A stretch of 64,000 nucleotides of DNA, from assembly GCA_009103225.1 (NCBI GenBank), contig RHPI01000385.1:311898-375897 (forward strand), read 5' to 3'. Source of the DNA: Chlorokybus atmophyticus. Taxonomy: Eukaryota; Plantae; Mesostigma and Chlorokybus algae. Positions 1 to 64,000 of this stretch are shown piece by piece. Position numbers and translations under genes: made by a program. The notes beneath the pieces were generated by a model. It did no database searches. It was given only the letters and a program-made list of their open reading frames with translations, and was not told the DNA's origin. The first letter of the stretch is position 1. The number at the start of each line of letters is the position of its first letter.

Positions 1-857
1 TAAATTGCGATCCGCATGCAGTAGCTGAGCTAAGGCTTGCTTGAATGATGTTCTAGTGGTTATTTGCCACCACTACTTACAATGCAACCCACACTGCAAG
101 ATTAAATGTTGACGGTGCGACATTGCAGCACTTGTGCCATGGTGTTATGCAAGGTGGTCCTGCTGAGTGAAAGGGATGTTCTGCAATGTTCTTGGGCTTT
201 GTTAGTATGCAAGTGCAAGTTCAACAATACATGAGTTGACTAGTTCGTGTGGATGTTTCAATGCCTTGAAAAATAGGCATTAAGCATAGCAAACATCGTT
301 AAACCAATGAATAATGATTATACAAGAATAATGATCATGCACTCCAAAGTGATTGCACAACCCACGTACCAGGATTGCTTAGCTATCCGCAATCTAATGG
401 TATTACAGCAACAGCAACTTTAACAGCGGGTTCAACCAACTTGTCACCAAGCACCTCCATGACCATGCGCACGTGTTGGCCAAGATGTCCCCTCTCAGAG
501 TAGTCTAACAGTCGTGCTACACACCATTGCGGAGCTGTGTGTAGAGCTGAATGACCGCCAAGGCATTTTACTTCAAAGTATGCAGCTATCGGACAATGAT
601 AAACACTACGAGTAACGCAAGGCATAGTCATTCAGTCGACAAGGGCAATTTAAGCAGGTGTGCTAAAAACATTAGCTCTAAAATAATGGTCTTATCTAGA
701 GCATGGTTCTTTAAGTTTAATGTACATTCTGCTGCTGCACTTACTACAACAAAGTAAATAAACTCCATCAAGACGCCCGTATAACTCCCATTTCCTCTCA
801 CATGTAATCAACATCTTCCTCGCATCCATGTCCTACATAGTTTTGCCAAGTACACTT

Positions 858-1075
858 ATACCAACGAATGCTCATGCAAGCGAGAGGTGCGTACCTGTCT
901 AGCGCCATCCACACCGGTAGGATACCCCTGGGTGAGCTTGCATGTCGCACAAAGTTGTGCCCCGCATGTTTATGCCAACCAATGTTCATGTATGCGAGAA
1001 GCACGTACACGTTTAATGCCATCCATACCGTTAGGATACCCCAAACGAAGCTTGCGCTCCACTACATGACATTTG
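858..1075. repeat. Diverged 114-bp tandem duplication
   Basis: TATACCAACGAATGCTCATG...GCCATCCACACCGGTAGGATACCC recurs 114 bp later as TATGCCAACCAATGTTCATG...GCCATCCATACCGTTAGGATACCC. The + ORF 868-1089 shows AIHTxRIP twice. Confidence 0.6.
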
Positions 1076-2279
1076 CATGTGACTCCTAGTTGAACTAAAA
1101 GTTTGTTTGTGGTACAACACGAAATGTTGCAACAAGTTCAAGAGAAGTTAGCCTACAACAAGCGGTTCCCTCATCTTCATTGTCCAAGTTATTTAACGTA
1201 ATGACAGCCTCTTGATTGCTGCTTAGATTGCTAAGGGCAATGCGATAACATCGGCGGCACGTCGGCTTGAGCGGTGTCTATCAGCAAAAAAGGGAGCGCT
1301 TCCTTCGCCGGACCCTTGCTTTGAGCAACGTTATGCCTGGCTAGTCGACGTTACGTGTGAACCGGCTGCGTGAGACAATGTCGCTATTCAATCAGCTTGA
1401 AGAGCAGGCTCACTCGCTATTACTCTTTAGAGTAACAACAGCATGCTGCATGGAACGCCTAGTAACATCCCTGCGATTGCTTGCTATGTAGCGCGCTTAA
1501 GATGCTGAAACAATACAGCTTGCCAAAGCTGTTCATGCATATACACGAGAAAGCTTCACATAAGATGCTTGCTTCCTTGCGTGCACCTCCTCTCATGCGA
1601 AGACAAGCCCATGCATGCGAATGTGCGAATACTCATGAGAGGTTGTGGGATGTTCCTGACGTCTAAGCTTCAAGCCCGCACGTGCACTTAGCGCCATCTC
1701 CTTCAACGGAGGTACATGCTGACAAGCACAACCTTCACCGCCTCCTCGAGTTGCCGGACTCCTCCTCCAGCTCCGTCGCCTCCACCACCGCCGCTGCACG
1801 CATGCATGCTACAACTGCTGCTAGCCAACGCAGTTAGTCTGAGTGATGTTGAGAACCTAATTAACCAAGCTCTGGCTGGACGCTTTGCGGTCAGGTAACG
1901 GCATTGTCTAACCGCTAAGACAAAGTAAGCCCTAACCTCACCCAATGCATTCTACAGGGACATAAGCAGCATTAGCAACGTGGCAGCTGACTGTGGCCTC
2001 ATCGCCGCCGGTGTCGCCGACCTTGCTGCCGTTGTTGTCTCAGGCGGTAGTGGCGTTCGGCTGAGGAGCACGACAGGTTGCGTCACTGGGCTGGAATGCT
2101 GAGCGGGCATTGGGTGTAAGCGCAGAGCAGCAGGCAGGGTTGATAGGGTGACAGGGAGGACCAGCTGAGACAGCTGCGTGCTTGCCAGCTCGCTCTCTGC
2201 TTGGTTGCTGGCGTGATTGGCTTGGTAGTTTCTGGCATGCTAGTTGCGGCTAGTTGGTATCGAGCAGGGCTACGCAGCT

Positions 2280-5248
<2,969 letters not shown>

Positions 5249-5674
5249 TGACCACTTTACAGCTGGAGTGCCGCTGTTAATTGTAGCGTACATTCTTTTG
5301 CAGTTGGCGACTGGTTGTACACCTGTTGTCTAAATGTACAGTTGTTGAGGGGCAGGTCTAATGGGCTGTCCAACAGCATGTAACAGCTTATGTCTGACAT
5401 CGCATTGCTTTCATCGCAATGGTCCGACATGATAATGCTGAGTAGTCTGATATTGTCCTCAAATCAGCATACTGGGGCGCAATTGTATGAGACCATGCAT
5501 TCGATTGAATTGGCCTTGCGTATTGTTCTCACCCTCAATTAGAGTGCCACGCCTGGTATGTCATCCTCATGCCTCACAATTTGTGCACATGCAGCCTTAT
5601 CTGCCCTTGCTCTGCTTGGCGGCCTGCCTCAGTGGCACCCACAAGCACAGTGAGAGTCTGTGTGAATGCATCAC

Positions 5675-5730
5675 ACACGCGCACGCGCACGCGCATATAT
5701 ATATATATATGTGTATATCTATATACACAC
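5675..5730. repeat. Compound (CA)/(CG)/(AT) microsatellite
   Basis: cacacacgcgcacgcgcacgcgcatatatatatatatatgtgtatatctatatacacac seen directly. Confidence 0.85.
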
Positions 5731-6144
5731 AGCAGTGATCGTGGACACTCCTTGCTTCGATTCCCAGTGAAGCATAAGCGGTTGGTAGGCACTTGCTGGA
5801 GGTATGGCCGTGATGCACAAGCACAGCATAAGCGCTGCTGTTAGACAACCACCAGGTTTGTGCAGTGTGCGAGTATAACTTCAGAGAACAGTTTGTCAAA
5901 CCCAGGATTAGGCTTGCTTTGTAGGCTGCTGCAAACACACTAACTTACACAGCATTGTTACACCTTGCCATTGTAACGCTAAAGCAGCGTGGAGTGTACG
6001 ACGAGCAACAAAGGCGCTGACGGTGCACAGGCGCTTGCAGTGTGAGCATAGACACACATGATGCGTAGCTGGGCAGGGCTGAGCGGTGTGCATTCCAGGT
6101 GGCAAGGATCCTCAGCTTCTGGTTGTGGCGCTCGACTTGCCACC

Positions 6145-8964
<2,820 letters not shown>

Positions 8965-9766
8965 CAAAGAACCAAGACAACCACTGCCAGACACCATATT
9001 GTTGATGACGCAACTTAACGGGGGTTCTGCATCACAGTCACAACTTTTCCGAGTATCATGTACATAGTGTAAGTGTAGGGCATACATGTGGCCACTCGCA
9101 GTTGGCAACTTGCCATCTGCGCCTACTTGTTCAGGTGATGTGGTTGTGGGCTTGGTGGGGTTGGCTGTGGGAACTGCTGTGTACAGTGAATGCAAGTGAT
9201 CATGATACATGCAACATGCATGACACATGCCTTGTTCACCAAGCTCATCATCATGCAATGATGATTTACCACCGGGGTCTACCTATACTAGCCACACGTA
9301 ACTATTGTAACTACTGCCTTCAACCCCCATCAGACATACATGCACGCATTTGCTCATTACTTGTACACAAAAGGTGAGTGTGTGTACGGACGCGCTTCAC
9401 CATGGATGGCAGTGAGTGCTTGCCACTATGCATTGTGCATTGCATAGCACGACATACTCCAGGGGCTTGGGATAGCCCTCTTGCTTATTGCACGCAGAGC
9501 ATATGCACTAGCACTCCCTTATAATCTTATGTGCAGACAAGAGTGATCACATAGTGTGCAATTGTGTACATCACGTTGCTCTTAAGAATGCATGATAACA
9601 CGCAAATATATAATGTCGCCCGTGGCGTCAGCTATTAATTGATGTCACATTACACACAGCGACAGCAGCAAGGGAGTGCTGCAGCACATGCATGATATGC
9701 GTGACTGTGCATCGTGCATGCTACGGTGCAGCTGACGAAACCCTAAAATACGGCAGTGGCGACAGC

Positions 9767-11112
9767 TGTCACGAATTGGGATAAATTGTGACAGACCTCA
9801 CTCATGGTAGTGTCTTTTACTACCATAGCCTAGTGGTCGGGCCCCAATTGTTACAATGGTTTTGGAGCTTGACGTCTCAGGTTCAATTCCCGTAGGGGAC
9901 TGAGGCAGATCCAAGGCAAAAACAAAAATATTTGGGGCGGCTTGCCCTAGGCTGGGCGCGGGATCACGACCTGCGCGCCGAGCCAGTTCAACCTAAGGCC
10001 GCGTGAGCGGTCGCGCTGCGATGGCAGGTCGCGCGGTGAGGATGGCCGTTCGGTCGGTCAGGACCATTCGTTGGCCGGATCCAACAGGCCGCGGGCAGAC
10101 CGATTGTGGTACGGCCGCGAAAACGGCGACGTGGGCTAGTGCCTCATTGGATTATGAGGAACTCATGGGTTAAATTGGGGAGGAATGTCACGAATTGGGA
10201 TAAATTGTGACAGACCTCACTCATGGTAGTGTCTTTTACTACCATAGCCTAGTGGTCGGGCCCCAATTGTTACAATGGTTTCGGAGCTTGACGTCTCAGG
10301 TTCAATTCCCGTAGGGGACTGAGGCAGATCCAAGGCAAAAACAAAAACATTTGGGGCGGCTTGCCCTAGGCTGGGCGCGGGATCACGACCTGCGCGCCGA
10401 GCCAGTTCAACCTAAGGCCGCGTGAGCGGTCGCGCTGCGATGGCAGGTCGCGCGGTGAGGATGGCCGTTCGGTCGGTCAGGACCGTTCGTTGGCCGGATC
10501 CAACAGGCCGCGGGCAGACCGATTGTGGTACGGCCGCGAAAACGGCGACGTGGGCTAGTGCCTCATTGGATTATGAGGAACTCATGGGTTAAATTGGGGA
10601 GGAATGTCACGAATTGGGATAAATTGTGACAGACCTCACTCATGGTAGTGTCTTTTACTACCATAGCCTAGTGGTCGGGCCCCAATTGTTACAATGGTTT
10701 CGGAGCTTGACGTCTCAGGTTCAATTCCCGTAGGGGACTGAGGCAGATCCAAGGCAAAAACAAAAACATTTGGGGCGGCTTGCCCTAGGCTGGGCGCGGG
10801 ATCACGACCTGCGCGCCGAGCCAGTTCAACCTAAGGCCGCGTGAGCGGTCGCGCTGCGATGGCAGGTCGCGCGGTGAGGATGGCCGTTCGGTCGGTCAGG
10901 ACCGTTCGTTGGCCGGATCCAACAGGCCGCGGGCAGACCGATTGTGGTACGGCCGCGAAAACGGCGACGTGGGCTAGTGCCTCATTGGATTATGAGGAAC
11001 TCATGGGTTAAATTGGGGAGGAATGTCACGAATTGGGATAAATTGTGACAGACCTCACTCATGGTAGTGTCTTTTACTACCATAGCCTAGTGGTCGGGCC
11101 CCAATTGTTACA
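9767..11112 (+). mobile_element. Tandem-array TRIM (non-autonomous miniature LTR retrotransposon): 4 LTRs of 89 bp and 3 internal regions of 330 bp
   Basis: 419-bp period (starts 9767, 10186, 10605, 11024). LTR runs TGTCAC...GTTACA; PBS TGGTTTCGGAGC follows each of the first three LTRs (TGGTTTTGGAGC in unit 1); PPT GGGGAGGAA precedes each downstream LTR; identical 5-bp TSD ACAGC at 9762-9766 and 11113-11117; no coding capacity. Confidence 0.93.
10245..10309 (+). promoter_or_regulatory. tRNA-type (type 2) Pol III internal promoter in each TRIM unit (unit 2 given)
   Basis: A box TAGCCTAGTGG 10245-10255 (in LTR) and B box GGTTCAATTCC 10299-10309 (internal), 43 nt apart; TTTT at 10234-10237 immediately upstream. 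Confidence 0.7.
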
Positions 11113-11334
11113 ACAGCGGCTGCCATTGCTGAGCAAGGGTTGGGAAGGTGGCGGTGGCGGTGGCGGGAGGAGGAAGGGAGGAGGGCGTGGGAGTCCGCGA
11201 CGCTGCCGTTGCCGTCCTAGCCAGCAATTGCTAACCAAAGCCCTTGTGGGCAGGTACTGTTCTCTGCATGCTTGCTGTTTGTCTAACGGGGCGGGCTAGT
11301 ACTAGCATAGCATAGCGTAGGTAGCAATAGCCCG

Positions 11335-11899
11335 GTGGTGACTGTTATGTGAGTGGTGAAGGTTATTTTTCATGCATGTCACTCACATTGCCCGCACACC
11401 ATGCATGTTGCCACCGTACCATACCCTTAATATACACACCACGCCCTGGTTGGTCAGCTGGACCGTCCCATGCCAGAGGCAAGCCAGGTTAGCTCGACCT
11501 AATCAGGGAAGCGCCCGGCTACCCTATGCTACTTTGCATAGGGATACATGTAGTGTGGTGCATGCAAATGTTACTACATGTATGGTTGGAGTTTGCGTGC
11601 GATAGTGATAGAGGTGCTTGACTCGGAGCACCTTGCATGCTAGTTAGTACCCACCCCGTTAGCCATACAGGGCAGTGCATCGCCTACGCCAGCCACACAC
11701 CTCACCAGCTACGCGACGGGCATGCGGCGATCACTGCGACTCATGGCGAGCACAAGGGGAGCAGAGAAGTCTGCCCGTGTGGTGGTGCTGGAATACATGC
11801 TAGCCTAGTGGTGACTGTTATGTGAGTGGTGAAGGTTATTTTTCATGCATGTCACTCACATTGCCCGCACACCATGCATGTTGCCACCGTACCATACCC
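11335..11899. repeat. 92-bp direct repeat pair
   Basis: GTGGTGACTGTTATGTGAG...CCACCGTACCATACCC is present at 11335-11426 and 11808-11899. Confidence 0.9.
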
Positions 11900-12135
11900 A
11901 TTATATACGTTGCCATACTAGATAACCAGCTGTTGATTACACGAGCAATGAATTGTAGTTCATGATGCGCAGTTACCCAACGCTGCAGTAAGCATACTTT
12001 TCTTTTGTCCCTAATGAACGTCATCCATAAAAACCGCGAGGTTCGGCCGCTGAATCGTCCTACCAAACTGTAGCGTGTAGCGTTGCACAGAGCCCTGCGA
12101 GGGAGAGTCTCAACGCGTCACCAAAAACCCAAGGC

Positions 12136-13090
12136 ATGACGGGTGACGCTGGTGCAACAACGCGTCACGGTTGCGTCACGCACTTTGGCCGACAGCGACG
12201 GCGGCGGCCGGGGAGCATCTCAGCTGCTGCCACGTGGCGACCGAAGCTCCCCTACTTCATAGTAAGCACTCTCTTGTCGGTATCTCTCTTACATCGTGAT
12301 CCTATGCCTCTTGAACCTTCTCTGTGCAGTTGCCTGTTGACCAAGCGTGGTCTAGGTCACATACGGGTCAAGTGTTGATGCACTGATCTCTACAATACCA
12401 GCTACACAAAGTGCTGCTGTGTCTTCATGGCGTCTTGTTTGTCTTCGAGATTATGTGCTGCTGGCCAAGGTGTGTGCTGTTGGGACAACCCACAGAAGTC
12501 AAGCAAGCTTTTATTGTTCTGTCGTGTTTTGGACTCTCTTGCTTCTGCAAAGGTTACAGACCCGTGCAGTTGAGTAAAGAATTGAACTTGTGTCTTTGCT
12601 TGATTCAGATGGTCATCATGGATTACTATGAGCGTTGTAGTACTCAGCATATGCAGGTCAAGCTCATTCACGCAAACACAGGCCAGCACAGCTGAACGCA
12701 TAGCGTGTCCAGTCTCTGTGTAACCTAATGGCATGTGCTTGATTCAGTGTGTGACACAGCATGTGCTCATGCATGTATATGAACATCTCAGTGAAAGTTG
12801 CAGTCTCAGTCACGCAAACGGCCCCAATCATGCTGTCTGTCCTGAATATGTATGCATACTTGTGTCCAGTCTCTGTGTAACCTCATGGCATGTGCTTGAT
12901 TCAGTGTGTGACACAGCATATGCTCATGCATGTGCATGCACATCTCAGTGAGAGTTGCAGTCTCAGTCACGCAAACGGCCCCAATCATACAAACTTCACA
13001 TGCTGTCTGTCATGAACATGTATGCATACTTGTGTTGACGTGCATACAACTTGCTCCCTGCAGAGTGGCGCTGCCGCTGCCGAGCAGTAG
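12136..13090 (+). CDS. Hypothetical small spliced protein (~100 aa)
   Basis: Five putative exons join in frame through GT-AG introns (…WRPKLPYFI/LPVDQAWSRSHT/ATQSAAVSSWRLVCLRDYVLLAK/MVIMDYYERCSTQHMQ/SGAAAAEQ*). No family recognised. Confidence 0.35.
12705..13035. repeat. ~156-bp tandem duplication (intronic in the hypothetical gene)
   Basis: GTGTCCAGTCTCTGTGTAACC...GTATGCATACTTGTGT occurs twice in tandem. Confidence 0.85.
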
Positions 13091-13159
13091 TTCTTTTCTG
13101 GCAAATCAAGTGGGAATAAGCAACGTCAAGAGGGCGTAACTGGGTTCTCTTTTTGTCGT

Positions 13160-14574
13160 ATGGCGTCACGTTGGCTGGGATTGCGACAAAAGAGTGGCCC
13201 TAAAGAAGCGGACATCCCTTCATTGAAAGACGCGTGTTTGGAGGTGAGCTTGTTGTGTGTTGTTGTTTGTTTGCCTTTACGTTCGTGTGCGGTCATGCGC
13301 ATTACCTAAGATCATACCCTATACGCACTCCTATATTTGTGTGCGATGCATTGTCTATGGATGAGCTAATTGCCACAACCTACTGTGTGCAGGTTTTGAG
13401 GCAGAATGCCAGTTACTTGACCGATGTAGGCGACACTGATTCAGACCTGTTGACCGTAATCCTGACCGGCTGCGATGCTGACACGTTAGAGCGCGTGCAG
13501 CGGTCCACCACGGTTAGTAACATTTCACTCAAGTATGTGCTGAACACACTGGCTCTGTTCAGCTTCACTCACTGACTGCTTATCAACAATGTTTGGTTAT
13601 CATCACAGCACCGTGACTTATCCGCCGTGCTTGACCGTCCCTGGCGTGAAGCGTACCGGCTCGCGTGGGGCAAAGAGAGCGTGGCCGGGGTGGTGGCGCG
13701 GGCACAACAGCAAGGAGAGGCGAGCATTGACTGGAGGACAGAGTACAAAGTGAGTGTTAGTGGGAATACAGGGGAAGGGGTACATATGCGTGTCGGTGTG
13801 CGTGTGGGTGTAGACATGCGGTCGTGTGCGTGTGAGTGTGCGTGCGAGTGTCATTGGATGTGTGCTTGTGTAGATGCTGTTCATGTGCAGAGAAAAGACA
13901 AGGAGCAGAGGGAGAAGCAGGAGCGGTCGGCTGCGCGGTTGAGACAGCTTTACAGCGAGAAGCAGAACGGTGCGGATTGGGTTGGAGGGAGCCCTCATGC
14001 CTATTGTGAAGCAAACACACTCTGACAGTGATTCGTGTGCAGAGAGGAAGAACAAGCAGATAGTGGTTTGCAACAAGAACCCGCCCACATCAAAGCGCAG
14101 GCATTCTGGTGGTAAGCATGCCAGTCCCTACTTAGTCCCTTGCACACTTCATGTCTGGAAGCGTGCATGTTTGCTACCACATACGCGCACGCACACGCAC
14201 TAGTGTACATGTACGCATACACGCACGCGTGCGCTTACACGCACATGGCTGGCAGGTGGAAGTCACAGCGCGTCATCCAGAGACTGCGGCAGCGGCAAAG
14301 GCTTGAAGTTGAAGAAGCTGCGAGCAGAGTTTGCTTCAAGGTGCTCTTCGTGTCCTCTGTTCGTATACTCCTGCAATATGCATTGCCCTGTGTTTACACT
14401 CACATGCGCTTCTGGCTCTCCCTTTATCTGTTGCAATTGTTGCGATGCGTGTGCAGTCGAGAAGGCCAGCAGCTGCGCGCCATGCGAGCAACGAGTCCTG
14501 CGGTGCACAAGATTAGAACAACAGCATCAACATCAACACATAAGCCTTCCCCCAAGTTGAGGCTCATGAAGTAG
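13160..14574 (+). CDS. Elongin A-like protein (RNA Pol II transcription factor SIII subunit A, plant type)
   Basis: BC-box-like IPSLKDACLEVLRQNASYLTDVGD; RDLSAVLDRPW; IDWRTEYK; RLRQLYSEKQ; QIVVCNKNPPTSKRR; KLKKLRAEF. Exon phases are consistent through to TAG at 14574. Confidence 0.8.
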
Positions 14575-15863
14575 ATGGCCCTAGTTGAGCAGTTGATTGG
14601 TTGTGTATGGTGTGACATGTGATGTGTCAATTGACATGACTAGTCTTTACATTGTACCATAGTGATTGTGGTTGTCATAATAGATGTGACACATTGTTGA
14701 ACAGTCAAACTCAATCAGCCACAACTTTCAGCGTGGCTGTTGATAGACGGTAACAAGTTATGCCAGGCACAGTCGGACAGGATTACTAGGGCTGTGCAAC
14801 AACATTGTCAATAACATCAAGATGTCATTGCAAATGAGAAGTTCCCGTCGAACGCATGTGTGCATATGCGCACACATGAGTAGAGTTAGGGGGTGTATTT
14901 GAAGTTTTTCTTGCACTACTTATTGCTGTGGTGCCAAGTGAGTGTTGCATACGCTGCACATTATGTGCCATATACGATGTATACCCTATGCACGACATTA
15001 TGCACATGATCACTTGCATCTTCTGTACACATGCGCATGCGTGTGTCCTGCATTTTGTGTACAACAGGATACCCCTTTCGTATACGGTTGTGTCCGGCGC
15101 ACCTCGCCTTGTTAAATCGGCATGACCATGTATTATGCAGCTATCTTTGCACAATGTATGGTCACAATACATACACGACATACATGTGCAATGCATCATG
15201 ATGTTGCTCTACATGCGTTGAGGGAGATGTGTTGAATAGTGCATGTGGTTTGTTGCTAATATGATATAGATACACTTGGGGTGTATGTACAATCAATGCG
15301 GACGGGGAATGCCCATTCAGATCACACCACGCATGCAACACACTGTACAACACACTGTACCTACTTATACCAGAATCATGGTCTTCTATTTTTTGTACAT
15401 ACCATAACAACATCCATCTTTGCGCTCAGCGTACTGTAGCCAAGTTGTTGAGCACTACCTTGGGCCTTGTAGATGTGGCCTTCTTTTGTACATGTGCGTC
15501 GGATAGGTTATAACACCGAGGCAAGCAAAGCAAGCCTTGCTTTGCTTGCCGCAAGCAAATGGTATCATAAGACATGCATAGTACAAACGAACTTGACAAT
15601 TAGTATAGCAAAGCTAGCAAAACCATATACAATTTGGCCAGGGGGTGTAGCTGACAAGTGCTCAACTACTAGCCAGCTATGTAACCCACTGCACTTCGTG
15701 CTTGCGTGTGCGTGCGTGTATAGGTAGCAAGTCGAGGTGCATATTGGCATGTCTATTTCCAAGCTTGCTTGTAGAGCTCATATGTAAGTCATGTCATCAA
15801 TTGATAAAATGGCAATACTCATCTTGGAGAGAAATATGTAACCATAACAAATCAATTGATATT

Positions 15864-16818
15864 TGTAACGATACCACTCACTTACTTGCTGGGCGGCTTG
15901 GCAAACTTATGCACAAGCACAAGGACTTACTACCGGAAGCCCTACCAGCGTCACTGGTGCAGTACCTTGCAGAGGAAGTCACAGCACCGCACCAAGGAAG
16001 GAGAGGATGACACCAACCTCTCTACTCAGCTCCCACACACTCACACACTCAAGCACACCTCACACACATGTGCAAAGCTGCCACGGACATCACACCCCAC
16101 ATGGGATGAGAGGGAGAGCCCCTTGAACAACTAAACTAGGCACCCCACACACAAGAGTCGAGTATGCACATGCTGAGCTGCCTTAACACATGTTGAGGCC
16201 GTTCCTATACCCTCTCTTTGCTGCTCTCCGACCTAGAACATCCAAGTCCAAGGCTGCATGCCTTGTCATGGCTGCGTTGACCACAACTCATGTCTAGGGC
16301 TGCCACATCAGCCCTTGGACCTCTTTCAACGCCCAAGACTGATCACACATCAGCCTCGGACATTGTAAACGTCCCTAGGCTGGTCACATCAGCCTAGGAC
16401 ATCATACTCATGCATACATATGCATCCTTATGCATACATATGCGCATATGCACACATATGCGCATGCATGCATGTACATGCATACATCTAGTACATACCT
16501 CTCATGCACGCATATGCACTCATATGCGTACATGTGCACACATATGCAAACACATGCATACACATGCGGACATATGCACACATATGTCTCTGTACATCAT
16601 ATGATGTCTCATCGGCTATGATCAGCCCTGTGCTTGCCATCATGCCTTGTGTAGTTCATCATGCTCAAGGCCGCACAGGCTCTAGAGCAGACCTACATGA
16701 GAGCACACCCACAAGCACTACACACGCTTGCGTAGTGTGGGTCCCCACTTGGTCTCATCTTACTTACCACATAAGTAAGGGACAGAGAATGACTTTTGCC
16801 TGCCCTGTGGGCGTGACA
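15864..16818 (-). repeat. 3' LTR of outer element (955 bp)
   Basis: Near-identical to 28844-29864; contains CACATCAGCC subrepeats and a CATATG-rich low-complexity tract. Confidence 0.93.
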
Positions 16819-17069
16819 TTCCTCCCCACTTGCATTGCAACGACCGCGTTGCAAAAGGTGGGACACTAGTCCCGCACAAACCGCAGCCAGGCTGGCCAGG
16901 CCTAACTGAGTGGCAGTGCTTCACGTGAAAGTAGTGCAAGTCGTGGGAGTGACAACCAACTCTGATACTGTGTACCAGTGCATGCGGTGTTGGTATGTCA
17001 CATGAAGATGCTGTGGGCATGTGCACATGCTCCTACAGGTTGAGCACTAGTAGCTCTGAGCACACGCTC

Positions 17070-18914
17070 TCAAGTGGCACCTGTTGATTTGAGCTCATTC
17101 TCAAACTCCTCCAACAAGGCAGCACAGTTTGCCAAGTTGGTTTTCGGCTCCCAGGTGTTATGCTCTTCGCCATAACCAAGCCACTTCACCAAGTATTGGA
17201 TCCAAAAGTTCTTTCTGTACTTTCTGAACCGTTTGCCAACAATGGCCTCGACCTCATACTCGAGATCGCCCTCAACCTCAACTGGAGGGGGAGGGGGTTG
17301 CACTAGACCGTCACTCTTGTACTGTTTCAGCAGTGCTACATGAAACACATCATGTACTTGCATGCTCTTCGGCAAGTCAAGCCGAAAGGCACGGTCACAA
17401 ACACTGTCGGTGATGCGGAATGGACGCAGCCATTTTGGTAGCAACTTGCGTACCCCGCTTGTTTTGAGTCGAATGTTCTTCGAGCTCAACAACACTTCTC
17501 CAACTTGGAGCTCATCTCCAGGCCTACGTTGCCTGTTGGCATACATCTTTTGCCTGTCTTGCGCTGCTTTCAAGCAGTCTTTTGCATGTGCCAACGAGGC
17601 ATGCATGCTCTCTGTGAAGTCTCTAGCCATCGGCACTTTACTGAATGGCTCGACATTCAGAGACATGGGTGTCAACACATGACGACCGTAGTTCAGATAG
17701 AAAGGAGTGCTTCTTAGCGACTCATGCCATGCATTGTTCACAGCGAACTCAGCAAATGGCAGGTACACATCCCAATCATCGAACCTGGGTGATGTGTAGT
17801 GGCGTAGCACATCTTCCAACACCTGATTGACGCGCTGTGTCTGTCCGTCACTCTGTGGATGGTAAACAGTGCTCAAGCTCTGCTTAGTCCCCAAGTACCG
17901 GCACACAGCCTGCCAGAATTGGCTCACGGACTTGGGGTCACGGTCAGACACCAACTCTTTGGGTACACCGTGTGATCTGAACACCGAGTTCACAAAGACA
18001 AACGCAAACTCTTGCGCATCAATGTCTGTGCGACAGGGCTCAAATCTGACCATCTTGGTCAAGCGATCAACAAAGACAAGGACAACACTGTGTCCCTTCT
18101 TTGTAACAAGTAGATCTGTGATCAGATCCATGCTCACACTCTCCCATTGATAGTTGGGAATAGCCAAGGGCTTCAGCAACCTTGTTGGCTTCCTGTGCGA
18201 GGCCTTGTCTCTTTGACAAGTGTCACAACACGCGACATATTTAGATACATCAGCACCCAAGCTCGGCCGCCAATACTGTCTCTGCAGCTGCTTGATGGTC
18301 TTTGCCAATCCCATGTGCCCACTGTACACGGAATTGTGTGCCTCATTCAGACACTCTTGCCTCAAGCCGAGTGCATTTGGCACTATTAATTTGCCCTCAC
18401 GGTACCAGAGTCCCTTGTGACAAGTGATCTTGTCGTCTGCCTGCTTCAGCAACTCAACAAACCATGTGTTAAGTGCATAAGCACTAGGCAAACGCTGTAT
18501 GATGTCTTCCACATCAACGGCCATTGGGTCCTCCCCATTTGGCTCGTGCACTACCAACGGTGCTTCACTGTCTGCTCTCTCGAGCTCAGTTGGCATCTCG
18601 CTGGTCTCTGTTGCCACTGGTGTCTCATTGACAGCTTGCTCATGCACAGATCGCAACTCGAAAATACTGGCACTAGCATCACTTGCTTGTGCCCACCCTT
18701 GGCTTCGTGCACGTGCACGTGTTGTCACTGCCAACAGCAATGGCGAACGGCTCGAAGGGTCTGCCACATTCACTCTTCCTGATCTATAAACCCAGGTAAA
18801 GTTGAATCTAGACAAGTGCTCAGCCCACCTCGCTTGTCTTCTCGACAAGGTTGGTTGGGTCTGAAAGAAAACAAGGGGTTTGTGGTCCGTGATCACACTA
18901 AACCCGCCTTCCAC
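17070..18914 (-). pseudogene. Outer element pol: RNase H end, integrase and chromodomain
   Basis: TDHKPL; H..GH.G zinc-finger and C..C motifs; SMDLIT, SDRDPK, DGQTQR integrase core; GPY/F-like WLRPF; chromodomain YEVEAIV...YLVKWLGY...NTWEP. Confidence 0.9.
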
Positions 18915-20113
18915 CCCTGGATAGCAACGCTACTCTTGTAGCGCATGGACTACCCCCAACAACTCTTGCTCAGTTGTTGTTGTATAATTCCTCTCAGCAG
19001 GAGAGAACTTCTTGCTAGCATAAGCAAGGGGGTGCCCACTCTGGAGCAACACAGCACCAGTGCCTTCAACAGATGCATCACAGTTTACCTCAAAGGGCTT
19101 GGTGAAGTCCGGCAGCTGCAACACAGGCGCTGTCACCAAAGCCTCTTTGATGGACGCAAAAGGCTTCTTGCTGCCTCTGTGACCACCTCCACACGACCTT
19201 GTCACGCAACAGATTAGTGAGAGGGGCAACACGCGATGAGTAACCCAGAATGTATTTGCGGAAGTAGTTGTTCAAGCTTAAGAATGCGCGGCTCGTGCAC
19301 ATTCTTGGGACTAGGCCAAGCCTTGACCTTGGCAACCTTCCTTGGGTCAGGGCGCACGCCCTTCTTGCTCACAATGTGCCCGAGGAACTCTAGTTCCTTC
19401 TTGCAAAACTCGCACTTGGGCATGTAAGCATAGAAACGGTGCGCACGCAGCGTTTCCAACACCTCGCGCACTTGCGCGGCGTGCATGTTAGCATCCTTGC
19501 TGAACACAAGTATATCATCAAGATATACAAGCACTGTTTTCCCGATCAGCTTGTGAAACACACGGTTCATCATAGCTTGAAAGGTGGCTGGCGCATTCGT
19601 CAGACCAAAAGGCAGCACTTTGTACTGAAAGTGTCCCACAAGCGTTCTGAACGCTGTCTTGGGCACATCTTCCGGTGTGATCCAGATCTGATGGTACCCA
19701 CTGATGAGATGCAAGGAGCTAAACACTGAGGCACCGCTCAGTTGATCAAGCAAATCATCTATCCTTGGCAGCGGATACCTGTTCTTGATGGTCAGCTTGT
19801 TCAAGGCCCTATAGTCTACGCACATGCGTAGCCTGCCGTCCTTCTTGTGTACGAAAAGAATGGGTGCTCCGAAAGGAGAGCTGCTTGGCTCAATCAATCA
19901 CTTCTCAAGCAAGGCCTTGATCTGCCCCTCCATGTCCGCATACTCAGATGGACTCAGCCTATACATAGGTCTGAACGGAGGCTGCGCATCAGACTTTAAA
20001 GGGATCGTATGCCATACGTCCCTCTCAGGTGGCAATGCAGGCTGTTCAGCTTGAAACACATTAGAAAATTCAGACAACAGATCTTCAAGGGCCGTGTCTG
20101 GTGGCTTGCCACC
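18900..20113 (-). pseudogene. Outer element pol: reverse transcriptase and RNase H, with frameshifts and stops
   Basis: IEPSSSPFGAPILFV, RMCVDYRALN, YLDD, EFLGH, CDAS..G.GAVL. There is an in-frame stop (LLEK*LIEP) and frameshifts near 19230 and 18920. Confidence 0.92.
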
Positions 20114-21289
20114 TGTAACGGAGTGCTACCTCTATAGAGGTTCCCCGCCCTTATTTAGGATTAAATAAGGGTCCCAACGGGTATATACAGCCAATTAAGC
20201 CGTATTAGGGCCGTTAACCTAGTGTTAAGGCCCTAATGTAGTGTTACTTAACTGTAACACTGATATGGACATGAGACTCATGTCTCATGTCGATATCAGC
20301 TGTATGGCGGCTCTGCTAAACGCAGCGGCCGCCATAGCCAGGGGATCTTCTGCTCCGGCAGTGGCCCCTGGCGGCGGCGGTGACGGCGTCGTGGCTGGCG
20401 GCGGTGTTGGGGTAGGGGATTAAAGGGGGCGGTAGCACCCCTCTTTACATTGGTATCGGAGCACGGGCGTGAAGAGCCTGTGGAAGGGGCGGCGGCAGGC
20501 GGCAGGCGACTGCGGCGGCAGGCGACTGCGGCGGCAGGCGACTGCAGCGGCGGCAACTTGTGGTAGTTATTAGGTGGTAGTTGTTGTTGTGATTGTTATT
20601 ATTAAAACGCTGTTGCTGGTGTAGGCTAGTTACCTAGCCCTGCCTTGCCTTGCCTTGCATAGCCTAGCTTGCCCTGCCCTAGCCTAGCCGAGCTTGTTAG
20701 CTTGCGTGTAGGGGAGGCGGCCACTCAGGCAGCCTTCCCCCTCAGTATTGCATGCCCAGCACATCACATAGTGATTTATATATATATAACCACTTGTGTG
20801 TGCTTGTGCTGGCCACCACGTGGATTCGTGGTGGTGTAAAGGGTTTGACCCCCCTTGTGAGACAGTCCGGTGGCAACATCGGCTGTCGTTACCGCCAGTC
20901 AGTGCGGTGAGGCCGCCAGAGTCATTCTGTGCGGCCAGTATCAGACTCACAACTCACAACTCGCTGATATCACCCTGTAGGGTTGATTCAACGAGATTTT
21001 GGCACCCTGTGTGTCAATTACAATTGTGGGTTGAGTTGAGTTGTACAAAGTGCAAACTTTGACAAGCTGTAACTTGTGAACCGCCGCGTGAATTCGCGTG
21101 CGGTTTGTTTCTAAGCAAGTGTCTAGTTGAGAAGTGTGTGGGGAGCTCTTGTTTGAGCTGTATACTCCACGTTACACACTTGAAACTTGACGAGACAACA
21201 TCAAGTGATTTTGACACTTTTGCAGTGCACAACTCGTGTGTTTGTGCACTTGCAAACTTCAACTATTGACGGCTTATATTCTTGGGCAG

Positions 21290-22762
21290 ATGTCTGACCA
21301 AGGAGGGGACGACGTGGAGAAGTCCACATCATATGAGCCATCAAGTGAAGAGGAAGTGAATTACTCTGACACGAGTGAGAGCTATCAGCTGACCGTCAGT
21401 GAGAAGGAGGGAGACAAGCAAGAGAGCGATGCTTCTCCCGACCAGTCTGCTCAGAGTGTACCAGTTGCAGTAAACGCTGAAATGGCACCACCTGCAGTTG
21501 ACTCTCAGAGTGTCATTGGCGGGGCAATTGAGAAGTATGCCCAGGAGCGCAAGGCTCTGCTTGATGCCAACCCACAGCTTGGCAAGGAAACATGGGATGC
21601 ATGGGCTCAGAAGGTTCGTGATGGCTATGAGACGGACTTTGTCACACTTCCTCGCGCAAGCAAGGAGATGGTGATCCGCATGCTCGAGCACGAGCTGACG
21701 AACAATGTTCCGCCACTCGTGCGCGGTGATCCGAAGGTGGCTGCTCTGATGGCTGTTTACGATAAGCCTCCCCCTTACCAAGGCAAGCGAATGGCGTTTG
21801 AGGCTTTGGCCAACTTGGGAGTGGAAACCTCACAGCGTTGCAAGGACGTGTTCTGGTACTTGGGACCTAACTTGGAAGACAAGTTGACTGGCCGAGTGCA
21901 GTTGACGGCACGCCTCGATGCTATGCAGGCTGAGTTGGTGGCGCTGCGCCAACAGGTGGCGGGTGCTACTTCAGCAGCTGGAGCATCAGCGGGGCTGCCG
22001 GTTACAGCACTGAATAAGCCTGAGAAGTTCAAGCCCAACGGCAGCGTCAGTATCCACGACTGGGTGGTAACTGTTGAGCACTATTTAACAGCATTGAGAC
22101 GCCCCGTTGGTGAACACATTGCTGTTGCTGAGTTGCTCATGCCTTCTGACGCTCTCGCCGAGTGGGCGAGGCAGACACAGGACGGTGCTACCAAAACAGT
22201 GGAGGCACTGTTTCAGTTCCTGACGGAACGCTATGGTGGCATGGACCCGGCTACTCAGGCTCGTAACAAGCTCAGCAAGTTGCGACAGAATGGTCGGGCG
22301 GCTTCAGCCTATCTGCAAGAATTCCAGGCATTGGTGGGTCGTGCCAACAGCGGCCTCATGCCTATTGACAAGGCCGAGCAGTTTGAGTTGTACAAGCGCG
22401 GCTTGGATGCGCGTGTGCGCGATCAGCTGCAGTACAACACGGCAACGGGACTTCCTTGGGTTCCTGAAGACTTGGCCCAGCTGCAGAAGCTGAGCGTGTA
22501 TCTGTACAGTGATGACACGGCGGTGCAGGAAAAGGCACATATGGCAGCTGCGGCTAAGCCGCACGGGGTGGGAGGGAAGCGTTACCCTCAGCCGAGTGCG
22601 CACACGGCAAAGAAGGCGAAGACATTCACGCCTCCTACCGGTGGCACATCTGCTGGTGGTGGTACACCCGCTGCGGCTCGCACCTGTTACGTATGTCACC
22701 AGCCGGGTCACATTGCGAAGAACTGCCCCGCCAAGAAGGGCAAGGCCAAGAAGGTTGAATAG
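21290..22762 (+). CDS. gag: Gag of inner element (acidic N-terminal extension, retrotransposon capsid, CCHC knuckle)
   Basis: KPEKF...QARNKLSKLRQ capsid-like region; CYVCHQPGHIAKNC zinc knuckle; stop TAG. Confidence 0.93.
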   Translation: MSDQGGDDVEKSTSYEPSSEEEVNYSDTSESYQLTVSEKEGDKQESDASPDQSAQSVPVAVNAEMAPPAVDSQSVIGGAIEKYAQERKALLDANPQLGKETWDAWAQKVRDGYETDFVTLPRASKEMVIRMLEHELTNNVPPLVRGDPKVAALMAVYDKPPPYQGKRMAFEALANLGVETSQRCKDVFWYLGPNLEDKLTGRVQLTARLDAMQAELVALRQQVAGATSAAGASAGLPVTALNKPEKFKPNGSVSIHDWVVTVEHYLTALRRPVGEHIAVAELLMPSDALAEWARQTQDGATKTVEALFQFLTERYGGMDPATQARNKLSKLRQNGRAASAYLQEFQALVGRANSGLMPIDKAEQFELYKRGLDARVRDQLQYNTATGLPWVPEDLAQLQKLSVYLYSDDTAVQEKAHMAAAAKPHGVGGKRYPQPSAHTAKKAKTFTPPTGGTSAGGGTPAAARTCYVCHQPGHIAKNCPAKKGKAKKVE

Positions 22763-25700
22763 GATTACGCCGTGATTAATGTAGGTGTGGTTGATAGCCA
22801 GTTGCTTGAGATGCAAGCAGCAAGCTGGTTTGATGATCTGTCTCAAGTGCATGTAATGACACATGCATGGCAAGCACATGACAAGCTGCCACTCTTTGAT
22901 GTTAGAAAAGTGGAAGAGAATGCTTGTGTGCTGGTACATGTGGAGTTCAACATGCTTACCGATGTGTTGCATGCATTGACTGAGTTGCAAAATAAGCACA
23001 GAACCTTGAGTATGATGGTGATGGTGCCAAAGTATCATGGCCCATGGTTAAAACATACTCGGGGAGGGTCTGTGTTGAAGCAATTCAGCAAGCGTGAAAC
23101 AGGGACAATACGGTTGTCAGCCATATTGATCAACCCTCGCATTAGTCACGGACTCTTGGCTACGTTTCAAGGACGGGTGGTACCTCTGTTGTGGACATTT
23201 AGTGGCACAATGCAGGGTGTAAACAGTTTGTTCTTGATTGACACTGGTGCAACACACAACTTCGTTGAGGAACAATGGGTTGTGCGCAACAAGATAGCGT
23301 GTAAACCCTCAGCATTTTCAGCTGCCGGTGCGGGGGGTGCGTTGCCAGTGAAAGGGGAAATAAAAATGAAAGTAAAGATTGGTAATTATCATGCCACTCT
23401 TACTTTCATAGTGGTATCCATCGACATATCAGGTGTTGATGTGGTATTAGGACAGGAATGGCAGGAAAATGTCAAAATGACATTGGATACTGGCGCACGT
23501 TTGTGCACGGTAAAGAAAGGTCGTAAGCGTGTAACATTGTCTGTGAAAGGGTCACATAGCTTGGACCACAAGCAGCCCGACCCTGCGCTACTCACTGCAC
23601 TGCAAGTGAAACGTGCGTTACGCAAAAACACACCGGCTTTTCTGGTACACTTGACGTCGTCGGACGACTTTGTGCCGGAAAACACAGAAGGTGTTGCAGA
23701 CATCATTGAGAAGTATCAAGATGTGTTCTCAGATGAATTGCCAGGCTTACCTCCTGATCGAGGTGTCGGACACACAATACCACTAATTCCTGACAGTGAA
23801 CCTCCGTTTCGGCCTATATATAGGCTGAGCCCCCGAGAGAGGGGGGAAATGGAAACTCAAATCAAAGAGTTATTGGAAAAGGGATTGATTGAACCGAGTT
23901 CTTCACCCTTTGGCGCGCCCATCTTGTTTGTGATGAAAAAGAATGGAAAGCTGCGCATGTGTGTGGATTACCGTGCTTTGAACAAAATCACGGTAAAGAA
24001 TCGATACCCGTTGCCCCGGATTGATGATGTGTTTGATAAACTGTCGGGAAATGCGTACTTTAGTACGTTGGACTTGACAAGTGGGTATCATCAAATCCGG
24101 ATTCATCCTTCTGATGTTTACAAGACAGCATTCAGAACACCTTCGGGCCATTATCAATACAAAGTGTTGCCTTTTGGATTGACTAATGCGCCGGCAGTGT
24201 TTCAGAAGGAAATGAATAAGATTTTTGGTGGCATACTTGGCAAGTATGTTATGGTTTACTTGGATGACATCATTGTCTTTAGTAAAACCAAGGAAGAGCA
24301 TAAGCAGCACTTGGAAGCGGTGTTCGCCTTGCTGCGTACACATCGCTTGTTTGCCAATCTTGCGAAGTGTGACTTCTGCAAGACGGAGTTGCCATTCTTG
24401 GGGCACATTGTGAGCGGTGCGGGTGTGAAACCTGACCCTCGCAAAGTGCAAGTTGTAAAGGATTGGCCTCAACCTAAGAATATCCATCAGCTGCGATCAT
24501 TCTTGGGATTGGCAAACTACTTTCGCAAGTTTATGATGGGGTACTCCACAGTAGTGGTGCCTTTGACAAAACTGTTGCGAAAAGATGCTCCATTTTTATG
24601 GACAGCTGAACAAGAAGCTGCTATGCAACAGGTGAAGCTAGCTTTGACTTCTGCTCCAGTGTTGGCATTGCCAAACTGGGACAAGCATTTCACTGTGGTT
24701 AGCGATGCGTCCACCCTTGGGTGTGGTGCAGTACTGTTGCAAGATGGCAGACCATGTGCTTATGAGAGTAGGAAATTCATCCCAGCAGAGGTAAATTACA
24801 CTACCACCGAGCAAGAGTTGCTTGGTATAGTACATGCTCTGGAAACATGGCGCTGTTACTTGGAGGGGGTTCAGTTCATAGTGGTGACTGATCATAATCC
24901 ATTGGTGTATTTCTCAACACAGCAAAACTTGTCACGAAGGCAAGCTCGCTGGAATGAGTTTCTGTCTCGGTTTACCTTTGAGTGGGTATACCGGCCAGGC
25001 AGAACTAATGTTGCTGATCCTCTGAGTCGTTGTCCATCATTGTTGGCAGCTATGCGTGCGCAATTGCTTGCGACGCGCGGTACATTGCCACCGGATGATG
25101 AGTTTGTGCAAGCTGTTGTGCAAGGGTATGCTTTTGACCCATGGTTCTCGTCAGAGGACAACGTGCAAAAGCTGAGCAAACGAGACAACTTGTATTATGT
25201 GGGCACCAGCTTGGTAATACCTGACCATGCTGGATTGCGTGCGAAATGCATAGCTGATGTACACGATCCACCGTACGCTGGGCACTTTGGCAGTCGCAAG
25301 ACTGTTAAAGCAGCGCAACAGTTGTATTAATGGCCATCGTTGCCTGTTGACGTAAAACGGTATGTGGACACGTGTGACAAGTGTCAACGTGATAAGCCGT
25401 TACGTCAGAAACCAGCTGGTTTGCTGCGACCATTGCCTATTCCTGATGGCAAATGGGAAAGTGTGAGTATGGACTTAATTACTGAGCTCCCAGAGACAGC
25501 ATTAGGTCACACTGCGGTTGCAGTTTTTGTGGATCGTTTGACAAAAATGGTCCACATTGTCCCTTGTCGCACGGAGATAGGCTCCCGTGAGTTGGCGATG
25601 GTTTTTGTCGCGTCTGTGTTCAAGTTGCATGGCTTGCCCCGCAACTTCGTGTCAGATCGCGATCCGCGATTTGTGGCTCAGTTTTGGAAGTCGCTATGCA

Positions 25701-26533
25701 GCTTCTTACACATTCAGCAGAACATGAGCACTGCTTACCATCCACAGACGGATGGTCAGACAGAACGCGCCAATCAAGTGATTGAGGAAACCATCCGGCA
25801 TTATGTGAGCCCGAATCAGAGTGATTGGGATATTTATCTCCCAATGGCTGAATTTGCGATCAATAATGCATGGCAAGAGAGCGTGCAGGAGACTCCGTTC
25901 TTCTTGAATTACGGAGTGCATCCACTAAGTCCTGCGAACATTAAGTTGCCCGCTACTGACGTGACTCGCGTACCTGCAGCGCGCGAGATGGCTTTGGCCA
26001 TGCAGGATAGGTTAGCGTTGGCAAAAGACTGTCTGCGCGCAGCGCAAGACAGACAAAAAGCCCACGCTGATGTGCATCGTAGAGAGGCCACCTACGATGT
26101 GGGCTGTTCGGTGCTTTTAAGTACCAAAAACGTATCCATCAAGGGAGTGGGTACCCGCAAGTTTTTCCCTCGCTGGATAGGCCCTTTCAAAGTGACTGAT
26201 CGGGTCGGCACTCACGCGTATCGTTTGGACTTGCCAAAGTCGATACGCATTCACAATGTGTTTCACGTGAGTGTACTGAAACCATACCGTTCTGACGGTC
26301 GGGTTCAACCTCCTCCACCCCCCGTTGCAGTGGATGGCGACGATACTTTCGAGTATGAGGTGGAAGCAATCCTGAGTCACCGTAAGCCTCGACGCGGACG
26401 CGCGCCGTCTTACTTGGTGAAATGGAAAGGGTATGGTGTTGAGCACAACACGTGGGAGCCCGAAAGGAATCTTACCAACTGCCAAGAGATTCTTCGGAGG
26501 TACTGGAGTGTTGTGTCCACACGCGGACGGTAA
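22763..26533 (+). CDS. pol: Pol of inner element (Dam-like domain, protease, RT, RNase H, integrase, chromodomain), with one internal TAA at 25328-25330
   Basis: LIDTGA protease; YLDD RT; SDAS RNase H; SMDLIT/DGQTER integrase; WIGPF; chromodomain YEVEAIL...YLVKWKGY...TWEP. Same frame as gag. Confidence 0.93.
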
Positions 26534-26995
26534 AAGGGTGCTGGCAGACATCTTTACCGCTTCGGCCCTGGTTCTCTCACTGCTTTGGTTCTCGGTGCTC
26601 ATGGTGGGGCTTTGCTAACCCTTCAATGAGGACATTGAAACCTAAGTCGGGGGGAATGTAACGGAGTGCTACCTCTATAGAGGTTCCCCGCCCTTATTTA
26701 AGATTAAATAAGGGTCCCAACGGGTATATACAGCCAATTAAGCCGTATTAGGGCCGTTAACCTAGTGTTAAGGCCCTAATGTAGTGTTACTTAACTGTAA
26801 CACTGATATCGACATGAGACATGAGTCTCATGTCGATATCAGCTGTATGGCGGCACTGCTAACGCAGCAGCCGCTATAGCCAGGGGATCTTCTGCTTCGG
26901 CAGTTGCCCCTGGCGGCGGCGGTGTGGTCGGCGTGGCTGGTGGTGGTGTTGGGGTAGGGGATTAAAGGGAGGAGGTAGCACCCCCTCTCCTTACA

Positions 26996-27351
26996 TTGGT
27001 ATCGGAGCGCGCCAAACAAGTGATTGAGGAAACCATCCGGCATTATGTGAGCCCGAATCAAAGATATTTATCTCCCAATGGCTGAGTTTGCGATCAATAA
27101 TGCATGGCAAGAGAGTGTGCAGGAGACTCCGTTCTTCTTGAATTACGGAGTGCATCCACTGAGTCCTGCGAACATTAAGTTGCCCGCTACTGACGTGACT
27201 CGCGTACCTGCAGCGCGCGAGATGGCTTCGGCCATGCAGGATAGGTTAGCGTTGGCAAAAGACTGTCTGCGCGCAGCGCAAGACAGACAAAAAGCCCAAG
27301 CTGATGCGCATCGTAGAGAGGCCAATTACGATGTGGGCTGTTCGGTGCTTT
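26996..27351 (+). mobile_element. Internally deleted tandem copy of inner element (PBS fused to integrase C-terminal fragment), truncated at an N
   Basis: The 3' LTR is followed by TGGTATCGGAGC and then sequence matching ~25768-26113; it ends at the N at 27352. Confidence 0.85.
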
Positions 27352-27352
27352 N

Positions 27353-28487
27353 ACATTGTGCCCATCTGCATGCAAGGTCACACGACCTCGACCTTTGCGT
27401 ACACTGCAAAGTTTTGTGTCCACGTCTGTGCGCAAGCCACATGCTTGCTCCCAGTGGCTGCCAACAATGACATCCACGCCTGGCACCTCTACTGGGATGA
27501 CCAAGAACTTGAGCTGAGCATGATAGCCTTGCACACGCACAGACAAGCGTACAACTCCCCGCACGGGGATCTTAAGCTTGTTTAAGGCAACAACCATGTC
27601 ATCACACTTGCTGACACGAATGCCTAAGCGTCGCACAAGAGATTCACTCACGAAGTTCTCAGGTGTGCCCGTGTCTATCATCAAGATGCACGGCACATGC
27701 GCAACAGAAGCCTTGAACAACCTAGTCAAGTGAAGAGTACTTACCTCATGGATGGCAGGGGGGTCATACAACACACGCATCTGCCCCTTACCTAGCTTGA
27801 CCTCTCTCAGGACCTGCATGCCTTTAACAAAGCTGGTCCACAACCCAGGACGCTTGGGTACAACCACGCATGCACTTGTGTTGTGCGCACTCTTGCTCTT
27901 GCAATCCACATAGTCACTATGTGCACGGTGCTTGAGCATGTTTGACAACTCGTCAACAGGTGCATTGAGCAAGACACACTTGCCTGCACAGTAGGCTGCA
28001 TGAATTGAGTATCTACCTGTACACCCAACTCGTTCTCCCACACAGCGACATTGCATGGTTGGGGAAGGCGTGACATCAAGTCACTGAAAGCACATTGCGT
28101 ATTTACGTCCACATAGCAGCTAGCCATTGGCAATCCCTGTTGTACACATGGCTTCTTGCTCTCTTCATGTCCCTCATACATGAGAGCATGGCCCCGAGCA
28201 GCATCAGCTTCAGCTTCACAGAGCTGTGCTTCACGGCTACGCTTCCGCTCTCGGTGGTTCTGTACACTTGCATCGACAGATGCACCAACATGTCCCTTAC
28301 TTGGGATTGCACAGTCAACGATGTCACTTGACCGTTGCCATTAAGCTATGTTGGCCTCGTGTTGTTGCTGTAACGCTGTTACCTGCTCACACAACGTGGC
28401 AACCAAAGTGGTAAGCTGTCGGGTGGTCTTAGCAACATCATTGCCCCAAGATACCTCCTCTCTTGCTGTATGCTCTTGCTCAGCCAT
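27353..28487 (-). pseudogene. Outer element 5' coding region: short N-terminal segment, Dam-like domain and aspartic protease
   Basis: MAEQEHTAREE..., one in-frame stop and one frameshift; GKCVLLNAPV...TSACVVVPKR; MIDTGTPENFV protease. Confidence 0.8.
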
Positions 28488-28843
28488 TGCCACAAAGGTT
28501 AGGGCCAACACCACAAGGTGAAGTCCCTGTAACGTATGCACTCACGCGCACACGCGCGCACACACGCGCACACGCGCAGCTGGTACAGCAACAAGCCAAT
28601 GCGTGTGTAATGCTGTGTATGTGCAGCAAGAACACACAACCAATGCTCAAATCAGCGTGTAGAACGACCCACACCGTGCATGCAAGTGTGCACGCAGCTG
28701 GACGCACCAACTAGCATGCACAATCAGCTCAAAACCCTGCCATGTAGTGCGTGCAAGCAAAGAATTCAACGCACGCACGGTGCAGCAAGTGCATCAGCTG
28801 ATGGGCAAGCATGCAAGGCTTTGAATGCAAGCTCCGAGTCCAA

Positions 28844-29864
28844 TGTAACGATACCACTCACTTACTTGCTGGGCGGCTTGGCAAACTTATGCACAAGCAC
28901 AAGGACTTACTACTGGAAGCCCTACCAGCGTCACTGGTGCAGTACCTTGCAGAGGAAGTCACAGCACCGCACCAAGGAAGGAGAGGATGACACCAACCTC
29001 TCTACTCAGCTCCCACACACTCACACACTCAAGCACACCTCACACACATGTGCAAAGCTGCCACGGACATCACACCCCACATGGGATGAGAGGGAGAGCC
29101 CCTTGAACAACTAAACTAGGCACCCCACACACAAGAGTCGAGTATGCACATGCTGAGCTGCCTTAACACATGTTGAGGCCGTTCCTATACCCTCTCTTTG
29201 CTGCTCTCCGACCTAGAACATCCAAGTCCAAGGCTGCATGCCTTGTCATGGCTGCGTTGACCACAACTCATGTCTAGGGCTGCCACATCAGCCCTTGGAC
29301 CTCTTTGAACGCCCAAGACTGATCACACATCAGCCTCGGACATTGTAAACGTCCCTAGCCTGGTCACATCAGCCTAGGACATCCCACACATTATCCTTGG
29401 ACGCTGTGAACGTCCTTGGCTGGTCACATCAGCCTAGGACATCATACTCATGCATACATATGCATCCTTATGCATACATATGCGCATATGCACACATATG
29501 CGCATGCATGCATATACACGCATACATCTAGTACATACCTCTCATGCACGCATATGCACTCATATGCGTACATGTGCACACATATGCAAACACATGCATA
29601 CACATGCGGACATATGCACACATATGTCTCTGTANTCTGTACCTCACATGATGTCTCATCGGCTATGATCAGCCCTGTGCTTGCCATCATGCCTTGTGTA
29701 GTTCATCATGCTCAAGGCGCACAGGCTCTAGAGCAGACCTACATGAGAGCACACCCACAAGCACTACACACGCTTGCGTAGTGTGGGTCCCCACTTGGTC
29801 TCATCTTACATACCACATAAGTAAGGGACAGAGAATAATTTTTGCCTGCCCTGTGGGCGTGACA
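28844..29864 (-). repeat. 5' LTR of outer element (1021 bp)
   Basis: Matches 15864-16818, plus roughly one extra CACATCAGCC subrepeat unit. Confidence 0.93.
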
Positions 29865-31394
29865 ATATCAATGCGATACTGTCACGTCGATGAAATACAA
29901 TAAATTATTTAAATATATCGTTGTTAAACTGATAATATTGCTGTTTACTTTATTGTGATAAGTTCAATAATATATAAAGGCATGTTTTGTAAACATCATG
30001 TATTGTACTCACAACCAACGTATGTATTGTCCATATATAGTTTTAATCGGATTCGTATCATCGTATTACAATCCAAATTTTTATAACCAATGAATGAAGC
30101 ACAGTCGAAGGTAAACATGTTTATTAATTTACTGTAGCATCGCTATATCTGTTTTTTGTATTAACAGCCAACAGTAAAAAGCAGCTTTACTCAATGTATT
30201 CTCACATACAGCTTGTGTTTGTATTATGTCGCGCACATTCCCTATAAAGTTGACACGGGTCAAAAACGTTGGATGCTTGCAATGTATTTGTAACACATAC
30301 TATTGAAGACTTATGGAAAGATGTTACAATGTTGGTGTATACGCATGAAACACAAATTCCAAGAGCTTGTAACTTGTAACGTATGAACAATGCGAATATT
30401 GTAATGCTACTGTATATTATTGCCCACCAGAATGGTCCACATGTCTTTCAACCGCACTTATATAATATACATCATCCTGTGTGATGTCTTATGATACATT
30501 ATGTGGTTGCAATCCAATAGTTATCGCAGGATTAACTTTGTCAACATTATTGTATATATGTACTCATTTACTCAACGTTTATACCATTAAAACGCATGAT
30601 ATGATGATCAAATGGCAGTATGCAAGAGGATATCCGCTGACGGTAATGAAGCACCACCTCTATTGACCAATGTTGTGCTATTGCTAAGTCAATCAATGTC
30701 TTGATTTCTTATATCACAAATTGATTTTGCAAGTAGAAATAAATATCTTACTCATATGAGTATGCTTATTAACGCGATAATCTGTTGTTGTGCAACATTT
30801 GACTTGATTTATGAAATTTCACATGTCAACGTTTGGCAGTCGTTAACATGTGAAATCAAGGTTAGTGTGTCTCATTGCTCTGGTGATACTTTGCTCAGCA
30901 TCAGTAAGAGTGAGTGTTTCATGTTGGTCATCAGATGCTGAGCAAACTGTTTGCACATGAAAATGGTTGATCGCACGGTGGAACTTTGCAAAAGTCCACT
31001 TCCAGGCAAGCAACATACTTGGCTGGCAACTTCCCCATAACCTTCCAACAAAATGCAGGCCGCGCGCCGCGAGCGGCGTTTAGCAATCGTCGCTGGCAGC
31101 GCTGGCAACGGTCGGCTGCGTTTGAAAACTTGCTTCGAATCGGACGGCACGATATCGGACATCGGTGCGGTGTCAACCGTCCGATCCACGTGGGGCCGGT
31201 GCGTGGGCGTGTCTCAAGCACGCCCCGTCGGGCGTAACGCGAGCCAACGGAGCGTAATTGACCACGGCGTCATCCAACAAAGCTGCCTGCTTCACGTTGC
31301 TCCTGGCGTAGTGACGGGCACGCGTGGTTGGCGGCGGCGGCAGCGGCGGCGGCAGGAGGAAAGGGGCTGTGGCTGAGGGCTTCGCCTGCCCGTG

Positions 31395-32047
31395 ATGAAC
31401 CACGGCATGAGCAACGCCGTTGCGGCCGCCGCGCCTTCCCCCGTAAGCGCCAAGCATGGAGCGAGGGCGCCAGCGCAACCCGTCGACTCAAACGCCGTCG
31501 CCCGCCGCCTGCAGCAGGAGCTCGCCGCCCTCATGGTAGGCGTCCTTGTGCTTGTCGTCATTGTCGGCATTGTCATTGCCGTGGTCGTTCCTGTGCATTC
31601 TAGCAAACACTTGTGACATGCGCTGGCTTGCAGATGAGCGGGGACGCGGGCATATCGGCGTTCCCGGAGGGCGACAGCATCTTGGCGTGGTCGGGGAGGG
31701 TAGCAGGGGTGGCGGGCACGCCATACGAGGGGTTGACATACAAGGTGTCATTGCGCTTCCCCAGCGAATACCCTTACAAGGCGCCGGTCGTGAGGTTTGA
31801 GACGTCTTGCTTCCACCCTAATGTGGACGCCCACGGCAACGTCTGCCTGGACATCCTCAAGGAGCAGTGGTCCGCCGTCTACAACGTCCGGACCGTCCTT
31901 CTCTCCCTGCAAGCCCTCCTTGGCGAGCCTAACAATGACAGCCCCCTCAATGGACATGCTGCCGCCCTCTGGTCCAACCAGCAGGAATTCAGAGCCCTCG
32001 TGCACAAGAAGTACCGAGAAGCCGAGCAGCCCAACAGCAAGCAGTGA
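31395..32047 (+). CDS. UBC19: Ubiquitin-conjugating enzyme E2 C (APC/C E2, UBC19/20-like), 2 exons
   Basis: ARRLQQELAALM/MSGDAGISAFPEGD; FHPNVDAHGNVCLDILKEQWS; EPNNDSPLNGHAAALW. Confidence 0.95.
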
Positions 32048-32935
32048 GGTACTTGCACAAGCAACAGCTCAACATGAATCGCACACGCACATGAGTTACT
32101 GCAGCAGTCGCAAACACAACTCGCTGTTTCGCAGACATTTGTGTGCCATGCCACGCGACGCCCCCCACTCCCCCTCTGTAAAGACAACAGAGCACCTCAT
32201 TTCAGCGCTAGCTTAGCTTAGGTAGGTATTTGGTTAGGATGAGAGCTTGCAGTGTAGTGGGCGAGACACTCAGACACTGCAGGTCCGATCTGTACAGCCG
32301 GACACATGTGCAGCCAGAGGTACTATGTACTGGTGATAATGCTATACAGTTATTCTTTGATATGTGATGGTCGGTGACTGCATGTATGGTGTGTACACAT
32401 GGCATTGTGCACTTAGAAACAATGGCAGAGTAACATTGTGCAAGTGTTGTAAGCATGAAATCCTGATAGTGACACTGTCACTAAATTGTCACTTGTTGTG
32501 ATTGTCATTGTGCATGCATGCACATTATGCAGCACATGGGTGCCTCAAGAGCATACAGGCATAAGCACAGTGAGCATATCTGCATGTGGATGTCAATATA
32601 GACACGCGTGGATATTGCTAGTATTGTTGAGGACTTTTTTGGCCACTTAGTATTGAGGCATAGTGCCATGGTGGGGTGCATGTTGTTGCACTGCAATGTG
32701 ACGCACATGGTGGCTTCGTTTGCACCTCATGTTTTCTGGTTGTGTTGTGTGCACACATAAATGACTTGCTGCTATTTGTGTCTACGATCTCAGTAAATAA
32801 CCATAGCCCTAGTGACATAAGCAATGGAAAGCTGCACTGTCGATGAGCATGGAAACAACTGCTTGCCAGAGATGACCTGTCACGTGCAGCACCGGTGCAA
32901 GTCCACACTTCATCACTTCATGCACTGCTGCCTGT

Positions 32936-35183
32936 TCAGTTGACGCCATGGGCGTCTACTGTTGCCTGATATCTGTTGACAGCATTTTCAACATCTGCTT
33001 CTCCGCCGAGTCCGCCCAGTCGCCATACAGCTTCTTCCTGTCTACCTAGGAACAGAGTGTATTCAGTAACAACAGGACAGCTGTAGCGCACGCAGTACAT
33101 GAAACAACCTACCTGTCGGCTTTGTTCAATGAAGAGGTTCTGTCTTTGCTGATGCGCAGCCAGAGCTTCTGCTGCACCGTTCCCACCCAGACCATACACT
33201 TGAACATCTATAACTGGCACTTCCAATGCAGTATACCCCTGCACAACTGGCTTGGTGAGTTAGTGAACACATACCAACCCTCCGAAGGACATCTTGTTCT
33301 CAACTCACTGCACCTGTTCTGGTAGCAGGCGGCCAGGGTTGTACGTAGTGTCATGTGCATGATGCTGCAGAGTGACAGCTGTTGAGTCTCTATCCAACCA
33401 CAGCCGCAGGCCGGAGGCAAGGTCTCCACCGAACCCGAGGCCTTCAGGGAGTGTGTTGGCTCGGTAGCCCCCGCCCGCGCTAAGGTGGCAGTACACATAT
33501 GTGGATCCCTTACGAGAGGTCCTGATCACACGGAACTCAGGGCTTACGCTGAACAAGCAGCTGTAAGAAGAACCAAAGAAGGTGTCCTGCTGTTTGAGGC
33601 CATCTGGCAGGTACGCGGCAATGACGGCCGTAGTGCGCGCTTCATCAGGCCGGCGCACTGCGAGCAGCAGCAACACGGGACCTGCATACCCCACCACCTG
33701 TACACGTTGAGATGAAGACTGCAGAAACACTGCATACTCGGCACCTGCACCGAAACAAAGCATACACATACCTGTGCTGTGAGCCTGTTCAACCCGCTGC
33801 CATGAACTGAAGCAGCATAGAGCGGTTCAGGGACATGCCAGCTGGTACTGCCACGGACACCAGCTTGATCCAACAACCAGAACACCTCAGGAGTCAGCAG
33901 CGCTGAGCCATGTTGTGGCTGCAAATTCAAAGATGTGCCATGCTCCGCAGGTTTGCCAACATCATGATGCGCTGTATCCAGCAATCTCCTCTTCAAATAG
34001 CTTGCTGCAATGTCTGCAAGGCCAGGGCTATGATCCCCAAGCCATGTTGCTGCGTCGGACATGGAACAACCCTCTGTATGGTCTGATGCAAAAGATGACC
34101 CCAACGAGGATGCCACTGATGACGGAGTGTCGGCAAGTGCAGATGAGCTCATTCGCCAACAAGCATCCACCAGCACCTGTGCAAGCATATCACCGCTTGG
34201 CATTGCCAATGTCACGATTGGCCATGTCGTTTTTAGCACACTGTCTTGAGTCATTGCGGCATAAACACATGAACCTGGTCAAGATTGCAACTCCGACACG
34301 CACGCATACGAGCATATGAAACACCAAATCCACGACCGCCGCTGTGGATTGCAAGCAAGCAAGATGTGTATGCAAGCGCATGAGATGTGTGGATGTGTAC
34401 ACGTTCATGGCAAGCACATGTTGCAGCCCTTGTCCACACCACAGTGTTGATTATGATGGAAGAAAGCAGCATATGCATGCATTGCAGCGTACCCTCACAC
34501 CTCAATATCCTTTTGACAAAGCTTTCCGCTGCTGTCAGCAAACCCTTCGGCAAGCATGCGCAGTCTGTCAGCTCTGCTGCACGCAGATCCGCACCAGCGA
34601 GCTGCACCAGCAGCGAACGCTGCATAGTCGACGCTGGTAGGCCGCGAAGTGGAAGCAGCAGCAACTTCACTCTGCAAGCGAAGCAAAGTGTGACTCACAT
34701 GACAACAACAACATCTGACGCAGTCACAAGTCATATGGTATGCATGACCCTACAGTAAACGTAGCGTCTGCTTTCTTTGAGCTTGAGACCAGATCGGTTA
34801 AGCAAATATAGCCCTGTAGATGTACCTCCCAGGCTGAGAGCAGTGCACGCGACGCTTCCTTCCCGAGGTGGACCTGCGCGCAAGCCAGAGGTCAGCATGT
34901 TTGCAGCATAAGCGCAGGATCAACAAGCACATGAAAGTGTATCACATGCAACGTAGAGCGAAGAGTGAGTGAAGAATGAGTTCCCAAGCAGCGCACCACT
35001 GTGGATGAGCCCTACCCGCAGCTCAACCAGCGGAAGAAGCTGCTGCGAGCCAGCTAGCTTCCTGAACAGCGCTTTCAGCGCCACCGCGGCATCCCCGCCG
35101 AGCTCTACATCTGCCTCAGCTGCTCTGCCAACTGTCCTGCTAGACGTAGCCGCCGGCGCCGCCTTCGCCTCCCCGTTGCCCAT
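32936..35183 (-). CDS. TLDc-domain protein (MEAK7/OXR-like) with N-terminal MGN myristoylation-type start
   Basis: LYAASVHGSGLNRL; FFGSSYSCLFSVSPEF; GLGFGG; LWLD; VQVYGLGG TLDc motifs. Confidence 0.8.
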
Positions 35184-36100
35184 GTCGCCGACCACAAGGC
35201 TTACTGTGGCGCACAGCTCTCTCTTACAAGCAGAAGCACTCCGATTGCACTCGGTCTTTGCGCCAAGTTCCTGCGCGTCTTGCCGGCACTTGTCTGGCAT
35301 TGCCCTTGTGGCGTAGCCGGCGATCTCAGCTGCATTGACCGTCGAAGGCATTCACGCGAAGCTTGTGGCAGCTGAGCTTGAGTGCAGTGTCGCTGGCGTT
35401 GAGCAGGTGGCGCGTGTGGGCGGCGTTGTTGAAGCGGACGAGGAGATAGTCGTAATGGTTTGAATTTGAACCGGCTGTGCTATGTGTGAGGCTTTTCCGG
35501 TTGACTGGAAGGTTGCGAAAGCCGGCGATTTTTTTTCTGCGGTGTGCTGCTTGGCCAGCTAGATTGACGGGGTGTAGGGCGTAGGAAGCTTTAGCTGGAG
35601 CTCAACTTATCTAGTTTGCTGTGGTGAGGACTTTGCCGAGAGGCGCCACATCAACCGACAGGCAACTGGGCTGGGAGCTATCAACACGCTGCCCGTTCTC
35701 GGTACTTTAAACTCTAGGTAGGGTGATCTATCTCTACAAGCCTGAATTTGTGCATTATCAATTGCAAGCAACTCAATACTGGTCGGCATGTCATGCTGTG
35801 GTTCTTGTCATTGTCGAATGCACATGGCATGAACCGTATGTACACAAACTATTCCAGCGGTTTGTCGATGTGATGAGTGCAGCTTCTCTTGTAGTGTATT
35901 GACAGCCAATGGCCTATGCGATGCGAGTGCGCGTTGCTATGGTCTCGTCTCTTTACTGTAGGTATCAACCCCATGGCAAGTGGTTTTCATGCGCCATGCA
36001 GAGGGACTCACTCCCTAGCTTGTGCACAAACTAGATGTGCAACCAAAGGCTTTTAACTTTGCGTTGCTTTGCGTTTGCAGTTAGAAAACGTCTGTCTTCA

Positions 36101-39067
36101 ATGATGGCGCTACTGCGGCGTTTCACCATACTGATGCTAGTAGCGCTACTTCTGGTGTCGTTGGGCGCTGTAGCATCAGGCGATGAAAATGAGGTTGTGG
36201 CGGATGCACCAGCAGGTCCACTCACTGGCTATGGGGACTTGAGCGATGACGCTGGTTCAGTGGTGAGTAGCATGTGGTAGTGCGTACCCACTTGGAGGTT
36301 GTGGCTTGTTGCCTGTGTAGCAGTGGTTCGGACTATTCGCACATGCGCGTGGTATTGAACTAGCATTGCTCTATTAACCGAGCTTGCGCATGCGTGTCGG
36401 TCTTTAGGACAACGATGGACCCAAGTCACAGGAGGCCACTTTTGGTCACAATCAGACAGCTGTGCTAGATGTGGACTGGAGGCTAGCACTTGCGCAGCGT
36501 GGGCTAGAACATGTAGACGAGGCTCAAGCGCAGTACGCGAACGGCATCAAGCACCTTGTGGACACCCCGACGCGGGATCTGGTTGCGGCTGTGGAGCACT
36601 TGCAGCAAGCAGCTGACAAGGGGCATGCTCATGCGCAATCAACATTGGCATTCTTACACACCGTCGGGCTAGCAGGTAAGCTTTTGTCAACAAGCAAGCA
36701 CGATGGGCTCACAAACAACTCCATGCGACTTGGGCATGGCCACCATGCGAGGTTGTACTCTGAGCGTGTTGATGTGGAAACTAAGTTGCAATGATAGGCG
36801 TGCAGCAGAACGATGCAGTAGCTGTGCTCTACCATGAGTTTGCGGGCAGAGGCGGTAGTGCTCCTTCCCGGATGGCCCTGGCATACAAATTCACGCGGAA
36901 CCAGGAGTGTGAGGCAGGGTTGCCTCACGCTGCAGCGGCAGCCGCTGCTGCAATGGCGGCATTTACCAAACCATCGCCTTCCCCGCCTCTGGTAGAAGCT
37001 GTGCGGTTATCTCGGGACTCCTTTGCTCCAGATTCCGATGCAAGTAAGGGCCACCAGGGCGAGCGCGACGAAGCAATTGCGTTTCTTCAGCACTCTGCAG
37101 AGCAGGCACGGTTTGTCAACAGAAATGGAGGTACTAGCGATGGTGATGTTTTTAGCAGGTGCTTACTTTCACCATCATTGCAGGGGGATGCCGAGGCAGC
37201 ACATGCCATGGCAAATCTTCATTATTGGGGTGCGCGCGGGGTCACGCGCGACCATGCACGAGCTGCAAGGCTTTATCTGCAGGTTGTGCTCAAAGCACTC
37301 TTTCATTGACACAGTGGTAGTCGTCCTGACACGTGTCTTGAATGTCTTTTACCTACAGGCGGCAGAAGCTGGGGATGCGGATGCAGCTGTCTCGCTTGGT
37401 GAAATGAACGCCCGCGGCGTCGGCGTGCCACTGAACTATTCAGAGGCCCGACGCCTGTTTGAGTCAGCGTCTAAGAGACATCCGGGCGCTCTCAATGGGT
37501 TAGGCTATCTCTATGCGTATGGACGTGGAGTGACAAGAGACTACACCAAGGCAAGTTTGGTTGTGTTGCTGGGTTGTTACAGCCAGCAACTGTTGCAGCA
37601 CCCAGTCTGCTGTGGCGTCAACAAGCTTGTCCCACAGGCACTACAGCTGTTTCATCAGGCAGCACATAATGGGTCCTTCGACGCCATGTACAACCTTGGC
37701 ATGATGCACTACAAGGGACTTGGAGTTCTGAAAGACTATCGTGCAGCTGTGGAGCACTTTCAACGAGCCGCTACTGGCAGGCATCTTGGTGCCGTCTACA
37801 TGCTGGCCAAGATGCATCACACAGCGCAGGTGATTAACATGCTTGGACTTTCAAATACCTATGTCTTTAGCAGCGCGCGGGCACAGTGCATACCAATTTG
37901 GATATATGTGTTCACACACTTCCGCATGTAAGCTTTCAAGCAAGGCTGATGCAGCTCTATGGAGTTATGCTGTGTTTGTGTTTTAAGCTATACAAGCTGC
38001 CCTCAGCACCACGTTGTTTTGAAGAGGCTGAGTGGCACATAACACATATGTGCAGGGTGTCCCACGGTCATGTTCTGTAAGCATGCGCTTGTACAAAGAT
38101 GTTTCTGAGAGGGGACCCTGGGGGTACTTGCTGCGGTGGGCTCATGAGCGCTACATGGACGGCGATGGCGAGGCTGCCCTGTTACTGTACCTTCGTGCCG
38201 CAGAGCTTGGCTACGAAGTGGCTCAAAGCAATGCCGCCTGGTTATTGGAAAGGTAGTTCTTGCCACTTGTAAAGGTCCACATGTATTGCTTTGGTTGAGT
38301 GTTCTGCTCACAGGGGTGCTGGCCTTCGCAGTTTGCAGACCAAGACTGCACATGTGTACAATAAGTGTTGTGATGGACTCGCTTGGTTGGGCTGATACGT
38401 TTTCTGGCTGTGCAGGGGTTACGGGCGCGATCTTGGCGCAGACAGCAACTTACGCATACGCCTCGCACAACGGCTCTGGCGCTGGGCGGCAGACCAAGGC
38501 AACGTGCAGGCTATACTGCACGTGGGTGATGCTCACTACTATGGCGAGGGAACTTCCGTGGATTACATGCGCGCAGTGGCAGCCTACCAGCAGGCTGCAC
38601 AGTTGAACAGTGCGCAGGTGCGATGGGCATATGTGTTTCATACGTTGTGTTGTGTTCAAGCTCATTTCTGCCACCATGCACTGATGTTGTAATGCACTGC
38701 TGATGCGAGTGCTTGTGGGCGCCAGGCGATGTTCAATCTAGGGAGCATGCAGGAGAGGGGGCAGGGCCTGCCCAAGGACTTGGAGCTGGCAAAGCGTTAC
38801 TACGACAGCGCACTGCAGGCCAACTCTGAGGCGTATGTGCCAGCCACGGTCGCGCTTACGGTGCTGTGGCTACGGATGCATGGCTTCGACAGCACGATTG
38901 ACTCGCTCATACGCGTCGCACGTGACGCTGTTGACTGGGGCCTAAAGGACAGCAACGCCATTGTGGTGTCGCTGGTGGTAGCGCTTCTCACCGTCATGTA
39001 CCTGCGGCACCAGCGCGCCCGTCAACAACGGCGCTTGGAAGCAGAACTGCCGCCCCGAGAGGACTAG
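36101..39067 (+). CDS. HRD3: ERAD component HRD3/SEL1L (signal peptide, Sel1 repeats, C-terminal TM)
   Basis: Repeated Sel1 motifs ([46 protein letters not shown]); [14 protein letters not shown]; [26 protein letters not shown]. Confidence 0.92.
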
Positions 39068-40236
39068 CCGTAACAGTACTTTGATTGATATTGATAGTTT
39101 CTTAGCTTATGTGACTGCAAGGTATGTGTGCTTGGCAAGTGCAGCTGCCATACCGAGAGTTTGTAGGTTTGTAGATTCTGTCAGTGCCCGGTGACTTGTT
39201 GCGCGTTGTTGTACAGTTGTACATTGAATAAGAATGATGTGCACAATTTTGCAACCCTTGATTTTGCCCACAAGCTTGTCAAGTTGTGGGCGGTTGAGTT
39301 GTCCTGCTTCCATAGAGTTAGTATGCAACATTTTTATGTCTCGAGCAACGGTTGTCGCTGTTGTATTTCTTGCACTGGTGCAGCACACTCATTCTTAAGG
39401 CCTCTGCAGCTCTGCATTGCGGTGATTCTGAGCAACAGCCATGGTCTGCATTCTGCCTGCCTGCGCAATGCCGACTGCCAGCTGTGCATATCAGGTGTAC
39501 AACATCATAAATGTAATGATTGTGCGTAAGCACAAGTGTCACAAGCAGCAATTGTCGTTAGGCAACAAAGGCTGGCCCCAAGCCTCACATGCAATACATG
39601 GCCATGACTACCATCAAGGCGGTGAACTGGCTGCAGTCCCACGCCACAGTCAAGTCCCCACCTCATCACGGAAAGGCGAGAGTGAGCAAGTTGCCTTGTG
39701 GGCAACTGCTCACTGCCGCCAACACCTCTTTATCGCATTAGGGTTCCGGAATGGCCTGCAACTCATGCGCTCATGGCTGCAACGGTCTCACTCATCATTC
39801 GTCAGTCAGTCACACACAAGCAGTCACAAGCAGTCAAGCAGTCAGTGTCAGCATTCAGGCACCCACAGCTGTTGTAATAGCATAACAAATCAACAATCAC
39901 AACACTCAATACACTTCACACAGGAACACAACAGGCCGTTACTACGCGGAACAAACGTTGGCGACGGGTTAACACCTGCAACATCCATTACATAATGAAT
40001 CGCCGCCCTGCTATGCGGTGCTGTGTGCAAGTGTGGCACCATGGCTGGTGCGCTCGTATGCTCCCTCCCTCCCTCCCTCTACTGCACTGTCATGCCTTCT
40101 CGCCCATGGCGCTATATGCAACCATGTGACTTAAACAATAGCCTCCTATTTGAGAAGAGCAACCATTGAATACAATCAGCCGGCCCAGTGCATTGACTAG
40201 TTGGTAGCAAGACACGCTAATCCACTCATGGAGTTG

Positions 40237-42577
40237 TTACAAGAATGAGCGCTGAGGACCACTGCTGCCAAAGCGTGAAGACAGCGCCGCCGCTTGCAGC
40301 GCCCGCTGCTTGGAGTTGGAGGCTGCCGCCTTGGGCCCTGCCGCCAGGTCCTTGTCGCGGTCCCAAGGTTGCCAGGGGTGCTCAGCCGCCCATTCAGGAT
40401 CATCTTGCTTTGTACCTTTCTTCTTCTTCTTCCTCTCCTCCCTCTGCGCGTCCTGGTGCTGCTCGAGTAGGGTCTTCTGGCGCTTGTGCGAGTTGTACTC
40501 GTCCACCAGCTGCGCTGTTGCAGACGCCTTCTTCGCTTGCAACTCTGCGATTGCCTCTTCTTTGGCAGCACTGCTTTGCAGAAACCTGCGTGGTAACAAT
40601 GAGCCACGCGTTGCGCAAAGCTGCGAAAAATACAGTGACAATAGCACAAAGCATACACCAATAACTTACTGCTGCTGATTGCGTTTCATTGCATCAGCTG
40701 GGCTGTCCGTCCACCCACTCGTATCACCTCTGCCAGATCGTTCATTGCGGCTGAACTGCCTCGACTTCAGATCGACATGACCGGCCTGTCCATCAGCCAT
40801 AAGCAAGCAACGGTCAGCGTCATGACCATGGTAACAAGCAACGATTATGCTGCCATCCATGCAATCAGTCCATGCAATTGCCAATATCAAGCTCACCTTG
40901 CGTTCAGGAGGCAGCTCGGTCATCCAGTCTTCGCGCACAGTGCCGGATGCACTCTGCGACTGTGGTCGCAGCAGATCTTCATCACCTGGTATCACAATTT
41001 CATGCTTATAAGCTGCTGGCTACAAAGGGATTGCACAGATGCACGCGCTTGCATACATGTACGCAAGCACGCATGCGCGTGCGCGCACGTACACACGTGC
41101 ATACACACAGCGAGAAACACTCATGCAGCTATTACATCTTGAACCAGTCCACTACAGGGGGTTTCTGCACCTCATGAAAAACTCTTACCCTGCAGAGGTG
41201 CTTCCCCACGCTGCTTGCGCCACATTGCTGCTTGGCGCCGCTCCGCCAGCTCCGCTTCAAACTGCTTCCTTGTCTCGCGCTCTGTGTGTGCAGCGTCCAC
41301 TGCTGCTCGCTTCTCTGGATCTAGCAGCTGCAGGTTGTTGGTGTTACACGAGTCAGCCGGTTGAAAGGTCAAATCCAAACATGGGCATACTAGCTTCAGA
41401 TCAGTTGGGCATGTATGTCGACCATGCGTATGCATTGCAACCGCAATGGACATGAACATCGCGACGTGTGGCAGTGTACACGTCTACAAAGTGGCCATGT
41501 TTGTTGATACTGCGCAGACCTGATCTAATACCATATGCGATGTATGCAAGGCTGGGCACAAAACCTACAAACTCCACACCTAATGCTGCACGCAATGCCG
41601 GTACTCCCCTCCCCGAACCGCGCTATGGTTACAAAGCGACACGATGCAGGCCCACCTGCAGTCTAGCTTTGTTGAGTCTTGAAAAAGCCTCGTGCGCGTG
41701 CGGATGGCTACACTTGTCCGGATGGACAAGAAGCGAGATGCGCCAGTAATGCTTTCTGATGGCAGCAGCCGCAGCATCGTGGTCCACTCCCACCACTTCA
41801 TACGCGTCCGCATCCGGTCTCAACTCCATGATGCGCTTCACCTGCCGTTGCAGAAGCAGTTATTCAGTCAAACACTAAAGTGTGCATGTGCATACAAACT
41901 GTTGATGCGGCTACAAACCTGTGCATTTCTGTCGTCTTCACTCGCAGCAGCCGCTTCGGCAACGAGGGCGGGCGGGGCAGGGCCGATGAAGTCCTCGCCG
42001 CCCTGCTCTTCAGCATCCTCGGCAACGGACGCCAGCAGCTCGGGCGGTGGCCGGGCCGGCCCAATGACTCTGGGTTTGGGCGGCGGCATCGCTGCGGGGC
42101 CAATCACTACAAACATGATACAGGCATGTGAGTGTCATGGGGAGGGATGTGCATTGTGTATCGCAGCTTGAGCCAAAGACCACAGCAGTCGACACGAATG
42201 CCAACATCGAGAAGCAGCAACCAAACACGTTGGTGTGTGTTGATCTCTGCAACGGACAGACACATTGCAAAGGTTCTGACCTACAGGAGTCTCCTCTGCA
42301 TCCTCAACTGCACCGTCACATGCTTCATCGTGCTTGGAAACCTGTTCACAAAGCAAGTGAAACAGAGACAAGTCAAGATGGGAACCTTCAATATGGCAAT
42401 ATAATTCTGCCTGATGGTGGGAGGAGGGGGGGGGNNNNNNNNNNNNNNNNNNNNNNNNNNNNNNNNNNNNNNNNNNNNNNNNNNNNNNNNNNNNNNNNNN
42501 NNNNNNNNNNNNNNNNNNNNNNNNNNNNNNNNNNNNNNNNNNNNNNNNNNNNNNNNNNNNNNNNNNNNNNNNNNNNN

Positions 42578-42655
<78 letters not shown>

Positions 42656-44160
42656 AATGTGCGTGTGAACCTGCTGCTGCTGCTGGTGGTCATCGTCGTG
42701 TTGCATCCCGTTATCCTCGGGTGCAGGCAACGGTCCCGCCACGGGTGGGGATGATGCCTCATCGCGGCTGCACATAGCAGCGGCGGTAGCTTCCTGCAAG
42801 ACGGGTGCGAGCAGCGCCAGCAACCGCACCTTCTTGCTGCGCTTCGCCCAAAGAGCGGAACGGCGTTGCTTCAGCCCTAAAGCCTGCAGTGAGTTATGAA
42901 AGGGTCAAACACTATTGCGACCTAGAGATTTCAGTTACACAAAGGTCACCAACGCCTGCACACTTGCGACTAATGTTACGCGGCTCACACGCACACGCAT
43001 GCACGCGCACGCACGCACAAAGTTATGCGAACCATGCTACAAGCTGTTCTTGTAATATAAGTTGCAAGAACAATCAGAATGAAAAGCCGGCAGCTTCCTG
43101 AAGCGGCTCGACTGCAACAGCCACAACACCGGCTTCTATATGTTTGCAGCTGTGGCTGCATTGGAGTACAGTTGAAATGGACATTACTGAGGCAGCATGG
43201 CTGCACATGTGCACCGCACGGATTGTTATGAGCATGCTCCCACAATGGCATTGCGCAGTAGTACTGTTATGCTGCAGGCCATAGTGCGCACCTTGAACAC
43301 GTCGACAAGCATGCCTGCCAGCAGCGCGTCCTCCAAGCCCAAGATGTCCACGGCCTCGCCCTTGTCCAAACGAGCCGCGAGCGCCTCCAGATCACCGCCC
43401 ACCGCTGGGTATGCGCGCAGGAGAGCACGTGCATGTGCCTGATATGAAATATGCATGAGTACAGACGAGCTGCACCGCATGCAAGCATGTGTCTGTGTAG
43501 TATGCGCAGTATCCAGTCAATTGCATCGCGAGTTTGTCCATGCCAAGTACCTAAGTCACATATATATAGTGTATGTGTAGATGCAGCAGTAGCATATGTA
43601 TAACGTTTGGCACTTGTGCATAATGTGCGTCGTGCATAAGCTGTCATCTGGTGTGTTGTGTAGCTTTAAAAACAGAAAGTTGATTCTACACTTCACAAGA
43701 GTCAACGCTTGGCTGTGAAAAATACCACAGGTTGAAGCTCTGAAGAGTTAGCAGTATATAGCTCAAAAGCAACTCCCACCTGAGCGAGGGTGTGGTCGAT
43801 GGGCTGCTCCTTGTCACTGCCGTCCTCAGCTGAGCTCGAGGACGCCTCCTCATCCTCCTCGCCGTCGGAGCTCTGCTCTGCATCCCGCTTCCTCCGTCGG
43901 CGACGCTTCTCTCTGTCCTTCTCGCGCCTCCTCCGACTCCTGTCCCTGTCTCTGTCCTTGTGCTTCTTCCCGTCCCTGTCCTTCTTCTCCTTGCTCTCCT
44001 TACCCTCCCTACCCTTACCCTCCTTGCCCTTCTTGTCCCGCTGCTTCTTCACCTCCTTGTCCTGGCCCTTGTCCTTCTTCTTGCCATAGTCGCCTATGTC
44101 CTCCTTATGGAAGGCCTGGACGCTCTCCAGCGCCTCCTTCAGACCCCCCACCCGCGACAT
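40237..44160 (-). CDS. DnaJ-domain / GPALPP-motif (DUF3752) protein
   Basis: Lys/Arg-rich N-terminus; IGPAPP repeats; J-domain YWRISLLVHPDK; REDWMTELP; WTDSP; PWQPWDRDKDL; LSSRFG. Confidence 0.85.
42427..42653. repeat. Poly-G tract spanning an assembly gap (intronic)
   Basis: G runs flank the Ns. Confidence 0.7.
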
Positions 44161-44727
44161 CCCCGCCGCCGCCGGACAGTTTGCCACTGCCAAGCATTGC
44201 CGCAGCGGGCATACCACAATTGCAAATCCACCAAGGTATGTAAGCGAAACCTTAGGCACTGTGGCAACATGCCAGTCCCACACAAATGCTCCCACTAGGT
44301 CTATGCACACAGCATGCTCAGCAAGCAATGCGTATGTTGCAGGTAATAGACATACCTTGCATGGAGACACAGATTCCCAGTTGACAGAGGTGACTCACAC
44401 AGCAGCACACAACTCGATACACATTGTACAACAGATAGTGTGCCATATATGCCGCATGCATGTGCTGCACAAGTGTACAAAAGAACGGCGAGGGAGTTCA
44501 CTGCTGTGTAACACATTGCCCTTGCCCCGCATTCTTGAAAACATACATTGGCGATGTCATTCGCACGCTTGCGCATACCAAGTGCACATAAAGTAAATAT
44601 CTACATAAATATTCTGCTAACCGCAACATGCTTACAAAAGGCACAGCAAGCAGCTACAAACAGCTACAGCTAGTACATACCAATCCGTTTGCCACCATCA
44701 AGGTCTCTATAGCCAACCAACCCAACC

Positions 44728-46620
44728 CTAACTAGTGCCCGCAGCCAGAGTTGTACTGCTCTTCTGCGCCAACAGTGGCTGCTTCGCCTTCTTCTCACTC
44801 TCTCGTGTGACAGCAATAGGCGCAGCCACGCTCATGACCATGTCGTCAAACAGCAGCGACAGCACGGGCTTGCCGGTCAGCACGGCTTCCAGAGCTGCAT
44901 GGGTATCATCGCTTGTGTCACGTGTGATGTTATTGCTGTGGTTGGTGTAGTTGCATTCTACACGCGATGACGGCACCAGCTTCACCCTGCATGTGGCGAC
45001 AGCTAGGTGATTGTCATATGTGTTGCAAGGTAATGACTTGAAGATATGACGAGTGTTATGGAGAAAAGGTAAATGTGGCAACTGCCTTGCCTTGTGTTGA
45101 GTTTGCAGGAGTATTGGAGCAATGACGGCTGCCATGTGGTGCGCCCGCTGTTTAGCAAAGCGAGTGTATGGCGAAGGCGAGAGAAGCAGCAGTGACATTC
45201 ACACTGCAAGAAATAGCAAAAAGGAGAGACGACTGACTTGATCCTTAACAGATGGACATACCTGAAGCTCGGGAGCGACATGCGTATTGGAGGTCCTTTG
45301 GTCCAGTTGGGTTGGTCTGATGCACATGCATATGTCATGCCAGCACGTACAAGCACAGATAAGCACAAATAAGCGCAATTAAGCACGGTGAGATAGCTCG
45401 CCCAAGCTATACTTACTTGCAGAGTTGTTTCCTTTCTGGCGAAACGGGTTGGCGATGCGGCAGACGGCTCTCCTAGCGTTTCCTGCCACATCTGTCAACT
45501 CCACAAACCCGCTTTGATCCTGTGCACAATCCCGTTGTTAGCGTTGATACCAGCGAAAGCACACACAGCATTGGTTCATACATGACTAGCATCAACAGGC
45601 CTCACCTCCTTGAACGAAGCAAACCTTGAAGGCAAGCCTACGTCCTGCACGCAGCAACAAGACTGATAGGAACAAAGATACACATTGCATGCACAACTCG
45701 TTGGTCTCTAAAATGAAACAACATTGGTACATTGTCGGTTATGTGGTTTCAAGCATAGCTGCCATGAACGTGTTCGTGCAGTAGGGAGCAGTACCCACCT
45801 CAAGCCCATGTTGTTCTGCACTGCGGCTGCTCACATAGACCTTTGATGCCCACCTGTTGCGGACCAGCAGAGCAGTACATGAGACTTGTAACCGAGACGC
45901 ATGTATACATGACAGGCCAGGTTACAAGGCCATTGTGCAGGCGAAGTGACATGCGTGTCTTACGCGCAGGATGTCGGAGGGTTCCACACAATGCCTGCTA
46001 GTGCCACGAGCTGCACACCAACACCATGAGACAACACGAGCAAGATGCAATAGTGAAGGGGCACTGTCCTTTGTAAAGCACAACTCCACGTCACCTTACA
46101 GCATGCAAGCAACTTGCCTCGTCGAACTTGCCAGCTGGGCTGTCGTCGTAGCGCGCATAGTAGACGCCACCAAGCGTGTACCTGACCACACGCTCTCTTC
46201 CTTCAATGCATGGACACCGCTGGACAAGTCACCATCAAGATCAATCGCCACACTAAGCTATATGCCAGCTTTTCAAACGCTGCTGCTGCAGCTGCCTCAA
46301 CCAAACGACAGACAAAAAAACTTACCCAAACGCCGACACTATCTTGAGGTCAGGAGGGATAAACCGCCTCGCAGCTTTGACAGGAACCAAATGCAGCTGA
46401 TACAGAGCCCTAATTGAGAACAGATTGCTCTCAAGTTGCACACCAGGCAAGCCCACACAAGGTCGTCACAGTCACCTCTCACGCTCACGAACTGCTCAGC
46501 TGGCACCACATTCGCATGCATGCTTGTGTGCATGCAGTCAGCTGCCGACACCTACCTGCCCTTGAACACCCACGGAGGACCTGACTTATACCCATCCTTT
46601 TCCTGCAACCCCGCCACCAT
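44728..46620 (-). CDS. NXD1: NEOXANTHIN-DEFICIENT 1-like protein (multi-exon)
   Basis: GYKSGPPWVFKG/ALYQLHLV; YTLGGVYYARYDDSPAGKFDE/LVALAGIVWNPPTSCA; VGLPS; GPPIRMSLPSF; VLTGKPVLSL all match the plant NXD1 pattern from memory. Confidence 0.88.
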
Positions 46621-47365
46621 GGTGTTGACCCTGGTCTCCGGCCTGGCCAGGCCAGGCCGCAACTCCCAGGATCAGGCCTGGTCTGGCCTAATCTATTGAA
46701 CTCAACCTATTGGCCTACCAGAGCGAGCGACCGCATGCTATATACCCGGGTGTTCGCATACTACACTACGGAACCTTGCCCGGCCGAGCGCATCTCTTTG
46801 CCGGCTAGCCGCATACTACATTGCAGGGCATTGCCTTAGGCAGGCGGTTCGGCAGGCGGTTTGTGATTGAGGCAAGACCGCAGGCGGTTTGGTAGGGGCG
46901 GCGGCGGCCAGCGGCAGGTCTTTTTGCGGTGCCACGTGGCGTAGACGGCGGCGGCGGCGGCGTGGGCGGGAGCATCCGCTTGCGTGGTATGCGTCATTGT
47001 ATGTGCAGACTACACGTCTGTGTTCGTGCGTTGAGAGTGGGATGATTGTCAAGTTGGCTGGCTGGGTCCTGCTCATCTCGTTGCTGTTGCGCCTATTTGC
47101 CCCAGCTGTGCAAAGCAATCTGTAAAACAGCTTGTAATGGTAACGCGTATCCGTGCATTGCATCATGGCTGCGGCATGCCGCTTTGCAAGGCTTGCCATT
47201 CAATTAGGGTTGCTCTCCGCCGTCGTCGCCTTGGCTCTGTCAGCAATGCTTGATGCTCTGTGCATTGACTTCGCATATACTCGCTCGCTTCCAGTGTTTG
47301 TAGCTCAAACACTCAGATCTAGGTGTAATTCACGTTTGCGCTATCATGGCTGGTTAGGACTTGGG

Positions 47366-47374
47366 TTAGGGTTT
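47366..47374. promoter_or_regulatory. Telo-box (AAACCCTAA) upstream of RPS25
   Basis: TTAGGGTTT 160 bp upstream of the ATG. Telo-boxes are typical of plant ribosomal-protein genes. Confidence 0.6.
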
Positions 47375-47535
47375 CGCACATTTCATGCGTACACGTTGCC
47401 TCAAACAAGCAGATGCTAAACGCCAGCACTTATTCGCGGATCATTTCTGCGAGTCCTCGTGCTCCCAATTGTAGGGCATCAGACAGTCCGTTTGGCTTAT
47501 TTGAAACTTCGTGGTTGCAGTAATCCAGAGTCACC

Positions 47536-48022
47536 ATGCCGCCGAAGAAGAAGGAAACGCCTGCTGCCGCCAAGCCCGCCAAGTCCGGCGGCAGCAAGCA
47601 GAAGAAGAAGAAGTGGTCCAAGGGCAAGCAAAAGGAGAAGGTCAACAACATGGTGTTGTTCGATCAGCCTACATATGATAAGATGCTCTCAGAGGTGCCC
47701 AAGTTCAAGCTCATCACCCCCTCCATCCTGTCCGACAGGCTGCGCATTTCTGGCAGCCTTGCCCGGAGGTAAGGACTGATGTCACTGTCTCCTTGCAGGA
47801 AATAGATTTTCTGACAGCATTGTTTGACCCGTTTGCTTGTTGCCGATACAACATGTCCTGGCAATTTGTACTGGGATCCTTGCGCTTGCTTGCTTAGCTC
47901 TATGCCTATCCTCATGCTTTTGCTGTGACAGTGCTGTCAAGGAGCTGATGGCGCGCGGCCTCATCCGATTGGTGTCTGGTCACGCCAGCCAGTGCATCTA
48001 CACTCGCGCAACCAACACTTAA
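47536..48022 (+). CDS. RPS25: 40S ribosomal protein eS25, 2 exons
   Basis: [70 protein letters not shown]...IYTRAT. Confidence 0.98.
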
Positions 48023-48812
48023 AATGCCTTGAACGGATTATGCAGCAGCGTTGAACATTGGGGTCACCCAGGCCATATTGTAACCTATCTTTTGGGCGTG
48101 CTGAGGAATGCTTTGTTGCATTGATGGGCGTTTTGCAACTTGTGACCTTGGCTGTCAACAAACATGTGGAGCTACTGAACACACGCGGCGCTACTGAACA
48201 CATGTTGAAGCACACGCTAGCGTGCATGTAATGCTGGAGTGGTTGTGATGCATTGCATGCGTGTGCCTACTAGCACGTCATGTATCCTGAACACTGATCT
48301 TAGATCTTTATACAAATGCCAGTGCACTGTGCCTTTCGTTTTAAGATGTGGCATCAGGAGAAGCATGATAGGTCGCTGCAGCGCTGCAGTTTTTTCCATG
48401 TGTTCGACTTTGCTGGGCTGGGCCTGAATCTGCTGGTGCGCGCATACTATGCAAAGATTTCAAAGCGTTTTATACTTATCGAGCACCGCAATCATCGTGA
48501 AGCTCAGATTGCAAATTGTTGACTACATACAGGCACATTGCTTTGATGTGGCTTCGCTTCAACATGGCTTTGCACAGCTAGTATAGTCACAAGATAGGTA
48601 TACTGCATGAATTGAGATTCATTCAGTACATTGGGAACTCATACACCAAATCTGTGTACTGTACAGGATAAGCTCGAGCCTGTTGAAAGCATGCATTTTC
48701 ACACCATACATCACATAGCCAACCACAAGCGCCTGCCAGTGTATTACCCTACTATTCTTAAGAGCTTGGCATGCAGTCAATAACTTGAACATGAGCAACA
48801 TTGCAAAAGAAA

Positions 48813-49043
48813 GTGTGCATGACGAGAGTAAGCCCCATTGAGTTGGTGGTTTGCCTCCCCACTGGCGCACATCTCTGTGCTATGGCGAGCTGCTGCACGG
48901 GAATGTCTCGGGTCGCAACCCGAAACCCCTGACTGCAGGTCCTGCCCTTCAGGGATGGCTCTTTCTGCCTCATCGCCCGGGGACTTTCTCTCGGTCATCG
49001 ACCTAACCGCGTGCACCTTTCGAAGTGCTCAAAAGCATCACAC
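48813..49043 (-). ncRNA. RMRP: RNase MRP RNA
   Basis: The minus strand has CR-I GAGAAAGUCCCCGGG, a P8 stem GGC-AGAAAGA-GCC with GARAR loop, GAGACAUUCCC, CR-V ACCAACUCAAUGGGGCUUACUCUC, complementary 5'/3' ends (GUGUG-AUG / CAUGCACAC) and a U-rich end. Ends are approximate. Confidence 0.88.
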
Positions 49044-49530
49044 AAGTGTACAGAATATGCACGTGATGTATGCAACATGCACAGCACATGCATAAACACT
49101 TAACGACAATTATATATCGTGCGTTGGTTGAATCGAGATTTGTTCGTCTTGCGCAACAGCTGGCTGGCGCTGAGCCTTCGTCTTTGCGCATCTGACCGTC
49201 AGGTCATGACGGCCAGTAGTTTAGGACCGGTCGGTGATGTACATGTACATTATCATTATAAGAAAAGGCAACTTTCTAGAGTAATGACCAAATGTGATTA
49301 TAGCTAAAATTTGACAGTACAACAGTGTTGTGTTGTACTGTCAGGTTATACATTGATATAAACAAGTCGTTTATGTTGGTGGTTGGTGTTACTTAGGCAT
49401 TGTGTAAAGCAAAATAGATGCATATGGAATGCAAGTGTCAAACAGTTCAGCCAGCTCACGCACACGCACAGGTTTGCATTTTATGCATTCCCTCTTGCAT
49501 CTTTTGTACACATGCATTCACATTACAGAT

Positions 49531-49822
49531 TGGGGGNNNNNNNNNNNNNNNNNNNNNNNNNNNNNNNNNNNNNNNNNNNNNNNNNNNNNNNNNNNNNNNN
49601 NNNNNNNNNNNNNNNNNNNNNNNNNNNNNNNNNNNNNNNNNNNNNNNNNNNNNNNNNNNNNNNNNNNNNNNNNNNNNNNNNNNNNNNNNNNNNNNNNNNN
49701 NNNNNNNNNNNNNNNNNNNNNNNNNNNNNNNNNNNNNNNNNNNNNNNNNNNNNNNNNNNNNNNNNNNNNNNNNNNNNNNNNNNNNNNNNNNNNNNNNNNN
49801 NNNNNNNNNNNNNNNNNGGGGG
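49531..49822. other. Assembly gap flanked by G runs
   Basis: Ns flanked by GGGGG. Confidence 0.9.
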
Positions 49823-50724
49823 GCGCAGACCAGCGCTTAGCTGCTAGCACACTAGACAGGCTAGCAAGCCAACTAGTACGAAAACCCCAAGGAGGCAGGG
49901 GAGCAAGGATGCAAGGGCTGGACCCGGCATAACCACCTGCGCAGCAAAGGCGTGTGTGCAACCCATCTTTTTGACTTGTATATTATGTTTTTGAGTGATA
50001 CTTGATTAAATAATAGACACATAGTCTCACGGATATGTACCGATAAGAATTGTCACAATGCGCTTGTTTAGCTGATACTTGGGTGATTGCTGTGCTAGCA
50101 TATATGGACCAAAAGCATAGCAGAAAAGAGTGAGCGGAGCAGGAGCAGCGACCATGCATACAATACCATGACCAGAGCAATACTCAGAAGCATGACAGCA
50201 GGAGCAACGACCGGCATGCACACTTAGCACTTGATGGGCTTCCGTTCATTGCGTTTCCATCGCCTCAGCATTGAAGCATGAACAATAATGGTGACTATGC
50301 AATCACAAGACACTGTTATGGGCAGCAAGACTTGGCTGGTCCTTACTGAACAATTTGGCAGCGACCGAGCATACCTGCACGTGTTGTCACACTACGTACG
50401 CTGAAGCCAACTCTACCGCAATGTATGAACCATAATTATTGTCCTCTGAAACCGAGTACTACGACCTGAAGTGAGACGTTGATGATTGCAGCCTGCAGTG
50501 GACACCGTAGACAAGGACCGCCTTGAATGAGTGGCAATGCTCACAGCTCCACCTGAACATTGCTAAGCAGGTGGAGGTGTCCTTGTGGCAGCCAGCCACA
50601 TGGCCCGCCATTGCTAAGTGGCAGCTGATGAGCACAAACTGGCAGAGTCCAAGGAGGCCCGTCACACATTAATATAAAGATTTGACCTGCTTCAAATGTG
50701 CCGTCCTGCTTAATGCACTTGGCC

Positions 50725-52342
50725 TCAGCTTGTCTCCTCAACTTTGGGTCGCTTCTCGCTTGCAGTTTCTGATGCAACAGCTGCATCAGCTGCCGCACCC
50801 TTTTTCCTCTTCTGCTTGCCCTCCGCTTTCTGTGTCAACATGATTGCCATCAGTACTGCTTTACAAGCACAAGTGACGAACACACAGTTCAAATGACATG
50901 TAACAAACGCAGAAGTAAGAACATACACGCTTTGAGTGGCATGCTACCTGTAGCAATGCGAGTGCTCGTTGCTGCTCGAGCTGAGTCCGCAACCTTTTAA
51001 CCTGCGCATGCATCACTCAGCACACCAACATTACAGGCACACGGGCTGTGTTGCACATCAAGAGATTCCAGGCAGCATTAACAATGCATGGCGCAATACC
51101 TCTTCGTCTGAGGGATACATAGGAATGATATCGTCCTGAGTGTGTCGTGTACCGCATAGTGGGCACTCGTCACTGCCAACCTGCACAAGGTCGAAGGTTA
51201 ACACATAGAGCCTTCAAAACTAAACAACGCGCAACAGTAACCTGATTTCGTTTAAGAGGACAGCCTTGGATGAAACAAGTTTACCTGCTTTATGCACTTA
51301 TTGCTGATGACATGGCCGCACACTTTAAACGCTGAAAACCTGATTACCACAACTGCGGTCAGCCAAAGCTACTAGGTTGATGTACAAGAACATACACACA
51401 TTGGTATGCAACTGCGAAAGACGCACAACAAGCGCTTACGGATTGCGCCAACCAGCCCGCACGCCTGTGACGGGGCAGATGAACTCGCAGAACGAAGAGG
51501 CCGAGTTGGAAGCGCCTTCCTTGGCAACCTCGCCTGAGGCCGCCTCCTCGCCACGTGCCAATCGCACCTGAAAAACGTCCTGCCGCACACAAGATCAATG
51601 AGCGACAGCGCATAAGGCAGCGCACAGAGATTGCAAGCTTGCAACCTGACGAGTAGGGCAGGCATCATAACCGCAACACGGTTGGTGATGTAAATGCGAT
51701 GCTCACATACAATGCTTTTGAACAACGTGCGTGCAACAACAACTTCACGAAACCTCAACCGCTGTGTCTTGCTGAACATACCTTTATGGATCTGATGTGC
51801 TCAAAGCGGTCGACAAAGTCCTTCCTATGCTCCTCCTTCACCTGTAACCATGAGGTTTTCAGCTACACTATGCCGAGCACACAGCAACACGCATTATAAA
51901 CCTGCACATACAATGGCGCTGCGCACCTTTTCAAGCTCTGTGCCAGCCCTGCGTGCCAGCAGATACTCCAGAATTGTTTGCCTGTTGTACAGCTTTCCCA
52001 ACCCACACGCCACAATCGGCTCCCTGAAAACAACAAACTTGTATGTTGTTGCAAACAGCATATGACACTTCTTGTGTTCTGTGAATGCCAAACGTAATTC
52101 AAACTGTGATTGGATGCTGTGTGTGATTGCGGAACTTACTGAAGTGCCTCCCCGGACATTGCGCATGTGGACCACTGGCTGGCGGAGAGTTCATCCTTAC
52201 TGAGTGTTTCCTCTTTGTAGACGGATGATGCATTCACGTTGCCGCCGTGAGTGGACTTTGACTTGTCTTTGCTGGCAAATCGCCAGGACGTGCCGCGAAG
52301 AACATCGCTTCTGCTGATAATCGTTCCACCATCTAATCCCAT
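50725..52342 (-). CDS. RTF2: Replication termination factor 2 (Rtf2 RING-like family); 3' end uncertain
   Basis: MGLDGGTIISRSDVLRG; QWSTCAMSGEAL; PIVACGLGKLYNRQTILEYLL; FICPVTG; Lys-rich tail. Confidence 0.85.
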
Positions 52343-53160
52343 GGCGTTAGGCTGATAGACACTTGGCCTGCACCCAAAACAGCACACTTGAGGCCGCCAA
52401 TGCAACAAACCACTTTAATCCTGGTCATAACTCAACTTTGCAAGCACTTTGTAGTGTATGCACAAGTACGACACGTACAAGCAGGCACTGTGCATGAATG
52501 CAAGTAGGTGACTTGCGGCGTGGTGTATATTTGCGTCGTCAGTCACACATGCGGCCAGCACTAAAAGTGTTTACATTCATACATACAAACTGAGTGCGTT
52601 GCCGGTAGCAACTGCTGCTTCAGATCAAGCAAAGTAGCAAGATCAATGGGAAAACGTGATTGCAACACACCAGTACAAGTAGCGACAAGCTTGTACGATC
52701 AAGGACAGTGCAGCTAGCTTCACGTCAGCCAGACAAGCTGAAAATGTCAACTGTGAATGGCGTATTGACAAATCAACTTGAAGCAGAGCTGGTGGAACCA
52801 AAACCCAACCGACCAACCAACCATTCAACCAGCTCCGTACCTATGCAGAGACAAATTGGTTCTTGACAGCGTCTGTAGAGAACAATAAAATAGAGGAAGG
52901 CGGAGCAGAACTAGGACCTACAGTAACAAGACAAGAAGAAGGCCAAGAGCTCCAAGAGCTGCCCCCCTGCTACCCTTCCACTACTGCTCCCTATTTTCCT
53001 CCTGCTCCTGCTTGCCCTTCTTCTCCGCAGCTACCTTCACAACTACCTCCTCCACTACCTCCTCGTCCTCGTCCTCCGCAGCCGCCGCCGTGCGCAAGGG
53101 CACCTACACAAGTCGCTGAGTCGTCCATGTGGTTATGATGTGGTACCCGTAGTGGCAGCC

Positions 53161-55190
53161 ATGGAGGCGGCGGTGGCGCCGGCGGGCGGGTCGCGGGCGG
53201 CGGCGGTGGCGCTGCAGCCGTCGTTTAGGAGGACAGCTAGCAGGAGAGGTGTTAGGCCGCAGCCGTCGCCGTCACCATTACGGAGGAGCAGGGGCTTGGC
53301 GCTGAGCATTAGCAGCACAAGTAGCAGCAACAGCACAAATACAGGCGTTCACCAGCATGGGTGGAGGCTGCGCTGCCAGTGTAGAGTAGAGCCTCCTGCC
53401 GAGAAGGAACGGGCGGCGGAGGACGAGGTGATCAGGGCCGTGTTTAACGCTTCCTACTCGCACGCTGCTGAGGTTGAGGAGCGGGAACGACCCCTTGGTA
53501 AGGTTTGGCCTGCATTGACCAGAACTAAAACGATTAGACTTGCTCAAATCTTGCATTTGGGTGCCAAGCGGTAGCAGTCGCGGTCCTGCCGCGTTCATTA
53601 GCTTGCTTGGCTTGTACGCGCAGTGTAATAGTGATTGTGCCTCTCTTGCCACAGATAGCTTTGCATGCAACGCAATTGCTGCTGCCAATCTAATAACGTT
53701 GGGTGCAGTCGCAATACGAACAGGCTGATTGGACATTGTGCATGCCTTGTATACGCACATATGCTAGTGCTTTTGCTCGCGTGGCTGCTAGTTCCGGACA
53801 AAGGGTATCCCATGCTAGTTGTAACTGTGCGTTAGCCTGTTGCTGATTGGTGTCTTGATGCGCAGCCCAGTACATGACACTACCAGCTTCGCAGTATTCA
53901 GTGTTGGATGCAAAGCGCATCGAGCGGATAGATGACAAGACATTCATATGCTACGTTGGAGGGATACATTTTTTCAACTTTGAGGTGAGCGGGAGGCGTG
54001 CTTTGCATTGCAGCTTTGTTCAAACACCAGCAATGAATCACGCTTGGCGGGTTGACCATTTAACCAACAATTACTCAACCGGACTGGCATTGATTATTCC
54101 TTGTAGGTGCAACCAGTGCTTACTGTTAGGGTAGATGAGGAGCCTACTGGTTGCACCATACGACTGCTGGACTGCAAGGCAAGCTGGTATTGCTTTGTTC
54201 ACCGTGGCTTGCTCATCTACTGCCGTGTCATTGTCGTGCATCTTCAATGCAGCGCTACCAGGGACATACACCGCTGCTGGTTACGCGTGCTGATAGTTCT
54301 ATCTCTTGCTGTCGCCAATGCAGTTGGAAGGCCCAGCAGTTGTAACGGCGCAGAATGACAAGTTCTCAGGTTGGTTGCGGTCAGTGAACACTTGGTTGGC
54401 GCCTGGCTTGCCCTTGCGTGCACATGTGCACATGTGCATGTGTGCAGGATGGTGCATATGGAGCTGTGGTTGTGCCTGCTGGTCTTAGTAGAGTAACTTG
54501 AGCATGTGATAGTATCCCGATCTCCTGTAACTTAGTGGCTTCCGTTAACAGCTTCCATGGTCAACAAGGTATCTTACTCTGATGTTGAGTCCTCCACGAA
54601 CAAGTGCATACGAAGTGACACAACTCTTCAGGTATGCACAACTGTTTTTGTGTTGCTGTCAGCAGTGGCAGTTCGAAGCAAGTTTTTGCACTTCACATCC
54701 AGCGCAATTGCCTTTGTAGTGCGGCCAATTTTACTTATCACTGTTCACCAGAGTTCGCCATCCAACGCTGGCCCAATGGCAGGTTCAGGTTGGAGTTCCT
54801 CGGGCGTTTCGCTTTCTGGGTGTTGATAACATTGGCAATGTTGGAAGCCGTGTCATGAAAAGCGTATTGGGCGCGATGGTTCCGCGATTTACGGAACAGG
54901 TACCCCTCAGCAGCATGCACTGCTGCAAAAGTTGTGTAAACAGTGTTTGCTTCATGAAAGGCTCACAATTGCAGGACTAAGGTAGAGCAAGCTGTTAGCG
55001 TGCATGCCAGGGTTGCTACATGACAGGCGTGCTTACCAGTATCGTGCATTGTATCCATGGTCGTGGATTGGTTCTCCTGTAACATGGCTCTCTACTGCAG
55101 TTGTCCAAAGACTACTACCGCTGGGCTGCTGGTGATGATTCCAGGCAACCTGACCCAGAGGCCTCCATAGCGCCTGACTCCATAGAATAG
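53161..55190 (+). CDS. DUF1997 family protein with transit-peptide-like N-terminus
   Basis: YMTLPASQYSVLDAKRIERIDDKTFICYVGGIHFF; QPVLTVRV; LLDCK/LEGP; VMKSVLGAMVPRF; LSKDYYRWAAG. Confidence 0.85.
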
Positions 55191-56278
55191 TTTGTCACTA
55201 GCACCATACCATAGGATAACTGCGAAAGGTAATGAAGACGCGCGTGATTGTTTTGGCTGCATTAGTTGCAGAATGCTGTGCAGCATGCACTTGGTCAAGT
55301 TAGCTGCCTGTGCACATAGTAGTAGGCACTTCCATGACCATACATTTTAATGTTGCTTGTTTGCAACATGTATCTGTTATTTTGTATGATAAGCGTTGTT
55401 GTATGCATATATCTGTGCGCTTGGTAAGCAGCAACAGCAACAGCAAGAGGACAATTGCTACAACAAACACAACAACCACCCTCCTCCTACCCACCCTACC
55501 CTTCCACCACTACCTAAGGGCCACATTCATGGGGTAAACCAGACAAAGCAACAACCGTGCGACTATGTGCAGCAGCAGCGGGAGGGGTGGCAGCAATTGA
55601 TGATGATACCTAGGTTGAAGTAACAGTACCTGAGAGACCATCGGATGTTGTACTTGGACCTGCTATGCAATATCTTCTCAACAGCGCAAGTTGCAGTAAC
55701 AGTATCTCAGAAACTATCAGCTATACACTTGGCATCTTGCACACTTCACAACACAGCGTGTTTCTTGAAAACATCAGCCAGTACCACTACACATAATGAT
55801 ACCCAGGTTTACTTGAAGACCATGCTTCACAGTGACAACATGACTGACATGTAGGTGTCAGCGCCCTTCGGCATATCATGGCAGTGTACTTCGGGACATG
55901 CATGCTCAACCAGCTAGTGCATACACAGGTGCATGTACAAGCCCCCCAAGACTAGCACATGCAGAACTAAGTGGACCTCAGCTTGCTATAACATGCAAGG
56001 CGTACTTATGTTTCTGATGCTTAACAGCCCGGCTCTCTATCTGCCACAGGCAACAGCGCGTAGAACCAGTTTTGTCAGGGCTAAGCAGGTTCAAAATTGC
56101 GATGAACCACTCATGCAACTGCTACTGTTTGCAGGACAAGGCCAGTGCTGCACACTGCGTTTCGCAACTGACGCTTGCGCTACAGGATAACATGGTTGGC
56201 GCAAGGGCACTATGCAAAGTCCTCTGTCGTATGGGATTGCCAGCAGCAAGCTATCTCCAACAACAGCTGGACAGCTCC

Positions 56279-58084
56279 TCATTTGTGATACAAGAATGCA
56301 AGCCCGAAAATCACGAATCCACCCATCTGCAAACAAACGGGCCATGTGCGAAACATGAATAACTCATTAGTGACCACTGTGGACGCACAAAACCGCAACA
56401 GGCAAACATCGTTTTTCACAGGCACCGCGTACCATAGAAAATGCGGAAGCGTAATAGGGGAATGCAGATGGTATGAACCTCTCATACTCATTGTGCCGGA
56501 ACGGCCGCACTGGCACCTGGGTACTCAGCTGCAGGTGTGTGTACCCAACCCGCCGGTAGTCAAGAACGAACTTGAACACGCCGTACACATCAGGGGATTC
56601 AAAGGTTGTGAAGAACTTCCCTTTGCCATCCTGCGACAGCGTGGTGCGAATGTACGGGTCCAACATGACAAACTCCAGCTGCACGTCATCCGCCCGGAAA
56701 GGCCGCCATGCACGCTTTGCGGCATCCCACTCTTCAATTTGCACTTCATAATGAATACGGTCGTTGATGCGATACATGGACGGCGAATGCGAACCCTCTG
56801 GATCGAATGCTCGCCTGTGCACGACGCTGTGCGCCCGCAACCAACCCCGCTCGTGAAATGCCCACTTTGTCAACCCGACAGCAAACTTCTCGTTGCTCGA
56901 CTTGGGTGCAGTGAACAGCGCATCTGAGAAGAGGTCAAGCGAGCCGGACACAATCACGCGAGCTCCATTGCGGGCCTGCATGGCCGTCACGAGGGCAATG
57001 GAGGACCCGGCCAGGGTAGGAGCGCGCGCGACGGGTGTGGCATCCTCTGAGTGCGACCACGAGTAAGCTGTTGGCGAGGCCGAAACCACTGTCACAACGA
57101 GTTCACTTTCTGGGCTAATACTCTGAGCAATGCCACGGAACAACACCGGTGAAGTCAAGGACTCTCCGAGCAAGCGCGCTGCAACCGATGAAGGGTCTGC
57201 TGCCAGCAGCGTGTGGTCCGCCTTGGAAGCCTCAGCTGCATGGTCCACGACAATATACCCGTCTTCATCCAAGTCCACGCCGCACTCGGCAACAACGTCC
57301 CGAACCCACTCACTCGCACCCGGCGCCAGAGCGATGATGGCATCGCCGCCTCCATCCACGAACGCAAGGACGTCAGCAACCTCAATGGTCGACTCTGTGG
57401 TGGGGGCGAAAACCACCAGCTTGTCAAACTGAGCCTCCCCATGCGTGAAGAGCTCCACACTCGAATCATCTGCCTGCAATGCACACATGTTTAATGCGCA
57501 TGTCAATGCACCTGACGAGGGAAGCACCACTCTGTATACTAGCTCTAAAAGCAGTTATTGGCATGCATGACAACCCTGTAGCCAAAGTTATCAAATCAGC
57601 TCAAGCTGCATGGCATGCATCCCCCAGGAACTGCCAGCATGCTAGATGAAGACGTTGGATTGCACGTGCATGCAATGCATGTGCGGTCTAGTGTATGAAG
57701 GAAATGCGTACCGTAGCCACATGCAATGCTTCGATTCCTATGCATGCACATGCACATGGGAGACGCTGTACAGCTTGAAGCAATGAGTTGATCACAACAG
57801 GACGATGGGCATTTAGGCGTAGAAGCTCGGCTGAGCCCCATGCGTCTTACCGTTGTGATGGTGAGGCTGTAGCCTGCCTGCTTGAGGGCGGCAAGGTACT
57901 TGGAGTGTGTGGCCTGGACCGACAGGTCGTCGGCAAGGACAAGCACCCTCCTACCCGTCGTAGCCGGCTCAGCGGCGGTAGAGGCGGATACCCATCTACC
58001 CACTCCACCAACAGCCAGCAGCACCGCCAGCAGCAGCACGGCCGTCACGGGCCTCGCCGCCCCCGCCATCGACGGCGACGCCAT
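56279..58084 (-). CDS. OST48: Oligosaccharyltransferase 48-kDa subunit (OST48/WBP1/DDOST)
   Basis: Signal peptide; THSKYLAAL; MQARNGARVIVSGSLDLFSD; QLEFVMLDPYIR; PDVYGVFKFVLDYRRVGYT; PVRPFRHNEYERFIPSAFPYYASAFSM; C-terminal FLYHK. Confidence 0.97.
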
Positions 58085-58099
58085 GCTGCAGGATGACAG

Positions 58100-58108
58100 T
58101 TAGGGTTT
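58100..58108. promoter_or_regulatory. Telo-box in OST48 5' region
   Basis: AAACCCTAA on the minus strand 16 nt upstream of the ATG. Confidence 0.5.
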
Positions 58109-59106
58109 CGATCCACTGCTTTGTTCAAAGATTCACTGAACGACGTGCTTGGCAGTATTGGTAGTTCACTGAGTCACAATTGGTCACGACAACACGTGAG
58201 ATGCACTGCTGCCAAGTCAGGGCAATCAGGGGCAATCAGGCGCTGCAGGCGGCACTGCTGGGTTGCTGTGTCACTGTGACAAGCGCGTCGCTCATGCAAG
58301 TAGAGACGGTTCGCTTGTGTGCAGCATGCAGCGCCTAGCAAGCATGCGAGACAGCAGGCGATAAAACCGAGACCTGGGAAACCTTCGCACAAGCGTGATG
58401 ACCCAAATGGGCCAAAAATTATTCAGTTGGTTGCATGGGTTCAAACCTTTCGACACTGCTGCACGGTGGTTGGGTTGACAGCTGGCACTTGCTTACTGCC
58501 GTCAATGAAACGCACGCTAGTGCGTTGGCAGGGCGAGACCTGTGAGATGATGGCGAATCTGGCTCCATCACGCATGCACCAGCACAGGAAACTGTCAGAC
58601 GCTGTCTTGAAACACACACGACAACCTCTTCGGCAGGCTGAGGCACTGTCGTCCAGCCTATATATGTTGCGGAGTGACAGCTTGATTGAATGGCCCTAAT
58701 GGGTTGCGTGACCTTGGCTTTCACAGCTGGCGGCAAGCTGTACAGGTTGCTGCCTTGCTTGAGTGCACCCGTCTACTACGGGAAACCTGCTGCAATCTGC
58801 CTTTCAGTTCTCGCTAAGCGTACTTTGCCTACAGCTGCCCAACATAGTAATTCTGCTGCAAGAGTCCACCGCCGCCCCTCGCTCAAAGCGGAAGAGGAAG
58901 AGGACAGCTGCAACGCTACTAGCTTCTGAGAACAGCGCTCCGGACTTGGGACTCGAGGTAAGTTACCTTACATAAGCGCTGAATTCAAAGCTGCTTGCTT
59001 TGATGCTGCCTTCTCTGTACCCTATGCATGCATGCATGGGGTACATGCGTTGTATACGCGTGCAAGCACAGCTCAGGCCAAATGTGTCTGCAAGTCAACT
59101 GTCAGC

Positions 59107-59449
59107 ATGGGAAAGAATACTGCTCCGCCCAAGATCTACATCATCTACCACTCGATCTGGGGGCACGTCCGCACCTTGGCCCACCAGGTGGCTGAGGGGG
59201 TCAAAGAGGCAGGCGGCGAAGTCCATCTCTTCCAGGCGAGTTGCATGCATGTAGACGAAGGGTTTTGGGAAGTGCTTGACTGTCGGATGCGTGCCTGTAT
59301 AGGTGCCTGAGACACTACCAAAAGAGGTCCTTGAGAAGGTAGGCGCAGGTTGCTCTAAGTGCTGCAACTAGAAACTGGCAGCGTTGCTACAAGTCATTGT
59401 GCGCTGCATCAATGTTTGGTTAATTACAGCAAGCCATTACACAATGCAA

Positions 59450-59493
<44 letters not shown>

Positions 59494-60090
59494 NNNNNNN
59501 NNNNNNNNNNNNNNNNNNNNNNNNNNNNNNNNNNNNNNNNNNNNNNNNNNNNNNNNNNNNNNNNNNNNNNNNNNNNNNNNNNNNNNNNNNNNNNNNNNNN
59601 NNNNNNNNNNNNNNNNNNNNNNNNNNNNNNNNNNNNNNNNNNNNNNNNNNNNNNNNNNNNNNNNNNNNNNNNNNNNNNNNNNNNNNNNNNNNNNNNNNNN
59701 NNNNNNNNNNNNNNNNNNNNNNNNNNNNNNNNNNNNNNNNNNNNNNNNNNNNNNNNNNNNNNNNNNNNNNNNNNNNNNNNNNNNNNNNNNNNNNNNNNNN
59801 NNNNNNNNNNNNNNNNNNNNNNNNNNNNNNNNNNNNNNNNNNNNNNNNNNNNNNNNNNNNNNNNNNNNNNNNNNNNNNNNNNNNNNNNNNNNNNNNNNNN
59901 NNNNNNNNNNNNNNNNNNNNNNNNNNNNNNNNNNNNNNNNNNNNNNNNNNNNNNNNNNNNNNNNNNNNNNNNNNNNNNNNNNNNNNNNNNNNNNNNNNNN
60001 NNNNNNNNNNNNNNNNNNNNNNNNNNNNNNNNNNNNNNNNNNNNNNNNNNNNNNNNNNNNNNNNNNNNNNNNNNNNNNNNNNNNNNNNNN

Positions 60091-60161
<71 letters not shown>

Positions 60162-61157
60162 CACACTTACGCGTGTGTTTCAGATGCATGCCGCACCACG
60201 CGGGAACGACCCCACCATCACCGGAGACCAGCTGACGGAGCCAGATGGGATGCTGTGGGGCATTCCGACACGCTACGGCATGATGAGCGCTCAATTCAAG
60301 GTGCAGTTAGCACTGTTGCAATCAGCACTGCTGAAACATTACACTGTCTCCGAGACCACAATGCATGCATGCATGAGACATGACTGCCTCCAGGAGCACA
60401 CTACGTACATGCCGCACACATGAATGTTGCAACTGACACCTGGCAACTGCGACTTGCTGCAGAGTCTCATTGATGCAACCGGTCGGTTGTGGAAGGAGGT
60501 ATGCTTGCAGGACGCATTGCTTTGTCGACTTCAAAAAAGGAATCTTGTCTTTCGCGTTGCTGACCACTTACTGTCACCCTGCAGTGCTCTCTGGTTGGCA
60601 AGCCAGTTGGCATTTTCTTCTGCACATCCACTCAGGGCGGAGGCCAGGTATGTACTGTGGTTGTAGTCCCATCATCACTTAGCACATCTGCATTGCTGAG
60701 ATGGCTGATTGCTGCTCCTCGTTTGCAGGAAACGACTGCGTTGACGGCGGTGACGCAGATCGCGCATCATGGCATGATCTTCGTTCCCATGGGCTACACC
60801 ACCCCTCTTCTGCTCAATATGGATGAGATCCATGGCGGCTCCGGCTACGGCGCTGGCTCCCTAACCACCCCAGATGGCTCGGTACGTATTGAGGGCCACA
60901 TGCAACAAGTTGTAATGCTGCTTGACAAGGGTCAGACTGTTCCCAATTTCCTGTTTGTTCTGTTTGTACTGTGTGCAGTATGCGGCATGCTGGCAGGATT
61001 GTTGTCTGTGTTTGTCTGGGATAATTGAGGTTCAACACTACATTTTATGTACACACAGCGTCTTCCGACTGACCTGGAGCTGGGCATTGCCAAGCATCAG
61101 GGCTTTAACTTTACAATAACAGCAGCGGCTCTGAAGAGAGGCAGAGCCGCCATGTGA
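59107..61157 (+). CDS. Flavodoxin-like NAD(P)H:quinone oxidoreductase (WrbA/FQR1 family)
   Basis: [12 protein letters not shown]; [14 protein letters not shown]; [14 protein letters not shown]; [11 protein letters not shown]; [11 protein letters not shown]; HGGSGYGAG. Confidence 0.95.
59453..60158. repeat. (CT)n microsatellite spanning an assembly gap (intronic)
   Basis: CT repeats on both sides of the Ns. Confidence 0.9.
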
Positions 61158-61599
61158 CGGTATAGCTCTGCGGGGGTGAGCAGCGTCCATGCTGCTTGCA
61201 CTCTGCACCGGCACAACGGCCTGTTGAAACCACCACTCCTGTCGTATAGCCCCCTTGTCGGCAATGCCGCCTTGTCCTTTGTGAACTGTGGCAGTGAGAA
61301 AGTAATCTCCTCTAGGCTTGAACAGCCTTTTTCAAAAACGTGTCACACCATGTGTACGTGTTTAGAACAGAGCGCTGCCCAGCGAGTGACCGGTAACCAA
61401 CACGGGTCTTGGCTCCTCAAGCTTCACACGCTGTTGGAACACAAGGCTAAGCACCTGCAAGCAGTGTTTAGTTAACCAGCATAATGATTGCCCGCTTTTA
61501 GTCAACATGCCAGACCCACTAGCAGCCCCCCCCCCCCCACAGCGAGGAGATTGCGCTGCACATGCAATTTACAAGTCACCTCGCAGACGCTGTATTAAA

Positions 61600-62960
61600 G
61601 AAGCTCGCATAGCACAGGCGGAGGAGGGGGAGGGGAAGGAAGAGAGAGAGGGCGTGGAAGGAGGATGAGAGGGAGGGAGAGAGGGAGGGAGGGAGAGCCG
61701 TTGCTGTGCTGCATGTTGCGTTGCTGCTGCTGCCACAGCCGTTGACTGCCGTCATTGACGCTGCTACTCGTGCTTGTACAGGTGATTACATTTTGCTGCA
61801 TGCATGCTGGCATGACTAACGGGGTGGTGGTGTAGTTGTTGGCCTAGATGTAGTAGTGTAGCCCGGTGGTTGAATATATGTGAGAGTGTATATAAGGGGT
61901 ATGGTACGGTGTGCGCCTGCCTGGTTGTTGTCTGCGTGATGACATATGCATGAGCAAGCACGCCCCGCATTGTTTGTACATTCAAGAAGCACGCACGTCA
62001 CACATCAGAAGCTGTAATATACATAGAATGCAAGGATTGTGGCATGCATGAGAGTGTGACACAGTGTAGTGTACAGAATATGCACATGATGTATGCAACA
62101 TGCACGACACATGCATGGACACTTAACAACAATCACACTCACCTCTATCACGACCACCGGGCTTGGTATACACTACCTACTACTACCTACTTCACTACTC
62201 TACTGCCCAACCGTCAGTCTGCAAGCATGCATTACCTGCCACATCGCCAGTAGAGTCAGCCTTGAGTAGGACCACGTTGACGACCACAATGACTAGCAGA
62301 CTCCCCCCGCCGCCGCTCCCAACCTCCGCCACCACGACAACTGCTGTCGCAGCTGCTTTTTGCCACAGCATACTTAGGGTTTCGTCAGCCGTCTACGGCC
62401 TTGGCATGCACGGCAAAAAACTCCCTGAGTTGCTGCGGCCATGTGCACTTGACTCTAACGACACGGGCATTGCACTGCTCCCCATGTATTTACACTCGCC
62501 CATCGCGCCCGTCCGTCTTCAGCTGCGTCCGTCTTCAGCACTGCTATGCATTGCGGACTGCATGCATGTTTGCTACATTCTCATGCATGCGACAATCCTT
62601 GCATACTATATTATACACATGCATGAGTAGTCTACTTACAACACCATGAAGCACTCTCATTAACCACCGGGCTGCTAACCTAGCTGCTACCTACCTTCTC
62701 TACTGCCCATACCCCATTAGACATGCATGCATGCATGCGTGCGTCATCACCTGCACATGCACCTTGGTAAGCGGCCTTCTTGCAGCAGCAGCGGCCACAC
62801 CAGCAGCAGGACTCAACGGACTCCCCCTCCCGCTTCACCCCACACCCCCGCCGCCATCTCCGCCAGCCTCCTACTGCCGTCTTGTCAACTGCCGGCTTAG
62901 GGTTTTGTCAGTACACGCACGCATGCATGTACAACAAGCACGGAAACTCCCTCTGCGGCG
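61600..62960. repeat. Cluster of diverged ~300-bp repeats (one + copy, two - copies), same family as the TRIM target site
   Basis: Ordered motifs shared with 9670-9766/11113-11340: CTGAC(G/A)AAACCCTAA (minus copies), purine-rich tract, CAGGT, CTAA(C/T)GGGG (clear in the + copy and second - copy), AGCCCGGTGGT. Confidence 0.7.
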
Positions 62961-64000
62961 GTGCATGTCGTGGCTGTGTGAAAGAAGCTCAAGTCGCACA
63001 TCAACAACGCACTCACAAGTCAGCTCTGAGACGCTCTATTATATAAGCTCACATCGCACATCAAAGCAGCTCCATTATAGAAGCTGTGACTGCCAATGCA
63101 ACAACAGAGCATGAACTGTGGTGGCGGTGGTGGTGAACCAAGCCTAAGCAGCAACTAGTCCAAGCAGCAACCAGTGGTCAGTACTTGACGCTGTACTGCA
63201 AGCACCAGCAACGTCAGCCATGTGTGGCATGCATGCATCAACTGCACGCACAACAGCCAGCACGCAAAGAGCCTCTAAGCCAACTGGTTGACTGGCTAAC
63301 TTTGCTGGTAAGTTGCACTGACAGAATGAACTGGCGTTGGCATGATGTTAATGCACTGGCATAAACTGTCAGCAGGTGTGTGCACCGGCTGTGGTCTGTA
63401 CTTGCTCGTGTTGGTCGTGATTGCATACTCTTGCTGCACAGTGCTTGCTAGTGTTGGTCAATGCTAGCTAACGGTGTCGATTAGTGCTTGCTAGTTAGTG
63501 CTGGCTTGTGTTAGTGCTTGCTAGTGCTTTACCACGTGCACCTTATCTAACTACCAAGCTCTCCGTTTTAATTGCAGTCCGCGGCACGTCTACGGGAGTG
63601 CAAGGTCTCTCATGGCGCTATGGAGGCATACCGGGGCAAAAGGCATACATGCAACTGCAACAGTTGTCAAGCTAGAGAGAACAGACAACAAGGCAAGGAA
63701 GTCATGTGCAAATTGCTCGGAACCACTGCCACAAGCTTTGGTGGACTGCGGTTGGGCTGCTCATGCAGGTGTGCTGCAACGATGTATGAATGAAGCCATG
63801 AGTAACTGTCAACATGTGTATGACATGCAGCATGCAGAAACCCATACCAAGAAACTTTCTACATGTGGCGACCGCCAACCTTTTATGTTAAGGGAGGGGC
63901 GATTGCTCTATTTAAACTTTAACCACTTGAAGTGCACCCTCCGCCCTCCTCGCCCTTGCGCTGCTGCTGGTTGCGAGCACTTGAACTCAGCCGGTTGCTC

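Follow-up and report, generated by a model that had tools for sequence, protein, structure and literature searches.

The locus is a tandemly arrayed TRIM, complete with PBS, PPT, and TSD, in the nuclear genome of Chlorokybus CCAC 0220, and it lies within the 64-kb stretch of DNA that was analyzed as a whole and that we call the window. The parts follow one another in the order LTR-int-LTR-int-LTR-int-LTR from 9767 to 11112—an L4I3 arrangement—and TRF reports one array at 9767-11113, with a period of 419, 3.2 copies, and 99% matches. The 89-nt LTR, which begins with TG and ends with CA (TGTCAC..GTTACA), is present in four copies with zero mismatches and is found nowhere else in the window; an LTR-int-LTR segment measures 508 nt and the repeat unit 419 nt. 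The pentanucleotide ACAGC borders the array on both sides as a 5-bp TSD, which repeat, together with the TRF call and the four identical LTRs, bears out the original prediction of a tandem LTR-int TRIM inserted between copies of ACAGC. The PPT GGGGAGGAA abuts every LTR, and the PBS TGGTTTCGGAGC, when scored against the tRNA-Met-type form TGGTATCGGAGC, agrees with it at 11 of 12 positions, with one mismatch. The coding capacity is nil, the longest stop-free stretch being of 64 codons. The element thus combines the TG..CA LTRs, PBS, PPT, TSD, noncoding interior, and small size of a TRIM; and in the assembly it has the L4I3 constitution of a TA-TRIM, the unit number in this instance being derived from short reads. 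The coordinates are collected in Table 1; the window also holds an OST48 exon, 100% identical to a jgi Chlat1 protein.

Table 1. Features of the TRIM array and of the chromoviruses in the same window.
Feature	Position	Strand	Basis or remarks
Left TSD ACAGC	9762-9766	+	Direct reading
LTR 1, 89 nt	9767-9855	+	Contains ATAAAT, hairpin T4 (9815-9818), A box (9826-9836)
Internal region 1	9856-10185	+	PBS TGGTTTTGGAGC 9857-9868; B box 9880-9890; PPT GGGGAGGAA 10177-10185
LTR 2	10186-10274	+	U3 10186 to ~10237, U5 ~10238 to 10274 (putative split)
TATA-like ATAAAT	10200-10205	+	In every LTR, 28-38 nt upstream of the proposed start; direct reading, putative role
Hairpin ATGGTAGT / GTCTTTT / ACTACCAT	10223-10245	+	Direct reading and LTR fold
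T4, candidate Pol III terminator	10234-10237	+	Likewise 9815-9818, 10653-10656, 11072-11075
A box TAGCCTAGTGG	10245-10255	+	Motif scan
Internal region 2	10275-10604	+	Noncoding, G+C-rich, strongly structured; PPT 10596-10604
PBS TGGTTTCGGAGC	10276-10287	+	1 nt past LTR; unit 3 copy 10695-10706
B box GGTTCAATTCC	10299-10309	+	11 nt past PBS, 25 nt beyond LTR end; unit 3 copy 10718-10728
LTR 3	10605-10693	+	Repeat comparison
Internal region 3	10694-11023	+	Same as region 2; PPT 11015-11023
LTR 4	11024-11112	+	A box present, B box absent downstream
Right TSD ACAGC	11113-11117	+	Direct reading
Outer Ty3/gypsy chromovirus	15864-29864	-	LTRs 28844-29864 and 15864-16818; interrupted by the inner element; Pfam PR, RNase H, IN, chromodomain; repeats
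Outer chromovirus PPT/LTR-start junction TGGGGAGGAATGTCACG	16812-16828	-	17/17 identical to the TRIM junction
Inner chromovirus	20114-26995	+	PBS TGGTATCGGAGC 20451-20462; PPT GGGGGGAA; LTR termini TGTAACG..TTTACA; second related lineage; Pfam, repeats
Outer chromovirus LTR-end/PBS junction GTTACAtTGGacTCGGAGCTTG	28828-28849	-	19/22 identical to TRIM GTTACAaTGGttTCGGAGCTTG

Units 2 and 3 are identical over their 419 nt, and unit 1 departs from them by three transitions—at 9863, 9929, and 10066—two of which fall at CpG. The transition at 9863 changes the PBS of unit 1 to TGGTTTTGGAGC and creates a new T4 at 9860-9863, so that both the PBS damage and the premature T4 earlier ascribed to this unit are present. 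A further copy of the element is evident in P0121 of jgi Chlat1, a gene model on another scaffold that shares 86% identity with the internal ORF and extends through the PPT and the LTR start; and since P0121 has V at the position where unit 1 has I, it is unit 1, with its A, that is derived at 10066. In a search by protein words the internal ORF matched P0121 and nothing else; on these comparisons that protein model is the sole other traceable copy, and a diverged one. Exact look-up in the contig collection recovered neither the 56-aa internal ORF nor P0121, while a protein search with the antisense 64-codon stretch that spans the hairpin, the A box, the PBS, and the B box produced no match. 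HMMER, run against 1.84 billion representatives with the 36-aa frame over the T4, the A box, the PBS, and the B box, returned unrelated repeat proteins only; and metagenome scans with the 22-mer of the PPT/LTR start and with a degenerate AGTGG..PBS..B-box pattern each gave zero.

The feature on which the interpretation turns is a pair of motifs placed on either side of the LTR/PBS junction. The A box is perfect in all four LTRs (9826, 10245, 10664, and 11083), as is the B box in each internal region (9880, 10299, and 10718), with 43 nt between the two. Outside the array the 64-kb window contains no B box and only one A box. In dinucleotide shuffles of the window, which constituted our null model, A boxes occurred at 1.71 and B boxes at 0.55 per 128 kb of strand, from which frequencies we calculate an expectation, per window, of about 2e-4 A boxes that have a B box 30-60 nt farther on, the three copies being counted as one event. 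That boxes having the geometry of a tRNA gene arose here by chance is therefore, on this reckoning, very unlikely; and the boxes per unit, the gap of 43 nt, and the tRNA-gene geometry that had been predicted stand confirmed by the motif scan and the shuffle expectation.

The 5' half of a tRNA is likewise reproduced, with 7 nt ahead of the A box, U8, A9, and a 4-bp/7-nt D-arm-like hairpin, which last feature reads directly as GCCT/AGTGGTC/GGGC at 10247-10262 and overlaps the A box. Immediately upstream of the acceptor-like 7-8 nt there stand their exact complement, then G, TC, and the T4, so that the LTR hairpin can be read as the 3' acceptor strand of a tRNA plus G, TC, and T4, followed by the 5' acceptor strand and U8. 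In the predicted fold of an RNA extending from 10238 to 10656, the arms of this hairpin pair the two ends and leave a GUCUUUU tail. On the + strand of units 2 and 3, T runs of at least T4 are confined to 10234-10237 and 10653-10656, that is, to the hairpin loop upstream of the A box, where the sole T4 of those units had been located, the distance between them being 7 nt; the antisense strand has three T runs per unit. The RNase MRP RNA gene, an authentic Pol III gene of the same window, terminates in TTTCTTTT, which ending makes a T4 a credible terminator in Chlorokybus. We rejected the scarcity of T runs as evidence, since among composition-matched shuffles of 419 nt, 51% had no T4 and 36% had one; and we rejected the folding energy as an indicator of the RNA phase, since 42 circular permutations, taken every 10 nt, folded equally well.

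Apart from the boxes and the 5' half, the likeness to a tRNA appears weak: only 3 of the 5 T-stem positions are paired. The T loop fits that of a tRNA. ARAGORN in its default mode found no tRNA gene at the TRIM, nor did any Rfam tRNA model match there at E<=10; relaxing ARAGORN and allowing introns yielded 50 calls per 64 kb, which number is noise. The locus does not qualify as a tRNA gene, a complete cloverleaf having been recognized by neither ARAGORN default nor Rfam. An A-rich tract, AAAAACAAAAACA, lies at 10337-10349, after the tRNA-like part.

The window also offers a candidate for the helper that a noncoding element would need. The TRIM and the outer chromovirus share the U5/PBS motif GTTACA.TGG..TCGGAGCTTG as well as an identical PPT, so that, with LTR termini, PBS, and PPT in common within one genome, the TRIM has the marks of a nonautonomous chromovirus derivative, and the most likely source, in trans, of its Gag, RT, and integrase is the lineage of the outer chromovirus. 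The canonical PBS TGGTATCGGAGC is carried in addition by the inner chromovirus. Beyond the two junctions, the homology of either the TRIM interior or the LTR body to the outer chromovirus did not rise above that of shuffles. Loose counterparts of parts of both boxes can be pointed out in the U5 and leader of the outer chromovirus (TAAGTGAGTGG, CATTCAAAGCC), in an alignment that is not robust; if those counterparts were homologous, the argument against a chance origin of the boxes would be weaker.

The best explanation that we can give for these features, one whose chances we would put as even, is that the template RNA of the TRIM is made by Pol III from a split tRNA-type promoter, an arrangement that would place the element functionally with the TRIMp3 group (Helenus, Cassandra, Ajax), though in another layout. 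In this scheme TFIIIC would occupy both boxes, of which A lies in U5 and B, 43 nt farther on, in the leader; TFIIIB would be placed over the TATA-like ATAAAT; and transcription by Pol III, beginning at about 10226-10238, would proceed through the PBS, the internal region, and the PPT and terminate on reaching the T4 in the following LTR. The resulting RNA would measure some 419-430 nt and would be terminally redundant by 0 to about 10 nt. The LTR would then consist of a U3 that ends in ..AUGGUAGUGUCUUUU joined to a U5 that starts with ACUACCAUAGCC.., and a join of that kind would be the expected reverse-transcription product of an RNA whose ends lie in a tRNA-like acceptor stem, discriminator, trailer, and U-run. 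With both boxes inside the transcript the promoter would be passed on to each copy; with the B box outside the LTR, only an LTR plus the leader following it would make up a promoter, so that no transcription would be expected from solo LTRs or from the LTR that closes an array, and LTR 4, having no B box downstream, would be promoter-dead.

The position of the T4 ahead of the A box would limit the terminal redundancy to about 10 nt at the most, and a redundancy that is nil or very short makes the transfer of the first strand a problem. As a rule, transcription of tRNA-type genes begins between a few and about 12 nt ahead of the mature 5' end, which distance would put the start at about 10226-10235, before or within the T4, and R at about 5-10 nt; and if the start precedes that T4, the polymerase must pass it once. 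The first T4 would then be passed and the second obeyed, perhaps because a 5' ACUACCAU is available on the same RNA for pairing with the newly made AUGGUAGU only when the second has been reached. Of the unit-length Pol III RNA originally predicted, then, the coherence with the position of the T4 was upheld, whereas a start just after the T4, with R = 0, is not the most natural one in view of the earlier starts of tRNA genes. Pol III transcription of the TRIM as such we judge, from the sequence features, to be about evenly balanced; the fuller proposition—a unit-length Pol III template enclosed by an acceptor stem like that of a tRNA, the promoter being divided between U5 (A box) and the leader beyond the PBS (B box), the U3/U5 boundary serving as the junction of terminator and start, and the redundancy amounting to 10 nt or less—we put forward tentatively, as something rather unlikely in its entirety. 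Three accessory ideas were set aside: a Tf1-type self-priming, for which the PBS and the 5' end of the RNA, compared by eye, offer only 5 complementary nt; an origin of the B box as a read-through copy of the primer tRNA, which copy would be expected in antisense, while the B box is in sense; and a putative use of the B box to extend primer pairing to the T arm of tRNA-Met.

As to the array itself, the notion that Pol III read-through favors its formation is unsupported. Of 43 plant genomes, 35 contain tandem TRIMs, which belong to 129 subfamilies and occur without regard to the type of promoter (PMC4717578). Unequal crossing-over subsequent to insertion fits a single TSD equally well; such arrays being common, the present one is no argument for Pol III. 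It could have originated by unequal crossing-over between LTRs or by template switching in reverse transcription, and unit 1 has since decayed through its three transitions.

Among the other explanations, the one that survives best is that the locus is an ordinary TRIM that depends on Pol II for its template RNA, whether transcription begins at the TATA-like motif of the LTR or reads through from the agmatine-deiminase-like gene upstream, the boxes being a tRNA or SINE relic or a near-match inherited from the chromovirus, with no role in replication. We regard this explanation as possible, if short of probable. Pol II is thought to serve most TRIMs (PMC10853983); the ATAAAT some 30 nt ahead of the hairpin would fit a Pol II start at the same place equally well; and the last PAD_porph exon lies about 850 bp upstream of the array in the same orientation. 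An 89-nt LTR, however, leaves only about 25-50 nt for R plus U5 past the putative start, a space in which there is no AATAAA or TGTAA signal. The explanation gains further from the loose box-like motifs at comparable places in the outer chromovirus and from the silence of the tRNA detectors over the region, and loses by the insignificance of the chromovirus homology beyond the junctions, by the great improbability that perfect boxes would come together by chance in the right order, strand, and spacing, and by the acceptor-like stem, discriminator, trailer, and T4 directly ahead of the 5' half. The near-absence of an R in a Pol III RNA remains a point in favor of Pol II.

The next explanation concerns the number of units: the array may be wholly or partly a product of the assembly, the true locus being a single TRIM or an array of another length, and the variants of unit 1 having come from another copy. 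The assembly of strain CCAC 0220 from which the window was taken was built from Illumina data only, by SOAPdenovo at k=85 plus GapCloser, so that the number of identical 419-nt units is uncertain; units 2 and 3 agree completely over a length that exceeds k, and a stray N lies at 27353, at another repeat junction of the window. Yet both flanks meet the LTR ends cleanly and with matching 5-bp TSD, mate-pair libraries of up to 20 kb were used in the assembly, and tandem TRIMs are common and PCR-verified elsewhere (PMC4717578). We think such an assembly product doubtful, and one that would touch the unit number alone, leaving the element and its boxes as they are.

Less probable still, and in our estimation improbable, is that the boxes are real TFIIIC/Pol III signals having another role—the production of a short Pol III transcript, or a TFIIIC-bound boundary element—with the TRIM as a mere carrier. 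In Helenus LTRs, a T4-type run follows the tRNA-like part within the same LTR, so that short transcripts are possible for the class, whose function Kojima leaves open (PMC10886601); and the additional T4 of unit 1 at 9860-9863 would yield a transcript of about 25-35 nt. In the intact units, by contrast, there is no T run from the A box to the next LTR, so that a short product is not expected, and the T4 at the proposed U3/U5 boundary suits a template RNA. Finally, a plain 419-bp satellite or segmental tandem duplication resembling an LTR element, as which TRF would have the locus in calling it merely a 419-nt tandem repeat, is effectively refuted by an array that begins exactly at TG and finishes exactly at the CA of an extra 89-nt partial unit, by the flanking 5-bp direct repeat, by a PBS 1 nt past each LTR and a PPT abutting each, and by the PPT/LTR and LTR/PBS junctions, both of which match the chromoviruses of the window.

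If the boxes work, the promoter of an LTR retrotransposon need not lie inside the LTR; a Pol III promoter straddling the LTR/PBS junction would be inherited by each copy, with solo LTRs silenced automatically; a hard lower bound would be set on the terminal redundancy needed for first-strand transfer; and the range of TRIMp3 would reach the earliest-diverging streptophyte algae, along with a concrete Ty3/gypsy helper candidate. Should the unit-length split-promoter reading be true, Cassandra and Helenus would be joined by a third independent way of driving LTR retrotransposition with Pol III, the first from a streptophyte alga. Elements of this sort scatter tRNA-like promoter boxes through genomes, where the annotation of tRNAs and SINEs can be misled by them. 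With inert boxes, the locus would be no more than an ordinary TA-TRIM.

The comparison with known systems begins with the tRNA-derived SINEs (SINE2), which the TRIM resembles in having a tRNA-related 5' part and A and B boxes, these acting in SINEs as an internal Pol III promoter inherited by the copies. SINEs, however, lack LTRs, PBS, and PPT and are mobilized by LINEs, whereas in the Chlorokybus element the LTR end and the PBS lie between the boxes; its LTR, PBS, PPT, and 5-bp TSD rule out a tRNA-derived SINE. With the retrozymes the TRIM shares the constitution of a nonautonomous, TRIM-like LTR element and, in our proposal, an LTR-borne device that acts at the RNA level to set a unit-length RNA; unlike the Chlorokybus LTRs, those of retrozymes contain hammerhead ribozymes, and no hammerhead or other ribozyme of Rfam matched the TRIM at E<=10. 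The TA-TRIMs Zma-SMART and Wukong exhibit the same LnI(n-1) arrays with shared LTRs and one TSD (PMC4717578, PMC4528315), but those families are without small-RNA promoter motifs.

Cassandra, too, is a TRIM and carries a Pol III promoter and terminator inside the element, as is predicted for the Chlorokybus TRIM; it also has a tRNA-Met-type PBS (TGGTATCAGAGC) and frequently forms tandem arrays. Its R is likewise short, at 18 nt according to the summary by Kojima, and no helper is known for it (PMC10886601). The promoter of Cassandra, in contrast, is of type 1 (5S; box A, IE, box C) and lies wholly within the LTR, and the 5S_rRNA model of Rfam did not match the TRIM at either the gathering score or E<=10; furthermore, the known distribution of Cassandra comprises ferns and angiosperms and does not include algae.

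The nearest relatives in kind are the Helenus elements. The original prediction had known of no tRNA-promoter (type 2) equivalent to Cassandra, which statement is outdated, for the Helenus/TRIMp3 elements have been described as TRIMs with tRNA-type promoter boxes from fungi, animals, and one plant family, Selaginella, their use of Pol III having been inferred from sequence only (Kojima, 2024; PMC10886601). As for Helenus-1_SMo of Selaginella moellendorffii and the Chlorokybus TRIM, both elements are nonautonomous TRIMs with A and B boxes (TRGCY..YGG; GGTTC), a TGGTATCGGAGC-type PBS—seen also in PMC13269303—a PPT ending in a G/A run, a 5-bp TSD, and a T4-type run as the sole obvious terminator, and both are very small (325 bp in Helenus-1_SMo vs. 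508 bp in the Chlorokybus TRIM). The boxes TAGCCTAGTGG and GGTTCAATTCC conform to the Helenus pattern; and in a comparison made only by eye, the two elements share only the boxes, the PBS, and the 8-mer CAGATCCA. Tandem arrays have been noted for one Helenus family, LTR-11_DR, and the helper inferred by Kojima for the fungal families is Copia, as against the likely Ty3/gypsy helper in Chlorokybus (PMC10886601). According to the family definition and the consensus sequences compared, the whole tRNA-like sequence of Helenus lies inside the LTR, with the T run after it, so that R would amount to about 80-90 nt (PMC10886601). In the Chlorokybus TRIM, where tRNA detectors find no tRNA, only the half with the A box is in the LTR; the B box follows in the leader, on the far side of the PBS, and the T4 comes ahead of the A box. 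What would be new with respect to Helenus is thus the split promoter, with its A box in U5 and its B box past the PBS, together with a T4 ahead of the A box, in an element for which the use of Pol III is plausible.

[quoted passage not shown] The TG..CA ends, TSD, PBS and PPT rule out a plain satellite, and the longest open frame in the element comprises at most 64 codons. The LTR-and-interior array, the TSD, the promoter boxes and the T4 of the original prediction were all confirmed. From the identity (100%, exon ends excepted) between the OST48 stretch and the JGI Chlat1 protein 9144, it follows that the window belongs to the nuclear genome of Chlorokybus strain CCAC 0220, a streptophyte alga.

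Positions of the features in the window
Feature	Position	Strand	Particulars
Agmatine-deiminase-like gene (PAD_porph), exons	7671-8900	+	last exon ~850 bp upstream of array, same strand
ACAGC flanks (TSD)	9762-9766 and 11113-11117		both array sides
TRIM array	9767-11112	+	head-to-tail, 419-nt period, 3.2 copies, 99% matches (TRF)
89-nt LTRs	starts 9767, 10186, 10605, 11024	+	TG start, CA end
PBS TGGTTTCGGAGC	1 nt past each of first three LTRs		unit 1 variant TGGTTTTGGAGC
PPT GGGGAGGAA	abuts each following LTR on its 5' side
108-nt local duplication	11328-11435 and 11801-11908		96% identity; 200-700 bp downstream of array
Unrelated tandem duplication	12705-13035		157-170 bp, ~2 copies, 95% identity, non-coding
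Outer Ty3/gypsy chromovirus	15864-29864	-	protease, RNase H, integrase, chromodomain
Outer chromovirus LTRs, ~1 kb	28844-29864 and 15864-16818	-	flanks GATAT/AATAT
Inner chromovirus	20114-26995	+	interrupts outer; LTRs ~336 nt; gag, PR-RT-RNase H and IN-chromo in three consecutive frames
Second PBS past inner 3' LTR	26997-27008
Integrase-segment copy, 347 nt	27005-27351		directly after second PBS; repeats 25763-26117
RNase MRP RNA gene	48816-49030	-	Rfam RF00030, 61 bits
OST48 single-exon stretch	56367-57530	-
Low-GC stretch	59359-60423		open frames in several frames, both strands
Perfect (CT)n microsatellites in low-GC stretch	59453-59493 and 60091-60158

Units 2 and 3 do not differ, whereas unit 1 departs from them by three transitions (9863, 9929 and 10066), two of the three at CpG; among these, the change at 9863, a CpG transition, falls in the PBS. 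A further copy of the family is represented by P0121, a 60-aa Chlat1 gene model on scaffold Chrsp94 that is 86% identical to the internal open frame 10422-10592 and extends across the PPT and 18 nt into the LTR (IGEECHELG, followed by a stop), its coverage stopping short of the A and B boxes. Since P0121 has the unit 2/3 state at 10066, the comparison shows the G there to be ancestral and unit 1 to be derived, or decayed, at that position; the PBS change at 9863 is of the same type. This gene model thus attests one more family member at least, with a divergence of at least roughly 5% and a conserved PPT/LTR start; other searches of protein and metagenome sequence found no copies beyond P0121.

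The assembly of this genome is built on short reads from Illumina and BGI, joined with SOAPdenovo (k=85) and GapCloser (PMC7027972), and a stray N stands at 27353, another repeat junction. The TRIM and its flanks are credible; the count of identical 419-nt units is not secure in a short-read assembly. The single TSD fits equally with unequal crossing-over after insertion and with the insertion of a multimer.

Each LTR carries an A box, TAGCCTAGTGG, and each internal region a B box, GGTTCAATTCC, both perfect matches to the tRNA consensus (TRGCNNAGTGG and GGTTCRANNCC, respectively), the B box being placed 43 nt 3' of the A box, in the same orientation. In shuffles of the window, 1.71 A boxes and 0.55 B boxes were expected per 128 kb of strand. 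On these values, the calculated expectation for ordered A-B pairs 30-60 nt apart is ~2e-4 in the window and ~1.5e-6 in an element of 419 nt. An accidental origin of the boxes is accordingly very unlikely. Elsewhere in the window there is no B box and a single A box, at 11801, in the second copy of the 108-nt duplication, where TAGCCTAGTGGT has 12 identical nt in common with the LTR of the TRIM, against TAGCCCGGTGG in the first copy; since no similarity of the duplication to the TRIM was found beyond that match, the match is probably due to chance.

The surroundings of the A box have the geometry of a tRNA 5' half: ACTACCA (7 nt), T8 and A9, then a D-arm-like GCCT/AGTGGTC/GGGC with a 4-bp stem and a 7-nt loop. 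Immediately upstream lies ATGGTAGT, the exact complement of the first eight nucleotides of that half, followed by G, TC and TTTT, which succession looks like the 3' end of a tRNA gene, with 3' acceptor strand, discriminator, trailer and terminator. As originally stated, the intact units have no other sense-strand T run of this length or above, against three per unit on the antisense strand; by comparison with shuffles, one T4 per 419 nt is ordinary. ARAGORN at default settings and the Rfam tRNA model detected no tRNA in the TRIM, relaxed ARAGORN calls were at noise level, and the T stem pairs at only three of five positions; the tRNA likeness therefore lies with the boxes together with the 5' half and the acceptor-like stem, a situation shared by many SINEs. 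The RNA 10238-10656 folds at -184 kcal/mol (z = -5.4) with its ends paired, which fold does not mark that phase of the repeat because every other phase folds equally well. As a single strand, the LTR (10186-10274) forms a cloverleaf-like four-way junction (-27.5 kcal/mol) closed by the imperfect terminal inverted repeats TGTCACGAATTGGG and CCCAATTGTTACA, with three hairpins inside, one being the D-arm-like A-box hairpin.

The PPT/LTR-start junction of the outer chromovirus, TGGGGAGGAATGTCACG, equals that of the TRIM at 17 of 17 nt, and its LTR-end/PBS junction, GTTACAtTGGacTCGGAGCTTG, corresponds to GTTACAaTGGttTCGGAGCTTG in the TRIM; outside these two junctions we found no significant homology between TRIM and chromovirus. 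The TRIM is best read as a parasite of the outer chromovirus lineage that has retained only the recognition sites for reverse transcriptase and integrase. In roughly matching places the chromovirus has loose counterparts of the boxes, TAAGTGAGTGG in U5 and CATTCAAAGCC past the PBS, in an alignment that is not robust. Were these homologous, near-matches could have been the starting point from which the boxes were perfected, which would weaken the argument from chance. The inner chromovirus, for its part, has the canonical PBS TGGTATCGGAGC, complementary to tRNA-Met according to work on a plant pararetrovirus (PMC13269303); the stretch 26996-27353, which contains the second PBS and ends at the N, is either a truncated tandem of that autonomous element or an assembly join.

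The sole authentic Pol III gene in the window, that of the RNase MRP RNA, is followed by TTTCTTTT, and T4 is therefore believable as a Pol III terminator in this alga. A T4 also stands immediately 5' of that gene's start.

The anatomy of the TRIM, its junctions in common with the chromovirus and the arrangement of its motifs are established; the steps of transcription given next are inferred. TFIIIC would bind the A box in U5 together with the B box in the leader, and TFIIIB would be placed upstream, at the TATA-like ATAAAT (10200-10205); plant tRNA genes use TATA-like upstream sites. Since tRNA-type genes usually start 3-12 nt upstream of the mature 5' end, Pol III would here initiate slightly ahead of the acceptor-like 5' end, at ~10226-10235, with a purine, for example A10228 or G10231, as the first nucleotide. 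We consider this start more likely than the one at 10238 in the original prediction. The polymerase would pass the T4 at +4 to +10, transcribe U5, PBS, B box, internal region, PPT and U3, and stop at the T4 of the next LTR, yielding an RNA with a 5-10-nt repeat (..GUCUUUU) at both ends, or with none if the start were 10238. The LTR would then divide as U3|U5, the hairpin loop containing the terminator/start junction, which is exactly the product expected from reverse transcription of such an RNA. More speculatively, the nascent AUGGUAGU of the second pass might find a pairing partner in the 5' ACUACCAU of the same RNA, immediately ahead of the U run; at the first pass that partner would be absent. 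The T4 could in this way be leaky at first and effective the second time. It is disputed whether RNA structure aids Pol III termination at all. Because both boxes would lie inside the transcript, the promoter would be inherited; and because the B box is outside the LTR, LTR 4 and solo LTRs would be inactive, as would unit 1 with the extra T4 in its PBS. We consider replication driven by Pol III plausible, with the chances about evenly balanced. The initial interpretation is partly supported; the TRIM identity is certain, and an accidental origin of the boxes very unlikely.

The tandem arrangement had been thought to be favored by Pol III read-through. Such arrays are known, however, from 129 TRIM subfamilies in 35 of 43 plant genomes (PMC4717578), from Cassandra (PMC7215508) and from the Helenus family LTR-11_DR (PMC10886601), so that the array is ordinary and uninformative on the polymerase. 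Nor is a TRIM with a tRNA-type promoter without precedent, as had been supposed: Helenus, known from rust fungi, from six phyla of animals and from a single plant, Selaginella, has been published and grouped by Kojima with Ajax and Cassandra as TRIMp3 (PMC10886601). Rfam gave no Cassandra-type 5S match in the TRIM, which is thus not Cassandra, and no hammerhead match, so that it is not a retrozyme either.

The Selaginella element Helenus-1_SMo combines an LTR of 120 nt with an interior of 85 nt, the same PBS as the inner chromovirus and a 5-bp TSD. In the Helenus sequences examined, the LTR encloses the whole tRNA-like part and, after it, a run of T4 type; R would on that account be the tRNA-like part itself, ~80-90 nt. 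Helenus by definition has both boxes in the LTR, whereas the Chlorokybus TRIM has its B box in the interior, and its A box is preceded by the T4; it would function as a TRIMp3 without being a Helenus by definition. Among the fungal sequences examined, the internal regions of Helenus-2_PGr-I, LTR-1_PTrit-I and Helenus-3_PSt-I contain B-box-like motifs, e.g., GGTTCAATTCC and GGTTCAATCCC, so that B-box-like sequences beyond the LTR are not unique to the present TRIM; those families, unlike it, keep a full tRNA-like part in the LTR. Downstream of the TRIM B box, at 10324-10354, CAGATCCA is followed by the A-rich tract AAAAACAAAAACA and then by ..ACA TT TGGGGCGG; Helenus-1_SMo also has CAGATCCA, shortly past the tRNA-like part and near the LTR end. 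This may be what remains of an LTR that was once longer and had another PBS, or of a SINE-like tail, or it may be a coincidence. We would regard the Chlorokybus element, as represented by one short-read locus, as a TRIMp3-like variant instead of a new category, whose split promoter, near-absence of R and identifiable chromovirus partner are the features worth a family-wide check.
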